A stretch of DNA of 64,000 nt from Gammaproteobacteria bacterium (GTDB lineage: Bacteria; Gemmatimonadota; Gemmatimonadetes; Longimicrobiales; Gaopeijiaceae). Shown in pieces: positions 1 through 64,000 of this stretch; within the stretch, counting starts at the first letter, position 1; each line of letters opens with the position of its first letter. Position numbers and translations under genes: made by a program. The notes beneath the pieces were generated by a model. That model did not search any database. It worked only from the letters and a program-made list of their open reading frames with translations, and had not been told where the DNA came from. Location: assembly GCA_028819075.1 (NCBI GenBank), contig JAPPMM010000065.1, positions 83,067 to 147,066 of the forward strand, written 5' to 3'.

Positions 1-481
1 AAACCAGCCCGGACCCGATGTTGGGAATGAACATCGGAACGAAGAAGGGGCTGATCCGGCGCGGCCCGAACTTCACCAGCTTGCGGACCTGGCTCTCATA
101 GGTGTCGACGCCGCCGATCCCGCTGCCGATGATCACGCCGAAACGTTGGGGGGAGACACCGGGCGGGCAGCCATCCAGCCCCGCGGAAGCCATGGCCTCC
201 GCGGCGGCCACCACGGCAAACTGCGCGAAGCGGTCGTAGCGCCGGATCTCCCGCTTGTTCAGGTGCCCGGAGGGATCGAAATCCCTGACCTCGCACGCAA
301 TCCGGGTGGCAAAGCGGTCGTCGGCGTCGAAATGGGTGATCGGGCCGCCGCCGTTCGTGCCGGCCAGCAGGGCCGCCCAGGAAGACGGGACGTCGCTGCC
401 GAGCGGAGTGATCATCCCGATCCCGGTAACGACAACCCGCCGGCTTGCCCCGGCGGTACCATTCTCCGAAGGGCCGCTCAT
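1..481 (-). CDS. fabF: beta-ketoacyl-ACP synthase II, N-terminal part (gene runs off the left edge of the window)
   Basis: Minus-strand ATG at 479-481 reads MSGPSENGTAGASRRVVVTGIGMITPLG... and stays open to position 1 (...RISPFFVPMFIPNIGSGLV), a KAS-II-like N-terminus. It lies directly downstream of acpP as in the canonical fab cluster. It is absent from the ORF track because no stop lies in the window. Confidence 0.8.
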   Translation of the reverse strand, partial: MSGPSENGTAGASRRVVVTGIGMITPLGSDVPSSWAALLAGTNGGGPITHFDADDRFATRIACEVRDFDPSGHLNKREIRRYDRFAQFAVVAAAEAMASAGLDGCPPGVSPQRFGVIIGSGIGGVDTYESQVRKLVKFGPRRISPFFVPMFIPNIGSGLV

Positions 482-521
482 GTGTGCTCGCGCCGTGCGG
501 CGCCTCTCCCGCGCAGAGGGG

Positions 522-764
522 TCAGGATGCGGTGGCCTTGCGAATGTAGCCGATCGCGTCGCCCACGGTGCGCATCTGCTCGGCATCGGAGTCGGGAATG
601 TCGATTCCGAACTCCTCTTCAAAGGCCATCACCAGCTCCACGGTGTCGAGCGAATCGGCTCCGAGATCCTCCATGAACGAAGCCTCGGCCGTGACCTGGT
701 CCTCCTCGACGCCGAGTTCCGTGACGATGATGTCCTTTACCCGGCCTTCGATGCTGTCCGCCAT
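522..764 (-). CDS. acpP: acyl carrier protein
   Basis: 80-aa ORF with the phosphopantetheine attachment motif [12 protein letters not shown]. Sits between fabG and fabF. Confidence 0.95.
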
Positions 765-818
765 CTGCCTGTTCCTCCTTGTGTTGCGGTTTTCCGCCGC
801 TGGTGAGTGATCATCGGG

Positions 819-1559
819 CTACATCGCCATGCCGCCGTCCACGGCCAGGACCTGACCGGTAACGTATCCGGCTTCCGGTCCGGCGAGAAACCGCGCAACG
901 TCGGCGACGTCGGAGGGCTCTCCCAGCCGGCCCATCGGGATGCGCGACCCGAGCTCCCCGGTGGTGCGTTCGTCCAGCCCGGCGGTCATGTCCGTCGCAA
1001 TGTAGCCGGGAGCGATCGCGTTGCAGCGCACTCCTCGCCTGGCAAACTCCCGGGCGACGCTCTTGGTGAGCCCCACGAGCCCCGCCTTGGAGGCGCCATA
1101 GTTGGTCTGACCGGCATTGCCCATCAGGCCGATCACGGAGCTGATGTTGACGATGGAGCCGGATCGGCGCTTCATCATGCCCCTGCACGCGGCGCGCGTC
1201 ATGTTGAAGGCGCCCGTGAGGTTGACCCTGATCACCGCATTCCAGTCGTCGTCCTTCATGCGCACGAGAAGACTGTCCCGGGTGATCCCCGCGTTGTTGA
1301 TCAGAATCGTCACGATGCCCTGCGCCCTGGTCACCGCAGCGACCGTGGCGCGGCACTGCCCGGGATCTCCGACATCGCAGAAATAGCCGGCGTGACCGTC
1401 GCCCTCGAGTCGAGCGGCGGCGGCGACGGCCCCTTCCTCGTCGATGTCCACGATGGCTACCCGGGCCCCGTCCTGCGCCAGAACCTGCGATATCGCAAAC
1501 CCTATGCCCCGTGATCCGCCGGTCACCAGGGCGATCTGTCCGGCCAGCGCGCCGCTCAT
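819..1559 (-). CDS. fabG: 3-oxoacyl-ACP reductase
   Basis: SDR motifs TGGSRGIG (NAD(P) binding) and YGASKAG (catalytic Y-x3-K). Start set at the internal ATG 1557-1559 (MSGALAGQIALVTGG...), giving 246 aa. The 418-aa tracked ORF is an upstream read-through over fabD. Confidence 0.9.
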   Translation of the reverse strand: MSGALAGQIALVTGGSRGIGFAISQVLAQDGARVAIVDIDEEGAVAAAARLEGDGHAGYFCDVGDPGQCRATVAAVTRAQGIVTILINNAGITRDSLLVRMKDDDWNAVIRVNLTGAFNMTRAACRGMMKRRSGSIVNISSVIGLMGNAGQTNYGASKAGLVGLTKSVAREFARRGVRCNAIAPGYIATDMTAGLDERTTGELGSRIPMGRLGEPSDVADVARFLAGPEAGYVTGQVLAVDGGMAM

Positions 1560-2506
1560 GGGGTGCTCCCGGCCGCGACGGGATCGGGGAACAGCTTTCG
1601 GACGCCGTTTGAGGTGCCCACGGAGACGGCCTTGATGCCCCTGGCGTTGCGCCGGCTCAATCCGCACAGCACCGACCCGGGGCCGATTTCGACGAATCGC
1701 TCCACACCGCTTTCGACCATGGACCTGACCGATTGGGACCACAATACCGGAGAAGTGAGCTGCCGGACCAGCAGCCGACGCGCGAGGCCGGGATCCTGGA
1801 CGGCCCCGGCGGTCACGTTCGAAAAGACCGGAAACTCGGGCGGTCCGAAAGATAGGCTGCGAAAACACTTCCGCAAACCCTTCTCCGCCACGGCCATCAG
1901 AGGCGAATGAAAGGCGCCGGACACGGCCAGCCGCACGGCCCGCCTGGCACCGGCTTCCCTGGCGCGCGCCAGGACCCGGTCGATCGCGTCCGCGTCGCCG
2001 CTGACCACGATCTGCGTGGGGGCGTTGAAGTTGGCCGGAACACATACCAGCCCCTTCCCGGAGACGGCCCGGCACACTTCGCGCACTTCGGGTTCTCCCA
2101 GGCCCAGGATGGCCGCCATGGACCCCGGGCGGGCGCGCCCCGCTTCACGCATGAGCTCGCCCCGGCGCCGGACCGCGTACACGGCATCGTCGAATCGGAG
2201 CGTGCCCGCGGCCGCGTGGGCGGAGATTTCGCCCAGGGAGTGCCCGGCGGCGCAGGCGATGGGTCCCAGTCGCGGCTTGAGCACCGCGAGCGCGGCGAGG
2301 GAATGGACCAGGATCGCGGGCTGTGCGTTGTGCGTCTGCACCAACTGGTCCTCCGGTCCTTCCCAGGCGAGGCGTGAAAGGGAGAACCCGAGGATGTCGT
2401 CCGCGCGCTCGAAGGCCCGCGCAGCCTCCGGATAGGCGGCTGCCAGGTCGCGTCCCATCCCGGGAAACTGCGATCCCTGTCCGGGGAAGAGGAGAGCCAG
2501 AGACAC
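1556..2506 (-). CDS. fabD: malonyl-CoA:ACP transacylase
   Basis: LLFPGQGSQFPGMG N-terminus and GHSLGE active-site serine motif. Its stop overlaps the fabG ATG. Start is uncertain: GTG at 2504-2506 (VSLALLFPGQG, 316 aa) is preferred over the ORF-track start at 2560, which would overlap fabH by 28 nt. Confidence 0.85.
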   Translation of the reverse strand: MSLALLFPGQGSQFPGMGRDLAAAYPEAARAFERADDILGFSLSRLAWEGPEDQLVQTHNAQPAILVHSLAALAVLKPRLGPIACAAGHSLGEISAHAAAGTLRFDDAVYAVRRRGELMREAGRARPGSMAAILGLGEPEVREVCRAVSGKGLVCVPANFNAPTQIVVSGDADAIDRVLARAREAGARRAVRLAVSGAFHSPLMAVAEKGLRKCFRSLSFGPPEFPVFSNVTAGAVQDPGLARRLLVRQLTSPVLWSQSVRSMVESGVERFVEIGPGSVLCGLSRRNARGIKAVSVGTSNGVRKLFPDPVAAGSTP

Positions 2507-2532
2507 CTGACGACGATCGACGGTGGAGGCCG

Positions 2533-3519
2533 CTACACGCGGAGGGCCGTGGCGCCCCACGTGAGGCCCGCGCCGAAGGCAACCAGCAGGACGTTGGATC
2601 CGGGTCCGATGCGGCCCTGCTCCAGCGCTTCGTCGAGCGCGACCGGGACCGTCGCCGAGCTGATGTTCCCGTAGCGGTGGACGTTGACGTACACCTTCGC
2701 CATGGGAACGCGCGCGTAGCGGGCGGTCGCCTCGATGATGCGGATGTTGGCCTGGTGGGGGATGAGGAGGTCGACTTCGTCCGCCGTCCAGCCGGCCTGC
2801 CTGATCGCGAGACGGGAGGACCTGGACATGGCCCGCACCGCGTTCTTGAACACCTCCCGGCCTTCCATGAGCAGCAGGTGGGACCGGTCCGCGAGCACGG
2901 AATCGTCAAAGGGCCGGAGGGCGCCTCCGCCCGGCCTCTGAAGCAGGTCCGCGAGCTTTCCGTCGGACCGGATGTCGTTGGCGAGGATCCCCCGGTCGCC
3001 GGTCGCGCGGCGGATCACGCTGGCGCCCGCCCCGTCCCCGAACAGCACCGCGGTGGACCGGTCTTCCCAGTCCATGATCGACGTCATCTTCTCGGTGGAC
3101 ACCACCAGGACCACCTCGCCCATGCCGCTCGCGATGTAGCCCTCGGCCAGGGCCAGGATGTAGAGGTATCCGGTGCAGGCCGCGGAGATGTCCATCGCCG
3201 CCGCCTTGTTCGCGCCCAGCCGGGCCTGGATGTCGCACGCGGTGGAGGGCAGCAGCCTGTCCGGCGTCGCGGTGGAAACCAGCAGCAGGTCCACGTCCCC
3301 GGCGCCCACCCCGGCCCGCTCGAGAGCCTGCTCCGCCGCGGCGACGCCCATGTCGCACACGGAGGTGCACGAGCTCGCGACGCGGCGCTCTTGGATGCCG
3401 GTGCGCTCCACGATCCACTGCTCGGTCGTGTCCACCATGCGCGTCCAGTCCTCGTTGGTGAGGACGCGATCCGGGAGGAACCGTCCGGTGCTGGCGACTT
3501 CGCTGATGGGTCGGGTCAT
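2533..3519 (-). CDS. fabH: 3-oxoacyl-ACP synthase III
   Basis: MTRPISEVASTGRFLPDRVLTNEDW... with active-site cysteine context DISAACTGYLY and C-terminal GAGLTWGA. Start at ATG 3517-3519 (328 aa), overlapping the plsX stop by 4 nt. Confidence 0.9.
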   Translation of the reverse strand: MTRPISEVASTGRFLPDRVLTNEDWTRMVDTTEQWIVERTGIQERRVASSCTSVCDMGVAAAEQALERAGVGAGDVDLLLVSTATPDRLLPSTACDIQARLGANKAAAMDISAACTGYLYILALAEGYIASGMGEVVLVVSTEKMTSIMDWEDRSTAVLFGDGAGASVIRRATGDRGILANDIRSDGKLADLLQRPGGGALRPFDDSVLADRSHLLLMEGREVFKNAVRAMSRSSRLAIRQAGWTADEVDLLIPHQANIRIIEATARYARVPMAKVYVNVHRYGNISSATVPVALDEALEQGRIGPGSNVLLVAFGAGLTWGATALRV

Positions 3520-4505
3520 GGAATGCGGGCCGCGGTTTCGGCCAGGTAGCGGGCGATATGCCCGATCATGGAAGTCCTTACGGCCTTGGCCGCCACGCCG
3601 ATGGCCTTGCCGATGGCCTTGGGCGGCGATCTGCCGTGGCAGATGACGGACACGCCGTTCACTCCCAGGAGCGGAGCGCCCCCGTATTCGGCGTAGTCGA
3701 GGATCTCGATGGTGGAGCGGTCCAGCGGCGTGCGAATGCGCTCCTGCTCGCGGTCCATCACCCGGATCACGAAGCCTGCCACAGACTCGTAGAACTTGAG
3801 CAGCACGTTGCCGGCGAATCCGTCGGTAACCAGTACGTCGCAACGGCCGTGGATGATGTCGCGGCCTTCGACATTGCCGACGAAGTTGAGCCCGCTCTGG
3901 CTGAGCAGGCGGTACGCCTCCACCGTGCGTTCGTTCCCCTTCTCGGGCTCGGAACCGATGTTCAGCAGCCCGATGCGGGGCTCGGGTCTCCCCATCAGGT
4001 CCTGTGCGTAGACGTGGCCGAGAAACGCAAACTGCAGGAGGTGCGGGGGCCGGCAGTCCACGTTGGCTCCGGCGTCCAGCATCAGCATGTGGGCCCGGCT
4101 GGTGGTGGGCATGAGGGTCCCGACGGCGGGCCGGTCCACTCCCGGCAGCCGCTTGAGCAGGAACACCGATGCCGCCATTACCGCTCCCGTGGGTCCGGCG
4201 CTCACGAAGGCGTCCACCTGGCCTCTGCGATGCAGCCCGACTCCGGTAACGAGGGACGAGCCGGGCTTGCGCCGCACGACGGCCGCGGGGGACTCGTTGG
4301 GGGAGACCCGCTCCGCGGCATGGACGATCTCCAGCCGGCCGCCCTCGGAGGCGCCATGCCGGTCCAGTTGCGCCGCGATCCTCGCGCGGTCTCCCACCAG
4401 GACGATGGTCACATCGCCGGCTTCGTGCGAAAGGGCGTGCAGCGCGCCGGCGATTTCGGTCGCGGGGGCGCCGTCGCTGCCCATGGCGTCGAGCGCGATT
4501 CTCAT
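3516..4505 (-). CDS. plsX: phosphate acyltransferase PlsX
   Basis: MRIALDAMGSDGAP... N-terminus typical of PlsX, 329 aa from ATG 4503-4505. The longer tracked ORF reads through rpmF and yceD and is rejected. Confidence 0.9.
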   Translation of the reverse strand: MRIALDAMGSDGAPATEIAGALHALSHEAGDVTIVLVGDRARIAAQLDRHGASEGGRLEIVHAAERVSPNESPAAVVRRKPGSSLVTGVGLHRRGQVDAFVSAGPTGAVMAASVFLLKRLPGVDRPAVGTLMPTTSRAHMLMLDAGANVDCRPPHLLQFAFLGHVYAQDLMGRPEPRIGLLNIGSEPEKGNERTVEAYRLLSQSGLNFVGNVEGRDIIHGRCDVLVTDGFAGNVLLKFYESVAGFVIRVMDREQERIRTPLDRSTIEILDYAEYGGAPLLGVNGVSVICHGRSPPKAIGKAIGVAAKAVRTSMIGHIARYLAETAARIP

Positions 4506-4530
4506 CGTGGACCGGTCGCCGCCGGCGTCG

Positions 4531-4713
4531 TCAGTCCAGCTCGACTTCGATGACCGGACGATTCCGGTAGTAGCCGCAGGTGGGACACACACGGTGCGGG
4601 ACCTGCGGATCGTCGCAACGCGGGCAGTTCCACACCGCGACGGGTTGGGCTCGCTGGTGCGTGCGGCGCTTGCGCTGCCGCTGCTTGGATATACGACGCT
4701 TCGGTACGGCCAT
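4531..4713 (-). CDS. rpmF: 50S ribosomal protein L32
   Basis: 60 aa, MAVPKRRISKQRQRKRR... with a CxxC...CxxC zinc ribbon (CPRC / CPTC). Canonical position between yceD and plsX. Confidence 0.95.
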   Translation of the reverse strand: MAVPKRRISKQRQRKRRTHQRAQPVAVWNCPRCDDPQVPHRVCPTCGYYRNRPVIEVELD

Positions 4714-4725
4714 GGCTTCTTCGTT

Positions 4726-5238
4726 CTAGTGATTCGTGAGAGCCCGCAGCTTCTCCCATCGGGCATCGACATCCGCCGACGAGCAATCGCACCGGGCCGT
4801 GTTTCGGTTTGAGCCGCACGCCGGACACAGGCCGCGACAGTCGGGCCGGCATTCCGCGTACAGGGGTGCCGCCAGCGCGAACTCCTCCCGCAGCGGACCG
4901 GCGATGTCGAGTTCGGCCAGGTGTGCGGGGAAGGTGTGCACCTCCCCGTCATCCTGGCATTCGCATTCGTCGTCGGGGATGAAAACGAACCGGATCGGCA
5001 GCGCAAACGCCTTCGCGACGGGTTCCAGACAGCGCCGGCACACCTGCGCCAGGGTGGTCGACATCCTTCCCTGGACCATCACCTGGCCCGCGGCCATGGA
5101 CCTCGCCGTCAGAGTCACGCTGACGGGTTCGGACAGCTCCGGACCCCGTCCCCCGAGGACGAAATCGGCGGCCGGGCACGCCGCTCGCAACTGGAGCGTA
5201 CCCGTGCGTTCGAGCGCGTTCAAGTTCAAGTGCAGCAT
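4726..5238 (-). CDS. yceD: DUF177/YceD-family protein (large-subunit ribosomal accumulation protein-like)
   Basis: 170 aa with the Cys-rich C-terminal signature CRPDCRGLCPACGSNRN...CDC typical of YceD. Conserved position upstream of rpmF. Confidence 0.8.
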   Translation of the reverse strand: MLHLNLNALERTGTLQLRAACPAADFVLGGRGPELSEPVSVTLTARSMAAGQVMVQGRMSTTLAQVCRRCLEPVAKAFALPIRFVFIPDDECECQDDGEVHTFPAHLAELDIAGPLREEFALAAPLYAECRPDCRGLCPACGSNRNTARCDCSSADVDARWEKLRALTNH

Positions 5239-5331
5239 AGCATAAAAAGCTAGCGTAGCGCACGGTCCCGCGTCAACGCGCCCCGATGCCCGGCAGCCCC
5301 TGCACTACCTTTCGCCGGCACTCGCGCGGTT

Positions 5332-5757
5332 TCAGCCACGGAGGGCAAGCCGCTCGTGGCGAGAAAAGAAGAAGTCGATTTCGAGCGCGGCGTTGGCGTC
5401 CGAATCGGAGCCGTGGACGGCGTTGCGCTCCTTCGACTCCGCGTAGCGCGCGCGGACGGTTCCGGGAGCGGCTTCGGCGGGGTCCGTGGCTCCGATGGTC
5501 TCGCGAAACCGGGCCACGGCGTCTTCGGCTTCGAGCACCAGGGGCACGATGGGTCCGGAGGTCATGAAGGCCACCAGGGAGTCGAAGAAGGGCCGCTCCC
5601 GATGCACCGCGTAGAAGGCCGCGGCCTGAGTCCGGGAGAGCTGCGTCATGCGCAGGCAGCGAATGCGGAAACCCGCCCCTTCCAGATGAGCGAGGATGGC
5701 CCCCGTCTTTCCCGAAGCGACCGCGTCGGGCTTGATGATCGCGAGTGTCAGGCTCAT
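5332..5757 (-). CDS. ndk: nucleoside-diphosphate kinase
   Basis: 141 aa, [10 protein letters not shown]-terminus and active-site NAVHGSDS. The ATG overlaps the sucD stop. Confidence 0.95.
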
Positions 5758-6638
5758 CGCAGGGCTTCCCGGGTGAGGTGTACGATGTCGATGGGCCGCC
5801 GCGCGACGCCGATCCCGTTCTCGCGGAAGGCCCTGATCTTCTCTTCCGCGGTTCCGGAGGAGCCACTGATGATGGCCCCCGCGTGTCCCATGCGGCGGCC
5901 CGGAGGGGCCGTCTGACCCGCAATGAAGCCCACGACCGGCAAGTCGAGGCTGTGGCCGGCGTATTCGGCGGCCTCCTGCTCGTCCGTGCCCCCGATCTCG
6001 CCGATCATCACGACCGCCCTCGTCTCCCCGTCTTCGGCGAAGGCCTTCAGGCAGTCGATGAAGGTGGTGCCGATGATGGGGTCTCCCCCGATGCCGACGC
6101 AGGTGGTCTGACCGATGCCCGCTCCGGTGAGCTGCCCGACCGCCTCGTAGGTGAGCGTGCCCGAGCGCGACACGACGCCCACCGGACCGGTTGTCACGAT
6201 GTCGCCGGAGATGATGCCCACGGTGGCCTTGCCCGGCGAGATCACCCCGGGGCAGTTGGGTCCCAGCAGGCGGACGCCGTGGTCGGCGACGAAGGCGTAG
6301 GCGCGCGTCATGTCGAGCACCGGGACGCCCTCGGTGATGCAGACGATGAACTCGACGCCCGATTCCGCGGCCTCCATGATGGCGCTCGCGGCGAAGGGCG
6401 GCGGCACATAGATCGCGGAGGCGTTCGCCCCCGACGCCGCAACCGCCTCGTTCATCGTGTCGAAGACGGGCACGCGCGCGCCTCCGGGGCCTTCGACTAC
6501 GCGGCCGCCCTTGCCCGGCGTCACTCCCGCGACCACGCGGGTGCCGTATTCGATCATCCTGGCGGTGTGGAAGGATCCGTCGCGGCCGGTGATGCCCTGG
6601 ACCACCACGCGCGTGGATTCGTCAACGAAGATCGACAT
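5754..6638 (-). CDS. sucD: succinyl-CoA synthetase subunit alpha
   Basis: 294 aa with SRSGTLTYE and the phosphohistidine loop [10 protein letters not shown]. Confidence 0.95.
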
Positions 6639-6698
6639 GGGGCGGGACCGCGTGCTGTGGGAAGGAGTCGGGCGACGGCCGCTGCGGAATGAAGGGTG

Positions 6699-7832
6699 TC
6701 ACGCGGCGGCCCTCGCCACCGCCGCCCGCACGACGTCGTCCATCGAAGTGAAGGCGGAGAAGCCCTCGGCCGCGAGGATTTCCCTGGCCTCGGCTTCGTT
6801 GGTGCCCGTAAGGCGAATGAGGATGGGTGCGCGGATTTCGGCGCGCTTCGTGGCCTCGACGATCCCGCGCGCCACGTCGTCGCAACGCGTGATGCCGCCG
6901 AAGATGTTGAACAGGATCACCTGCACGTTCGGATCGGCCGTGATGATCTCGAGCGCGGCCACGACCTTGTCGGGGCTGGACGATCCGCCGATGTCGAGGA
7001 AGTTGGCCGGATCGCCTCCGTAGTACTTGACCAGGTCCATGGTGGCCATCGCCAGCCCGGCTCCGTTGACGCAGCACCCCACGTTGCCGTCGAGCTTGAC
7101 GAAGCTGAGGCCGGCTGCGCGCGCGTGCGTTTCCGCAGCGGGCTCGGCGTCCAGATCGCGCAGCGACTCGAGTGCCGACCGGCGGAAGAGTTCATTTGCG
7201 TCGATGGTGACCTTGGCGTCGATGGCCTTCACCTCTCCCGCCTCCGTCGCGATGAGCGGATTCACTTCGCAGAGGGATGCGCCGTTCTTCATGAAGACCT
7301 GGTAAAGCTGCGAAAGCACCGTCGCGCACTGGCGCGCCAGAGACGGTGCATCGAAGAGCGCGCTCCCCAGCCGGTACGCCTGATGCGGCAGAAGTCCGAA
7401 GCGCGGGTCGACTCGCAGCCTGGTGATGGCGGCGGGATTGGTGGCCGCGACTTCCTCGATGTCCACGCCCCCTTCCCGCGACACCATGAAGAGCGGCGCC
7501 TGCACGGCGCGGTCGACCAGGATGCCCACGTAGCGCTCGCTGGCGATGTTCTCGACAGGGACCAGCAGGACCTTGTGCACTGTGAGCCCCCGGATCGTCA
7601 TCCCCAGAATGGCGCGCGCGTGGGCCTCGGCTTCCTCCGGGGTGCCGGCCAGCTTGACGCCCCCCGCCTTGCCCCGGCCGCCGGAATGCACCTGGGCCTT
7701 GACTACCGCCGCGCCGCCCATGTCGGCGGCGATCGCCCCGGCCTCCCCGGGCGTGGTGGCGACACGGCCCCGCGGTACCGGCATGCCCGCGTCACGGAAG
7801 AGTTCCCTTGCCTGGAACTCGTGCAGGTTCAT
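6699..7832 (-). CDS. sucC: succinyl-CoA synthetase subunit beta
   Basis: 377 aa, MNLHEFQARELF N-terminus (ATP-grasp) and C-terminal ligase-CoA domain (NIFGGITRCD). Confidence 0.95.
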   Translation of the reverse strand: MNLHEFQARELFRDAGMPVPRGRVATTPGEAGAIAADMGGAAVVKAQVHSGGRGKAGGVKLAGTPEEAEAHARAILGMTIRGLTVHKVLLVPVENIASERYVGILVDRAVQAPLFMVSREGGVDIEEVAATNPAAITRLRVDPRFGLLPHQAYRLGSALFDAPSLARQCATVLSQLYQVFMKNGASLCEVNPLIATEAGEVKAIDAKVTIDANELFRRSALESLRDLDAEPAAETHARAAGLSFVKLDGNVGCCVNGAGLAMATMDLVKYYGGDPANFLDIGGSSSPDKVVAALEIITADPNVQVILFNIFGGITRCDDVARGIVEATKRAEIRAPILIRLTGTNEAEAREILAAEGFSAFTSMDDVVRAAVARAAA

Positions 7833-7965
7833 TCGGTCTGCTCCGCGAGGAAGAAGGAAGTCGGCGCGGCGCTGTGGCCGTGGAGGACGCTGCGGGAGAG
7901 TCGCCGGAAGAGGCGACCGGCCAAGTTACCCGGTCATCCGCTCACGATCAAGAATCCGGCGCGGC

Positions 7966-10743
7966 TCATGAACCGGCCTGGTCCTCGAAGCGCTCCAGCA
8001 GGTCGCGCAACTCGCGCAGACGCGCGCCGAAACCGGCGAAATCGCCGGCCCGGAGCGCTTCCTCCGCGCGGTCGAGCAGATCCAGGGCGTCGCCCGGCCA
8101 GGCCGACGTGTCGGTGGCCAGTTCCCGCAGTTCCACCAGGTCCCGGGTGTCGACCACTTCCTCGGGCGCGTCGGGCGCGGCCATGGCTGCGAGCGCCGCC
8201 ACGGTGGCGTCCAGGGTCGGCTGCATCGCCACCCGGCGGCCATCGCTGACGACGAACTGGCGGAGCTCGGGAATCGCGTCCGACTCGGCTGCCAGGAAGA
8301 TCGGTTCCATGTACATGAGCGTGCCGTCCACGGGCACGATGTGCAGGTGACCGGTCCAGACGTCGCTTCCCCCCTGCCGCCAGAGCGAGAGCTGCTGGGA
8401 GATGAAGGGATCCTGTTCCACGAGCGCCTCCACCAGGCGGGGGCCGGGGACCTGATCCTCGACCGGAATGTCGTAGAGCAGGAGCTCGCCGTAGTTGTCC
8501 CCGTCGCTGCGCGCGACCAGCAGGGCGGTCAGGTTCTGTCGGCCGGCCGGTACGAAGGCGGTGCTCAGCAGGTACTCGGGCTCCCGCACGCCGGGCAGCC
8601 GGTAGATGGCGTACTCGGGCCTGTAGGGGACCGGATTGGTGCCCTGGGCGAGCTCCGTGGCGGGCGCCCACACGTCTTCCTGGCCGTGGAAGGAAGGGGC
8701 GGTTTCCAGATGATACTGAAACAGCACCCGGCCCTGCAGGCTGAGAAGCGCGCGCGGATAGCGAATGTGTTCGCGGAGCCCGGGAGGCATCTCGTCCATG
8801 GGTTGAAAGAGGCCGGGAAGGACGCGCCGGTAGGCTTCAAGCAACGGATCGCTCTCGTCAGCCACATAGAAGGCGACACGCCCGGTCACCCCGTCCACGG
8901 TGACCTTCACGCTGTTGCGCACATAGGTCACCGCAGAACGCGCTTCCAGGTCGTAGGCGCTCGCCAGCGGGAAATGGCGGGTGGCGGTGAAGGCGTCGAG
9001 CATCCAGACCACGCGGCCCTCGTGCACCACCGGATAGGGCGATTCGGCAAAGCGCAGGAAGGGGGCGATATCGCGCGCCCGCGCCGTCACCTGGCGCCGA
9101 AAGACGAAACGGCTGCGGGGCGAGACCTCGGAGGCGAACAGCAGGTTGGTATCGCGGAAGCGGAACGCGAGCAGAACCTTGCGCAGCCAGGAATCCAGCA
9201 GGATGCCTTCCGGATAGTCCACTCCGGCCTGGCCGGGCCGGCCCTCGGGGTCGAGAAAGGCTTCGGTGGTCGGATTGATGATCGCGTAGGCCTGTGGGCG
9301 AATGCCGAAGAACACGGAAGGCCGTACCAGGCGCAGCCTCTCGGGCGCCGCCGTGCCTTCCGCGAACTCGGGCGGGATCGCGGACAGGATCGTCGACGGC
9401 CGCCCCTCCGGGGTGTGCTCCCCCGCCGCGCTGGCAACCGCGCCCATTCCCGCGATGTAGCGCTCGCGGATGTGGAGGTTCTGCCAGTTGCGGTCCTCGA
9501 TGCCGCCGGGCTCGATCTCGCGCACCGCCAGCGCGACCGGCACCAGGCCGTCCGGGCCCCGGTAGCGATCGATGGCGACATCGCTGAACTCGTAGTAGCG
9601 GAAGCGGGCCTCCAGCTGCCGATACGTGGTCAGGAGCGCGCCCGGAGTCCAGACCGGCAGCCCGCCGAATTGGCTGGCGACGGCCATCGCGCGCGGTTCT
9701 TCGGTCGTCCCGCGGTAGTCGAAGCGCTCACGCCGCAACTCGTCGAGCCCGAACCCGATGCGCGTGAACTCCAGGTTGTGCTCGATAAAGGGGGTTTCGC
9801 TCTCGAGCTCGTTGGGCTCGACGCGAAAGCGCTGCACGGTCGCCGGGTAGAGCTGAGCCAGCACGAGCGTGCCCACGACCGTCGCGCCGAGCCCGATTGC
9901 GGTCGGGACGACCTTGCGCCGCGAGCCTCCCCATGCCACCAGGGCCGCCGAACCCAGTGCGACCACGGCGAGCGCCGTCAACGCGGGCAGGCGGGCGACG
10001 GCGTCGGTGAAGCCGAACAGCCCCTGCACGCCGGAGTTGCCGTCGAGCAGGAGGATGTAGCGGGCGACCTGGAAGCGTACGGCCAGCAGGACCAGAAACG
10101 TCGTGACCAGGAGGGTGAGGTGGCGGCGCGCCAGATCTTCCAGCCCGAGTCCCTTGCGCGTCAGGCGGAGGGCGCCGGTGGCCGCGTAGATTGCGATGGA
10201 GAGGCTGAAGAGGAAGAAGATCAGCAGGAGCGCGAAGGCGAGAATCCCGCTCATCACCGGCAGGGCGAATATGTAGAAGGACACATCGTGCCCGAGGACC
10301 GGGTCGCTCAGCCCCCACGCGGGGGCCCGCAGCAGGAGCAGCAGAGCCAGTCCCGCTTCGGGGGGAACCACGGCGCTGAACCAGAGCGCCGCCAGCACCG
10401 AGATCACGAGCGTGCCGCGCGAGATCCAGACGCCGGGGATTCTCTCCGATATCTCCAGGTTGGCGAAACGCCTGCGGATCCTGAGCGCGCGCACCGCGAC
10501 CGCGAACAGGCGCACGTTCGCGTAGACCATCGCGCCGACGGCCAGCATGACCAGGATGCGCACCCCCCAGCGCGCCAGCGTGCGGGTCCAGAAGACGTCG
10601 AGATACCCGTTGGCCCCGAACCAGAGAACTTCGACGTAGAGGTCGATGGCTTCGCGCACGACCAGAAGCACCGCGGCCCCGGCCACGATCGAGGCGACCA
10701 GAACGCGGCCGCCGCGCCACGGGCGAGGGCGCGCCTCAGACAC
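7966..10743 (-). CDS. UPF0182-family large integral membrane protein (function unknown)
   Basis: 925 aa. It has about 7 N-terminal hydrophobic helices, the segment YVEVLWFGANGYLDVFWTR that I recall as typical of UPF0182, and a ~600-aa soluble C-terminal part. Family assignment is from memory. Confidence 0.6.
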   Translation of the reverse strand: MSEARPRPWRGGRVLVASIVAGAAVLLVVREAIDLYVEVLWFGANGYLDVFWTRTLARWGVRILVMLAVGAMVYANVRLFAVAVRALRIRRRFANLEISERIPGVWISRGTLVISVLAALWFSAVVPPEAGLALLLLLRAPAWGLSDPVLGHDVSFYIFALPVMSGILAFALLLIFFLFSLSIAIYAATGALRLTRKGLGLEDLARRHLTLLVTTFLVLLAVRFQVARYILLLDGNSGVQGLFGFTDAVARLPALTALAVVALGSAALVAWGGSRRKVVPTAIGLGATVVGTLVLAQLYPATVQRFRVEPNELESETPFIEHNLEFTRIGFGLDELRRERFDYRGTTEEPRAMAVASQFGGLPVWTPGALLTTYRQLEARFRYYEFSDVAIDRYRGPDGLVPVALAVREIEPGGIEDRNWQNLHIRERYIAGMGAVASAAGEHTPEGRPSTILSAIPPEFAEGTAAPERLRLVRPSVFFGIRPQAYAIINPTTEAFLDPEGRPGQAGVDYPEGILLDSWLRKVLLAFRFRDTNLLFASEVSPRSRFVFRRQVTARARDIAPFLRFAESPYPVVHEGRVVWMLDAFTATRHFPLASAYDLEARSAVTYVRNSVKVTVDGVTGRVAFYVADESDPLLEAYRRVLPGLFQPMDEMPPGLREHIRYPRALLSLQGRVLFQYHLETAPSFHGQEDVWAPATELAQGTNPVPYRPEYAIYRLPGVREPEYLLSTAFVPAGRQNLTALLVARSDGDNYGELLLYDIPVEDQVPGPRLVEALVEQDPFISQQLSLWRQGGSDVWTGHLHIVPVDGTLMYMEPIFLAAESDAIPELRQFVVSDGRRVAMQPTLDATVAALAAMAAPDAPEEVVDTRDLVELRELATDTSAWPGDALDLLDRAEEALRAGDFAGFGARLRELRDLLERFEDQAGS

Positions 10744-12106
10744 CGACGCCTCGGGCCCGGAGCCAGTCCTCGACCTCGCGCTGGATCTCCCCGAGGCGGA
10801 TATCGGTGTCGGCTTCGTAGCGCGCCGCGAGGACGGGCTGGGTATTGGATGCTCTCAACAGGCCCCAGCCTCCGTCGAAGAGGATGCGTGCACCGTCCAC
10901 CGCGATCACCTCGTGGCTCCGGGAGAAATGTTCGCGGGCGGCTTCGGCGATGTCGTGCTTGATGTGCTCGGCCACCTCGATACGGTACTCCGGGGTCGAT
11001 GCGTAGCGAGGCAGATCCGCCACCAGCGCCGAGAGCGAGCGTCCGGACGCGGCGAGCAGGCGCAGAAGCCGGCACGCGGCGTAGACGGCGTCGTCCACCC
11101 CGATGTACTCGTCGGCGAAGCAGATGTGCCCGGAGAGTTCACCACCGATGACCGCTCCGGTGGCATGCATCTTCTCCTTGATGAGGGAGTGTCCGGTCGC
11201 CCACATGACGGGGACGCCCCCCGCCGACTCGAAAACGCGCGGCAGCACCTGGGAGCACTTCACGTCGAAGACCAGCTTCTCGCCCGGACCCCGGCGTTCG
11301 AGCACCTCCAGGCCGAAGAGGAGAAGCAGGATGTCGCCCCGGACCACCGCGCCGGTCTCGTCCACGACCCCGATGCGGTCGGCGTCGCCGTCGAAGCCGA
11401 CGCCCAGGGCCGCGCCGGTCCGGCGAACCCTCGCCGCCAGGTCCACGATGTTCTCGTCGACCGTGGGATCGGGGTGATGGTTCGGGAAGGTCCCGTCGAG
11501 CTCGCAGTAGAGGGGGATCACCTCGGCTCCGATCGCCTCCAGCACAGGCACCGCGGTGAGCGCCCCGGAAGCGTTGGCGCAGTCCACGACCACCTTCAGC
11601 GGCACGGTTTCCTCGAACCGGCCCGCGATGTCCGCGACGTACCGGTCGAGAACGTCGACGCGTTCCAGGGTGCCCGGTCCACGACGCGCCACTCCTTCAT
11701 CGATCCGCCGCCGCAGCTCCTGAATCCCTTCGCCGTACAGCGGGCGGCCACCCACGGTCATCTTGATTCCGTTCCATTCGGGGGGGTTGTGGCTGCCGGT
11801 GATCTGAGCGCCCCCTGCCGCCGCCAGCTCGCGCTCGGCCCAGTAGGTCACCGGGGTCGGTACCGTGCCGAGGCTGACGACGTGTCCGCCCGCCGAGCGG
11901 ATGCCCTCCGAGAGCGCGTCGGCCAGGCCGTCCGAGCTGGGACGGTTGTCGCTCCCGACCACGATGCGGGGACGGGCATCGCCGCCCCGTGCGCTCACCG
12001 CAGTGACCAGGGCGCTCCCGGTGGCGCGGGCCACCTCGCTGTCGATGGTTTCGCCAACGATGCCCCGGATGTCGTATTGCCGGAAGATCTCGGGAGAAAA
12101 GCTCAA
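10736..12106 (-). CDS. phosphomannomutase/phosphoglucomutase
   Basis: Alpha-D-phosphohexomutase motifs are present: catalytic serine loop TGSHNPPEWNG, Mg loop GFDGDADR, sugar loop GGELSGH. The start codon in the track is TTG at 12104-12106, so the start is moderately uncertain. Confidence 0.85.
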   Translation of the reverse strand: MSFSPEIFRQYDIRGIVGETIDSEVARATGSALVTAVSARGGDARPRIVVGSDNRPSSDGLADALSEGIRSAGGHVVSLGTVPTPVTYWAERELAAAGGAQITGSHNPPEWNGIKMTVGGRPLYGEGIQELRRRIDEGVARRGPGTLERVDVLDRYVADIAGRFEETVPLKVVVDCANASGALTAVPVLEAIGAEVIPLYCELDGTFPNHHPDPTVDENIVDLAARVRRTGAALGVGFDGDADRIGVVDETGAVVRGDILLLLFGLEVLERRGPGEKLVFDVKCSQVLPRVFESAGGVPVMWATGHSLIKEKMHATGAVIGGELSGHICFADEYIGVDDAVYAACRLLRLLAASGRSLSALVADLPRYASTPEYRIEVAEHIKHDIAEAAREHFSRSHEVIAVDGARILFDGGWGLLRASNTQPVLAARYEADTDIRLGEIQREVEDWLRARGVGV

Positions 12107-12206
12107 AACCGGTACAGCCCGGAAGTGGTTGCGTGCCGTGTGATGTCTCGCGGATGCCTGGCGATCCGCTGTCGCGCACTAGTGCGGATGCGCTGAACTC
12201 ATCCCG

Positions 12207-13721
12207 CTAGGGAGCGGCGCCCAGGAGCAGTGCTCCTGCCGTCAGCAGTCCTTCCGCACCCGCGCGGGCGAATCCCACGCCCCCGCCCGGGAAGACGCCC
12301 AGACCGATTACGACCGCCACCGCCGCGCCCATCGCGAAGCGCATGGTCAGGGGCACGGTCACGGGGTCCGGCTCGTCGGATTCCGCCGCTTCCCGCATCC
12401 ACATGTACCATGCGATCCGCAGGTAGTAATAGTACGACACCACGGTCGTGAGGACGAAAATCACGGAAAGGGTCCAGAGTCCGGCCTCGGCCGCTCCCTG
12501 CAGAATGAAGATCTTGCCCATGAACCCGCCCGTGCCGGGGAAGCCGGCAAGGGAGAGGAGAAAGATGGTCAGGCAGACGGCCAGAGCGGGATGCCTGGCC
12601 CCGAGCCCCGCGTACCGGTGGAGACCGAGCCGCTCCTCGCCGTGCCCTGAAACGCACAGGATCACTGCGAACGCGCCGATGTTCATCGCGGTGTAGACCA
12701 GCAGGTAGAACAGCAGTCCCGCGGTGGCGTTCTGATTCAGGGCCACGATGGCCACCAGCAGGTAGCCGGCGTGAGCGATGCTGGAATAGGCCAGCAGCCG
12801 CTTGACGTTGGTCTGGGCCAGGGCGATGACGTTGGCGATCACCATGGTGAGCGCCGCGAGCCACCACCCGATCGCGTACCAGCTCTCGGGGATGCCCCCG
12901 AATCCGACCAGGAAGACGCGGGCGAAGGCGACGAACGCCGCTGCCTTCACGCTCGCCGACATGAAGGCCGTCACCGGCGAAGGGGCGCCCTCGTAGACGT
13001 CGGGCGTCCACATGTGGAACGGGATCGCCGAGACCTTGAAGGCGAAGCCGATGGCCAGCAGCGCGATGCCGACGTGGAGCAGCCCCGCCACCGCCGCACC
13101 CGAGCCGATGGCCAGAGCGATGAGCCCCAGGTTGGTGCTGCCCGTGGCTCCGTATACCAGCGCGATTCCGTAGAGAAGAAAGCCGGTGGAGAAGGCGCCC
13201 AGCAGGAAGTACTTGAGCCCCGATTCCGCCGACTTCGGATCGCGCCGATTGAAGCCCGACAGCACGTAGGCGCTGATCGACATCACCTCCAGGGCCAGGA
13301 AGATCACGATCAGGTCGCGCGTGCCGCCCATGAGCATCATGCCCACCGTGGCGAAGAGCACCAGAGCGTGGAACTCCCCCTCCTGCAAGCGCTGGCGGCG
13401 CACGTAGGCGGGCGAGATGGCCAGCGCGAGCATGGCCGCGAGCAGGAAGATCCAGTTGGCGAAGAGGTGGAAGCGGTCGACGGCGATCATCGTGCTTCCC
13501 TGCCCCGGTGTCAGCCCGTACAGCCACCCGTTGGCGACGGCCGCCGCGAGCACGCCCACCATCGCCAGAACCGCCAGATTCCCCGAGCCGGCGCGCGGCG
13601 CCGAGGTCGCGCCGCCCTTCCAGACGCCGGCCAGCAGCACCCCGGTCCCCCAGACCGAGAGCACGATCTCGGGAAGCAGCGCCAGCAGGTAGTGCGCGGG
13701 GGTGGAGAAGTCGAGCGTCAT
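12207..13721 (-). CDS. nuoN: NADH-quinone oxidoreductase subunit N
   Basis: Polytopic antiporter-like protein starting MTLDFSTPAHYLLALLPEIVL at ATG 13719-13721 (504 aa), overlapping the nuoM stop by 4 nt. Last gene of the nuo operon. The 958-aa tracked ORF is a read-through into nuoM sequence. Confidence 0.9.
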   Translation of the reverse strand: MTLDFSTPAHYLLALLPEIVLSVWGTGVLLAGVWKGGATSAPRAGSGNLAVLAMVGVLAAAVANGWLYGLTPGQGSTMIAVDRFHLFANWIFLLAAMLALAISPAYVRRQRLQEGEFHALVLFATVGMMLMGGTRDLIVIFLALEVMSISAYVLSGFNRRDPKSAESGLKYFLLGAFSTGFLLYGIALVYGATGSTNLGLIALAIGSGAAVAGLLHVGIALLAIGFAFKVSAIPFHMWTPDVYEGAPSPVTAFMSASVKAAAFVAFARVFLVGFGGIPESWYAIGWWLAALTMVIANVIALAQTNVKRLLAYSSIAHAGYLLVAIVALNQNATAGLLFYLLVYTAMNIGAFAVILCVSGHGEERLGLHRYAGLGARHPALAVCLTIFLLSLAGFPGTGGFMGKIFILQGAAEAGLWTLSVIFVLTTVVSYYYYLRIAWYMWMREAAESDEPDPVTVPLTMRFAMGAAVAVVIGLGVFPGGGVGFARAGAEGLLTAGALLLGAAP

Positions 13722-15250
13722 GAGTCGGCCGGCTCCTCGGCGGGCGGGGTCGTGTGGACGCGCTCCAGGATGGCTTCCACGCTCGGCTCCATGCGCTCGA
13801 GAATCGGCGTGGGCGCGACTCCGATCACGATCATGAGCGCGACCATGGGCGAGAGGATGAAGATCTCCCGGCGGGAGAGGTCGGGCATCGACCGGTTCTC
13901 CTCGCGGTCCAGCTCGTTGAAGAGCACCCGCTGCACCATGGGCAGCATGTAGTAGGCGGCGAAGATGACGCCGCTGGTGGCGATGACGGCGGTGACGGGG
14001 TGTGTCTCGAAGGTGCCCAGAAGCGCCAGGAACTCGCCGACGAAGCCGCTTGTGCCGGGGAGGCCGATCGAAGCCAGGGCCGTGATCACGAGGGCCAGGG
14101 CGAGCATGGGCGCGACGCGTGCGAGGCCGCCGAACTCCCCGGTCAGCCGGGTGTGGCGGCGCTCGTACAGCATGCCCAGGATGAGGAAGAGCGCCCCGGT
14201 GGAGATGCCGTGCGAGATCATCACCACGAGCCCTCCCTGAATTCCGTTCAGCGTCAGGGCGAAAATGCCGATCACCACGAAGCCCATGTGCGCCACCGAG
14301 GTGTAGGCCACCAGCTTCTTGGCGTCCGGCTGCACTGCCGCCACCCAGGCGGCGTACACGATGCCCGCCGTGCCGAGCACCAGCATCACGGTCACCACCG
14401 AGGGGTGCTGGGAGGCGGCGGGGAAGAACGGCAGCAGGAAGCGCAGGAACCCGTAGGTGCCCATCTTGAGCAGGATCGCGGCCAGCACCACCGAGCCCGG
14501 CGTGGGAGCCTCCACGTGCGCGTCCGGCAGCCAGGTGTGGAAGGGGAACAGCGGCACCTTGATGGAGAACGCGAGCGCGAAGGCGGCGAACAGCCAGAGC
14601 TGCTCGCGCATCGAGAGCGACACGCCGAGGATGTCCAGATAGGCGAACGATCCGTCTCCGGCGCCCGCGGTCGCGGCGTAGAGGTAGAGGATCCCGACCA
14701 GCATCAGCAGCGACCCCACCGCCGTGTACAGGAAGAACTTCACCGCGGCGTAGATGCGGCGCTTGCCCCCCCAGACCCCGACGATGAAGTACATCGGCAC
14801 CAGGGTGAGCTCGAAGAAGACGTAGAACAGCATCAGATCGAGCGCCGTGAAGACGCCGATGATACCGGTCTGCAGCAGAAGCATCAGGGCGTAGAAGGAC
14901 TTCCGGCGGCGGGTGATGTAGCGGAACGAGCCGAGAATGGTGATCGGGGCCGTGAAGCAGGACAGCAGCACCATGAACAGCGAGATGCCGTCGATGCCGA
15001 GCGCGTAGTGCACGCCCCACGCTTCGATCCAGGGCACGCTCGACGCCATCTGAAAGCCCGGATCCCCGACCGTGAAGGACCACCAGAGGCCGAGGCTCAC
15101 CACGAAGAGCGCGAGCGTCCAGCCGAAGGCGATGTGCCCGGATCGCTCATCGTCCTCGAGCAGCACGTGCAGCATCGCAGCCATCGGACCCCACACCAGC
15201 ACGTGCAGGATCCAGGAGTCGAACGCGACCGCTTGCAGCAGGCTCGTCAT
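13718..15250 (-). CDS. nuoM: NADH-quinone oxidoreductase subunit M
   Basis: 510-aa antiporter-like membrane subunit (FPFHTWLPDAHVEAPT motif), between nuoL and nuoN. Confidence 0.9.
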   Translation of the reverse strand: MTSLLQAVAFDSWILHVLVWGPMAAMLHVLLEDDERSGHIAFGWTLALFVVSLGLWWSFTVGDPGFQMASSVPWIEAWGVHYALGIDGISLFMVLLSCFTAPITILGSFRYITRRRKSFYALMLLLQTGIIGVFTALDLMLFYVFFELTLVPMYFIVGVWGGKRRIYAAVKFFLYTAVGSLLMLVGILYLYAATAGAGDGSFAYLDILGVSLSMREQLWLFAAFALAFSIKVPLFPFHTWLPDAHVEAPTPGSVVLAAILLKMGTYGFLRFLLPFFPAASQHPSVVTVMLVLGTAGIVYAAWVAAVQPDAKKLVAYTSVAHMGFVVIGIFALTLNGIQGGLVVMISHGISTGALFLILGMLYERRHTRLTGEFGGLARVAPMLALALVITALASIGLPGTSGFVGEFLALLGTFETHPVTAVIATSGVIFAAYYMLPMVQRVLFNELDREENRSMPDLSRREIFILSPMVALMIVIGVAPTPILERMEPSVEAILERVHTTPPAEEPADS

Positions 15251-15260
15251 GACCGGCTCC

Positions 15261-17396
<2,136 letters not shown>

Positions 17397-17400
17397 CCAG

Positions 17401-17694
17401 CTACCACTTGAGCAGGTTGAAGTTGTCCACGTTGACGGTCCGGTAGTGCCGGAATATGGAGATGATGATCGCGAGTCCGACCGCGGCTTCCGCGGCCGCC
17501 ACCGTCATGACGAAGAAGACGAAGACCTGTCCCTCCACGCCCACGTACCGGGAAAAGGCCACCAGAGCCAGGTTCACCGCGTTCAGCTGGAGCTCGATGC
17601 AGAGGAACATGATGATGGCGTTCCGGCGCACGAGCACCCCGAAGGTGCCGATCACGAACAGCAGGGCGCTGGTGGTCAGGGCTTCGGTCAGCAC
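17401..17694 (-). CDS. nuoK: NADH-quinone oxidoreductase subunit K
   Basis: 97-aa three-helix protein (...[17 protein letters not shown]...) in the canonical position. Confidence 0.9.
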
Positions 17695-17704
17695 GCGGCG
17701 CTCC

Positions 17705-18229
17705 TCACACCCGCTTCTTCGCCAGCGCGACGGCGCCGACCACCGCGACCAGCAGCAGGATTCCGGTGATCTCGAATGGAACCACGTATTCCTGGAAGAG
17801 CGGCCGTGCGATCAGCGACACCGCACCCCGCTCGGCCAGCTCCAGGTCCATCGCCGCCGCGCCCGGGAAGCTCTCGTAAAGGGGGCTCGTCTCCGCGCCG
17901 CCGAACCGGGTGGCGAGGATACCGCAGATCGCCCCCGAGACGACGAAGGCGCACACGGCATAGAGCCCGCGCACCAGGTCGTCCCGGTAGTCGTGCCCCA
18001 GGTTCAGGAGCATGATCACGAACAGGAAAAGCACCATGATGGCGCCGGCGTAGACCATGACCTGAATGGCGGCCAGGAAGTGCGCTTCCAGGAGCACGTA
18101 GATCCCGGCCACGCTCGCCAGCGACACCACCATGAACATGAGGCTGGCCACCGGATTCCGGCTCGCCACCACCCCGATGCCTCCGCCCACCACGGTCACG
18201 GCGAAGACGTAGAAGAGGATCAGCTCCAT
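17705..18229 (-). CDS. nuoJ: NADH-quinone oxidoreductase subunit J
   Basis: 174-aa membrane protein ([21 protein letters not shown]) in the canonical position. Confidence 0.85.
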
Positions 18230-18233
18230 CCCC

Positions 18234-18734
18234 TCACTCCGATGCGGGGTCGGAGGGGTCCCAGAGCGCGGTGACCGGGTGCTCCTGCTCCATCAGCCGG
18301 TCGAGGTCGTAGACGAAGCGCTCGCGCGTGTACTCGGCGTTCTCGAAGTGCTGGCCCACGTGGATCGCCTCCACCGGGCACACCTCCTGGCACATGCCGC
18401 AGAAGATGCAGCGGAACTCGTCGATCTCGTAGACGATGGGGTAGCGGTTGCCCTGATCGTCCTCGCCGCCCACCAGGCGGATGCAGTTGGCCGGGCAGAC
18501 CGTGGGGCAGAGACCGCAGGCGACGCACTTGGGACGCCCGTCGGCGTGCACCTCCATGCGGTGGGTGCCGCGCCAGCGGGGATGGAGTTCCGTGGGTTCC
18601 TCGGGATAGCTGCGCGTCACCTTGCGCGGGTTGACCATGTGCCGGAAGGTCAGCGACATCCCCTTGAGGGCGGCTCTCAGGTACGAACTCCGGGCCGCTT
18701 CGGGCCGGCGTATCACTTTCACCGATATGGCCAT
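18234..18734 (-). CDS. nuoI: NADH-quinone oxidoreductase subunit I
   Basis: 166 aa with two 4Fe-4S ferredoxin motifs, CVACGLCPTVCP and CIFCGMCQEVCP. Confidence 0.95.
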   Translation of the reverse strand: MAISVKVIRRPEAARSSYLRAALKGMSLTFRHMVNPRKVTRSYPEEPTELHPRWRGTHRMEVHADGRPKCVACGLCPTVCPANCIRLVGGEDDQGNRYPIVYEIDEFRCIFCGMCQEVCPVEAIHVGQHFENAEYTRERFVYDLDRLMEQEHPVTALWDPSDPASE

Positions 18735-18750
18735 TGCGACTCCCGCGGGA

Positions 18751-20010
18751 TCATGGGTGGGCGGCCGGCGCCGGGCGCGCAGCCCGTCCGGCTGGCGCGG
18801 CCCCGGTGATGATGCGGCCGCGGTCGAGGTAGAGGGCGAACATGGCGGTGGCGACGAGGCTCACTCCGGTCAGCGCCAGGGCGAAGCCCGGGCCGCCGGA
18901 CACCCCCAGCTGATCCAGCACCAGGATGGTGGCGCCCACGAGCATGACGTAGGCGAGCGCGGTGGGCAGCATCACCTTCCAGCCCAGGTGCATGACCTGG
19001 TCGTAGCGGAAGCGCGGAAGGGTCCAGCGCACCCAGATGTAGAGGACCACGAAGAAGGTGGTCTTGAGCATGAAGGCGCCCAGGGTGAGCAGCGTGGTCC
19101 AGATCGACAGCTGCGCCGGGATGGGGTCGCCCGCCGCGGTAAATCCGGAGATGAGCCCGCCCTCGTACGGGATGAAGTTGTCCCCCGACCAGAAGGGGAT
19201 GTCCCAGCCGCCCAGGAAGAGCGTGGCCATGAGCGCCGAAGCCGTGATCACGTGCGCATACTCGGCGATGAAGAACATGCTGAACTTCATGGACGAATAC
19301 TCGGTGTGGTATCCGGTCACGAGCTCGGACTCGGCCTCCGGCATGTCGAAGGGCAGCCGGTTGGTCTCCGCGAATGCCGAGATGAGGAAGAGCAGGAAGC
19401 CGAGCGACAGGGGGAGGATGTACCACAGCCCCAGCTGCTGATCGGCGACCATCCGGGTGAGGGTGACGTTGCCCGCGAGCATCATGACCGGGATCAGCGA
19501 GAGCCCCAGCCCGACCTCGTAGCTCACCATCTGGGCGGAGGCGCGCAGGCCGCCCAGAAGCGCGTACTTGTTGTTGGACGACCAGCCGCCCAGGAAGATC
19601 CCGTACACCCCGAGCGAGCCGATGGCGAGGATGTAGAGCACCCCTACCGGCAGGTCTGCGACGATCATGTCCACCGTCCCCCACGGCGTGGGCAGCGGGG
19701 CGGCGAAGGGAATCACGGCGAATGTGACCAGCGCCGGCATGATCGACAGCATCGGGCCCAGAACGAAGAAGAAGCGCGATGCAGTGGCCGGGTCGGTCTC
19801 CTCCTTGATGATGTTCTTGAGGCCGTCGGCGATGGGCTGCAGGAGCCCGAACGGGCCCACCCGGTTCGGCCCCAGGCGATCCTGGATGAAGGCCGACAGG
19901 CGCCGCTCGGCCCAGGTGGCGTACATGATCGCCACCATCAGCGCCGTGAACACGGCCAGCACCTTGACGGCGGCGGCGATCAGGAAGGCCGTGGACGAGA
20001 GTTCGTTCAT
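18751..20010 (-). CDS. nuoH: NADH-quinone oxidoreductase subunit H
   Basis: Polytopic membrane protein with NuoH-like segments (GPFGLLQPIADGLK, AETNRLPFD). Start set at ATG 20008-20010 (MNELSSTAF...), which overlaps the nuoG stop by 4 nt. Confidence 0.9.
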   Translation of the reverse strand: MNELSSTAFLIAAAVKVLAVFTALMVAIMYATWAERRLSAFIQDRLGPNRVGPFGLLQPIADGLKNIIKEETDPATASRFFFVLGPMLSIMPALVTFAVIPFAAPLPTPWGTVDMIVADLPVGVLYILAIGSLGVYGIFLGGWSSNNKYALLGGLRASAQMVSYEVGLGLSLIPVMMLAGNVTLTRMVADQQLGLWYILPLSLGFLLFLISAFAETNRLPFDMPEAESELVTGYHTEYSSMKFSMFFIAEYAHVITASALMATLFLGGWDIPFWSGDNFIPYEGGLISGFTAAGDPIPAQLSIWTTLLTLGAFMLKTTFFVVLYIWVRWTLPRFRYDQVMHLGWKVMLPTALAYVMLVGATILVLDQLGVSGGPGFALALTGVSLVATAMFALYLDRGRIITGAAPAGRAARPAPAAHP

Positions 20011-21467
20011 CGTTCTCCCGCGAGGGAGGCGGTCAGTGCGCCGAGCACCTGCCACGCGGGCTGGGCGCTCCCGGGGGCCCTGAGCGCGGGCTCGAAGCGC
20101 TGCACACGGGTCTGCACGTTGGTGAAGGTCCCCTCCTGCTCCGCGAAGGTGGTGACCGGGAGCACGAAGTGCGCGCTGCGGGCGGCCGGCGCCGGGTGGG
20201 CTCCGAGATACACGAAGAGCTCCGCACGCGAGCCGAAGTCCTCCGGCTGGTCGGCCAGTTCATCGCCCAGCACGATCAGCGTGCCGGTGCTCGCCGCCAC
20301 CTCGTCCAGCCCTCCGCCGGCGTCGTCGCCTCCGACCCGGCGCATCCCCAGCAGTTCTGCGCCGCGTGTGTTGGGCGCCAGGTCGCGGCGGCGGGCCAGC
20401 ACGGGGAAGCCGGGCAGCGGGACCTCGTCCGGGGCTCTCGCCGAGCGGTACACGATGTCGCCTCCGTCGATTCGCTCCACCAGCTCCCGCAGGGCGGCCA
20501 GATCCTCGTTGGATGCGTGCGCGGAAGCGACGGCGTGGACGGGAGCGCGGCAATCCTGGAGCCGCTCCCGCAACGAGGCGAGAGCTCCGTGCCATCCGGG
20601 CGCCGACCAGCCGCCGTCCCCTCGCGCAAAGGGCTCCTCGATCCGGTCGATCCGGTTCATCCACTCGTAGTGGCCGCGGCCGTAGTCGCACATCCAGTGG
20701 CCGTTGACTTCCGGGTTCTCCCGGGGCTTGAGCCGATGCACCACGTTGTCGCGGGTGTGGATGTCGACGTTGCATCCCTGAGAGCAGTTGGGGCACACGG
20801 ACGGGGTGTGGTCGAGATCCCAGGCGCGCGCCTTGTGCAGGAAGTCCTTGGAGACCAGTGCCCCCACCGGGCAGATGTCGACGATGTTGCCCGACCAGGA
20901 GGAGTCCTTCAGTCCCTGCTCGAAGAAGGTGTCGATGACCGCCCGGTCGCCCCGCTCGACCACCGTCAGCACCGGGTCCTGCGCCATTTCTTCCATGAAG
21001 CGCACGCAGCGGGTGCACATGACGCAGCGGTCGCCGTAGAAGAGGACGTCGCCTCCGAAGTCGTCTCGGCCGAACACGCGCTTGGGCTCGACCCCGCGGC
21101 CGTGCGCGCGGCCCTCGGAGTGGACGTAGTCCTGCAGCTTGCACTCCCCGGACTGGTCGCAGATGGGACAGTCCAGCGGGTGGTTGATGAGGTAGAACTC
21201 GAGCACGCCCTTGCGCATCTCGCGCGCCAGCCCCTCGTCGGTGCGCACCACCTGGCCGTCCTGGGCCTGGGTGACGCAGGAGGGCATGGGCTTGGGTGCG
21301 CCTTCCACGTCCACCAGGCAGAGGCGGCACTGGGCGGGCGCGGACAGCGCGGCATGATAGCAGTAGTGCGGCACCTCCACGCCGATCTCCTCGGCCGCAT
21401 GCAGCAGCGAAGTGCCCTCGGGGACCGTGACCCGCTGGCCGTCGATGGTCAGGGTGACGGTGCTCAC
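20007..21467 (-). CDS. nuoG: NADH-quinone oxidoreductase subunit G (short form, 486 aa)
   Basis: 2Fe-2S ferredoxin N-terminus (TIDGQRVTVPEGTSLL), His/Cys cluster HPLDCPICDQSGEC, CVMCTRCVRF and CPNCSQGC motifs. Start is GTG 21465-21467, preceded by GGAGG and overlapping the nuoF stop. The longer tracked ORF is rejected. Confidence 0.85.
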   Translation of the reverse strand: MSTVTLTIDGQRVTVPEGTSLLHAAEEIGVEVPHYCYHAALSAPAQCRLCLVDVEGAPKPMPSCVTQAQDGQVVRTDEGLAREMRKGVLEFYLINHPLDCPICDQSGECKLQDYVHSEGRAHGRGVEPKRVFGRDDFGGDVLFYGDRCVMCTRCVRFMEEMAQDPVLTVVERGDRAVIDTFFEQGLKDSSWSGNIVDICPVGALVSKDFLHKARAWDLDHTPSVCPNCSQGCNVDIHTRDNVVHRLKPRENPEVNGHWMCDYGRGHYEWMNRIDRIEEPFARGDGGWSAPGWHGALASLRERLQDCRAPVHAVASAHASNEDLAALRELVERIDGGDIVYRSARAPDEVPLPGFPVLARRRDLAPNTRGAELLGMRRVGGDDAGGGLDEVAASTGTLIVLGDELADQPEDFGSRAELFVYLGAHPAPAARSAHFVLPVTTFAEQEGTFTNVQTRVQRFEPALRAPGSAQPAWQVLGALTASLAGER

Positions 21468-22756
21468 GCGACCTCCGCTCTCTCGGCGCCGTGGATCAGG
21501 GCCAGGTACTCGTCCCGGAACTTCTCGATGGAGGAGACCACCGGGGCCGCCGCCGAATCGGAGAGCACGCAGATGGTGGTGCCGGTCATCTGGGCGCTCA
21601 TGTCGAGCAGGGTGTCCAGGTCGGCCTCGGTGCCCCCGCCCGCTTCGATGCGGCGAAGCACCTGCGTCATCCAGGGAGTGCCCTCGCGGCAGGGGGTGCA
21701 CTGCCCGCAGGACTCGTGCGCATAGAACTGGACCATGCGCCGCACCTCCCGCACGATGTTGGTGCGGTCGTCCATCACGATGACCGAGGCGCAGCCGAGC
21801 ATCGAGCCCGCGGCCTCCACCCCCTCATAGCACAGCGTGCATTCCCGGCAATCCTCGACATCCATGAGCGGAACGGAACTGCCGCCCGGGATCACGGACT
21901 TGAGCGCCCGTCCTCCGGCCATGCCGCCGCACACATCCTCGATCAGCTCCATCATCGGAAAGCCCAGCGGCAGCTCGTAGTTGCCGGGCTTCTCCACGTG
22001 GCCGCTCACGCAAAAGAGCTTGGTGCCGGGGGACTTGTCGGTGCCCCACTGCCGGTACCACTCGCCCCCGTGCTCCACGATGTGGGGCACGGCCGCCAGC
22101 GTCTCGACGTTGTTGATGGTCGTGGGCATCGAATACACGCCCACGGCGGCCGGGAAGGGCGGCTTGACCCGCGGCTCCCCGCGACGGCCCTCGAGGGAGT
22201 TCATGAGGCCGGTCTCTTCACCGCAGATGTATGCCCCGGCACCCACGTGCACGGTCACCTCGATGTCGTTTTCCGAGCCCAGGATGCGGCGCCCGGCAAA
22301 CCCTCGCTCGTACGCCTCCTCGACCGCCCGCGCCATGACCTGGCTGGCTTCGAAGAACTCGCCGCGGAGATAGATGTAGGCGTGCCGCGAACCCATCGCA
22401 TAGGCTGCAATAAGGCACCCTTCGATCAACTGATGGGGATCCCAGCGAATCAGCTCGCGGTCCTTGAAGGTGCCGGGCTCCGATTCGTCGGCGTTGCACA
22501 GCAGGTAATGCGGCTTGACCCCCGCCTTCGGCATGAAGCTCCACTTGAGCCCGGTGGGGAACCCGGCTCCTCCCCTGCCCCGCAGTCCCGATGCCTTCAC
22601 TTCGTCGATCACCGCGGCCGGCCCGATCTCGAAGGCTCGCTCGAGCCCGTTGTATCCGCCCCGCTCCCGGTATCCGTCGAGCGTGCGCGCCGCGGGATCC
22701 CCGAAGTTGCGCGAGATCATGCGCACCTCGCGCTCGTGCACGTAGGGGTAGGCCAT
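21464..22756 (-). CDS. nuoF: NADH-quinone oxidoreductase subunit F
   Basis: 430 aa with GRGGAGFPTGLKW (FMN/NADH site) and ESCGQCTPCREG (N3 cluster). Confidence 0.95.
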   Translation of the reverse strand: MAYPYVHEREVRMISRNFGDPAARTLDGYRERGGYNGLERAFEIGPAAVIDEVKASGLRGRGGAGFPTGLKWSFMPKAGVKPHYLLCNADESEPGTFKDRELIRWDPHQLIEGCLIAAYAMGSRHAYIYLRGEFFEASQVMARAVEEAYERGFAGRRILGSENDIEVTVHVGAGAYICGEETGLMNSLEGRRGEPRVKPPFPAAVGVYSMPTTINNVETLAAVPHIVEHGGEWYRQWGTDKSPGTKLFCVSGHVEKPGNYELPLGFPMMELIEDVCGGMAGGRALKSVIPGGSSVPLMDVEDCRECTLCYEGVEAAGSMLGCASVIVMDDRTNIVREVRRMVQFYAHESCGQCTPCREGTPWMTQVLRRIEAGGGTEADLDTLLDMSAQMTGTTICVLSDSAAAPVVSSIEKFRDEYLALIHGAERAEVA

Positions 22757-23419
22757 CTACTCGCCGTGCTCCCTGAGGCGCTGCAGGAGGGCGGGCACGT
22801 CGTCCGGCAGCACGTTCTCGTAGTAGCGGGAATTGATCTGCACGGCCACCGGGAAGCCGCACGCGGCCAGGCACTCCACCTCGATGACGGTGAAGTCGCC
22901 GTCCCCGGAGGTTTCACCCAGCTCGGTGCCCGTGTGCCGCAGGAAGGCGTCGAGCACCTCCTCGCCCTTGCACAGGCTGCAGCTGATGTTGGTGCAGACC
23001 TGGATGAGGAAACGCCCCACCGGCTGCTTGTTGTACATCGTGTAGAAGGTGACCGTCCCGCGCACCTCGGCGGACGCCAGGCCGAGCAGCGCCGCCACCT
23101 CGTCCATCGTCTCGGGGGAGACGTGGCCGCGCAGCTCCTGGGCCAGGTTCAGCGTCGGAATGAGGGCGGCGCGCGCGGTCGGGTAGCGCGTGCGAATCTT
23201 CTCGAAGCGCTCCCGATAGGGACCCTCGAAGAGGACCGCGTCCGGATCCTTGTCGGGGAGCATGTAGGGATACGAGGGAGCCGCCGATTCGTGGCCTCCG
23301 TCGAGAGGCCGCTCGCCCACGAAATCGGTGCCGCGCACATCCGCTTCGGTAAGGTCGAACTCGCCCGTGTTGCCGGCCCAGCCGGGGTTGCGGAACGGCA
23401 CGCGGGCGGGAGCGCTCAT
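22757..23419 (-). CDS. nuoE: NADH-quinone oxidoreductase subunit E
   Basis: 220 aa with thioredoxin-like 2Fe-2S cysteines (CTNISCSLC ... ECLAACG), plus ~55 extra N-terminal residues. The ATG overlaps the nuoD stop. Confidence 0.9.
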   Translation of the reverse strand: MSAPARVPFRNPGWAGNTGEFDLTEADVRGTDFVGERPLDGGHESAAPSYPYMLPDKDPDAVLFEGPYRERFEKIRTRYPTARAALIPTLNLAQELRGHVSPETMDEVAALLGLASAEVRGTVTFYTMYNKQPVGRFLIQVCTNISCSLCKGEEVLDAFLRHTGTELGETSGDGDFTVIEVECLAACGFPVAVQINSRYYENVLPDDVPALLQRLREHGE

Positions 23420-24693
23420 CGGTCGATCTCGCCCAGGACGATGTCGAGGCTCGCGTTGATCATGATGAGGTCGGCCACCAGGTGCCCCTCGGCCAGCTTC
23501 GCGATCGCGGACAGGTTGACGAAGGAGGGCGGGCGGATGCGCCAGCGCACCGGCTTGGGGCCCCCGTCGCCCACCAGGTACATGCCGAGCTCCCCCTTCG
23601 ACCCCTCGACGGAGAAGTAGCAGTCCTCGGCGGGCGCGTCGATGCCGTCCATGATCAGCTTGAAGTGGTGGATCATCGACTCCATGTCGCTCATGCAGTC
23701 GGTCTTGCTCGGTAGGCTGATGCGCGGGTCCTGCACGTTGATGGGGCCATCGGGAAGACGGTCCAGCGCCTGGTGCAGGATGGCGACGCTCTGGCGCATC
23801 TCCTCCATGCGCACGAGGTAGCGGTCGTAGCAGTCCCCGTTCTCGCCGACCGGGACTTCGAAGTCGTAAGTCTCGTAGTCGTAGTAGGGCCGGTCCTTGC
23901 GCACGTCGTAGTCCACCCCGCTGGCGCGCAGGTTGGGGCCGGTAAGGCCACAGTCGATCGCGTCTTCGGGGCCGATCGCGCCGATATTCATGGTGCGGCC
24001 CTGGTGGATCGCGTTGGTGGTGAGCAGCGCGTCGATCTCGTTCAGGGTGCGGGGGAAGGTGTCGATGAACTCGCGCACGCCCTCCGCCCAGCCGGGCGGC
24101 AGGTCCGACATCATGCCCCCCACGCGGGTGGCGGAGGTCGTGATGCGCGCGCCCGTCAGCTCCTCGTGCAGCTGGTAGATGCGCTCGCGCTCCTGGAATG
24201 CGTACAGGAAGGGCGTGAAGGCCCCCACGTCGATGGCGGTGGTGCCCAGCCAGAGCAGGTGCGAGAAGATGCGGTCCAACTCCAGGCAGATCACGCGCAC
24301 CACCTTGCAGCGCTCGGTGACCTCGATGCCCATCAGCTTCTCGACCGCCATGGCGTAGGCGCAGTTGTAGATCAGCGGCGCCAGGTAGTCCATGCGGTCG
24401 GTCAGCGGCACGATCTGGTTATACGTGCGGTACTCGCCCAGCTTCTCGAAGGAGGAGTGCAGGTAGCCGATGTGCGGCGTGACCGACAGCACGGTCTCCC
24501 CGTCCAGTTCGCAGATGAGCCTCAGCACGCCGTGCGTGGCGGGGTGCTGGGGCCCGATGTTGATGAGCATCTCCTCGGACCCGATGTCGGGCTCGGCGAC
24601 ATCGACGGGCGCCAGCGGTCCCATGGCGGGCCGGGCGTCCATCCCCATCTCCGCTCCCCGTCCCACCGGGATCTCCACCGTCCGCCGCGTCAT
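23416..24693 (-). CDS. nuoD: NADH-quinone oxidoreductase subunit D
   Basis: INIGPQHPATHGVLRL signature. Start set at ATG 24691-24693 (MTRRTVEIP..., 425 aa), overlapping the nuoC stop. The upstream part of the tracked ORF overlaps nuoC. Confidence 0.9.
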   Translation of the reverse strand: MTRRTVEIPVGRGAEMGMDARPAMGPLAPVDVAEPDIGSEEMLINIGPQHPATHGVLRLICELDGETVLSVTPHIGYLHSSFEKLGEYRTYNQIVPLTDRMDYLAPLIYNCAYAMAVEKLMGIEVTERCKVVRVICLELDRIFSHLLWLGTTAIDVGAFTPFLYAFQERERIYQLHEELTGARITTSATRVGGMMSDLPPGWAEGVREFIDTFPRTLNEIDALLTTNAIHQGRTMNIGAIGPEDAIDCGLTGPNLRASGVDYDVRKDRPYYDYETYDFEVPVGENGDCYDRYLVRMEEMRQSVAILHQALDRLPDGPINVQDPRISLPSKTDCMSDMESMIHHFKLIMDGIDAPAEDCYFSVEGSKGELGMYLVGDGGPKPVRWRIRPPSFVNLSAIAKLAEGHLVADLIMINASLDIVLGEIDR

Positions 24694-25295
24694 CGGCCCG
24701 TGCTCCCCGGGGCGGAGGCCGGCGAGTCGTCCGCGGGGACGATCTGGGGCGCGCCACGTCCCTCCAGTTCCTCCGGCATGTAGTACTGCTCCATGTCCTG
24801 CGAGAGGGCGCGCCGGGTCTGCTCGGCGCGGGAGAAGCGGCCCCGCAGCGGGAAGTCCTTCCGCAGGGGATGGCCTTCGGCATAGTTCTCGGGCATGAGA
24901 ATGCGGCGTAGGTCCGGATGCCCCCGGAACTCGACCCCGAACAGATCGTAGACCTCGCGCTCGAGCCAGTCGGCCGCGCTCCAGAGAGCGGTCACCGAGG
25001 CGATCGCGAGGCGGGAAAGCGGCAGCTCGCACTTCACCCGCAGCGCCTTGCGGTGCGGGATGGACCAGAGCTGGTAGACGACCTCGAGCGGGCGCCCGTC
25101 GCCGTAATCGACCGCGGTAACGTCCACCAGCAGGTTGAAGCGCTCGCCGGGATCGGTGCGCAGCCAGTCCAGCACCTCCGCGTTGCGGCCGGGGTCGATG
25201 TAGACCACCTGCTGGTCCCCGGATTGCACCAGGTCGCGCACGACGGCGTCGGGGAATGCGGCGCGCAGAGCTTCAACGGTGGCGGAAGCCGACAT
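24690..25295 (-). CDS. nuoC: NADH-quinone oxidoreductase subunit C
   Basis: 201 aa from ATG 25293-25295 (MSASATVEALRAAFP...) with the 30-kDa subunit motif EREVYDLFGVEFRGHPDLRRIL. Confidence 0.9.
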   Translation of the reverse strand: MSASATVEALRAAFPDAVVRDLVQSGDQQVVYIDPGRNAEVLDWLRTDPGERFNLLVDVTAVDYGDGRPLEVVYQLWSIPHRKALRVKCELPLSRLAIASVTALWSAADWLEREVYDLFGVEFRGHPDLRRILMPENYAEGHPLRKDFPLRGRFSRAEQTRRALSQDMEQYYMPEELEGRGAPQIVPADDSPASAPGSTGR

Positions 25296-25315
25296 GCCGT
25301 GGCGGTCGGGTCGGG

Positions 25316-26008
25316 TCACGGAATCCGGTCGTCGGGCCGGTCGGAGGCGTCGGATCCGGTGGGGCCGCTCACCCGGTTCTGCCGGGTCGAATTGCCGAAA
25401 GGTCCGGAGAGCGCCAGCACTTCGTCGGCGTCGGCGCGCGCGCGGGCCACCTCTGCCGGATCCTCGGCGCGCAGCGCGCCGTGCTCGTTCAGGCTCTCCT
25501 GCCGGATCTTCTCCTGAATCATCATCAGCCCGTAGATGAGCCCTTCCGGTCTTGGCGGACAGCCCGGCACGTAGACGTCCACGGGGATGATGGTGTCGAT
25601 CCCCTGCACCATCGAATACACGTCGAATACGCCCCCGGAAGAAGCGCAGGCGCCCATCGAGACGGCCCACTTCGGCTGGGGCATCTGGTCCCAGATGCGG
25701 CGCAGGACGGGCGCGAGCTTGTAGGGCACCCGCCCCGCACAGATCAGGACGTCGGCCTGGCGGGGGCTGAATGACATGCGCTCCATCCCGAAGCGGGCCA
25801 AGTCGAAGTTGCTTGCGGCCGCGGCCATCATCTCGATGGCGCAGCAGGCGGTGCCGAAGGGCATGGGCCAGAGCGAGTTGCGACGGGCCCAGTTGACGAC
25901 GAAATCGAGGCGCGTGGTCAGAAACGTCGGGGTTCCCGCGCCCAATACCCCGCCCGGCGGCGAGGAGGCCACGGGAAGGCTCTCAGCAGGCTTTTCGCTC
26001 AGTCCCAA
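25316..26008 (-). CDS. nuoB: NADH-quinone oxidoreductase subunit B
   Basis: N2-cluster motifs [15 protein letters not shown] and PGCPPRPE, with a ~60-aa C-terminal tail. Start is uncertain: I propose TTG 26006-26008, overlapping the nuoA stop. The tracked 452-aa ORF runs through nuoA and is rejected. Confidence 0.8.
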
Positions 26009-26355
26009 TCGAGACCTCCTTTCTTCCATTCGTACACCAACCCCGCGGTGAGCACCGCCACGAAGATGGAAGCAGCCACGAATCCGCTCCACCCCAGCGC
26101 GCGCATCTCGACCGCCCAGGGGATGAGGAAGACCGCTTCCAGGTCGAAGACGATGAAGCTGATGGCGACGAGATAGAACTTCACGGAAAAGCGGGCCCGG
26201 GTGTCGCCCAGCGGGATCATGCCGGACTCGTAAGGCATTGCCTTTTGAGGAGTTGGCCGGCGAGGATTGAGGATGTGAGACAACGCCACCATGAACACTG
26301 CGTTGAGGGCGGAGACCCCGAAGATGAGCAGGATCGGCAGGTAGGCGTCCGACAT
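25999..26355 (-). CDS. nuoA: NADH-quinone oxidoreductase subunit A
   Basis: 118-aa three-helix protein ([22 protein letters not shown]). First gene of the operon. Confidence 0.9.
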
Positions 26356-26929
26356 CGAGTCGCCCGCATGTGGAGGGGTTTCGCAGGAGTTCGGGTGGCA
26401 GAAAGCTACCCATGCGCCCCCACCCGGTCAAGCCGGAACGGAGCGCCCGCGGGCCGATTCCGGGGGTGCGCCACAGGCCGGCGAAACCTTCCGGAGGCGG
26501 CCCGCAAACCCTGTCGCGGAGCGAGATCTCCGACGCGGGAGACCGCTGGAGGCACTGCCTCGAAGGCGGGCGATTCCGGTGTCCGCCGAAGGTCCGGGCA
26601 CCGGAGGTACGGCACGGGGTATGGCAGAAGGCGCTCGGAGTCGCGGGCGGCGTGGCCGATCCGGAATCCGGCACGGCGTTTGCACGAGCCGCGTGCAGGA
26701 GTCCGTTACCCGAGGTACTTGGCCGACTGTACGGTCACTTTCTGCCGCACGTCGATGGTTCGGATCCGGAATATGAGCCCGAGACTTGGGACGCAAACCC
26801 ACAAGCTGACAGGAGGACAATTCTCCGGAGCTGGCCCGGCCAGCAGATGATGACAATGAGTTCGACAATTGAGAATAGTGAGCCTGAAATACGGCTCGCG
26901 GGCAACCTTTGAACCACGAGGAGTGAACT

Positions 26930-27229
26930 GTGATGCGCCGCATTACGCGTCTTCGCACTCTCAACCAGGTTCGGCGCTTCCTGAACGTCGCCGACGCCCC
27001 GGGGTTGGGGACCGAAAACCGTGAATCCATATACGATTTCATCCGCAAGACACTGGACAAATTCAAATACCACGACCTCAGGAAGCGCGACAAGAGCTTG
27101 CTGAAGACGTTCCTCTCCAGGGTGACCGGGCTTTCGCGTGCTCAGCTGACCCGTTTGGTTGCCCAGCATCGCGAGACCGGCACCATTCGAGACCGTCGCA
27201 GCTCGCCGCCGGAATCAAGAGCCGCGTAA
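26930..27229 (+). pseudogene. truncated N-terminal fragment of a DDE/integrase-type transposase (insertion-element remnant)
   Basis: The 99-aa ORF reads MMRRITRLRTLNQVRRFLNVADAPG...IYDFIRKTLDKFKYHDLRKRDKSLLKTFLSRVTGLSRAQLTRLVAQHRETGTIRDRR. This is an HTH-containing N-terminus that I recall from rve-type (ISNCY-like) transposases several hundred aa long. It stops after ~90 aa with no catalytic domain downstream. It is embedded in a patch (about 26740-27240) that is visibly lower in GC than the flanks. Confidence 0.55.
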
Positions 27230-27369
27230 CCGACACCGAACCCGGTGTAGCGTCCGGTCGGCGGAGGCGGAACGCGGGAAGAGCCTTGCCGCCATTCGGA
27301 CCCGTTTCCATCATGCAACCGGCAGCGCGTTATCCGCACGCGTTCACGCGCCTCATGTTGGAGGACACC

Positions 27370-29934
<2,565 letters not shown>

Positions 29935-30021
29935 CCCGCGGGACGCCGGGCCTGCCGGCCGGTGCCGTCGCAGCGGCTCCGATGGCCGTTCGAGGTCGGC
30001 CGGCGGGAAAACCGCCTCCCG

Positions 30022-31695
30022 TCAGTGCCGGAAGAGCCGCCTTCCCGTGAAGACCATCGCGACCTCGTGCTCGTCCGCTGCGGCGATGACCTCTTCGTCG
30101 CGGATCGAACCGCCTGGTTGCACGATGGCGCGAACACCGGCCGCCGCTGCTGCGTCGACACCGTCCCGGAAGGGGAAGAAGGCATCGGAGGCGAGGGCGC
30201 ACCCGGAAAGGTCGAGCCCGGCGGCGGCGGCCTTTCTGACCGCGAGCTCGGAGGCGTCCACCCGGCTCACCTGTCCCATGCCGATGCCCAGAGTGGCGCC
30301 ATCGCGCGCGAGCAGGATTGCGTTCGACTTCACCCCCGCGACCGCCGACCAGGCGAAGTCCAGGTCGTCGAGTTCACGCGCGGAGGGCGTGCGGCGGGTC
30401 ACGACCTTCCACTCCGCGCTCTCAAGCCCGTAGAAAGGCGGCGATGGAACCGACTGCGCCAGCAGGCCGCCGGAGACGGTGCGCAGCGTGCGCGGTTCGG
30501 GGAGGCGGCCGTGCGCCGCGAGGAACGCTGCCGAAGCGCGGTGTTCGGACGGGGCTTCCCGCCACCAGTCGACGCGGTCCGGGTCGAGCGGCAAGTCGGC
30601 GGCCGCAACCGGGTCACCGGACATGGCCAGCAGGCGCAGGCCGGACTTGCGGGCCAGGATCTCCATGGCCTCGTCGTCAAAGGCGGGCGCGACCAGGCAC
30701 TCGATAAAGAGTTCCGACATGTGCGCGGCCGTGGCGCCGTCAATGCGCCGGTTGACCGCGATCACGGACCCGAAGGCGCTCACCGGGTCGGTTCGCAGGG
30801 CACGCAGATAGGCCTCTTCCAGCGTCTCCGCGAGCGCCATCCCCGCGGGCGTGGTGTGCTTGACGATGCACACGGCGGGGCGCGCCGAGAAAGCGAACGG
30901 AGCGAGGCACTGGAGAGCGCCGTCGAGGTCGAGATAGTTGTTGTAGGAGAGCGCCTTGCCGTGGAGCTGCTCGAGGCCGGCCAGGCCGGCGACTCCGTGT
31001 CCGCGCCAGCGGTAGAACGCGGCCTCCTGGTCCGGGTTCTCGCCGTAGCGCAGCGTGCCTTGCAGTTCGGCGGACAACGCGAGGCGGGCCGGGAACATGC
31101 CGCCTCCGCTCCCGCCGGCCTTCCCCAACCATCCCGCCACGGCATCGTCGTATCCGCTCGTGTGCGCGAACACCTTCACCGCCAGCTCCCGGCGCAGCGC
31201 CGGGCTGTCTTTCTCCCGGTCCAGGGCCGCGAGCACGCGCGGGTAGTCGGCGGGATCCACCGCGGCCCAGACATCGGCGTGGTTCTTCGCCGCCGCGCGG
31301 ATCATGGTGGGTCCGCCTATGTCCACCTGCTCCATCGCATCACCCACCGACACGCCGCCTCTCGCCACCGTCTCCCGGAACGGGTACAGGTTGACCGCCA
31401 CCAGGCCCACGGGCGCGTAGCCCTGTCCGGCGAGCGCGGCCGTGTCGTCCCTGTTCCCGCTCCGGGCTAGGATTCCCGCATGGATAGCGGGGTGCAGGGT
31501 CTTGACCCGCCCGTCCATCATTTCCGGGTGTGAGGTGACTTCCGCCACCTGCCTGACAGGGAGCCCCGCGTCGGCGAGCGCGCGCGCCGTGCCCCCGGTC
31601 GAGACGATCTCCCATCCGCGGCGGACGAGACCGCGGGCGAACTTTTCGATGCCGCTCTTGTCCGAGACGCTCAGCAGCGCCCGTCGTCGAGTCAT
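30022..31695 (-). CDS. purH: bifunctional AICAR transformylase / IMP cyclohydrolase
   Basis: 557 aa, ALLSVSDKSGIEKFA...STGGTA...KTLHP N-terminus (MGS-like) and C-terminal ...MVFTGRRLFRH. Confidence 0.95.
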   Translation of the reverse strand: MTRRRALLSVSDKSGIEKFARGLVRRGWEIVSTGGTARALADAGLPVRQVAEVTSHPEMMDGRVKTLHPAIHAGILARSGNRDDTAALAGQGYAPVGLVAVNLYPFRETVARGGVSVGDAMEQVDIGGPTMIRAAAKNHADVWAAVDPADYPRVLAALDREKDSPALRRELAVKVFAHTSGYDDAVAGWLGKAGGSGGGMFPARLALSAELQGTLRYGENPDQEAAFYRWRGHGVAGLAGLEQLHGKALSYNNYLDLDGALQCLAPFAFSARPAVCIVKHTTPAGMALAETLEEAYLRALRTDPVSAFGSVIAVNRRIDGATAAHMSELFIECLVAPAFDDEAMEILARKSGLRLLAMSGDPVAAADLPLDPDRVDWWREAPSEHRASAAFLAAHGRLPEPRTLRTVSGGLLAQSVPSPPFYGLESAEWKVVTRRTPSARELDDLDFAWSAVAGVKSNAILLARDGATLGIGMGQVSRVDASELAVRKAAAAGLDLSGCALASDAFFPFRDGVDAAAAAGVRAIVQPGGSIRDEEVIAAADEHEVAMVFTGRRLFRH

Positions 31696-32423
31696 GTTCG
31701 CTCCTGTGTCGTGCGGAGCCGACCCCCAACCTCCGTGAAGCCGGCGGAAATCGCGCGCTCAAGGTCGACGGTGCCCCGTGAATGCGCCAGGAAGGCAGTT
31801 CCAGGCGGCGAAAACGGCGCCGGCCGGCACCCTCGGGCGAGCGCTCGGCCCAGTTGGTCCACCACCCGGGGATAGAGGAGATGCTCGACGCGAAGCACGC
31901 GGGCGGCGAGCGTGTGTGGGTCATCGTCCGCCCGCACCGGCACCGGCCACTGGGCGATGATCGGGCCCCGATCGTACTCCTCGTCCACGAAGTGCACGGT
32001 GGGCCCGGTTACCGTCGCACCGGCAGCCAGCACCGCCTCGTGCACGCGCATCCCGTACATCCCCTTCCCTCCGAACGCCGGGAGAAGGGCGGGATGGATG
32101 TTGACCATCCGCTCGCGGAACGCCGCGACGACAGGCGCGGGAATCAGCCGGAGGTAACCCGCCAGCGCGACGAACCCGATTTCGCTGGAGCGGAGGAGGT
32201 CGAGCGTTTCGCCCGCGACATCGCCGGACGATCGCCCGGCGACCGGGAGAAAGCGAGCCCGAATCCCGGCATGGCGGCCGCGCTGGAGCACCCTGGCGTC
32301 TTCCTGGTCGCTTACGACCAGCTCAACGCGCCAGGGGGGTGCGTCGAGGCCGGCGTGATAGTCGAGGATGGCCTGCAGGTTCGAGCCTGAACCGGACGCG
32401 AACACCGCCACGGGCAGGCTCAC
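31692..32423 (-). CDS. purN: phosphoribosylglycinamide formyltransferase
   Basis: VAVFASGSGSNLQAILD and NIHPALLPAFGG motifs. Start set at GTG 32421-32423, preceded by GGGAGG and overlapping the upstream stop (GTGA). 243 aa. Confidence 0.85.
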   Translation of the reverse strand: MSLPVAVFASGSGSNLQAILDYHAGLDAPPWRVELVVSDQEDARVLQRGRHAGIRARFLPVAGRSSGDVAGETLDLLRSSEIGFVALAGYLRLIPAPVVAAFRERMVNIHPALLPAFGGKGMYGMRVHEAVLAAGATVTGPTVHFVDEEYDRGPIIAQWPVPVRADDDPHTLAARVLRVEHLLYPRVVDQLGRALARGCRPAPFSPPGTAFLAHSRGTVDLERAISAGFTEVGGRLRTTQERT

Positions 32424-33076
32424 ACGAACTCGCCTCCCTGGAAGGGCATCAGAAAGGGATTGGTTCGGCGCTCCCATCCCACCGTGGTCTCGGGACCGTG
32501 CCCGGTCAGAAGACGGGTGTCGTCGGGGAGCGTCAGCACCTGTTCGCGGATCGAGTGCAGCAACTGCTGCATGTCTCCACCCGGCAGGTCGGTGCGTCCG
32601 ATCGAACCCGCGAAGACGACGTCCGCCACTACGGCGATCCGCTCGTCCTCATTGACCAGCACGACATGACCGGGAGAGTGACCGGGGGCGTGGCGCACGC
32701 GGAAGGCGCACTTCCCGAAACGGAGCTCGTCCCCGTGGGCAAGCGCTTCGTCGACGGCGGGCAGCCGCGGCGCGTGCACCCCGAAGGCAGTCGCCTGTTC
32801 GGTCGCGGCCCGGTAGAGGAAACCATCGGCCGGGTGGAGGAAGATCGGGGCGTCCGTGACGGTACGGATGTCGGGCACCCCCTCGACGTGGTCCAGGTGG
32901 GCGTGGGTCAGCACGACGGCCTTTACGTCCAGATGGTCCGCTTCGATCGCGCGGCACATGTCTGGCGCCGCTGCGCCCGGATCGATGACCAGCGTCTCGC
33001 GGGTTGCATCGCAGATCGCCAGCCACGCGTTCTGCTGGAAGCCGTCCGCGCCGGTGAAGGTCCTTAGACGGATCAC
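32420..33076 (-). CDS. MBL-fold metallo-hydrolase (glyoxalase II-like)
   Basis: 218 aa with the metallo-beta-lactamase motif THAHLDH, plus downstream GHSPGH and GHG ligand motifs. Confidence 0.85.
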   Translation of the reverse strand: MIRLRTFTGADGFQQNAWLAICDATRETLVIDPGAAAPDMCRAIEADHLDVKAVVLTHAHLDHVEGVPDIRTVTDAPIFLHPADGFLYRAATEQATAFGVHAPRLPAVDEALAHGDELRFGKCAFRVRHAPGHSPGHVVLVNEDERIAVVADVVFAGSIGRTDLPGGDMQQLLHSIREQVLTLPDDTRLLTGHGPETTVGWERRTNPFLMPFQGGEFV

Positions 33077-33134
33077 CTGCGGGATGGGTTCGTCACGGGG
33101 GTCCTGGGGCGGTCCGCTCGGACCGGAAACGGGA

Positions 33135-33464
33135 TCAGACCGTGAAGGAGCTTCCGCAGCCGCATCCGCCCGAAGCCTGGGGATTGGTGAAGCTGAAGCC
33201 TTGTCCCATCATGCTGGACACATAGTCGATCTGTACGCCCTCGAGGTACTGGGCGCTGAAGGGATCCACGAATACCCGGAAGTCGTCCAGCTCCAGCACT
33301 TCGTCGTCGTCTTCGGGAGCCTCTTCGATGTTCAGTCCGTACTGGAAACCGGAACAACCGCCCGGGAGCACGGCGACACGCAGCCCGGCGGCGGACCTGG
33401 GATCGTGTTCCTCCAGAAACTGCCTGATCTTCTCGGTAGCTTCGGGCGTCAGGGTGATCTGCAT
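33135..33464 (-). CDS. erpA: iron-sulfur cluster insertion / A-type carrier protein (HesB/IscA/ErpA family)
   Basis: 109 aa, GGCSGFQY and C-terminal CGCGSSF cluster-ligand motifs. AGGAG lies 8 nt upstream of the ATG. Confidence 0.9.
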   Translation of the reverse strand: MQITLTPEATEKIRQFLEEHDPRSAAGLRVAVLPGGCSGFQYGLNIEEAPEDDDEVLELDDFRVFVDPFSAQYLEGVQIDYVSSMMGQGFSFTNPQASGGCGCGSSFTV

Positions 33465-33494
33465 GGTCTTGCTCCTGAGGGTGCGACTCCATCA

Positions 33495-33508
33495 GTTGAC
33501 GGGTCAAC
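33495..33508. promoter_or_regulatory. 14-bp palindrome GTTGAC-GG-GTCAAC upstream of erpA (candidate operator/promoter element)
   Basis: Read directly from the sequence. It lies 31-44 nt upstream of the erpA ATG and carries a TTGAC (-35-like) motif on both strands. Confidence 0.3.
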
Positions 33509-33511
33509 GGG

Positions 33512-33533
33512 AAAAACCCGGCTGGCGCGCCGG
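33512..33533 (-). terminator. candidate intrinsic terminator after selA
   Basis: On the minus strand: CCGGC-GCGCCA-GCCGG hairpin (33518-33533), then G and a TTTTT run (33512-33516), about 70 nt after the selA stop. The stem is only 5 bp, so this is tentative. Confidence 0.35.
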
Positions 33534-33604
33534 TGTTCCCCTTCCCCGCCGGCCCCTTGTCCGGCTCGCGCGCCGGCGCCTTGCGGGCCCGCACACATCG
33601 TGCC

Positions 33605-34999
33605 TTAATCCTCGTCCGGAAGGCACGCGCGCACAACCCGCTCCACGAGCAGCGACTCCTCTTCCGGCTCGACAGTACGAGGATCGAGGATGAGGCGATC
33701 GGCTTCCACGGGCGCAAGCACCGGCGGATCGCCGCGTCTCAGGCGCCCGGCGACGGCGGACACGGATCGCGCACCGGTGTCCGGTTCCACGACGAACGTG
33801 TCGAGGGCGACCCCCGGACAGGTGCCGCCCCCCACCAGCGAAGTTCCGCGCCTCACGCGGCCTGGCACGCCCCGGGCTTCGAGAGCGGCGGCGAGGCGGG
33901 TAGCCCGCTCGAGCAGCTCCCCCGGAGAGGCGGCGATCATGCGCAGCGCCGGGATCTCCCTCAGCGCGCGGCCGGGATCCCTGTAGAGGCGCAGGGTCGC
34001 CTCGAGCCCCGCCAGCGTCACCTTGTCGACGCGCAGGGAGCGGCAGAGCGGGTTCTGCCGCATCCTCGCGATCGGCTCCCCCCGTCCCACGAGGATGCCG
34101 GCCTGCGGGCCGCCCAGCAGCTTGTCCCCCGAGAAGCCGACCACGTGAGCACCGTTCGCCAGGCTGTCGGCCACCCGCGGTTCTCCCGGAAGGCCGAGCG
34201 CGGCGGGGTCCATCATCAGCCCGGTGCCCAGGTCGTGGAAGAAGTGGACACCCAGGCGATCGGCCAGCTCGGCCAGCTCGGCAACGCCGGCCTCTTCGGT
34301 GAACCCCTCGATGCGGAAGTTGGAGCGGTGCACCTTGAGCAGCGCCGCGACCTCGCCGGTGTTGAGCGCTGCCTGGTAGTCGCCGACGCGGGTGCGGTTG
34401 GTGGAGCCCACTTCGCGCAGCCGGACCCCGCTGCGTACCAGGATCTCCGGTATGCGGAAGCCGCCTCCGATCTCTACCAGTTCTCCCCGCGAGACCGCGA
34501 CTTCCTTCCCCGCTGCGAGGGTGTTCATGCCCAGCACGAGCGCGCCGGCGGCGTTGTTGACCACGAGCGCGGCTTCGGCCCCCGTGAGTTCCCGCAGGAG
34601 TTGTACGCAGTGCACGTAGCGCGACCCGCGGCTCCCGCGCTCCAGGTCGAACTCCAGGTTGCCGTACCCGCGCGCGGCGCGGGCCATGGCGGAGCGGGCG
34701 GCAGGCGCGATGGGCGCCCGGCCCAGGTTGGTGTGGAGCACCACGCCGGTGGCGTTGATCACCGGCCGGAGGGAGGGGATGCCGTCCAGGACCAGCGCCT
34801 TTTCGACCTCGCCGGCGAAGTCGCCGATGTCCGGCGGCGCGTGGCCGGTTCCGCGCGCGAGATCCTCCCTGGCGTGGTCCAGCGCCGAGCGCAGGTGGTG
34901 GACGATCCGCTGGCGCGGATGCTCGGCGAGCAGCGCGGCGAAGGCGGTGGAAGCCAGCGCCCGGTCGACGCTCGGCAGGTGGCGGCGCGGATCGGTCAT
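33605..34999 (-). CDS. selA: L-seryl-tRNA(Sec) selenium transferase
   Basis: 464 aa. The PLP-lysine region FSGDKLLGGPQAGILVG followed by ...RVDKVTLAGLEATLRLY closely matches the SelA signature. The ATG (34997-34999) overlaps the upstream stop (ATGA). Confidence 0.9.
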   Translation of the reverse strand: MTDPRRHLPSVDRALASTAFAALLAEHPRQRIVHHLRSALDHAREDLARGTGHAPPDIGDFAGEVEKALVLDGIPSLRPVINATGVVLHTNLGRAPIAPAARSAMARAARGYGNLEFDLERGSRGSRYVHCVQLLRELTGAEAALVVNNAAGALVLGMNTLAAGKEVAVSRGELVEIGGGFRIPEILVRSGVRLREVGSTNRTRVGDYQAALNTGEVAALLKVHRSNFRIEGFTEEAGVAELAELADRLGVHFFHDLGTGLMMDPAALGLPGEPRVADSLANGAHVVGFSGDKLLGGPQAGILVGRGEPIARMRQNPLCRSLRVDKVTLAGLEATLRLYRDPGRALREIPALRMIAASPGELLERATRLAAALEARGVPGRVRRGTSLVGGGTCPGVALDTFVVEPDTGARSVSAVAGRLRRGDPPVLAPVEADRLILDPRTVEPEEESLLVERVVRACLPDED

Positions 35000-36713
35000 C
35001 GCGCCGTGCGCGGCGGCGAACCGCGGGAGAACCGGCTCCGCGCCGGCGGCATCCGCGCCCGCCTGGCGCGCAAGGGGAGGTTGGTGGCCGGGAGAAGCGC
35101 GACGGTGTCGCGGCGCACCGAATCTCCCGGTGGTGCCGAAACCGTGTCGCGGCGCAGGGAGTCTGCGGCCGGCGACGGGATCGTGTCCCTGCGGACGGAG
35201 TCGGCCGGAAGCGGAATGGTGTCGCGAGCGGTCGAGTCGGCCGGGACGGTCAGCGTGTCGTCGGGCGTTGCTTCCCCGGGGGCGTCCGCTGCCGCGGGAA
35301 TGGTGTCGCGAGCAGTCGAGTCGGCGGGAGGGAGCGTGTCGCCAGGGGCCGCCGGGATGGTATCCGTGGCAACGCTGTCCGCCTCGGCTTGCGTGGTGTC
35401 TTCGGGGGGCGGGGGCGGGGCGGGACGGGTAAAGCCGACGGTGCCCCCGCCTCCCCCCACGCCGTTGATGTTGGTGATGTTCGATATCTCGACCTCGTAG
35501 GGCACCTCGGGGACCAACACCCCGTCCAGGATAACGACGAAGGTTTGCTGCGCCGTGGGCTCTTCCTGCTCCGCCTCCCCGGCTTCCGGCGCGTCCTGCG
35601 CCGCCGGAGCGGGCGGCGGGGCGGGTTCCGTCTCGGCCGGCCCGGGTGCGGCTTCGGGATCGGCTGCCGCCGTTGTATCCCCTGCCGCAGCCTCCGCCTG
35701 CGCCGCCGAATCCGCCTGCGCCTGCGCCACGCTGTCCCGAACGGCTTGTTCCCGCGCGAGGCTGTCGGCCAGCGCGCTCCGATAGGCGTCCGCCTCGTGC
35801 TGATGGAGGACGGCCAGGGCTCCGGGCGCGTCGACGCTGTCGGAAGTGACCACGACGCGCACATCGTCCAATGGGAGTTCCGGATCGAGGTAGTCGTCGA
35901 GGGAGACGCCGAGGCTGATGGAGTCCTCGACGGTAACGCGCGCGAGCCGGGCCGAGGTGGTGTCGCGCGCCAGCAGCGCGACCTCGAGCACAATCGTCGT
36001 GTCGGCGGCTTCGCCAGCGCCGTTCAATGGGGCCGGACGCGTTCCCTGGGGCTCGGTGAAGTCGGGCTGGGCGTTCCGGTTGCGGTCCAGGTAGGCGCTC
36101 ACCACATAGTCGCCCGCCGGCAGGTAGCGCAGCGCGAAGATCCCCGCGCTGTCGGTGACGGCGGTGTGCACCACGCCGCTTTCGGCGACCGCCGCATCCA
36201 CCCGCGCGTCACGAAGGGGCTCGCCCGTAAGCCGGTCGACGACCGAGCCCGCGACAACGTTGGGGGTGAACTCCGGCCCGGTCGAGAAAAACAGTTCGAA
36301 GGGTTCCTGAAGGGCATTGCCGAACATGTCCTGAATGACCGGCAGCACCGTCACGCGGTAGATGTGCCCGGCCTCGAATCCGCCCAGAGCGCGCACCGTG
36401 AGTCCCTCGCGGCCGTGCGACACGCGCACCTCGCCCGAGGCCGGCGACACCACCACCGACTGGTCCAGGGTGCCCGCGCTGGGTCGCTCGCTGATGCGCT
36501 CGCTGAAGCGGAGGGTCACCGGAGAACGGAAGGGCTCAACGGTGGAGAATGTATCCGGCTCGCTCAGGATCACGATCGGGGGAAGCCGGTCGGGAGGGCC
36601 GCCGGGAGGGGTGGCTTCGCGCGCACACCCCGCCATCAGCGCGCCGAGCAGAGCGGGCAGCAGCAGGGGCGTCCGCCCCGGATCCCTGCCCCGCGGCCGT
36701 TCGAATGCGGGGA

Positions 36714-36717
<4 letters not shown>
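34996..36717 (-). CDS. putative lipoprotein with Ig-like (SbsA/Big_5-type) and carboxypeptidase-regulatory-like domains and a repeat-rich C-terminal tail
   Basis: 573 aa. Lipobox LMAGC near the N-terminus. A Big_5-like segment (PPIVILSEP...VTLRFSERI...YRVTVLPVIQDMFGNAL) is followed by a CarboxypepD_reg-like segment (GSVVDRLTGEPLRDARVD...TDSAGIFALRYLPAGDYVVSA), an Ala/Pro/Glu-rich linker and DSxxRDT(I/V) repeats. The GTG start overlaps the valS stop. Domain calls are by eye. Confidence 0.6.
35095..35382 (-). repeat. degenerate in-frame tandem repeats encoding six DS-x-x-(R/T)-DT-(I/V) units in the C-terminal tail of the Ig-like lipoprotein
   Basis: The peptide units are ADSVATDTIP, ADSTARDTIP (twice), ADSVRRDTIP, ADSLRRDTVS and GDSVRRDTVA. 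At DNA level a 29-nt block GGAATGGTGTCGCGAGC(G/A)GTCGAGTCGGC occurs at 35213-35241 and 35297-35325, 84 nt apart, with one mismatch. Confidence 0.8.
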
Positions 36718-39463
<2,746 letters not shown>

Positions 39464-39467
<4 letters not shown>

Positions 39468-40270
39468 GTCCCCGGCGGGCGGCGCACCGAATCCCCGCGC
39501 GCCACCGCGCGCTCGGTGTCCATGCGTTCACGGATCGCCCGCGCGCGGTCCTTCCAGGACTGCTCCACGGCGGCCGCAACCGCGCCCCGCTGCAGCTCCA
39601 TCCATTCCCAGTCGCGTTCCCGCAGCTCGTTGATGCGCGAGGGGTTGGGACCGAACTGGAAGGGAAGCGGGAGCGTAATGTTGCCCAGGTGGATCTTGCC
39701 CGGGGAGAATCCCCAGCGGCCGCCGTCGGCGTCCGTGTAGGTCCAGTCCATCGCGGCGACCCGGGCGGCCTCTGCGGTCGTGATCGAGTCGATCCAGAGC
39801 TCGAGGACCGCGGCCATCTCGAAGCGGGCGCGCTCCTCGAGGGTGAGGTCGAGCAACTCCGGGTCGATGGGGCGCCAGACCTCGGGGTTGTTCATGAAGG
39901 GCCGCAACCGCTCCGCGGCGGTGCGCGGGTCGCCTGCCGGGACTTCGACGTCGGCCACGACGACCGTCGGACTCGCGTCCTCCGGAAGCTCCGCTTGCTC
40001 GGGCGCCGGGACGACCTCGGGCTCCGGCTCCGGAGCAGGCTCCGGGGTCGCTTCCTCGAGTTCGAGCAGCTGCACGATCTGCATGCCGTCCTGGCTGGCT
40101 GGTACGAAGACAGGCAGGGGCGGGAGAGCGGGCGCCGCCTCGGGGTTCAGATGCGGATAGACCAGAATCACGATCGCATGCGTCGCCACGGAGATGGCTG
40201 CCGCGACCCAGCGCACCCACCGGGGAGCCCCGGAGGAGGCGATCGAGCGGGCCGCGGGCGCATCCCTCAT
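39464..40270 (-). CDS. hypothetical membrane-anchored protein with Pro/Glu-rich linker
   Basis: 268 aa. It has one N-terminal hydrophobic helix (WVRWVAAAISVATHAIVILVY), a linker EATPEPAPEPEPEVVPAPEQAELPED, and a ~150-aa C-terminal domain with no motif I recognise. It is coupled at both ends: a 1-nt overlap with the FAH gene and a 4-nt overlap with valS. Confidence 0.55.
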
Positions 40271-40908
40271 CAGCTCGAATCGACCTCCTCCACCGCCACC
40301 GGGTTGGCCACCGTCCCGACGCCCGGGATCTCGACTTCGACCCGGTCGCCGGGAGCGAGCGGTCCGATGCCGTCGGGCGTGCCGGTCGCGATCAGGTCCC
40401 CCGGCTCGAGGGTCATGACCGCGGTGATGAAGCGGACCAGCTCGGGGATCGGGAACACCATGGTGTTCACATGGGCGTGCTGGCGCACGTGCCCGTTGAC
40501 GCGCGTGATCACCTCGAGCTGGCCGACATCCACGTCGGCCACCGGGACCGGTTCACCCACGGGGCAGAAGGTGTCGAAGCTCTTGGCGCGCGTCCACTGT
40601 CCGTCCCTGCGCTGCAGCTCGCGCGCGGTCACGTCGTTCAGCGGGACGATGGAATCGACCACGTCCCAGGCATCCTCGCGCGCCACCCCGCGGGCACGCT
40701 TCCCCACCACCAACGCGATCTCTCCCTCGAAGTCCACCCGCCCGGCCCACGAAGGCATCCGGATGGTCTCGCCGGAGGCCAGCAGCGAGGAAACCGGCTT
40801 CAGGAAGATGATCGGCTCAGGGGGAACCTCGGTGCCCAGCTCCTGTGCGTGGAGCGCATAGTTCTTTCCTACGCACACGATCTTGGTGGGGATATTCTTC
40901 AGGCTCAT
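40270..40908 (-). CDS. fumarylacetoacetate hydrolase (FAH) family protein
   Basis: 212 aa from ATG 40906-40908 (MSLKNIPTKIVCVGKNYALHAQELG...PIIFLKP...VDFEGEIALVVGK...ATGTPDGIGPL), the typical FAH-fold pattern. The upstream part of the tracked ORF is rejected. Confidence 0.8.
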   Translation of the reverse strand: MSLKNIPTKIVCVGKNYALHAQELGTEVPPEPIIFLKPVSSLLASGETIRMPSWAGRVDFEGEIALVVGKRARGVAREDAWDVVDSIVPLNDVTARELQRRDGQWTRAKSFDTFCPVGEPVPVADVDVGQLEVITRVNGHVRQHAHVNTMVFPIPELVRFITAVMTLEPGDLIATGTPDGIGPLAPGDRVEVEIPGVGTVANPVAVEEVDSS

Positions 40909-40994
40909 GGGGACGCGCCCGTGCTTTCCGTGGTTGAGGTGATCAGAGGTCGAATCGGGACCCGTCCGAGGCAGCCGCGCGCGGTTTCGGCCTT

Positions 40995-41210
40995 CTAACC
41001 GCCCGATGGCAAGCGGTTCCTCCGGCGCGTGTGCAGAAGCGTGCCGACCAATGCCCCCAATCCGGCGACGGCGAGGAAGCCACCGATCACGGCCCACCAG
41101 AAGCCCAGGTCGGCGTGCCCGCCGGCCCATCCATCCGCCGAGTGGCCGAAGGCCAGGAAGGTTATGACCGCGTAGAAGGCTGCGACGAGTATGCCGGCGA
41201 TCCGTTTCAT
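40995..41210 (-). CDS. small hypothetical membrane protein (two predicted helices)
   Basis: 71 aa, MKRIAGILVAAFYAVITFLAFG...FWWAVIGGFLAVAGLGALVGTLL. The composition looks coding, but there is no recognisable family or clear SD. Confidence 0.45.
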   Translation of the reverse strand: MKRIAGILVAAFYAVITFLAFGHSADGWAGGHADLGFWWAVIGGFLAVAGLGALVGTLLHTRRRNRLPSGG

Positions 41211-41339
41211 GGAATCAGAGCCCGATTCGGGTGCCGCGCAGAGGCAGGACCTCTGTCGCGTGAAGGGGAGACCGCGAACGCTGGTAATGTACCCCGTTGG
41301 TCGCGGGGGACAAGCTGCCGGCCGTGTCCCGGCTCTTGC

Positions 41340-43940
41340 CTATCCGGTGTGCTGCGCGGCCTGCGGTTCGCCGGCGGGCTCGTAGAATGCGCGCAAGTAC
41401 TCCTCCACGCGGCGCCAGGGCCCGTGGGCGAGCGGCGCCGGGGGGAGCGAGTCGAGCAGGTAGCGGCCGTAGCGGTACTTGACGATGCGCGAGTCCAGCA
41501 GCACCACGGCCCCCCGGTCCCGGCGCGAGCGCACCAGGCGACCGAATCCCTGGCGCAGGCGAAGCGCCGCCTGAGGCAGCATGAACTCCTGGAACGGATT
41601 CCCTCCGGCCGCCTCGATGGCTTCCATGCGTGCCTCGACCACGGGATCCGTGGGGACGCTGAACGGAAGCTTCTGGATGAGCAGTGCGCGCAGGGGGCGG
41701 CCGGGCACGTCCACTCCCTCCCAGAAGGAGGACGTGCCCAGCAGGATGGCGTTGCCCGCCTCGACGAAGCGGGCCAGGAGCCGGGACCGGTCATCCTCGC
41801 CGTGCACCAGCAGCGGCCAGGATCCCGCTCCCTCCGCCCTGAGCGCCTTCGCCACCGCGCGCAGGGATCGATGCGAGGTGAAGAGGGCGAACAGCCCACC
41901 CCCGGAGATGTCGGCGAGCGCGGCCACCGCCCGGGCCGTGGCACGATCGAAGGAACCGCTTCCCGCGGAAATTCCGAACGATGGCCGGGGCAGGTCCGAC
42001 GGGACGCAAAGCAGGGTCTGCGCACCGAAGTCGAAAGGAGAGTCGATGCGTGCTTCATCGACCTTCAGGGCGCCCACCTCCCCGGTATCGCCGGCGAGCC
42101 CGAGACGTCTTCGCAGAAAGCTGAAGTCCTTGCGCGTGGTCAGGGTCGCGGAGGTGAGCACGGTGGTGCGAACGCGCTCGAACAACTGTTCTCTGAGCAG
42201 TTCGTCCAGCTCGATGGGCGCGGCGGCGAGGTGCAGATTGCGCCGTTTGCCGCGCCGGGCGCTTCTCTGCTCCACCCAGCGAACGTATCGCTGTCCGTCT
42301 TCCGCCGGATCCAGGACGAGGCGCAGGCTCCGCGAAGCATTGGTCAGGCGGCGCTCGATGCTGCGCAGATCGAGGATCCTGCCCTCCAGCGGTTCGCGCC
42401 ACTCGTCGGTGAGCTCGATGCGCAGGGACAGTTCCGAAAGTTCGCGGGCCAGCCCAGCGAGCGCGTCCAGCAGCGCGCTGAAGTTCTCATGCACGCGAGC
42501 CCGGTCGATCGGTTCGGGGAGTTGCTCGGAACCCAGCCTGACGCGCACGCCTCCGGGGAGGGGCGTCATCTCGTCGAGGATCTCGAAGAAGGCCTGGAAT
42601 GCCGCGCGCGCCTGCGTGAGCGATGGGAGCACCCGGTCCGTCAGGCGGTCCAGAAGCGGTTTTGCGGCGGGACGTGCCAGGGAGCCCTCCGGCCGCACGC
42701 CATCCTCCGTAGCCGTGGGCAGGCCGGTGAGCTTGCGGCGCACCACGCCCGCCACGCGTTCCAGGCGGGTCAGCGTGGCGCCCAGCCCTTTTCGGCTCAG
42801 GCTTGCACCCAAGTGGCTGGTGGCGGCGTCCTCGACGTTGTGCGCTTCGTCGAGAATCAGTCGCCGGTACGCCGGCAGCGCCGCGGACTGGGTGAAGTTG
42901 TCGGTGACGATGCGCAGGGAGAGGTCGGAGAACAGCAGGTGGTGGTTCACCACCAGCACGTCGGCCGATGCCGCAACCCGGCGCGAGCGCTGGTAGAAGC
43001 AGGACTGGAAGTGCGGGCAGCGGGCGTGCAGGCAGATGTCGGAGTCGGACTGCACTTCCTCCCATACTTCGCGGGACGGGGCAGTCGCCAGGTCTGCGAG
43101 CGATCCGTCCTCCGTTGCGGCGATCCAGTCGAGCAGCCCGTTGACTTCGCGGGTGCGGTCCTCCTCGAAGAGGGTGGCCGCGCCTTCCGCCGCCAGGTGC
43201 GCGCGGCGGATGGAGATGTAGTTCCCCCGGCCCTTCATCAGCGCCCAGCGGAAGTCCTCTCCCAGAAGCTCGCGCACGAGGGGAAGATCCTTGGCGACGA
43301 GTTGTTCCTGCAGGTTGATGGTGTTGGTGGAGACGACCGTGCGTTCCTTGTTGCGGATCGCCCAGCGGGCCGCGGGGAGCAGATAGGCGACCGACTTTCC
43401 GGTGCCGGTGCCGGCCTCCACCAGGGTCACCCCTCCCTGATTGTATCCCCGCGCCACCTCCGCCAGCATGGCGCGCTGGCCCGGACGATCCTCATAGCGC
43501 CCGTGCAGGCGCGACAGCGCGCCGCCCGGGGCGGCCACCGCCTCCAGTTCGGGGATATCCAGGGGTTCGAGCGACGACGGCGGCGGCGGTTCCACCACCA
43601 CGTACAGCGCCCGCGCCAGGTTGTCGACGATGGCGCTGCCGACGCCCTGCTCGTAGAGCTGTCCGGCCACGTGGAGGTCCGCGTCGGAGGGCTCCAGCAC
43701 CCCCGAGGGGTGGTTGTGCAGCATGATCTCGCCGGTGCGCGCGTCGTTGGCGGCGGCGAGCACGGCGGCTCGATTGCCACGGGCCACGGTGCGCGGGTCA
43801 ACGATGACGCGCTCGGGGGTCACGGTGGCGAGAAAGCTGACCTCGCGCCCGCCCGCCCGCGCGATCTGCTCGCGCATGCGGCCCGCCGCCTCGCGAGCGA
43901 GGACGAGATCGGGCCGCGGACGAGTCCGCTCGGCGGTCAC
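41340..43940 (-). CDS. DinG/XPD-family ATP-dependent DNA helicase with N-terminal RadC-like JAB (JAMM/MPN+) domain
   Basis: 866 aa. Residues ~30-120 carry E(32)...HNHPSGVLEPSDAD, an exact H-x-H-x7-S-x2-D JAMM motif. These are followed by Walker A AGTGTGKS, a Cys-rich Fe-S insert CLHARCPHFQSC, the DEAH box LILDEAHN, and C-terminal helicase motifs (TSATL, SFWEGVD, QGFGRLVRS). Confidence 0.8.
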   Translation of the reverse strand: MTAERTRPRPDLVLAREAAGRMREQIARAGGREVSFLATVTPERVIVDPRTVARGNRAAVLAAANDARTGEIMLHNHPSGVLEPSDADLHVAGQLYEQGVGSAIVDNLARALYVVVEPPPPSSLEPLDIPELEAVAAPGGALSRLHGRYEDRPGQRAMLAEVARGYNQGGVTLVEAGTGTGKSVAYLLPAARWAIRNKERTVVSTNTINLQEQLVAKDLPLVRELLGEDFRWALMKGRGNYISIRRAHLAAEGAATLFEEDRTREVNGLLDWIAATEDGSLADLATAPSREVWEEVQSDSDICLHARCPHFQSCFYQRSRRVAASADVLVVNHHLLFSDLSLRIVTDNFTQSAALPAYRRLILDEAHNVEDAATSHLGASLSRKGLGATLTRLERVAGVVRRKLTGLPTATEDGVRPEGSLARPAAKPLLDRLTDRVLPSLTQARAAFQAFFEILDEMTPLPGGVRVRLGSEQLPEPIDRARVHENFSALLDALAGLARELSELSLRIELTDEWREPLEGRILDLRSIERRLTNASRSLRLVLDPAEDGQRYVRWVEQRSARRGKRRNLHLAAAPIELDELLREQLFERVRTTVLTSATLTTRKDFSFLRRRLGLAGDTGEVGALKVDEARIDSPFDFGAQTLLCVPSDLPRPSFGISAGSGSFDRATARAVAALADISGGGLFALFTSHRSLRAVAKALRAEGAGSWPLLVHGEDDRSRLLARFVEAGNAILLGTSSFWEGVDVPGRPLRALLIQKLPFSVPTDPVVEARMEAIEAAGGNPFQEFMLPQAALRLRQGFGRLVRSRRDRGAVVLLDSRIVKYRYGRYLLDSLPPAPLAHGPWRRVEEYLRAFYEPAGEPQAAQHTG

Positions 43941-43980
43941 GGGGCGGAGGTCCGGAGTATGATCTTCCCTGCCGTCGGCG

Positions 43981-45264
43981 TCAGGTCTTGCGCTGCTTCT
44001 TGCGAGCCGCCGGGAAGAGGACGTTGTTCAGGATCAGGCGATAGCCGCCTGAGTTGGCGTGCAGCGAGAGATCCGTGGGGGGATCGCCGATCTGGTGCTC
44101 GGGGTCTTCCGGATCGTGCCCGCCGTAGAAGGTCCAGGTTCCCTCGCCCCGGTTCCCGTGGAGGTATTTGGCCCATCCGCCCTCCTGCGCCAGGACGATG
44201 GCGCCCGGCTTGATGCGGTCCAGGCGGAAGGACGTGGTTAGCCCGTAGAAGTCGGAGAGCACGTCCTCATGGCTCTGCGTCAGCATCGACGGCACGGGAT
44301 CCAGCTTGGCCGAGAACTCGAAGAGCGAAAACGTGCCGAGTTCTTCCCGCCAGGGCGTATTGACCTGGTGGCCGTCGATGTCGCTGAACGCGTTGACCGA
44401 CGGAGAGAGCTGCACTTCGGCGTTCTGAAACCCCAGCGCCCGACCCCACTGCATGTGTGCCGAGGCGTCGAGGGCCGGCGGGGTCCCGTCGGCGAAGGCC
44501 GCCGCGATGTCGGCATCCCGGGCCGCCAGGGCCAGGCCGAGCGTCTCGGTTGCCGAGCACATGGCAAAGAGGAAGCCGCCTGCCTCGACGTAGTCCAGAA
44601 TCACGCTCGCAACCGCCTTCTTGAGCGCGGGCACGTGCGGATATCCGAACGCGGTCGCCACCTCCTGGTTTCGGGCCACTTCCTCCTGCAGCCAGGGAGC
44701 TCCCGCGTACGTGATGAAGAACTTGGAATACTGGCCCGTGAAGTCCTCGTGGTGGAGATGGAGCCATTCGTAGTTCTCCAGATCCCCGTTCAGGACCTCC
44801 GGATCCCAGACCTTGTCGTAGGTGATGCCTGCATACTCGAGCGCCATCGTCACGGCGTCGTCCCAGGGCGTCGTGTTGGCGGGCGTGTAGATCGCAACGC
44901 TGGGCGCCTTCTCGAGGATCACCGACTCCATGTTGGAGCGCGCGATCAGCGCGCGTATCGCGGCTACGTCGGCGGCGCCAACCGGCTCGATGCTGACGCC
45001 GCGAAACGCCGCTTCCCGACGAACGTCCTGCCTGTCCGGCAAGAGGAAGGCGCCGTCCCGGTAGTTGAGCAGCCACTCCGCGGTCGCGCCCCGCTCGAGG
45101 CTCCAGTAGGTGAGGCCGTAGGCCTTCAGGTGATCGTCCTGATCCTGGTCCATCGGCACCAGCAGATGCTGGGCCCGCAGGGCTCCCGGAGCCAGCAACA
45201 GGGCCGCGAGCAGCGTCGTCCGGGCCAGGCACCGCCCGCCTCTCGATCGGAAAGAATCGTTCAC
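43981..45264 (-). CDS. secreted hypothetical protein, possible class-I glutamine-amidotransferase-like (ThuA/DUF1355-like) fold
   Basis: 427 aa from GTG 45262-45264, preceded by AGGAGG and overlapping the upstream stop. Signal peptide LARTTLLAALLLAPGALRAQ. The segments VAIYTP...WDDAVTMALEYAGITYDKV...YEWLHLHHEDFTG and GGFLFAMCSATE are reminiscent of a nucleophile-elbow fold. The fold call is speculative. The 727-aa tracked ORF is a read-through over the TPR gene. Confidence 0.55.
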   Translation of the reverse strand: MNDSFRSRGGRCLARTTLLAALLLAPGALRAQHLLVPMDQDQDDHLKAYGLTYWSLERGATAEWLLNYRDGAFLLPDRQDVRREAAFRGVSIEPVGAADVAAIRALIARSNMESVILEKAPSVAIYTPANTTPWDDAVTMALEYAGITYDKVWDPEVLNGDLENYEWLHLHHEDFTGQYSKFFITYAGAPWLQEEVARNQEVATAFGYPHVPALKKAVASVILDYVEAGGFLFAMCSATETLGLALAARDADIAAAFADGTPPALDASAHMQWGRALGFQNAEVQLSPSVNAFSDIDGHQVNTPWREELGTFSLFEFSAKLDPVPSMLTQSHEDVLSDFYGLTTSFRLDRIKPGAIVLAQEGGWAKYLHGNRGEGTWTFYGGHDPEDPEHQIGDPPTDLSLHANSGGYRLILNNVLFPAARKKQRKT

Positions 45265-47045
45265 GATGCACCTCCTGACGCCCTCAGGCGTTCCAGTTCG
45301 CGGCGGGCCACCGGCACGACCGCGCTGTTGGGGCGGGCCAGAATGAGTTCCTCGAGCAGCTCGATGGCGGCCGGCACGCCGGTGGGGGTGGTTGCCCGGT
45401 AGCGGGCCAACTGCAGGATGGCTTCCGGCGCCTCGCTCGACTCCGGAAAGGTGGCGGCCAGAGATTCGCGCAGGCGCGCTGCCTCGCTCTGCTGGTCGAT
45501 TTCGTCGGCGATGCGGGCGGCCATGGCGAGGAGGGGCGGCTGGTCGTCCGGCGGCAGGGCGTGCACCGCTTCGGTCACCAGCGAGAACGCCGCGCCGGCG
45601 CCCTCCCTGTGGCGCGCGATGGCCACCCTGCCCGCCAGCGCGGCCGCCTGCTCGCCCACCCGGTCCAGGATGCCGATCAGCTGCACGATCGCCGTAGCCT
45701 CGGTCGCGGGCAGTCCCCCCGCGGCGAGCATCAGGTTGATCCGGGCGCTCTCCCGGTTGTCCGCCTCGAGCGCCAGCCACGCGCGCTCCTGGGCGCTCAG
45801 CGGACCCTGAACCCCTTCCAGCACGAACGCTGCGGTTTCCAGGTCGCCGTTCTCGCGAAAGCGTGCCGAAAGCGCCACCGCCAGCGGATCGGCTTCGGGT
45901 GCGTTCGGAAACTCCTCGCGGAAGGCCGCGAAGCGGTCGAGCAGCGCGAGGGGAGCGCCGGTCGCCGTCTCCAGTCGAATCATCTCGGCGAGAGCACGTC
46001 GCCGCTCCGGCGAGCGCTCGGGCAGTCCGCGGGCGTACCGCTCCCTGGCCTCCAGCGCGCGCACGGTATCGCCGGCAACGAGCGAGGTGACCGCGATCTG
46101 TCGATCCAGCGTGCGCGCTCGTGAACCCCTCGGAGTCTCCCGGCGCAACTGCTGCAGCGTCCACAGCGCAAGCTGATCGGCGTCCTTTTCCTCGGCGAGC
46201 CGCAGCAATGCGTTGAGGAAGCCCTCGCGCTCACGCTCCGGAAGATCTCCCGCAACCTCCTCCGCAAGACTCAGCGCCTCCGGCTGCAGGCGAGCCTCGA
46301 GCGCGATCTCGATTGCCGCCCGCCTGCGGGTTTCGGACGCACCTTCCGCCGCCAGCTCGCGAACCACCGCGGGTGCCAACCCGGGATGCTCCCCGCCGGT
46401 GCGCACCATCCGCCGCAAGGCCCCGGGCGCCTGGGCATCCGGGCCGTCGAGGGCGCGTGCCCACTCCATGAGGGCCTCCAGGGGACGATCGAGGCGAAGC
46501 AGGACATCTCCGGCTTCGACCGCGAGGACTCCACCACCCGCGCGGCTCTGTCCCCGCCGAAGCACGGACAGCGCTTCCTCGCCCCCGAACGCCCGTTCGT
46601 ACACTCGCGCGACTTCGCGATAGGAATCCGGCGAGGCCGGGTTCTGCGCGATCCAGGACTGCGCCGCGGAACGCAGTTCGGCCAGGGAATCCACCTCCAG
46701 GAGGATCCTCAGCTTGAGGTAGCGGGGACCGGTGGACACGGGGTCGACCGCCAGGAACGCGTCGATGGGATCCAGAACCTGCGACACCCGGCCCTGTGCC
46801 CGCAGCACGCGCTCCAGTGCGAAAATGGCTCCCGAGGAAGCCGGCCGCTCCGCCAACAGCGACGTGAGGATCTCGACCGAGGCGGCGTAGTCTCCCGCCG
46901 ACTCGGCGCGCGCAGCCTCGCGCAGCAGCCGGGATTCATCGCTCGACGACAATTGGCCGTCCGCGGTGGCGGGTGCGAGCGCAAGCGCCATGCCGATCAC
47001 GAGCCAGGGAACTGCCGACAGCCTCCGCCGGGTGCCGTCGTTCAC
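45261..47045 (-). CDS. secreted all-alpha TPR-like repeat protein
   Basis: 594 aa. Signal peptide (LSAVPWLVIGMALALAPATADG) followed by helical repeat-like Ala/Leu/Arg/Glu-rich sequence throughout. The GTG start overlaps the upstream stop and its own stop overlaps the downstream start. Confidence 0.6.
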   Translation of the reverse strand: MNDGTRRRLSAVPWLVIGMALALAPATADGQLSSSDESRLLREAARAESAGDYAASVEILTSLLAERPASSGAIFALERVLRAQGRVSQVLDPIDAFLAVDPVSTGPRYLKLRILLEVDSLAELRSAAQSWIAQNPASPDSYREVARVYERAFGGEEALSVLRRGQSRAGGGVLAVEAGDVLLRLDRPLEALMEWARALDGPDAQAPGALRRMVRTGGEHPGLAPAVVRELAAEGASETRRRAAIEIALEARLQPEALSLAEEVAGDLPEREREGFLNALLRLAEEKDADQLALWTLQQLRRETPRGSRARTLDRQIAVTSLVAGDTVRALEARERYARGLPERSPERRRALAEMIRLETATGAPLALLDRFAAFREEFPNAPEADPLAVALSARFRENGDLETAAFVLEGVQGPLSAQERAWLALEADNRESARINLMLAAGGLPATEATAIVQLIGILDRVGEQAAALAGRVAIARHREGAGAAFSLVTEAVHALPPDDQPPLLAMAARIADEIDQQSEAARLRESLAATFPESSEAPEAILQLARYRATTPTGVPAAIELLEELILARPNSAVVPVARRELERLRASGGAS

Positions 47046-50000
47046 GACCCGCCTCCCGGGGGCAGGGTGGCGGCAGCCTGGTTGAGGCGCTCGAAGTACT
47101 CGATCACCAGGCGCCTCTGCGCGGGGGGCAGGCGACCCAGCACATCCGCCGGAGGAAGCTCGAACCGGAGCGCGTTCAGGTCCTCTTCCGAAAGAGGCCC
47201 TACGACGTTTCGCTCGAATTCTCCGGGAACCTCGGATTCCCGCTCATCCGACTCCTCGTCCCGCTCGAGGCTTCGCCCGGCATCCAGCAAGCGCTGGAAG
47301 AGTTGCTCCTGGCGTTCGATGGTTTCCGCTCGCAGGCGCTCCATCGCGAGTTCCTCGGCCAGAGCGGCCGCCTCCTGCGCAAGCTCATCAAGATCCCCGA
47401 GCGCCTGCTCTTCGGAGTTCGGCTGCTGCGCCAGATCACCGAGCTCGCCGGCCACCGCCTCCTGACCCTGCGAGAGCTGTTGCATCTGCCTGGCGAGCGC
47501 CTGCTCGCCCAGCTGCATCGGCATGAGTTCCTCGGTCTGCATGATCAGATCACCCTGTCGCTGGGCGATCGCCTCGAGCATCTCCTGCATCTCTCCGGCT
47601 CCGCCCGAAGCCGCATCCTGCCCTGACTGCCCGGCGCCTGCGATGGCCTGGAGCGCAACCTGGTTGAGCGCGCGAACCGCCGCCTCGGCGGTCGCGGTCG
47701 GAGACGGCGTCGACCCACGCCGGCTGTCGAGCGCTTCCAGCGTCTCGGTGATGGCCTCCATGGCTTCGCCGATGGCGGTGCTGACCGCGCGATCAACCTG
47801 GCCGGAGGCGCGCGATCCGGCGCTCAGGTTCTCGGCCATGTTGCGCACCCCACGCAGAAGCGATGCCTCATCGGCCCGCATGGCCGCCTGCTGCTCCGTG
47901 TTCGCGCGCCGCATCTGCTCGCGCAACGCGGCCTGCTGGCGCGCGAGGGAGAGCGCATCCTCGGCCGTCTGCCGGAGGGCCTCGCGGGCGGCGGCATCCA
48001 TGGACTGCGTCATCTCGGCGCGCGCTTCCGCCAGCGCCTCCTGTGCTTCCCTGAGCGCCTCGGCCGCCTCTCTGGCCTCCTGCGCGGCCGACTGTGCTTC
48101 TCCTGCCTCCGCCTGCTCGCGGGCTTCGGCCATGTCGCGGCGCGCTTCGTCGGTACGCTCGCCCGCGGTCTGGGCGCGGTCTCCGGCCTGTTGCTCTCCC
48201 AGCTCGTCGAGGTGCTCGCGCGCCTCTTCCATGCGCTCCAGGAGCGCTTCGGTCTGCTGCTCCAGGTCGGCCTGCTGGCGCGCGCGCAGGTCGAGGGTGT
48301 CCCCCTCCTCCATCGCGTCGGCGAGCGCATCCTCCCTGCGCGCCAACTCCGCGGCCTCCTCCTCGGCGGCGCGCAGTGCCTGTTCCGTTGCGGCGCGGCG
48401 GAAGCGCTCGATGGATTCCTCCAGACGCTGGCGCATTTCCTCCTGGTCCTGCGCGAGCCGTTCCAGCGCTTCCAGGGAAGCGGCTTCGTCCATCTCCTCC
48501 AGGTTGCGCGCCATGTCTTCCATGCGTTCGCGCAGCTCCTCCGGCATCATCTCCTCGAGAAGACGCTGAAGCTCCTCCATCTCCTCCGTGAACTCGGGAT
48601 CCGGCAGACCTGCCTGGCGCATGGACTCGGAGACCTCCTCCAGCTCCTGCCTCAGCGAATCCACCTCGGCGGCCAGTTCCTCCTGCGCCTCGAGCGCCTG
48701 CCGCAGCTCCTCCTGCTCCTCGAAGCTCAGCTCCTCCTCGCCCTGCGTTCCAGGGTTCCGGCGCTCCTCGGCGAGCTCCGCCTGATTGCGCCGCTCCAGC
48801 TCGCGGGTCTCCTCGGCCGCTTCTCCCGCCTGTTCAGCCAGCGACTCGACCTCGGCCGCCGCGTCCTCGAGCATCTGCTGGGCCTGCCAGCGAAGCTCGG
48901 AGGCCCCCGGCATGCGCAACACGTATTCCGGGCTCTCGCCGATCTGCGGCGACGGTGCGTTGTCGAGCACGCGCGCCCGGTAGCGGACCACGTCGCCGGC
49001 GAGCAGTCCCCAGTCTGATACGTCCAGGAGCGGGCGCACGAGGGCGCTCCGGGTGCCGGCCATTCCCATTCTGCGCACGACCGGATCCTCGGGCGCCCCC
49101 AGAGACCGCACCCGGTAGGCCACCAGCTCGACGGAAGCGAGTCCGTAGTCGTCCTGAGCCTGAACGACCAGCGGCTGCTCCATCGAGAGAGGCAGAACGG
49201 TGTCGCGGCCGGGAAACACGATGGCGACAGCGGGCACCGAGTCGCGCACCAGGGTGATGTCGAGCGGAACGGGCGGGATCTCCGGACCGCCGCCGCGCGC
49301 ATCGACCAGATGCCAGTGGTATACGCCCCCGACGCGCGGCGTCCAGTCGGCATGGAAGCGGGGGCCGTCGACCTGCAGGGCGACAGCCGGTCCGCCCGGC
49401 TCCTCGACCGCGAGGCTGGCCACCTGAAGTTCGCGGCTGGCGCGTCCTTCCACGCGGACGCGGGTGCCCACCGGAACGCTCAACCCGGGCGCGGATCCCC
49501 GATACTCCTCCGCATACCGGCCGGTGTGGGGAGGGAAGGTGAGCTGCAGGGTCAGATCCGCCACGAACAGCGGGTCCACCGGCGTGACCCGGTAGCGCTC
49601 GCTCGTGCTCCCGTCAGGCGCCGACGCCCAGTACTCGAAGGCGGTTTCCACGGCGTTGAACCGGAACGTTGCGACGCTGTCAGGCATCTGGCGCGTGTCG
49701 GCGCGCGGTACGTCTCCGGGCGCGCGGGAGTGCAGCGTAACCTCGAGGCGTCCCATCGTTTCGACCTCGATGGCGACGTCCGACCCCCGGGCGACCTCGA
49801 TGTCCCCCGGCCGGACCACCAGAGGGGCATAGCGCGGGCTCGCCATCACCCCGAAGGGAGTCGCGAGCCCCGACCACGCGCGCCGCGACCGTTCCGGCGA
49901 CGCGACCCACGCGGAGATCACGGGTACGCTGGCCACCACCAGCGCCCCCGCCCCGAGGCGCATCCAGCGGCCGCTGCGCCGGTGGAGCGATCCGGCCAGC

Positions 50001-50422
50001 ACGGACGTGGGGGACGTGAGGCGCCCCGCAACCCGCGCTTCGGCACGGCGTGCCAGCGCGGCCGATACGCCGGGCGGGACCGAACGGGAGAGTTCGAGCG
50101 AGCTACGCACCACGCCGCGGGCCAGACCGGTCGCCTCCTCCATGGTTGCGGCGACCCTGGCTTCGTCGAGCCAGCGGCGCCGGAGCCGGAGCAGCAAAGC
50201 GACCAGGGTGGCGACCGCGGCGACCGCGAGCCCGTCCAGGATCAGCGGCGCCGCGCTTCCCTGACGCCACCCCGCCGCGCCCCCCAGCCACCATGCGAGC
50301 ATCAGGATGACGGCCACGGGAACGGTCGCCCACAGCACTCCCGCCATCCCGAAGCGGGTTCCGACGTGACCGCGCACGGCCTCGAATGCGCCGCGGACGC
50401 TCGGGCGGGCCGCCGGGCTCAT
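47042..50422 (-). CDS. large membrane protein with acidic coiled-coil C-terminal half (DUF4175-like)
   Basis: 1126 aa. Two N-terminal helices (residues ~26-48 and ~60-80) precede a beta-rich central region of ~400 aa. From residue ~510 onward there is a ~580-aa Glu/Ala/Arg/Gln/Leu-rich low-complexity helical region, ending ...RRLVIEYFERLNQ. The architecture matches my recollection of DUF4175, which is not verified. Confidence 0.6.
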   Translation of the reverse strand: MSPAARPSVRGAFEAVRGHVGTRFGMAGVLWATVPVAVILMLAWWLGGAAGWRQGSAAPLILDGLAVAAVATLVALLLRLRRRWLDEARVAATMEEATGLARGVVRSSLELSRSVPPGVSAALARRAEARVAGRLTSPTSVLAGSLHRRSGRWMRLGAGALVVASVPVISAWVASPERSRRAWSGLATPFGVMASPRYAPLVVRPGDIEVARGSDVAIEVETMGRLEVTLHSRAPGDVPRADTRQMPDSVATFRFNAVETAFEYWASAPDGSTSERYRVTPVDPLFVADLTLQLTFPPHTGRYAEEYRGSAPGLSVPVGTRVRVEGRASRELQVASLAVEEPGGPAVALQVDGPRFHADWTPRVGGVYHWHLVDARGGGPEIPPVPLDITLVRDSVPAVAIVFPGRDTVLPLSMEQPLVVQAQDDYGLASVELVAYRVRSLGAPEDPVVRRMGMAGTRSALVRPLLDVSDWGLLAGDVVRYRARVLDNAPSPQIGESPEYVLRMPGASELRWQAQQMLEDAAAEVESLAEQAGEAAEETRELERRNQAELAEERRNPGTQGEEELSFEEQEELRQALEAQEELAAEVDSLRQELEEVSESMRQAGLPDPEFTEEMEELQRLLEEMMPEELRERMEDMARNLEEMDEAASLEALERLAQDQEEMRQRLEESIERFRRAATEQALRAAEEEAAELARREDALADAMEEGDTLDLRARQQADLEQQTEALLERMEEAREHLDELGEQQAGDRAQTAGERTDEARRDMAEAREQAEAGEAQSAAQEAREAAEALREAQEALAEARAEMTQSMDAAAREALRQTAEDALSLARQQAALREQMRRANTEQQAAMRADEASLLRGVRNMAENLSAGSRASGQVDRAVSTAIGEAMEAITETLEALDSRRGSTPSPTATAEAAVRALNQVALQAIAGAGQSGQDAASGGAGEMQEMLEAIAQRQGDLIMQTEELMPMQLGEQALARQMQQLSQGQEAVAGELGDLAQQPNSEEQALGDLDELAQEAAALAEELAMERLRAETIERQEQLFQRLLDAGRSLERDEESDERESEVPGEFERNVVGPLSEEDLNALRFELPPADVLGRLPPAQRRLVIEYFERLNQAAATLPPGGGS

Positions 50423-51096
50423 GAGGCCCCCCGGGTGATGGCGTAGACGAACAGGTTCACGCCCATGCGCAACGCCTGCTCGCGGGTTTCGGGGGGATCC
50501 TCGTGCACCTCGGGATCCTCCCAGCCGTCTCCCAGATCGCTTTCGTAGCTGTAGAACAGCATCAGCCGGCCGCGCTCGAAGAGGCCGAAGGCCTGGGGCG
50601 GGCCTCCGTCGTGCTCGTGGATCTTGGGCAGGCCTTCCGGGAGCAGGTGAAAGGTGCCGAAGACCGGATGATCGGGGGGGATCTCCACGAGTTCGCGGCC
50701 GGGGAACACGCGCGCGATCTCCCGGCGGAAGGACTCGTCGAGACCGTAGTTGTCGTCGACGTGCAGGAATCCCCCCCCCAACAGGTAGTCGCGCAGCGCG
50801 GCCTGCTCCTCCAGCGCGAAGCTCACGTTGCCGTGGCCGGTCATGTAGACGTAGGGGTAGTCGGGGAGCGCGGGATCCCGGAGGGTGATGGTGGCTTCAC
50901 GATCCGCCACCGGCAACCCGGTGTCGGCTGCGATTCGCTCCAGCAGATTGGCCAGCGAGGACGGGTTCGCATACCAGTCCCCTCCTCCGTCGTACTGGAG
51001 GCGCGCGATGGTGAGCGTCGGTTCGACGGGCGGGGTGGCCGCGAGCACGGCCGCGAGGATCGCGAGAACAATCTTCAGCATCGATTCCTGAACCAC
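50419..51096 (-). CDS. DUF4159-like exported protein
   Basis: 225 aa. N-terminal hydrophobic segment (LKIVLAILAAVLAA), then ARLQYDGGGDWYANPSSLANLL...YPYVYMTGHGNVSF...LRDYLLGGGFLHVDDNYG, matching my recollection of DUF4159. Start is GTG 51094-51096 or ATG 51079-51081. The stop overlaps the next ATG. Confidence 0.6.
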   Translation of the reverse strand: MVQESMLKIVLAILAAVLAATPPVEPTLTIARLQYDGGGDWYANPSSLANLLERIAADTGLPVADREATITLRDPALPDYPYVYMTGHGNVSFALEEQAALRDYLLGGGFLHVDDNYGLDESFRREIARVFPGRELVEIPPDHPVFGTFHLLPEGLPKIHEHDGGPPQAFGLFERGRLMLFYSYESDLGDGWEDPEVHEDPPETREQALRMGVNLFVYAITRGAS

Positions 51097-51132
51097 TCCC
51101 GCCCCTGAGCGCGCCTGCCGCGCGGCGCGTGT

Positions 51133-51978
51133 CTACTCCGTCTCCGGCCCATCCGGCACAACAGTTGAATGTACGATCCGGTAGGCGCGGTTGCGAGATA
51201 CCCCGAGCAGGGCCGTCAACTCCCGGACGGCTTCACTCGGCCGCGTGCCCCCGGCCAGCAGTTCCGCGGCCCGTTCCCGAACCGCGGATTCGTCGGGTTT
51301 GCCTTCCGGAGAGCGGTCGACCACCAGCGTCAGCTCTCCCCGGGGGGCGCGCGCTCCGAAATGAGCCCGGGCCTCGGCCAGGGTCCCTCGCACGAACTCC
51401 TCGTGCAATTTGGTCATTTCCCGCGCCACCGCCACCCGGCGGCCGGAGCCGCACGCATGCTCGAGGTCGATCAGCAGGCGGCACAGCCGGCCGGGGGCCT
51501 CGAAGAGCACGGTAGTCTCCTGCGAATGGGCGACCCGCTGCAGCAGAGCGCGCCGTTCGAGTCCCTTGCGGGGCGCGAATCCCAGGAAGGCGAAACGGTC
51601 GGCCGGAAGCCCCGACCCCACCAGCGCTGCCAGAACCGCGGACGGACCCGGCACCGGAACCACGTCGTGCCCGGCTTCCAGCGCGGCGTCCACCACGCGC
51701 GCGCCCGGATCCGAAACCAGCGGGGTTCCGGCGTCGCTCACCACCGCGGCGTCAAGTCCCGACTCCAGGCACTCGAGGACCCGCCCCGCGCGCGCCGCCT
51801 CATTGTGCTGATGCAGGGAGGTGAGGCGCGTGTCGACGCCAAGGTGCTGCAGCAGCCGTCCGGTCCTGCGCGTGTCTTCCGCGAAGATCCTCTCTACCTC
51901 GCCCAGGACCTGTGCGGCGCGCCCCGAGAGGTCGGAGAGGTTGCCGATCGGGGTGCTGACGAGGTAGAGGGTCGCCAC
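51133..51978 (-). CDS. rsmI: 16S rRNA (cytidine1402-2'-O)-methyltransferase
   Basis: LYLVSTPIGNLSDLSGRA, VVSDAGTPLVSDPG and AREMTKLHEE motifs. Start set at GTG 51976-51978 (VATLYLV...), 22 nt after the trxA stop. Confidence 0.85.
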   Translation of the reverse strand: MATLYLVSTPIGNLSDLSGRAAQVLGEVERIFAEDTRRTGRLLQHLGVDTRLTSLHQHNEAARAGRVLECLESGLDAAVVSDAGTPLVSDPGARVVDAALEAGHDVVPVPGPSAVLAALVGSGLPADRFAFLGFAPRKGLERRALLQRVAHSQETTVLFEAPGRLCRLLIDLEHACGSGRRVAVAREMTKLHEEFVRGTLAEARAHFGARAPRGELTLVVDRSPEGKPDESAVRERAAELLAGGTRPSEAVRELTALLGVSRNRAYRIVHSTVVPDGPETE

Positions 51979-52000
51979 CCCCGGCTCGCGTATCGCGGAC

Positions 52001-52330
52001 CTACAGGTGCGCCTCGATCTTCTCCTCGAGATGGGCCCTCGGAACGGCGCCGACAACGGTGTCGACGTGCCTCCCGTCCTTGAAGAAGAGAATACTCGGG
52101 ATCGAGCGCACCCCGAAGCGCGCGGAGGTGCCGGGGTTGGTGTCCACGTCCACCTTCCCCACCGTCACCCCACGGTCACCATACTCGTCTGCGAGCTGGT
52201 CGACGATGGGCGAGACGATGCGGCAGGGGCCGCACCAGGTCGCCCAGAAGTCCACCATCGCCAGTCCCTGGCTGTTCTCTATGTCGTCGGCGAAGCTCTC
52301 GTCCGTAACCGTCAGAACTCGATCGCTCAT
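52001..52330 (-). CDS. trxA: thioredoxin
   Basis: 109 aa from ATG 52328-52330, active site WATWCGPC and the conserved IPSILFFKDG. Confidence 0.95.
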   Translation of the reverse strand: MSDRVLTVTDESFADDIENSQGLAMVDFWATWCGPCRIVSPIVDQLADEYGDRGVTVGKVDVDTNPGTSARFGVRSIPSILFFKDGRHVDTVVGAVPRAHLEEKIEAHL

Positions 52331-52445
52331 TCTGGCTGATCTCCTTGATCCCGGTCCCGGGTCGTTCGTACGATGGAAGCGGAGGCGCCGCACCGCGCTT
52401 CCCTGCTTCCCTGGATTTCGAAGTATAACCGAATCTCGGCCGGTC

Positions 52446-52901
52446 ATGGAATTCGACCCCGCAGCGGGGCCCGTGGATCCCTCGCCAACCCTGCCGCGCT
52501 ACCCGGTGGACCATGTCGGCATCGCCGTCCACTCGATCGCGGAGTCGGCGCCTCTGTTCGAGACCCTGACGGGTGAGCGGGCCTCGCCTCGCCGGTCCCT
52601 CCCGGAACACGGCATCGACGTATGCTTCATCGGCGCAGTGGAGCTGCTCGAACCCCACGACCGGGGCGGCGCGGTGGCGCGGTTCCTCGCAGCGGGGGGC
52701 TCGAACCTTCATCATGTGGCCTTCCGCGTCGAGAACGTGCGCGTCGAACTCGACCGCCTGATCGCCGCGGGGTTCCGGCCCATCGACCGCACTCCGAGGC
52801 CCGGTGCGCACGGCGGCCTGGTCGCCTTCCTCCATCCCAAGGGGACGGGGGGAGCGCTGGTGGAACTGGTCGAGCGGGCGCGGCCTCTCAGCGCCCCGTG
52901 A
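52446..52901 (+). CDS. mce: methylmalonyl-CoA epimerase (VOC/glyoxalase-fold)
   Basis: 151 aa from ATG 52446-52448. It has VDHVGIAVHSI, LHHVAFRV and FLHPKGTGGALVELVE, typical metal-ligand strands of the epimerase subgroup of VOC proteins. A generic VOC protein cannot be excluded. Confidence 0.7.
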   Translation: MEFDPAAGPVDPSPTLPRYPVDHVGIAVHSIAESAPLFETLTGERASPRRSLPEHGIDVCFIGAVELLEPHDRGGAVARFLAAGGSNLHHVAFRVENVRVELDRLIAAGFRPIDRTPRPGAHGGLVAFLHPKGTGGALVELVERARPLSAP

Positions 52902-53403
52902 TCTTCTCCAGTTCGACCGACTCCACGAGCCACCCGGACGCGGTGCTGATCACGAACACTCCGACATCGCGATGGATCCGCTCTCCCCGTCGAACCTCGA
53001 CGGATACCCGGGTGACGGGCCGATCGCGACCGGGGACCGGCTCCGCGGCGATCACCACATAGCCGTCGTGCCGCAGCACCGCCGCGATGGCATACATGCG
53101 AACCTCGACCTCCTGCCGGGTCGGGCAGCGGTCCGCGGCTCCCAGCCAGGACGCAACCCGGCGGAGTCCGCAGCCCAGTCCTCCGCCGGTGTCGGCGATG
53201 GAACCCCCGTCGGTGCCGAACGCGTGCGCCATCGCGTCGAGGTCCTGTCGGTCGGCCGCGTCCAGAAAACGTTCCGCGGCGCGGAGAGGGCCGGCGTCGT
53301 TCTCAGCCGGAGGCAGCGGCGGGGAGGTTGCGCACCCCGCGGCCCCCAGAGCCACCGACCAGCGGATCGCGGCTGCACCAACCCGGCGGAACGGCCCGCT
53401 CAC
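52888..53403 (-). CDS. hypothetical lipoprotein
   Basis: 171 aa, lipobox-like LGAAGC near the N-terminus. The GTG start overlaps the clpB stop (GTGA). No recognisable family. Confidence 0.5.
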   Translation of the reverse strand: MSGPFRRVGAAAIRWSVALGAAGCATSPPLPPAENDAGPLRAAERFLDAADRQDLDAMAHAFGTDGGSIADTGGGLGCGLRRVASWLGAADRCPTRQEVEVRMYAIAAVLRHDGYVVIAAEPVPGRDRPVTRVSVEVRRGERIHRDVGVFVISTASGWLVESVELEKITGR

Positions 53404-55994
53404 GCCCGTTCGAAGGCCAGGCCGGCGGCGTCCGCGGCGGGGACCACGCGAATGGTCGCGGATTTCCCGGGATCTTTCTCGAGCAGCGACATGGCAAGCG
53501 GGTCCTGGACGAGACGCTGAATGACGCGCCGCAGCGGGCGCGCGCCGAACGCGGGATCGTAGCCCTCCTTCGCGAGGAGCTCCCGGACTTCGGGCGCAAC
53601 CTCGAGCGTGATGCCCAACTCGCCGGCCAGCGCCTGCACCCGGGCGAGCTGCAGATCAACGATCGCGCGGATCGAGGCCCGGTCCAATGGCCGAAAGAGA
53701 ACAATGTCGTCCACTCTGTTCAGAAACTCCGGACGGAAGTGTCGCCGCAGCTCCCGGGTGACGGTCGCCTCCACCTCTTCCCACGGATCGGTTCCGGCGT
53801 GCCTCAGGATGTAGTGGCTGCCCAGGTTGGAGGTCATGATGATCACGGCATTGCGGAAATCGACCGTGCGGCCCTGGGAGTCGGTCAGCCTGCCATCGTC
53901 GAGAATCTGAAGCAGGACGTTGAAGATGTCGGAGTGCGCCTTTTCGATTTCATCGAACAGGATGACCGCGTGCGGGCGCCGGCGCACGGCTTCGGTCAGC
54001 TGGCCGCCTTCGTCGTAGCCCACGTAGCCGGGAGGCGCGCCCAGCAGCCGCGACACGGCGTGCTTCTCCATGTACTCCGACATGTCGAGGCGCACCATCG
54101 CGCGCTCGTCGTCGAAGAGGAACTCGGCCAGCGCGCGCGCGGTTTCGGTCTTCCCCACCCCGGTCGGACCCAGGAAGATGAACGATCCGATGGGCCGGTC
54201 GGGATCCTGGAGCCCGGCCCTTGAACGGCGCACCGCGTTCGAGACGGCCGCGAGCGCCTCTTCCTGTCCGATCACCCGCCCGCCAAGCAGCGCCTCCAGC
54301 CGAACCAGCCGCTCCCTCTCCGATTCCGCCAGGCTCGCCACCGGAATCCCCGTCCATTCCGCGACGACCGCGGCGATGTCGTCGGCGTCCACCTCCTCCC
54401 GCAGCCAGGTGCCGCCCGCCTGCAGCTCCGCCAGCCGCTGCTCCGCCAGCCTGAGCGAGGTGCCGAGCGCCGGGAGCTCGCCGTAGTCGATCTCGGCGGC
54501 CCGCTGAAGGTTGCCGGTCCGCTTCGCACGCCCGGATTCGGTGCGGAGCGCGTCCGCCGCCTCCTTGAGCGTCTTCAGGCGGTCGATGGCGTCCCGTTCC
54601 GCCTGCCACCCGGCTTTCATGCTGGAGCTGCGTTCCCTCAACTCGGCCAGCTCCAGGCGGATGCGCGCGAGGCGTTCCCGCGCGCCGGGGTCGCCGTGCT
54701 CGTCCTCCAGAGCCTGGCGCTCGATCTCGAGCTGAATGGCGCGCCGTTCGACCTGGTCGATTTCGGTGGGCAGGGAGTCGATCTCGATCTGGAGCCGGCT
54801 GCCGGCCTCGTCCATGAGGTCGATCGCCTTGTCTGGCAGGAAACGGCCCCCGATGTAGCGGTCGGACAGCTGGGCCGCCGCGACCAGGGCGTCGTCGCGG
54901 ATGCGCACGCCGTGGTGCACCTCGTAACGCTCCTTGAGGCCTCTCAGGATGGCGATCGTGTCCTCCACCGACGGCGGCGCCACGTACACGGGCTGGAAGC
55001 GCCGCTCCAGGGCAGGGTCCTTCTCGATGTGCTTCCGGTATTCGTCGAGGGTGGTCGCGCCCACCATGCGCAGGGCGCCCCGTGCCAGCAGCGGCTTCAT
55101 CATGTTGCCGGCGTCCACCGCCCCTTCCGCGGCGCCGGCGCCGACGACCGTGTGCAGCTCGTCGACGAACATGACGAAGCGGCCCTCGGCGTCGGAGATC
55201 TCCTTCAGCACCGCCTTCATGCGCTCTTCGAACTCGCCGCGGTACTTGGCACCGGCGAGCATGGCCGAAATGTCCAGAGACAGGAAGGTTTTTTCCGCCA
55301 GCGCGCCGGGGACGTCGCCGGCAACGATGCGCTGGGCCAGGCCTTCGGCGATGGCGGTCTTTCCCACCCCTGGCTCGCCGATGAGCACCGGATTGTTCTT
55401 GGTGCGGCGGGCGAGCACCTTGATCACCCTGCGAATCTCGACGTCCCTGCCGATGACCGGGTCCAGCTTGCCGCGGCGCGCCAGCGAGGTCAGGTCGCGG
55501 CTGTAGCGCGCGAGGGCCTGATACCGGTCCTCCGGGGTCTGGTCGGTGACCCGGTGGCTGCCGCGGACCGCCGACAGTGCCTCCAGCACCCGCTCCTCCA
55601 TGGCGCCCGCCGACCGCAGGATTTCGCCCGCGTCGTCCTTCTCGACGGTGAGCCCGAGCAGGAGGTGCTCGGTCGACACGTAGTCGTCCCCGAGCTCGGC
55701 GGCATGGCGCTCGGCCGCGGAGAGAGCGCGCGCGAGATCGCGGCTGACGCGCGCATCCGATCCCCCCGAGACGCGGCCCAGTCCGTCGAGTGCGGCCTGT
55801 ACCCGCTCGCCGACCGCGGGGGCGGAGACTCCGATCTTGTCCAGGATCGGCGTGACGATGCCCTCTTCCTGTCGGAGGAGGGCGTCGAGCAGGTGGATGC
55901 CGTAGACCTCGGCGCTCCGGCGTCGGCCGGCGTCCGCTATGGCGGCCCGCAGCGCCTCGGCCGCCTTCACCGTCAAGCGGTCGACTTCAATCAT
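53400..55994 (-). CDS. clpB: ATP-dependent chaperone/disaggregase ClpB
   Basis: 864 aa from ATG 55992-55994, preceded by GGAGGG. It has a Clp_N repeat N-terminus, two AAA+ modules (GEPGVGKT and GPTGVGKT) and a long coiled-coil M-domain between them. The 958-aa tracked ORF extension is rejected. Confidence 0.95.
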
Positions 55995-56029
55995 CTGATA
56001 TTCCCTCCGCGTGTGGTCGTGCACGCCTT

Positions 56030-56072
56030 GTCTGCCATTTTGGCAGACCATAAATCTGCCAATTTGGCAGAC
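56030..56072. promoter_or_regulatory. two tandem 17-bp palindromes TCTGCCA-N3-TGGCAGA in the clpB / OPT-transporter divergent intergenic region (candidate operator)
   Basis: TCTGCCATTTTGGCAGA at 56031-56047 and TCTGCCAATTTGGCAGA at 56055-56071, centres 24 bp apart. They lie 37-77 nt upstream of the clpB ATG in a locally AT-rich patch. The first copy extends to a 19-bp palindrome, GTCTGCCATTTTGGCAGAC. Confidence 0.55.
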
Positions 56073-56278
56073 TTCGGTGCCTGAGCCCCGATCCATCCAC
56101 GCCCGCATGGGCTTCCGGGCATCCGCCCACCCCTGAAATTCAAGATTCGGACCATCCGCGGAGGCCGCGGTGTAGCCAGTTCCAGCCGGCTCGGCCTCCC
56201 CCGTTCGCGCGCTTGACAAGCCGAGAAGGCGCGATCCACGTTGCCCGGGTTCCGCGCAACCCGTGGCTGGAGGCAAGA

Positions 56279-58276
56279 GTGGCGACAGTCGATCCCGGGC
56301 CCCGTGGCGGGCTCCCTCCCCAGGCCTACGAGACCCTGCCGGGCGACCAGTACCGCCCCTACGTGGGCGCGCGCGAGCAGATCCTGGAGTTCACGCCCCG
56401 GGCCGTGCTGATCGGAGCGGTTCTGGGCATCGTGTTCGGCGCCGCCAACGCCTACCTGGGGCTGCGCGTCGGGCTCACGGTAAGCGCCTCGATCCCCGCG
56501 GCGGTCATGGCGGTAGCCATCTTCCGCATCTGGGGCGGCACCATTCTCGAGTCCAACATGGTGCAGACGGTGGGCTCGGCGGGGGAGTCGCTGGCCGCCG
56601 GGGTGATCTTCACGCTCCCCGCGCTGTTCCTCTGGGCGCGCGAAGACCCCGCCATCCTGGTGAGCGTCACGCAGATCACGGTGATCGCGCTCTTCGGGGG
56701 AATGCTGGGCGTGCTGTTCATGATTCCCCTGCGCTCCTACCTCATTTCGCGCGAGCACGGCAAGCTGCCCTATCCCGAAGGCACTGCGTGCGCGGAGGTG
56801 CAGGTGGCTGGGGACGTGGGGGGCGGCAAGGCCCGCCTCCTCTTCGCCGGGCTCGGTGTCGGCGCCGTCTATCAGGCGCTGGCCAACCCACGCGGGCTCT
56901 CGCTATGGAACGAGTCGCCGGCGGCGCCTCTCCCGGGCAAGGCCCAGATCGGGGGAGACTTCACTCCCGAGCTGCTGGGCGTCGGGTTCATCATCGGACC
57001 GCGCATCGCCACCATCATGTTCTCGGGGAGCGCGCTGGCCTGGCTGATCCTGATCCCGGTGATCAACGCCTGGGGCGGCAACGACGTCGTGTATCCGGGC
57101 ACGGTCCCGATGGCGGAGCTGGGATCGGCGGAGATCTGGAGCAACTATATCCGCTACGTGGGGGCCGGCGCCGTGGCCTTCGGGGGCATCGCGACCCTCG
57201 TCAAGTCGCTGCCCACGATGATCGAGAGCTTCAAGCTGGGGCTGGGCGGCATCGGGGGCGGCGGCGGACCGACTTCCCGCACGCAGCGGGACCTGTCCAT
57301 GCGCTTCGTCTTCACCCTCGCCCCGCTGCTGGCCGTTGCGCTCTGGCTCTGGCCGGGCGTCCCGGTGAACCTGCTGGGCGCGGTCCTGATCGTGCTCTTC
57401 AGCTTCTTCTTCGTGACGGTATCCTCGCGCATCGTGGGGCTGATCGGCTCCTCGTCCAACCCGGTTTCGGGGATGACCATTGCCGCCCTGCTGCTCACCT
57501 CGCTGATATGGGTGGGACTGGGGCTGAACGACGGTACCGCCGCCTCCAAGGTCGCGGTGCTGGCGGTGGGCGCGGTGGTGTGCATCTCGGCGGCGATCGC
57601 GGGAGACACCTCACAGGATCTCAAGACCGGATTCCTCCTGGGAGCCACCCCGCGCTCGCAGCAGATCGGCGAGCTGATCGGGGTGATCACCAGCGCGGCG
57701 GTGATGGGCGGGGTGCTCATCGTGCTCAACGAATCGTACGGCATCGGAGGAGCGGAACTGGCGGCCCCCCAGGCGAACCTGATGAAGCTGGTCGTGGACG
57801 GCGTCCTGGCCGATACCCTGCCCTGGATGTTCGTCATCGTCGGCATGGCGCTGGCCGCCGTCGTCGAGTTCGGACTCAGGCTGCCGTCACTGGCGTTCGC
57901 CGTGGGGCTGTATCTGCCGGTTTCGCTCATGACCCCGATCTTCGTGGGGGGCATGATGCGGCGCGCGCTGACCCGCCGTTATTCGGGCCCGGAGGGCGGC
58001 GGAGACCGGCTGGCCGAGCAGCGCGAACGGGGCGTTCTGTTCGGCTCCGGCCTGATCGCGGGAGCGGCCTTGGTGGGGGTCCTGATCGGGGGTGCGATCT
58101 ACCTGGTCACCCAGGTGACCGGCGACCCCTCGCGGGCTACGCAGTGGATTGTTGGCCACGCGTGGAGCGTAGGCCTTTTCACGGGGTCATCCGGGCTGGT
58201 CGGGACACTGATCTTCGCGGGGCTCTGCCTGCTCCTCTGGCGTGCGGCCACCAGCGGAGAGGCAGGCAAGGCATGA
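56279..58276 (+). CDS. OPT-family oligopeptide transporter
   Basis: Polytopic membrane protein of 665 aa from GTG 56279-56281, preceded by GGAGG at 5-nt spacing. The N-terminal pattern YRPYVGAREQILEFTPRAVLIGAVLGIVFGAANAYLGLRVGLTVSASIP matches my recollection of bacterial OPT-superfamily proteins. Confidence 0.75.
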   Translation: MATVDPGPRGGLPPQAYETLPGDQYRPYVGAREQILEFTPRAVLIGAVLGIVFGAANAYLGLRVGLTVSASIPAAVMAVAIFRIWGGTILESNMVQTVGSAGESLAAGVIFTLPALFLWAREDPAILVSVTQITVIALFGGMLGVLFMIPLRSYLISREHGKLPYPEGTACAEVQVAGDVGGGKARLLFAGLGVGAVYQALANPRGLSLWNESPAAPLPGKAQIGGDFTPELLGVGFIIGPRIATIMFSGSALAWLILIPVINAWGGNDVVYPGTVPMAELGSAEIWSNYIRYVGAGAVAFGGIATLVKSLPTMIESFKLGLGGIGGGGGPTSRTQRDLSMRFVFTLAPLLAVALWLWPGVPVNLLGAVLIVLFSFFFVTVSSRIVGLIGSSSNPVSGMTIAALLLTSLIWVGLGLNDGTAASKVAVLAVGAVVCISAAIAGDTSQDLKTGFLLGATPRSQQIGELIGVITSAAVMGGVLIVLNESYGIGGAELAAPQANLMKLVVDGVLADTLPWMFVIVGMALAAVVEFGLRLPSLAFAVGLYLPVSLMTPIFVGGMMRRALTRRYSGPEGGGDRLAEQRERGVLFGSGLIAGAALVGVLIGGAIYLVTQVTGDPSRATQWIVGHAWSVGLFTGSSGLVGTLIFAGLCLLLWRAATSGEAGKA

Positions 58277-58626
58277 GACCGGTGACGGCGCGTGGGGTGC
58301 GGAAGTTCCTGGCGGGCGGCCTGCTGTGCCTGCTGTTCGCGTGCGGCGGCGACCAGGCGCCCGACGCGGCGGGGACGATCTCCCGGGACGCTTTCGTAGG
58401 CACCTATGTGGAGCTGCGCACGGCGGCGCTCCATTCACCCGATGGTCGGGTCGGCCCCGAAGCGAAGGCGGAGATCCTGGAGTCCAATGGGGTCACCGAG
58501 GCCGATTTGCTCGACTACGTCGACGTCCACGGGGCCCGCCTGGAGTTCATGGTCGAAGTGTGGGCCGAGATCGACGACACGCTCCGGGCCCTGCGCACCG
58601 AAGACGACCCCGCTCCCGCGTCCTGA
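58273..58626 (+). CDS. hypothetical lipoprotein
   Basis: 117 aa, good lipobox LLFACGG. The ATG overlaps the OPT transporter stop (ATGA). Confidence 0.55.
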   Translation: MRPVTARGVRKFLAGGLLCLLFACGGDQAPDAAGTISRDAFVGTYVELRTAALHSPDGRVGPEAKAEILESNGVTEADLLDYVDVHGARLEFMVEVWAEIDDTLRALRTEDDPAPAS

Positions 58627-58657
58627 TCTCCGCGGGAGCGAGCAAAGCCCGTCCTCC

Positions 58658-60214
58658 TCACTCCCACTCGATGGTGGCCGGGGGCTTGGAGCTGATGTCG
58701 TAGGCCACGCGGTTCACCCCCGCGACCTCGTTGATGATGCGGGTGGAGGCGCGCGCCAGCACTTCCGGCGGAAACCGGTACCAGTCGGCGGTCATGCCGT
58801 CGCGCGAGGTCACGGCGCGCAGCGTCACCGCGCACTCGTAGGTCCGCGCGTCGCCCATCACGCCCACGGACCGCACCGGCAGGAGTACCGCAAACGCCTG
58901 CCAGATCTCGTCGTAGAGCCCGGCGGCACGGATCTCCTCCAGAAAGATGGCGTCCGCCTGCCGCAACACCTCCAGCCGCTCCCACGTGACTTCGCCCAGG
59001 ATGCGCACGGCAAGCCCCGGGCCCGGAAAGGGATGGCGCGCCACGAACGCCTCCGGGAGCCCCAGCTCCTGCCCCACCCTGCGCACTTCATCCTTGAACA
59101 GCTCGCGGAGCGGCTCGATCAGTTCGAACGGCATGTCGTCCGGAAGCCCGCCCACATTGTGATGGGTCTTGATGGTTGCGGACGGACCCCGCACGGAGAG
59201 GGACTCGATGACATCCGGGTAGAGCGTGCCCTGCACGAGCAGGGACGCGTCCTTACCGGCCTCTCGCGCCGTGCGCTCGAAAACGCGGATGAAGATCTCG
59301 CCGATGATCCGGCGCTTGCGCTCGGGATCGTCGACCCCGGCGAGCCCTTTCAGGAACTCCTCGCGCGCGTCGGCGACCAGAAGCTCCATCCCCATGTGCC
59401 TGCGGAAGGTGCGTTCCACGCCCTCGCGTTCGCCCTTCCGGAGGAGCCCGTTGTCCACGAAGATGCAGGTCAGGCGGTCGCCGAGCGCGCGATGCACCAG
59501 GGTGGCCGCGACCGAGGAGTCGACCCCGCCGGAGAGGCCGCAGATGGCGGACCGGCTCCCCGCCTGCTCGCGGATGGCGGCGATGCTCTCTTCGACGAAC
59601 GCGCTCGCCGTCCAGCTCGGACGGCAGCCGGCGACGCGGAAGAGGAAGTTGGAGAGCATCCGGTCGCCCTCGGGGGTGTGCGCGACTTCCGGATGAAACT
59701 GCACTCCGTAGATGGCCCGGTCCTCGGCCCGGAACGCGGCCACCGGGAGGCCTTCGGTGGAAGCGACGACGCGATACCCTTCCGGAGGCTGGTCCACATG
59801 GTCGCCGTGTGAACACCAGACCGTGACCGGATGTTCGCGCGCGAATCCCGCGAACAGGCCTTCCGCTTCCCTCAGGCGCAGCTCGGCTCGTCCGTACTCG
59901 CGCTTGCCGTACTCCACCCGTCCACCCTCCAGTTCGGCGATCAGTTGCATGCCGTAGCAGATTCCGAGAACCGGAACATCCATGTGCAACAGCTCCGGCT
60001 CCACCCCCGGGCCATCTTCCTCGTAGACCGAGGACGGCCCGCCCGAGAGCACGATCGCGCTGGGCGCCCAGCTCCGGATCCACTCCACGGACCGGGTCGG
60101 CGGGTGGATCTCGCAGAAGACCCGCTCCTCGCGGACGCGGCGCGCGATGAGCTGGGTGAACTGCGATCCGTAGTCGAGGATCAGAACCCGGTCGCGCGGC
60201 CTGGTGAGGGTCAT
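58658..60214 (-). CDS. guaA: GMP synthase (glutamine-hydrolysing)
   Basis: 518 aa from ATG 60212-60214. It has the GATase nucleophile GICYGMQ, PP-loop SGGVDSSV, and a C-terminus ...KPPATIEWE. The start overlaps the lysA stop. Confidence 0.95.
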
Positions 60215-61464
60215 GACGGGATCCTCTCCCCCCGAATCAGATCGGCGAAGGACTCCCGCCGGCGGATCAGGTGAAGTCCGCCGCCGGCAACCAGCACTTC
60301 CGCCGGGCGCAGGCGGCTGTTGTAGTTCGAGGCCATGGAGAAACCGTAGGCGCCCGCGGTCCGCACCACCATGAGATCGCCCGCGGAAGGCAGCTCGATG
60401 GCGCGGTCGCGCGCGAGAAAGTCGCCGTCCTCGCACACGGGGCCCACCACGTCGGTCACTACCACCGCCGCGCCCGGACGCGCGCGCACCGGCTCGACCT
60501 GGTGATACCCGCCGTAGTGACTGGGGCGCAGCAGCTCGGTCATGCCCCCGTCCGTGATCACGAAGGTCTTGTTTCCGGATCGCTTCACGTACAGCACGCG
60601 CACGATGAGCGTCCCGGATTCGCCAACGATGAAGCGGCCCGGCTCCAGTACCAGCCGCAGGCCGCGCCGTCTTACGGCAGGCAGGACCGCTGCGGCGACG
60701 CGCGCGAGATCGATCTCGGAGTCGTCTCCGTAGGCGACCCCGAACCCACCACCCAGATCGACGTACTCGAGCGGGATGCCCTCATCGGAAAGCGCCCGCT
60801 CCAGGGCGAAGATCTCGCGCGCGGCGCGTTCGTACGGTTCGGCGTCCACGATCTGCGACCCGATGTGGACTGCGATGCCCGCGACCCGTAGCGCGGCCCG
60901 GGAGGCCGCCCATCGATAGAGGTCCATGATCTCGTCGGCGGGAACCCCGAATTTGGTGCCGGCGTGCCCCGTGCGCGTGTACTCGTGAGGCGTGGGCGAG
61001 GCGATGTCCAGGTTCACGCGCAGCGCGATGCGGGCGCGCACACCCCGCCGGACGGCGATGCGTTCAAGCAGATGCAGCTCCTCACGGCTCTCGACGTTGA
61101 ACCCGTAGATTCCGGCTTCCAGCCCCGCGCCGAGCTCCTCCTCGCTCTTGCCTGCACCGGCGAACACGATCCGCCTTGCCGGAATCCCCGCCTCGAGGGC
61201 GCGCGCCAGCTCTCCTCCGCTCACGATGTCGGCGCCGGAACCGAGCCGAGCCAGGCGGTTGAGAAGCGCCAGGTTTCCGTTGGCCTTGACCGAATAGGCC
61301 ACGAGCAGGCGGGCGCCCGCGAAGGCGGCTTCGAAGGTGCGATACCTGTCTTCCAGCAAGGCTCCATCGTAAAGATAGAGTGGGGTCCCGAAGCGAGCGG
61401 CGATGTCGTCGAGGGCGAACGGTCCGCAGCGGAGCACGCCGTCCGAGCGAGCCAGCGGAGTCAC
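60211..61464 (-). CDS. lysA: diaminopimelate decarboxylase
   Basis: [12 protein letters not shown]-lysine context AYSVKAN, and GGGFGV. Start set at GTG 61462-61464, 1 nt after the proS stop, so the start is moderately uncertain. The 613-aa tracked ORF is rejected. Confidence 0.85.
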
Positions 61465-61465
61465 C

Positions 61466-62926
61466 TCAGTATGCCCGCGCCCACGCCACCTCCATTTTGG
61501 CAGCGCCGCCGCCGATGCACCGCGAAGGCCGGCTGGACGACGCGAACTCGTCGTCGGGGATGACCCGGATCGTGGCCCTGGTCGCCTGATTGACCTTCTC
61601 TTCCACGTCGGGGTCGCCGCTCCATCCGGTGTACACCAATCCACCCCCCGCGTCCAGGATCTCCTTGAGCTCGCCGAGATCCGAGACCCCCCTGTGGGAG
61701 TTGGCTTCGCGGCGCGCGCGGGCGCTCTCGAGCAAGTCTGCGTGCAAGGCGTCGAGAAGAGCCGGTAGGGTGGCCAGGGCTTCTTCGCGCGACAGAAAGC
61801 GCTTGCGCTCGCTGCTCGAGAACGGAACCCGCCGGGCCAGCACCACCTGCCCCTTCGCCACATCGCGCGGCCCGATTTCGGCGCGGAAGGGAGCGCCCTT
61901 GCGCTCCCACTCGTAGAACTTTGCCCCCGGGTTGAGGTGGTCGCGGGCGTCGATGCGCACCCGCACCCCTGCCGCGACCAGCTGGTCGCGGAAGCGGTCG
62001 GCCTCTTCCAGCACCAGTACGCGCTGCGCGTCCGTGCGCCAGATGGGCACAACCACGACCTGGGCCGGAGCGATCCGCGGCGGCACGACGATGCCGTTGT
62101 CGTCGCCGTGGGTCATCACCATGCCCCCGACCATGCGCGTGGACACGCCCCAGGAGGTGTTCCAGGCGTATTCCTCGCGCCCCGCCTCGCTCTGGAAGGT
62201 GAGGCCGAACTGGCGCGAGAAGTTCTGTCCCAGGAAGTGGGAGGTGCCCGCCTGAAGCGCGCGATTGTCCTGCATCAGCGCCTCCACGGAATAGCTTCGC
62301 ACCGCACCCGCAAACTTCTCCGATTCGCTCTTGAGCCCGCTGACCGGGGGCATCGCGATCCAGTCCTCCTGGAACTGCCGGTACACCCCGAGCATGCGCC
62401 GTGCCTCCTCTTCGGCCTCTTCCCGCGTCGCATGTGCGGTGTGGCCCTCCTGCCAGAGGAATTCCGAGGTCCGCAGAAAGAGCCGGGTGCGCAGCTCCCA
62501 GCGCATCACGTTGCACCACTGGTTCAGCAGCAGGGGCAGATCGCGATAGCTCTGCACCCACTTCGCGTACATCGAGTAGATGATGGTCTCGGAGGTCGGA
62601 CGAACGACATAGGGCTCATCGAGTTCCTTGCCGCCGGCGTGGCTCACCACCGCGAGCTCCGGCTTGAAGCCCTCGACGTGCTCCTTCTCGCGCTCGATGA
62701 AGCTCATCGGAATGAGCAGGGGGAAATAGGCGTTCTCGTGGCCGGTCTCCTTGAAGAGGCCGTCCAGTCCCTGCTGCATCAGTTCCCAGATCGCGTACCC
62801 CCAGGGACGAATGACCATGCATCCGCGCACCGGCGAATAGTCGGCCAGTTCCGCGCGCTGAACGACATCGTTGTACCAGGCCGAGAAGCTCTCGCTCCGG
62901 GGCGTCAGCCGCTTGTCATCAGCCAT
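61466..62926 (-). CDS. proS: proline--tRNA ligase (archaeal/eukaryote-like type)
   Basis: 486 aa, N-terminus FSAWYNDVVQRAELADYSPVRGCMVIRPWGYAIWE, class II core, and a C-terminal zinc-domain-like region ending in Tyr (...WARAY). Confidence 0.9.
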   Translation of the reverse strand: MADDKRLTPRSESFSAWYNDVVQRAELADYSPVRGCMVIRPWGYAIWELMQQGLDGLFKETGHENAYFPLLIPMSFIEREKEHVEGFKPELAVVSHAGGKELDEPYVVRPTSETIIYSMYAKWVQSYRDLPLLLNQWCNVMRWELRTRLFLRTSEFLWQEGHTAHATREEAEEEARRMLGVYRQFQEDWIAMPPVSGLKSESEKFAGAVRSYSVEALMQDNRALQAGTSHFLGQNFSRQFGLTFQSEAGREEYAWNTSWGVSTRMVGGMVMTHGDDNGIVVPPRIAPAQVVVVPIWRTDAQRVLVLEEADRFRDQLVAAGVRVRIDARDHLNPGAKFYEWERKGAPFRAEIGPRDVAKGQVVLARRVPFSSSERKRFLSREEALATLPALLDALHADLLESARARREANSHRGVSDLGELKEILDAGGGLVYTGWSGDPDVEEKVNQATRATIRVIPDDEFASSSRPSRCIGGGAAKMEVAWARAY

Positions 62927-63209
62927 TTGTCTGGTCCTGGGGGTGGCCCGCGGCGCCGCGGGAAGGGTCGCGTCTGTTCTCTCGGCGAAGTACGAAGAAC
63001 CCGGGAACGCTGAAGAGCAGGAGCGAGGAGATGAACCACGATATCCGGAAGGGCGCGCCCGTCAACTCGTTCAGGAGCAGCGCCACCAGCGCGCCCCCGC
63101 CCAGGGACAGGGCCGCGGCCGCGGCCAGAATGAAGAACTCGAGGATGTTGAGCCGGCGCACGGCGCGAGCCATGTCCCGGCGCACCCCCTTGTTGCCGTC
63201 GGCTACCAT
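62919..63209 (-). CDS. small hypothetical membrane protein (two predicted helices)
   Basis: 96 aa, hydrophobic segments ILEFFILAAAAALSLGGGALVALLL and ISWFISSLLLFSVPGFFVL. It overlaps both neighbours by a few nt. Confidence 0.45.
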   Translation of the reverse strand: MVADGNKGVRRDMARAVRRLNILEFFILAAAAALSLGGGALVALLLNELTGAPFRISWFISSLLLFSVPGFFVLRRENRRDPSRGAAGHPQDQTNG

Positions 63210-63709
63210 TCCGGGGGCGTTCCGTGGTAGAAGTAGACCCGGTGGCCGCTACCCCGCCCCGTTCCAACCTCGCCGTACCAGCCCTCCAGAGGAATCCATT
63301 CGCCCCAGGCCACGGGCACCAGATCGCCTTCATTCGCTCCCGGCGGCACCGCCGCGTGGTAGACGATCGCACGAATCGCGACCAGGGCCGAATCGCGGGC
63401 GGCGCGTTCGGGCAGCAGCTCCCGCAGGGTTCGGCTGAATTCCACGCGCCCGCCGGGCTCCTGCGCGAGCAGATGAAGGGTAAGGCGGCGGTCCAGCACC
63501 GGGTCCGGCACTTCATCGAAGAGGACGAGAGGAATCGCCTCGGCATCGTCGGCGCCGAAGGACGAACGCGCTGCCGGGGGCGCCGGAGCGGGCGCCGCGT
63601 CCTCCCTCGCGTCGGGTGGGCGGTCGGGAGAACAGGCTCCCGCGCACAGACACGCGGCAGCCCAGACGAGAACCCGCGGCGGTTGCCGGCCTGCCCGGCG
63701 AGAGGTCAT
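63203..63709 (-). CDS. hypothetical lipoprotein
   Basis: 168 aa, signal/lipobox-like VLVWAAACLCAGACS. The ATG overlaps the hisS stop (ATGA). No recognisable family. Confidence 0.5.
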   Translation of the reverse strand: MTSRRAGRQPPRVLVWAAACLCAGACSPDRPPDAREDAAPAPAPPAARSSFGADDAEAIPLVLFDEVPDPVLDRRLTLHLLAQEPGGRVEFSRTLRELLPERAARDSALVAIRAIVYHAAVPPGANEGDLVPVAWGEWIPLEGWYGEVGTGRGSGHRVYFYHGTPPEW

Positions 63710-64000
63710 GGCGTCGGCCTGCCCCGGCGCAGATCGGCCAGCGAGACTTCCTGCTGACTGCCTTGCGCCATGTCGCGGATCACCGCCACCCCTCTCGCCG
63801 TCTCCACCGGCCCCAGAAGTATGACCCTGCGGGCCCCCTGGCGGGCGGCCATGGCCAGCTGCTTGCGCACGGGACGTTGCTCCAGGGCATAGGAGACGGT
63901 GGAACCCGCCTCCCGCAGGGCGTGGGCGATTTCCCGTCCCAGCAGACGCTGGGCCGGCGAGACGCTGGCAATGAACCAGTCCATCGCGGGGGTCGACCGC
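63706..64000 (-). CDS. hisS: histidine--tRNA ligase, C-terminal anticodon-binding domain (gene starts beyond the right edge)
   Basis: The frame is open to position 64000. DWFIASVSP...EIAHALREAGSTVSYALEQRPVRKQLAMAARQGARRVILLGPVETARGVAVIRDMAQGSQQEV fits the HGTP anticodon-binding domain pattern of HisRS. Another class IIa enzyme cannot be fully excluded from this fragment. Confidence 0.65.
   Translation of the reverse strand, partial: RSTPAMDWFIASVSPAQRLLGREIAHALREAGSTVSYALEQRPVRKQLAMAARQGARRVILLGPVETARGVAVIRDMAQGSQQEVSLADLRRGRPTP

Follow-up and report, generated by a model that had tools for sequence, protein, structure and literature searches.

A RadC-type JAB domain with an intact metal site fused to a DinG-family helicase in Gemmatimonadota

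The gene described here lies at 41340..43940 on the minus strand of the window, the 64,000-nt stretch of DNA that was analyzed as a whole, and was delimited from a program-made ORF list, Pfam and NCBIfam matches and orthologues. The list gives one uninterrupted ORF of 866 aa with a GTG start, stop codon included in the coordinates. From the N-terminus, the product comprises a RadC-type JAB/MPN+ domain (residues ~12-118; 43587..43907, minus strand), a Pro-rich linker (residues 119-148, EPLD..ELEA..APGG; 43497..43586, minus strand) that is less conserved among orthologues than any other segment, and a DinG/YoaA-like SF2 helicase body made up of MD1, Fe-S, Arch and MD2 (residues 149-853; 41382..43496, minus strand). 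A sequence-only reading of this DNA had described a RadC-JAB::DinG fusion in one ORF, and the exact frame together with Pfam domains on both halves bears this out. The neighbors in the window are valS, a gene for an FAH-family hydrolase and a gene for a TPR protein. This gene order is kept across the phylum, which points to a core chromosomal locus and not a mobile island. A scan for promoters and terminators around the gene found none, and is uninformative in this non-model phylum of 69% GC.

The same uninterrupted ORF is present at 46-97% identity in 24 Gemmatimonadota loci, closed long-read chromosomes among them, and single-ORF fusions were also found in several phyla beyond Gemmatimonadota. 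Nearly all of the 120 best full-length database matches are 830-912 aa long, with PF04002 and helicase domains in most. Many other database entries are short 'partial' JAB fragments, which come from short contigs, and no evidence was found to support the view that separate radC-like and dinG genes had been joined by a sequencing or assembly error, or that a frameshifted pseudogene had been read through. A frameshift or assembly join near 43550-43600, a concern raised in the sequence-only reading, is excluded, since the continuous frame recurs in over 20 independent assemblies. The dN/dS values among orthologues further revealed purifying selection on the JAB domain, the helicase and the junction (0.10-0.40 for the JAB and 0.12-0.23 for the helicase, with the JAB at least as conserved as the helicase), and an artefact of either kind has next to no chance of explaining the gene.

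For the N-terminal domain, the Pfam RadC model PF04002 matched residues 44-98 with 25.5 bits (gathering cut-off 22.1). A PDB search with the single sequence found RadC 2QLC (E = 2.7e-3), which was also the top match in a search with a profile (E = 8.8e-8), AfJAMM being marginal in the latter (E = 0.45). The elements run in the order beta, alpha, two beta, beta, alpha, two beta. The AF2 model of the domain alone had a pLDDT of 93.9, and in Foldseek its best match was 2QLC, followed by Rpn11-like, CSN5, AMSH and PfJAMM1 structures; all 50 of the PDB matches listed were JAB/MPN-fold chains or complexes containing one. In the full-length AF2 model, built on a single-phylum alignment, JAB residues 80-121 had a pLDDT below 50. 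The model of the domain alone predicts a JAB fold with confidence. With Pfam RadC above its cut-off and 2QLC matched, the worry that the region might fail to match JAB/MPN profiles is removed, and, on the combined results of Pfam, the profile search of the PDB and Foldseek, a chance JAMM motif outside a JAB domain is ruled out.

Glu33 (GGREV; 43842..43844, minus strand), the upstream catalytic Glu of the JAMM motif, is invariant in the orthologue and diverse family alignments. The HxHx7Sx2D metal-binding/catalytic motif, HNHPSGVLEPSDAD, read from the sequence and seen in the family alignments, spans residues 75-88 (43677..43718, minus strand). The exact JAMM motif is therefore encoded where the sequence-only reading had placed it (43718-43677), with GGREVSF (E33) upstream, and EXnHXHX7SX2D is satisfied by direct reading as E33 ... 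H75-N-H77-PSGVLEP-S85-DA-D88. A multi-phylum alignment of 91 sequences shows no variation at H75, N76, H77, P78, G80, S85 or D88, and E33, H75, H77, S85 and D88 are invariant across alignments at 33-50% identity. The JAB domain keeps an intact E/HxH/S/D metal site under purifying selection. These observations bear on the idea that the JAB is non-hydrolytic and instead binds DNA or protein or has a regulatory part, loading, targeting or inhibiting the helicase. In some fusobacterial RadC-DinG proteins the metal ligands are gone, leaving perhaps nothing but DNA binding (Iyer et al., 2011; PMC3239186), and the exact motif is missing in two of 44 full-length cluster representatives. However, all metal and catalytic residues are kept here and in the remaining 42, in which HxHx7Sx2D is exact, and the invariant columns at 33-50% identity form the pattern expected of catalysis and not of a binding scaffold. 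We consider a non-hydrolytic JAB very unlikely.

On the helicase half, Pfam matched DEAD (residues 153-216), DEAD_2 (residues 307-385) and Helicase_C_2, the MD2 motor domain (PF13307, 151.9 bits; residues 675-834, 41439..41918, minus strand). YoaA (NF053712) was the highest-scoring NCBIfam model with 546.8 bits, below its equivalog cut-off of 680, and DinG PRK08074 scored 465.5 bits, also below its equivalog cut-off. In the PDB the helicase matched E. coli DinG 6FWR by sequence (E = 4.7e-44) and by comparison with the AF2 model (E = 1.7e-40, target-normalised TM 0.76), in which the helicase pLDDT was mostly 80-95. Walker A (motif I, AGTGTGKS) lies at residues 176-183 (43392..43415, minus strand), with E175, A176, G177, T178, G179, G181 and K182 invariant, and the DEAH box (motif II), placed with orthologue alignments, at residues 364-367 (42840..42851, minus strand). 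With the Helicase_C_2 motor motifs also present, the earlier description of a complete DinG-type helicase stands.

The description of the Cys cluster, in contrast, stands in part. CLHARCPHFQSC (residues 303-314; 42999..43034, minus strand) does hold three Fe-S ligand cysteines, C303, C308 and C314, all three invariant, but the canonical DinG Fe-S site has four ligand positions, of which these fill only three; the first is Ser243 (KGRGNYISI; 43212..43214, minus strand). This Ser is invariant in the Longimicrobiales-type clade, which has an 'SCCC' site and no four-Cys [4Fe-4S] ligand set, whereas the same position (KGRxNYxC motif) is Cys in 36 of 44 family representatives, in the exonuclease-DinG outgroups and in the Gemmatimonadales loci L021 and L023. 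In a recent review, a protein is credited with an Fe-S domain when it has three or four Cys, and the RadC-like examples given there are 4C (Cheng, 2025; PMC11981726); by that count of at least three, C303, C308 and C314 give the protein described here an Fe-S domain that is not 4C. With three Cys and Ser243, the domain has probably retained either a cluster or a structural function.

The helicase body also gave a PADLOC match of 448 bits to 'typeIV_DinG, CAS-IV-A associated', as might be expected if the protein were an immune helicase, CasDinG-like in a CRISPR type IV system or part of another defence island, and not a housekeeping repair enzyme. That model, however, covers the generic helicase only (residues 148-836), and NCBIfam Csf4 TIGR03117 scored 102 bits against a cut-off of 400. 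No CRISPR array and no csf or cas gene lies nearby, the neighbors being housekeeping genes, and across 34 loci the gene showed no consistent pairing with csf1-3/5 or with other genes for defence. CasDinG proteins are without Fe-S cysteines (Cheng, 2025; PMC11981726), whereas three are kept here. An immune role is extremely improbable, and we rejected a defence or CRISPR function on the Csf4 score, the generic nature of the PADLOC match and the lack of arrays.

Comparison with relatives that lack the JAB domain was informative about its position. An RNase_T exonuclease is found at the same ORF position in 30 of the 32 nearest JAB-less relatives, in agreement with the remark in the sequence-only reading that known DinG fusions carry a DnaQ-like exonuclease instead, and two exonuclease-DinG loci, L025 and L026, bear it at the N-terminus. 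Positions 248-928 of PRK08074 (ExoDinG), past its exonuclease domain, align with residues 141-852 here, the linker motif EPLD...PGG...YE.RP.Q is common to this protein and L025, and Pfam gave no RNase_T match in the protein described here. The JAB domain thus occupies the position equivalent to the ExoDinG exonuclease.

The best explanation overall, held tentatively and put a little short of an even chance, would be a 5'->3' helicase in which the JAB corresponds in function to the exonuclease of ExoDinG, as proposed by Iyer et al. (2011; PMC3239186). The helicase would load on ssDNA at damaged or stalled replication or repair intermediates and, by homology to 6FWR, would translocate 5'->3'. 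The tethered JAB is most likely a Zn-dependent hydrolase, which would act on whatever substrate the motor delivers, the likeliest candidate being a nucleic-acid strand or strand end. No experimental RadC-JAB biochemistry after 2011 was found in the literature searched.

The neighborhood was examined by clustering every ORF lying no more than 5 kb from the gene at 34 loci from at least seven phylum-level groups. No ubiquitin-like, E1, E2 or other specific neighbor recurred across phyla at these loci; the only multi-phylum cluster consisted of generic histidine-kinase/response-regulator genes at variable distance and orientation. Consequently, the possibility that a conserved operon partner reveals the JAB substrate was rejected for this set. 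A tight synteny of genes for a TPR protein, a secreted protein, RadC-DinG, a small TM protein and an FAH hydrolase was seen in Gemmatimonadota only, and we read it as inherited gene order and not as functional coupling.

The sequence-only reading had suggested a nuclease- or peptidase-coupled helicase. The exonuclease slot favors the first, and the second is retained as a lesser rival that we regard as rather unlikely. In eukaryotes FANCJ, a DinG-family helicase, is paired with the SPRTN metalloprotease; as a single-chain analogue of FANCJ and SPRTN, the fusion would use a JAB metallopeptidase to clear proteins from the path of the helicase as it translocates, for instance DNA-protein crosslinks, enzymes trapped covalently or a protein tag. 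Several observations argue against this. The minimal core of ~107 aa is too small to accommodate the Ins-1/Ins-2 insertions that bind substrate, RadC-type JABs have been argued to be without the groove that holds the ubiquitin tail (Iyer et al., 2017; PMC5512222), and the fusion has no linked ubiquitin-like, E1, E2 or other partner gene in any phylum among the 34 loci. In addition, the JAB slot is filled in the nearest relatives by a nuclease and not a protease, and peptidase activity of bacterial RadC is unreported in the literature searched.

A further proposal, that RadC-like DinG repairs DNA-protein crosslinks or roadblocks in bacteria as a one-chain machine with a genuine JAB metallopeptidase, is decidedly unlikely. 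The Fe-S helicase would run 5'->3' into a protein adduct and unfold it, the JAMM site would cleave it, and, as part of the same joint proposal, the replacement of the first Fe-S ligand Cys by Ser in the Longimicrobiales clade would have arisen secondarily, as an adaptation altering the redox or oxygen sensitivity of the cluster. If true, this would represent a fused analogue of FANCJ and SPRTN as well as the first biochemical role for the RadC family. To our knowledge, few bacterial proteins that lack a demonstrated biochemical activity are as widespread as RadC. A RadC tethered to a helicase offers a convenient handle for finding the RadC substrate, but this Rosetta-stone argument, also made in the sequence-only reading, dates from 2011 and was repeated in 2017 and 2025.

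With its N-terminal RadC-type JAB, C-terminal DinG SF2 body and conserved E/H/H/D, the protein has the features of the RadC-like DinG family and almost certainly belongs to it. RadC-JAB::DinG/RAD3 fusions were reported by Iyer et al. (2011; NAR 39:9473, PMC3239186), who inferred a nuclease role and noted that in the nearest relatives a 3'-5' exonuclease takes the place of the JAB, and the subgroup was named 'RadC-like DinG' and modelled by Cheng (2025; PMC11981726). The fusion inferred from the sequence is real, but the architecture was already well described and is not new. It is also widespread, a survey of domain architectures placing it in more than 20 Gemmatimonadota genomes and several other phyla, and the gene in the window is a chromosomal, vertically inherited and ordinary member of the described family. 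More generally, the loci examined indicate that Gemmatimonadota as a rule have the RadC-JAB fusion as their vertically inherited DinG. The 2025 review scores the Gemmatimonadales representative, Gemmatimonas protein C1A7T8, as a plain DinG (Cheng, 2025; PMC11981726). On the basis of 29 related loci, C1A7T8 is probably a truncated gene model, and this is probably why the published lists miss the Gemmatimonadota fusion. The concept is not new with this gene; what is added is Gemmatimonadota as hosts, the clade-wide Ser at one Fe-S ligand and a count, on independent genomes, of the exonuclease replacement, and the family remains a worthwhile biochemical target.

Among known systems, ExoDinG (S. 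aureus DinG, PDB 8ZEF/9II8; PRK08074/TIGR01407) comes nearest in its helicase body among proteins that do not belong to the family (31-36% identity to L025 and L026), with 465 bits to PRK08074, a like linker motif and the same N-terminal placing of an accessory catalytic domain. The N-terminal folds are non-homologous, however, being a deaminase-like JAB of ~110 aa here and an RNase H-like DEDDh domain of ~190-240 aa there, and the DxETTG Exo I motif is absent from the protein described here. E. coli DinG (6FWR) is the best solved-structure match for residues ~150-850, and YoaA the best NCBIfam model; Walker A, DEAH and three Fe-S Cys at the same spacing are shared with both, but these proteins are without an N-terminal catalytic domain, the equivalog cut-offs were missed and the first Fe-S Cys is Ser here. 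For RadC-like DinG, the 2025 review argues against a YoaA-like partnership from the lack of a HolC homologue in the genome (Cheng, 2025; PMC11981726). Stand-alone RadC (YicR/UPF0758; Chlorobium homologue 2QLC, the top PDB match) shares the HNHPSG...PS.AD core and the JAB fold. Canonical RadC, in contrast, has an HhH module and ~220 aa, whereas the JAB here starts from ~residue 12, has no HhH and is fused to a helicase, and the JAB core alone aligns to the NCBIfam RadC models PRK00024 (26 bits, cut-off 180) and TIGR00608 (20.6 bits, cut-off 133.85). The JAMM/MPN+ isopeptidases (Rpn11, CSN5, AMSH, PfJAMM1 and AfJAMM) have the same fold and EXnHXHX7SX2D metal site, but sequence similarity to them is marginal, Ins-1/Ins-2 and a linked ubiquitin-like partner are lacking here, and for any RadC-type JAB, unlike these enzymes, peptidase activity is only putative. 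The closest correspondence is with the RadC-like DinG subgroup (Desulfuromonas soudanensis A0A0M4DKS9 and Kuenenia stuttgartiensis A0A2C9CFG9), which has the same domain order (a minimal JAB of ~110 aa followed, after a linker, by a YoaA-like DinG that includes Fe-S and Arch), as well as the conserved E/H/H/D, JAMM proteases as structural neighbors and a function that is putative in every member. The protein described here differs from that subgroup in its host phylum, Gemmatimonadota being in neither paper's list, and in its first Fe-S ligand, which is Ser and not Cys.

The RadC-DinG gene was found in the ORF listing of the window as a single uninterrupted reading frame of 866 aa at 41340-43940 (-). 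Reading the DNA directly, we detected HNHPSGVLEPSDAD encoded at 43718-43677, an exact HxHx7Sx2D signature, as well as the upstream GGREVSF segment containing E33, both as claimed in the sequence-only reading. The proposed fusion was also borne out by Pfam, which placed a RadC-like JAB domain (PF04002) at residues 44-98 (25.5 bits versus a gathering score of 22.1), followed by DEAD, DEAD_2 and Helicase_C_2. For the remainder of the protein, the best NCBIfam models were YoaA (546.8 bits) and two DinG equivalogs (465.5 and 402.5 bits), with all three scores under the respective equivalog cut-offs. A genome scan revealed the same full-length ORF in 24 Gemmatimonadota loci, mostly Longimicrobiales (46-97% identity), five of them on closed long-read chromosomes, and the protein database held >100 full-length homologues of ~830-912 aa, most already annotated with PF04002 and the helicase domains. 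These matches place the window in a Gemmatimonadota genome. The RadC::DinG fusion is therefore a stable gene, and the alternative that it is an artefact is unlikely given the 24 loci, closed chromosomes included, and the >100 homologues. Two long antisense ORFs, 41031-44213 (+; 1060 aa) and 36549-39740 (+; 1063 aa), overlie DinG and valS, respectively; at the 69% GC of the window, such stop-poor shadow frames are to be expected, and these are not genes.

ORFs combining JAB and helicase domains were found in Gemmatimonadota, Desulfuromonadales, Geobacteraceae, Thermodesulfobacteriota, Spirochaetota (Treponema, Brachyspira), Acidobacteriota, Sumerlaeota, Bacillota (Halanaerobium, Anaerobranca), Fusobacteria and Planctomycetota. 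The conserved order in Gemmatimonadota is a TPR protein, a ~420-aa secreted protein, RadC-DinG, a small TM protein, an FAH-family hydrolase and, further on, valS. The gene for the ~420-aa protein, at 43981-~45250 (-), lies directly upstream, ending 40 nt before the DinG start, and always adjoins DinG within the phylum. Its product has a signal-peptide-like N-terminus as judged by eye, matched nothing in Pfam, NCBIfam or PADLOC, and is 59-99% identical across Gemmatimonadota, exceeding the conservation of DinG. On the other side, the ORF of the FAH-family hydrolase at 40270-41130 (-) reaches, with its extended 5´ end, into a 71-aa hydrophobic ORF at 40995-41210 (-) that is conserved in the phylum (41-99% identity). 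Since the Pfam match to the hydrolase starts only at residue 83, its true start is probably further downstream, without overlap. Across phyla, the only recurring neighbour family of RadC-DinG was a generic cluster of sensor kinases whose position varies, and a ubiquitin-like partner is absent. No CRISPR arrays or cas genes were found near RadC-DinG, and its PADLOC match is the generic DinG model; a role in defence is unlikely, and RadC-DinG is a stand-alone housekeeping-type gene. We also noted four MAGs titled "Gammaproteobacteria bacterium" (VYDD01000139, JAPPHB010000132, VXNP01000012 and VXMG01000100; L001, L002, L006 and L007) in which the RadC-DinG locus is 94-97% identical and the Gemmatimonadota gene order complete, with valS at 96-98%. 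These labels look wrong, or the contigs mis-binned.

Conservation of the JAB domain was at least that of the helicase. E33, H75, N76, H77, P78, G80, S85 and D88 show no variation, either among Gemmatimonadota orthologues with as little as 46% identity or in alignments spanning several phyla (33-50% identity). An exhaustive phmmer search for this JAB type against 1.84 billion cluster representatives gave 606 clusters; among the best 150 of these, 44 were at least 750 aa, and 42 of the 44 have the exact motif at residues 54-85. The dN/dS values were similar for the two parts (0.10-0.40 for JAB, 0.12-0.23 for the helicase). The JAB active site is thus maintained by selection, and a JAB domain without a catalytic role is unlikely. 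Six short JAB-only proteins (P0346, P0356, P0377, P0402, P0430 and P0007; ~100-160 aa) were also recovered. Given the length of their contigs (42-156 kb), truncation at contig ends may not account for them; each may be a stand-alone form or else come from a split or frameshifted gene.

The helicase body best matched E. coli DinG 6FWR (sequence E = 4.7e-44; Foldseek E = 1.7e-40; target-normalised TM 0.76), followed by the S. aureus exonuclease-DinG. The Cys cluster noted from the sequence is present (C303, C308, C314), but a full four-Cys Fe-S set is not, the first ligand being Ser243 (43212-43214 (-)). This Ser, in the KGRxNYxC motif, is invariant throughout the Longimicrobiales-type clade, while Gemmatimonadales and 36 of the 44 full-length family representatives have Cys at this position. 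Single-residue variants of the Fe-S Cys set have been mentioned in general terms (Cheng 2025; PMC11981726); the invariant Ser is a modestly new, minor variant. His310, within a CPHF segment, is likewise invariant in this clade.

For the closest relatives outside the JAB-bearing group, similarity begins only at ~residue 115-130, and two of them (the outgroup loci L025 and L026) carry an RNase_T exonuclease at the N-terminus. Of 36 additional loci of this kind, most from Chloroflexota, the DxETTG Exo I motif is present in 28; 32 N-terminal extensions were of sufficient length for a Pfam scan, and RNase_T was matched in 30 of these. A linker motif, EPLD...PGG...YE.RP.Q, is common to the JAB-bearing and exonuclease-bearing groups. 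The JAB domain thus sits in the slot filled by a DnaQ-type exonuclease in the closest helicases. Three of the nearest exonuclease-DinG-like relatives (L070, L071 and L106) have a ~230-250 aa N-terminal extension without the DxETTG motif, which in L070 had no Pfam match; these may be pseudo-exonucleases (pExoDinG-like) or other N-terminal modules.

The JAB domain is minimal (~residues 12-118), and the sole solved structure matched by its sequence was 2QLC, a RadC homologue from Chlorobium (E = 2.7e-3 for the sequence alone, 8.8e-8 for the family profile), the match to archaeal AfJAMM being marginal. In a full-length AF2 model from a single-phylum alignment the helicase was resolved well but the JAB domain was not, while a model of the domain alone, based on 91 sequences from several phyla, reached high confidence (pLDDT 93.9, pTM 0.86), with top structural matches to 2QLC, then a Caldiarchaeum Rpn11 homologue, CSN5, AMSH, PfJAMM1 and AfJAMM. 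We tentatively favour a nucleic acid as the JAB substrate, given the displacement relationship with the exonuclease and the missing peptidase accessories; the 5´-to-3´ Fe-S helicase would pass its substrate to the tethered Zn hydrolase. The main rival, a peptidase clearing protein roadblocks or DNA-protein crosslinks, draws on the fact that every characterised JAMM enzyme is a peptidase and on the pairing of a same-superfamily helicase with a protease (FANCJ with SPRTN); we consider it less likely.

Published host lists of RadC-DinG do not include Gemmatimonadota; Gemmatimonas aurantiaca C1A7T8 appears as plain "DinG, 4C" in Table S1 of Cheng 2025 (PMC11981726). The C1A7T8 sequence begins at the linker. 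In all 29 related Gemmatimonadaceae/Gemmatimonas loci examined (L107-L131, L185-L200), an intact JAMM motif lies in frame ~60 aa upstream of the equivalent start (position 3001), and in 11 of 14 loci read the codon aligned to the start Met is an internal Val (GTG or GTC). C1A7T8 is thus probably an N-terminally truncated gene model, which would explain why the phylum was misclassified as plain DinG.

Compared with canonical RadC, the JAB domain of the fusion lacks the HhH module, and NCBIfam RadC models cover only the JAB core, with scores far under their cut-offs. Fusions of a RadC-like JAB domain to a DinG/RAD3 helicase were reported in five phyla by Iyer, Zhang, Rogozin and Aravind, who placed these helicases closest to the 3´-5´ exonuclease-fused versions and, arguing from non-homologous domain displacement, proposed that the RadC JAB may act as a nuclease or, in inactive forms, bind DNA (Iyer et al., 2011; PMC3239186). 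The argument was made again with the addition that the ubiquitin-tail groove is probably missing in RadC JABs (Iyer et al., 2017; PMC5512222). The Rosetta-stone link proposed from the sequence is thus correct, and the protein real and interesting-looking, but the link is not novel, the architecture being well described, which the sequence-only reading had itself named as grounds for refutation, and, like its interpretation, in the literature since 2011. RadC-DinG in the window is a new member of this known, experimentally uncharacterised family, to which it brings a newly recorded phylum and a minor Fe-S variant.

Follow-up and report, generated by a model that had tools for sequence, protein, structure and literature searches.

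Organization of the Locus

We analysed four consecutive and tightly packed minus-strand genes, here called g1 to g4, which the open reading frame calls of a 64-kb window (the whole stretch of DNA under analysis) gave as coding for proteins of 225, 1126, 594 and 427 aa, respectively. The genes and their features are as follows.

52095..52117, minus strand: terminator-like hairpin upstream of rsmI, from a consensus scan only, whose site number did not exceed that of shuffled sequence
50419..51096, minus strand: g1, predicted exported DUF4159 protein, 225 aa
50419..50422, minus strand: g1/g2 stop-start overlap ATGA, read in the window sequence; overlap at 31/41 related loci
47042..50422, minus strand: g2, predicted DUF4175-type inner-membrane protein, 1126 aa
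49895..50359, minus strand: g2 membrane region by hydropathy and charge counts, with a TM1-TM2 hairpin (~aa 22-82), an Arg-rich loop and TM3 (~aa 153-176)
48863..49876, minus strand: g2 Ig-like region, aa 183-520, from PDB profile and Pfam Big_7 matches
47045..48862, minus strand: g2 charged helical stalk and conserved C-terminal ~85 aa, predicted from composition
47042..47057, minus strand: g2/g3 junction in the window sequence, GGGAGG, 6 nt and the GTGA overlap (47042-47045)
45261..47045, minus strand: g3, predicted exported TPR protein, 594 aa
45261..45276, minus strand: g3/g4 junction in the window sequence, AGGAGG, 6 nt and the GTGA overlap (45261-45264)
43981..45264, minus strand: g4, predicted secreted protein with a class-I GATase-like fold, 427 aa
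44557..44559, minus strand: codon of g4 Cys236, putative nucleophile, between strand 231-235 and helix 237-247
44107..44118, minus strand: codons of g4 His383-Asp-Pro-Glu386, an HPE-like motif after strand 375-380

The coordinates of the four reading frames and their ATGA, GTGA and GTGA overlaps, described in an earlier note on this DNA, were re-read and matched. The start sites that create these overlaps held in the junction reads, in related loci and in public gene calls: an in-frame NTGA was possible at 31 of 41 g1/g2, 31 of 50 g2/g3 and 50 of 61 g3/g4 junctions of related loci, and in public assemblies with an identical g4 protein, the gene calls agree on lengths of 1126, 594 and 427 aa and on the 4-nt overlaps. 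Two candidate starts were found for g1, GTG at 51096 or ATG at 51081. The fixed-ratio co-production that the earlier note had read from the overlaps claims more than they allow, because neighbouring housekeeping genes have stop-start overlaps too. Such 4-nt overlaps are not specific to the module; they also occur in the window at valS and its upstream neighbour (39464-39467), and in a relative at both rsmI/g1 and g4/dinG. Since the consensus scan, with total sites not above shuffled sequence, placed no terminator-like site between rsmI and dinG, rsmI-g1-g2-g3-g4(-dinG) may be transcribed as one unit.

Annotation and Structure of the Four Proteins

Signal or membrane segments are present in all four proteins, as N-terminal hydrophobic segments in g1, g3 and g4 and as three hydrophobic segments in g2. 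Searches of g1-g4 with Pfam, NCBIfam and PADLOC assigned no characterised pathway, PADLOC giving no match at all, which agrees with the previous view that no component has a demonstrated function.

The proposed DUF4159 identity of g1 was borne out by a clear match to Pfam PF13709 (E=2.5e-66, 223.5 bits). In the literature searched, DUF4159 was named only in a Pfam database paper, and the PDB homologue, 4I66 (Hoch_4089; E=2.7e-15), is uncharacterised. The protein is GATase1-like without the Cys, carries Asp114/Asp115 after its GGFL strand, where it shows a limited match to g4, and has conserved His and Asp residues.

For g2, the DUF4175-like label stood for the orthologues, as their Ig-regions matched this Pfam family in 9 of 12 cases (best E=1.5e-22), and the window protein itself scored 15.5-19.8 bits, below the cutoff of 27.3. 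Residues 183-504 were 30% identical to a DUF4175-like protein of a MoxR cluster, and judged by sequence g2 belongs to a DUF4175-type orthologue group. Three membrane segments were counted instead of one, so g2 is not the bitopic protein it had been taken for; the three-segment pattern recurred in 16 of 18 orthologues or paralogues. With 15 K+R in the Arg-rich loop (aa 81-156), the positive-inside rule led us to infer an N-in topology that leaves the C-terminal ~950 aa on the outside. The Ig-like region, an estimated three or so beta-sandwich domains, contains the conserved motifs YPxYTG, DDxG and PGDxxxYxxxxxDN; the profile of alignment A4 matched PKD/Ig domains in the PDB (KIAA0319L, 2.4e-6; Robo1, 5e-5), and Pfam Big_7 matched 4 of 12 orthologues. 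Downstream, aa 521-1040 are rich in A/E/Q/R/L with a net charge of -78, and the helical tail of ~600 aa is conserved in length, with 15 of 18 orthologues, at 20-30% identity, having 578-615 aa. The huge acidic coiled-coil noted before was sustained as a charged helical stalk, while its strong acidity is no family trait, being confined among g2 orthologues to the Longimicrobiales clade.

The g3 window protein had no Pfam match, and its only NCBIfam match, TIGR02917 (TPR), lay far below threshold. Its orthologues, collected by HMM search, were TPR proteins above Pfam cutoffs, and through them g3 was identified by sequence as a TPR protein, in keeping with the helical-repeat assignment made earlier. 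Its N-terminus is signal-like and has no lipobox.

No family model in Pfam or NCBIfam covers g4. Its AlphaFold model (pLDDT 83.5, pTM 0.85) retrieved GATase1-like folds in Foldseek with probability 1.0, 2gk3 being the best at 2.6e-6, followed by 3soz, 3fij, Pdx2, SpuA and GGP1; the matches hold at fold level only, with TM 0.5-0.58 on the target and large insertions. The amidotransferase-like fold suspected for g4 was thus confirmed by model and structural matches, and a weak sequence link was found to BPL_N, which we take to be another GATase1-like domain. g4 is a predicted secreted protein with a class-I glutamine-amidotransferase-like fold, in which Cys236 occupies the nucleophile-elbow position and His383/Glu386 sit where class-I amidotransferases carry His and Glu; it is a probable cysteine hydrolase. 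Conservation was high at these positions (Cys236 in 392/396 homologues, His383 in 370/372, Glu386 in 362/371), and one homologue, P0152, has lost both Cys and His. Other invariant residues are H45, H172, E173, D174, H332, D384, D387 and H390 (HHEDF, HDPEDxxH), and the basic C-terminal tail ...FPAAKKKxxKT is likewise conserved, with K-T in ~350 of the ~355 homologues aligned there. Por_Secre_tail, the C-terminal domain of type IX secretion, was present in 7 of 19 diverse g4 members; g4 is predicted to act outside the cytoplasm. In the related loci L002 and L016, identity to the window protein was 66-69% for g4 and 62-63% for g1, compared with 47-60% for rsmI and 45-57% for DinG, and g4 kept ~50% between phyla, which points to strong constraint on g4 and g1. 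The database name of g4, 'asparagine synthetase B', is a misannotation, given the signal peptide, the class-I-like fold and the absence of any asparagine-synthase match in Pfam or NCBIfam.

Distribution of the Module and Its MoxR-Linked Relatives

Beyond Gemmatimonadota, the order g1-g2-g3-g4 recurred in Eisenbacteria, Latescibacterota, an FCB-group genome and several further lineages. At least four named lineages share it, the GC content of the genomes ranges from 32% to 73%, and the flanks are as varied as rsmI/dinG, SecDF, PriA with a PorZ-like protein, and M28/M20 peptidases. Co-occurrence of the four genes in other genomes is therefore kept across phyla. The module is not indivisible and exists in nested forms: g4 alone adjoining dnaB in Bacteroidota (L053, L077, L084), where g1-g3 are therefore not needed, g3-g4 pairs lacking g1 or g2 (L046, L075, L078, L081), and the full quartet. 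The most constant neighbour of g4 is g3, and g4 homologues come almost entirely from FCB-related phyla. No fusion linking the four proteins was found; a single apparent g3-g4 fusion proved an artefact.

The MoxR-DUF58-BatA/VWA neighbourhood that the earlier note had associated with DUF4159 and DUF4175 genes was recovered at two places. On plasmid 1 of Gemmatirosa kalamazoonensis (NZ_CP007129.1, ~731-745 kb) a canonical cluster contains MoxR, DUF58, BatA-VWA, DUF4175, DUF4159 and a GATase1_like part, and a second, on a JGI contig, contains MoxR, DUF58, BatA-VWA, DUF4175 and a GATase1_like part. By sequence comparison, g1 and g2 are paralogous to the DUF4159 and DUF4175 components found in such clusters. 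As the earlier note had stated, these partners are missing at the locus: no MoxR, DUF58 or BatA/VWA gene was found anywhere in the 64-kb window, nor less than 10 kb from the quartets of relatives.

Proposed Explanation and Alternatives

Our preferred reading, held with slightly less than even confidence, is that the quartet is a conserved Sec-exported envelope module of FCB-related phyla, an ATPase-less relative of the MoxR/DUF58/BatA clusters in which a stalk positions a TPR-enzyme pair. In this scheme the inner membrane would hold g2, whose Ig-like domains and stalk would reach into the periplasm and serve there as scaffold or spacer for the assembly of g1 and the g3-g4 pair. g4 would hydrolyse an envelope substrate as a cysteine amidohydrolase, whether a gamma-glutamyl amidase, a peptide amidase or a glutaminase-like enzyme. 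The substrate is a guess and the least secure step: the stem peptide of peptidoglycan or some other gamma-glutamyl amide. The quartet variant would not need the AAA+ remodelling step.

First, the quartet might instead be the exported half of a Bat-type system, dependent on MoxR, DUF58 and BatA-VWA proteins encoded elsewhere in the chromosome. The g1 and g2 paralogues do adjoin these genes in Gemmatirosa and on the JGI contig, and at least one Gemmatimonadota member (Gemmatirosa) encodes the canonical cluster. We nevertheless consider this unlikely, in that none of the three partners lies in the window or within 10 kb in any lineage examined, despite varying flanks, and, sharing only 25-30% identity with their MoxR-linked paralogues, the quartet copies form a separate subfamily.

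Second, g4, with or without g3, could work on its own as a periplasmic or surface enzyme and lie next to g1/g2 only through shared regulation of envelope proteins, without forming a complex. The solitary copies beside dnaB, the g3-g4 pairs and the homologues that are type IX secretion cargo all favor this; its probability appears equally low, as the gene order with its stop-start overlaps is kept across phyla, flanks and the full GC range, which is hard to account for without a functional link.

Third, g4 may not be a hydrolase at all, its invariant Cys, His, Asp and Glu binding metal or sensing redox in a module that serves as a sensor or structural element. The many invariant His, Asp and Glu outside the putative triad could mean metal binding, g1 likewise has conserved His and Asp without Cys, redox activity is conceivable for a single Cys in the oxidising periplasm, and the proposed 'aerotolerance' link of Bat systems would fit. 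The Cys at a strand-helix elbow and the HxPE-like motif, by contrast, match catalytic class-I amidotransferases, and the oxidative-stress link of Bat is itself unsupported in Leptospira (PMC3557215), which leaves this explanation distinctly improbable.

Finally, a role as accessory to type IX secretion or gliding machinery, which has a similar phyletic range, is suggested by the FCB-related distribution, the secretion tails and a PorZ-like beta-propeller gene directly upstream of g1 in one Latescibacterota genome, but is very improbable, as no Gld, Por or Spr component was matched in NCBIfam or Pfam, the tail marks cargo and not machinery, and the PorZ-like neighbour was observed once.

Comparison With Known Systems

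In Acinetobacter baumannii, the envelope or division protein AdvA carries its DUF4175 annotation on the N-terminal region beside transmembrane helices (PMC7481262). In g2 and its orthologues, unlike AdvA, the DUF4175 matches fall in the Ig-like region, and no evidence of orthology between the two was found.

AsnB, a class-II (Ntn, Cys2) amidotransferase of the cytoplasm, measures ~550 aa, includes an Asn_synthase domain and shares with g4 only the name and the general amidotransferase idea. The class-I GATase-like hydrolases (STM3548/2GK3, STM1381/3SOZ, lin1909/3FIJ, Pdx2, SpuA/PuuD-type gamma-glutamyl hydrolases and plant GGP1) match g4 at fold level; both have a Cys after a beta-strand at a helix start and an HxPE-like His/Glu near the C-terminus. 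The differences are that g4 has no sequence-level family match to them, is exported whereas the hydrolases compared are cytoplasmic, is ~180 aa larger, with an N-terminal alpha/beta extension and long insertions, and has the conserved basic C-terminal tail and no synthase partner domain.

NlpI with the peptidoglycan hydrolases MepS/Prc offers an analogy to g3-g4, in that an exported TPR protein lies beside an exported hydrolase-like protein and probably works with it; the two systems have no homology, and g3 is without a lipobox.

The closest relatives are the Bat-type clusters, which also include the bat loci of Bacteroides, Leptospira and Borrelia. Like the quartet they are envelope-located, and they encode DUF4175-type and, in some clusters, DUF4159 proteins homologous to g2 and g1 at 25-30% identity, the DUF4175 protein having the three-TM, Ig-like and helical-tail plan of g2, as well as a TPR protein and a GATase1-like part. 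The quartet differs in that the MoxR AAA+ ATPase, DUF58 and BatA_N/VWA proteins are all missing. Its GATase-like component, g4, is encoded as a secreted protein of its own, comes from another sequence family and gave no significant profile match with the BatA-VWA-GATase1_like protein, and homology between g3 and the canonical cluster's TPR/Peptidase_MA protein was not detectable. A periplasmic location is known for the VWA domain of BB0173 (PMC5700661). Bat function is unresolved and its link to oxidative stress unsupported in Leptospira (PMC3557215). What was already known are thus Bat-type relatives, themselves uncharacterised; what is new is a variant without the ATPase, together with an unmodelled, misnamed and highly conserved g4.

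Organization of the overlapping genes

The four genes of the module lie on the minus strand of a window with a G+C content of ~69%, as follows:

50419-51096, minus strand: g1, ORF of 225 aa, DUF4159 protein
47042-50422, minus strand: g2, ORF of 1126 aa, DUF4175-type membrane protein
45261-47045, minus strand: g3, ORF of 594 aa, TPR protein as judged by its orthologues
43981-45264, minus strand: g4, ORF of 427 aa, secreted GATase-like protein

These positions match exactly those of the earlier note, and the overlaps described there were found as well, the junctions reading ATGA (g1/g2), GTGA (g2/g3) and GTGA (g3/g4). The sequences GGGAGG and AGGAGG are located 6 nt 5' of the g3 and g4 starts, respectively, and public assemblies encoding an identical g4 protein agree on the gene calls of 1126, 594 and 427 aa and on the 4-nt overlaps. 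Long ORFs opposite to the quartet are high-GC shadows, as usual; the minus strand is taken as the coding strand because protein homology decides.

Among 90 related loci, an in-frame NTGA junction was available in 31 of 41 cases for g1/g2, 31 of 50 for g2/g3 and 50 of 61 for g3/g4, and therefore the arrangement is conserved and no local accident. Stop-start overlaps are no special mark of the quartet: 4-nt overlaps also occur in the window at valS and its upstream gene and, in one relative, at rsmI/g1 and g4/dinG as well. Translational coupling of the quartet genes is plausible, whereas the fixed-ratio co-production previously read from the overlaps is not demonstrated by a feature that those other junctions share. 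A consensus scan of the locus returned no promoter-like sites, and terminator-like sites were at chance level.

Genomic context and distribution

The flanks had been identified correctly, with an rsmI-like gene upstream and a RadC/JAB-DinG gene downstream; beyond them lie ClpB on the rsmI side and FAA hydrolase and ValRS on the other. The remainder of the window is housekeeping, including the nuo operon, sucCD, plsX, fabD, purH, guaA and proS, among others. The helicase gene (41340-43940, minus strand) encodes an 866-aa DinG-type protein with an N-terminal RadC-like JAB domain, and this fused gene is found 3' of g4 throughout Gemmatimonadota, with a 4-nt overlap with g4 in one relative. Its strong scores against the type IV CRISPR DinG models of PADLOC probably reflect generic DinG homology; g1-g4 matched none of the PADLOC anti-phage defence models.

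Two further stretches of the window deserve mention. The 280-aa ORF at 52059-52901 (plus strand) contains a glyoxalase domain in aa 151-257 only; it is overlapped by a minus-strand ORF (52001-52447) placed like the thioredoxin gene in three related loci (L001, L002, and L090), followed by a terminator-like hairpin at 52117-52095 (minus strand), and the true glyoxalase gene probably spans less than its ORF. In addition, a strong positive AT skew (0.15-0.25) at 12000-20000 covers minus-strand nuo membrane subunits (nuoH, J, L, M, and others) and is probably due to the T-rich codons of hydrophobic proteins.

Pfam searches of the window, covering its large ORFs, detected no MoxR-class AAA+ ATPase (AAA_3), and none was found within 10 kb in relatives. 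Neither these ORFs nor the related loci matched PF01882 (DUF58), PF07584 (BatA_N) or VWA, so that the reported absence of a MoxR, DUF58 or BatA/VWA partner holds for the large ORFs of these 64 kb. The rsmI-quartet-dinG stretch is syntenic throughout Gemmatimonadota, which by itself carries little weight. The decisive point on context is the recurrence of g1-g2-g3-g4 amid different flanks. Neighbourhood mining, which the earlier note had called for, recovered the quartet across several lineages with differing flanks: in Eisenbacteria (L052, L054, and L056), Latescibacterota (L061), an FCB-group genome (L072), and also at L055, L060, L074 and L064, the last with 32% GC. These flanks include SecDF, PriA with a PorZ-like propeller, and M28/M20 peptidases, and never MoxR, DUF58 or VWA. 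The quartet might still depend on MoxR partners encoded elsewhere; its kinship with MoxR-linked proteins would favor such a dependence, the constant absence of these partners from its surroundings speaks against it, and we consider it rather unlikely.

The module is nested in three forms, namely g4 alone, a g3-g4 pair, and the full quartet. Solitary g4 is located immediately 3' of dnaB in Bacteroidota (L053, L077 and, in Prolixibacter, L084); it also occurs alone in Chlorobiota, Kapabacteria and Zixibacteria loci. Pairs of g3 and g4 were found in Calditrichaceae, Ignavibacteriales and some Bacteroidota. The solitary loci and the pairs are consistent with g4, with or without g3, acting autonomously and merely sharing an operon in the quartet; the recurrent quartet argues for a joint role, and autonomy appears to us not very probable.

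In L053, L077 and L084, the g4 homologue lies at about 10001-11260, and the gap between dnaB and g4 is 26 nt in Prolixibacter denitrificans. Upstream of solitary g4, ddl and rluD are present in L077 and L084, and a PASTA-domain gene too in L084. Genes upstream of Bacteroidota g4 that were candidates for MoxR/DUF58 by size actually encode DnaB, DnaJ-domain, HhH-GPD and AMP-binding proteins. An apparent g3-g4 fusion in Ignavibacteriales (L081, 8030-11242, ORF of 1070 aa) was rejected as evidence of interaction because a masked N run joins two genes; such a run could mislead automated Rosetta-stone (gene-fusion) analyses.

The g4 family

The g4 protein is 70-98% identical within Gemmatimonadota and ~50% identical to Bacteroidota or between phyla, and exceeds its neighbours rsmI and DinG in conservation. 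It matches at least 8000 sequence clusters (90% identity), and it is present in Bacteroidota that have been cultured, for example Pedobacter and Prolixibacter. Public databases name these homologues 'asparagine synthetase B'. Asparagine synthetase B is a cytoplasmic enzyme that combines an N-terminal Cys2 Ntn amidotransferase domain with an Asn_synthase domain. In contrast, g4 lacks its Pfam/NCBIfam domains and carries a signal peptide; judged by these features, the name is wrong.

No match to g4 was obtained in Pfam, NCBIfam or PDB sequences, and in PDB sequence searches the g4 profile and the BatA-like protein were equally without a match; a weak BPL_N match was seen in 4 of 19 homologues. 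A first AlphaFold model, built on a shallow alignment, reached a pLDDT of 61 and gave no significant fold match. Rebuilding from an alignment of two phyla gave a confident final model (pLDDT 83.5, pTM 0.85), which displays a flavodoxin-like alpha/beta fold with a nucleophile elbow. Its best PDB fold matches are STM3548, STM1381, lin1909, the GH42 trimerisation domain, Pdx2, SpuA and GGP1; every top PDB match of known fold is GATase1-like, and the viral library concurs. The possible amidotransferase-like fold suggested for g4 is thus borne out as class-I glutamine-amidotransferase-like.

Cys236 is situated between strand 231-235 and helix 237-247, and His383-Asp-Pro-Glu386 comes after strand 375-380. 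Across ~390 homologues, 392 of 396 sequences have the Cys, 370 of 372 the His and 362 of 371 the Glu, and this putative Cys-His-Glu triad is kept where sequence and secondary structure would lead one to expect it; one divergent homologue has lost both Cys and His. We conclude that g4 represents an unmodelled, misnamed family that is probably catalytic. A metal site may be present because numerous other His, Asp and Glu residues are invariant. These residues would suit a metal- or redox-sensing role, the placement of the Cys at the elbow and the His-Glu motif fit an enzyme better, and we regard sensing as improbable.

The C-terminus of g4 (...FPAAKKKxxKT-COOH; 43981-44010, minus strand) is near-invariant, with the terminal Lys-Thr in about 350 of ~355 homologues aligned there. 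This basic tail may serve to bind the membrane or a partner, or to direct sorting. A type IX secretion sorting domain continues the protein in 7 of 19 diverse members, which retain part of the basic tail with the extension beyond it; because of this domain, the family is taken to work outside the cytoplasm. The same domain, together with a PorZ-like propeller beside one quartet, could hint at a type IX secretion accessory, a very improbable reading, as such a domain marks cargo and not machinery. Literature matches for 'asparagine synthetase B' with type IX secretion appear to concern other work.

The membrane protein g2 and its companions g1 and g3

In its membrane part, g2 has a TM1-TM2 hairpin, then a loop of 75 aa rich in Arg (15 K+R), and finally a third membrane segment. 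It had been described as bitopic; three segments were found instead, a pattern kept in 16 of 18 orthologues, including one MoxR-linked paralogue. On the positive-inside rule, the C-terminal ~950 aa would be periplasmic. Residues 183-520 form an Ig-like region, estimated at about three beta-sandwich domains, whose profile matches PKD/Ig domains in PDB. The window protein stays below threshold for DUF4175 (PF13779; 15.5-19.8 bits, cutoff 27.3), as does the MoxR-linked paralogue (26 bits), and the model matches the Ig-regions of 9 of 12 orthologues (best E=1.5e-22). The segment from residue 521 to 1040 is rich in A/E/Q/R/L and carries a net charge of -78, a strong acidity confined to the Longimicrobiales clade. 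The tail measures 578-615 aa in 15 of 18 orthologues across phyla at merely 20-30% identity, which suggests a spacer or stalk, since length is conserved while sequence is free.

The assignment of g1 as DUF4159-like was sound: it scores 223.5 bits against PF13709 (cutoff 25.9) over model positions 1-201 of 202. Its N-terminus carries a hydrophobic segment, and a solved homologue, PDB 4I66, is uncharacterised. Homology between g1 and g4 along their length was rejected, as the alignment is limited to the GGFL strand and a 'helix-GGFL-strand' element is all they share. Because Asp114/Asp115 occupy the place of the nucleophile in class-I amidotransferases, g1 is probably non-catalytic. Elsewhere, a DUF4159 gene 48.7% identical to g1 lies beside a dihydrofolate reductase gene on Corynebacterium crudilactis plasmid pCRULAC1 (L085, NZ_CP015623.1, 11980-13167), within an IS26/IS6/Tn3 mosaic carrying aminoglycoside and sulfonamide resistance genes. 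This piece could be a chromosomal fragment captured from a relative of quartet-bearing lineages, and would then point to the origin of its dfr gene.

The g3 protein has a signal-like N-terminus. Its orthologues were collected by iterated HMM (E 1e-31 to 1e-138), and seven from lower-GC, non-Gemmatimonadota lineages passed several TPR Pfam models well above thresholds. The proposed TPR-like nature therefore stands for the orthologues, whereas the window protein itself, like the Gemmatimonadota orthologue L002, has no Pfam match.

Proposed function

The analysis establishes the gene order of the quartet, the export signals, folds and conserved residues of its proteins, and a paralogy to MoxR-linked parts. 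We infer that g2 would be a stalk anchored in the inner membrane, on which the pseudo-enzyme g1 and the pair of g3 (TPR adaptor) and g4 (cysteine amidohydrolase) would assemble to act on a substrate in the envelope, with no ATP-driven remodelling involved. Given what other GATase1-fold hydrolases do, our guess for this substrate would be a peptidoglycan stem peptide or a gamma-glutamyl amide. More broadly, and quite tentatively, g4 may found an exported cysteine amidohydrolase family near-universal in the FCB superphylum, which in several phyla would be mounted via the TPR adaptor on a fixed-length inner-membrane DUF4175 'stalk' with a DUF4159 pseudo-enzyme, giving a complex that spans the periplasm, needs no ATP and edits a polymer of the envelope at a defined distance from the membrane.

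If true, this would provide the first biochemical handle on DUF4159/DUF4175/Bat-type systems; we know of no literature on DUF4159 beyond Pfam. The DUF4159/DUF4175 pair can persist without any ATPase or VWA partner, and the quartet ties it to a probable enzyme. As a soluble, secreted protein with a candidate active site and no covering Pfam/NCBIfam model, g4 is a tractable entry point, and as a by-product the 'asparagine synthetase B' annotation can be corrected.

Comparison with Bat-type clusters

DUF4159, DUF4175 and Bat/MoxR-VWA clusters are widespread, and we know of no biochemical function for any of them, nor, to our knowledge, is there an established mechanism for Bat systems. The MoxR/DUF58/BatA neighbourhood described in the earlier note for DUF4159 and DUF4175 was recovered on plasmid 1 of Gemmatirosa kalamazoonensis, in the order TPR/Peptidase_MA, DUF4159, MoxR (AAA_3), DUF58, BatA_N+VWA+GATase1_like and, at the end, a 1268-aa DUF4175-like protein, which shares 30% identity with g2 across the Ig region. 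A large-database search with the g2 Ig-domain profile yielded 11 fragments only, one of which led to a second canonical context for DUF4175 with MoxR, a JGI contig encoding MoxR, DUF58, BatA/VWA, DUF4175, a 556-aa protein and a GATase1_like protein. In the plasmid collection, searches for further canonical clusters matched Gemmatirosa and an unrelated resistance plasmid only. A second DUF4159 paralogue on the Gemmatirosa plasmid (L086, NZ_CP007129.1, 9743-10555) adjoins an MFS transporter, apparently outside a MoxR cluster, and DUF4159 contexts therefore exceed the two described.

Leptospira showed no phenotype when all its bat genes were deleted (PMC3557215), and in Borrelia the inner-membrane protein BB0173 has its VWA domain on the periplasmic side (PMC5700661). 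Bat-type clusters and the quartet both possess exported or membrane parts of the DUF4159, DUF4175, TPR and GATase-like kinds. The g1 and g2 proteins are homologous to parts of these clusters, whereas the likeness of g4 is one of GATase1-like fold only; a simple detachment of the GATase1_like domain from the BatA-VWA-GATase1_like protein does not account for g4, because the profile comparison was not significant. Unlike Bat-type clusters, the quartet has neither an ATPase nor DUF58 or VWA parts. Of its four families, two were already catalogued as DUFs, and the theme is a variant of the uncharacterised Bat-type clusters; the new points of most use are the phylum-spanning MoxR-less quartet, its nested architecture, and the g4 family.
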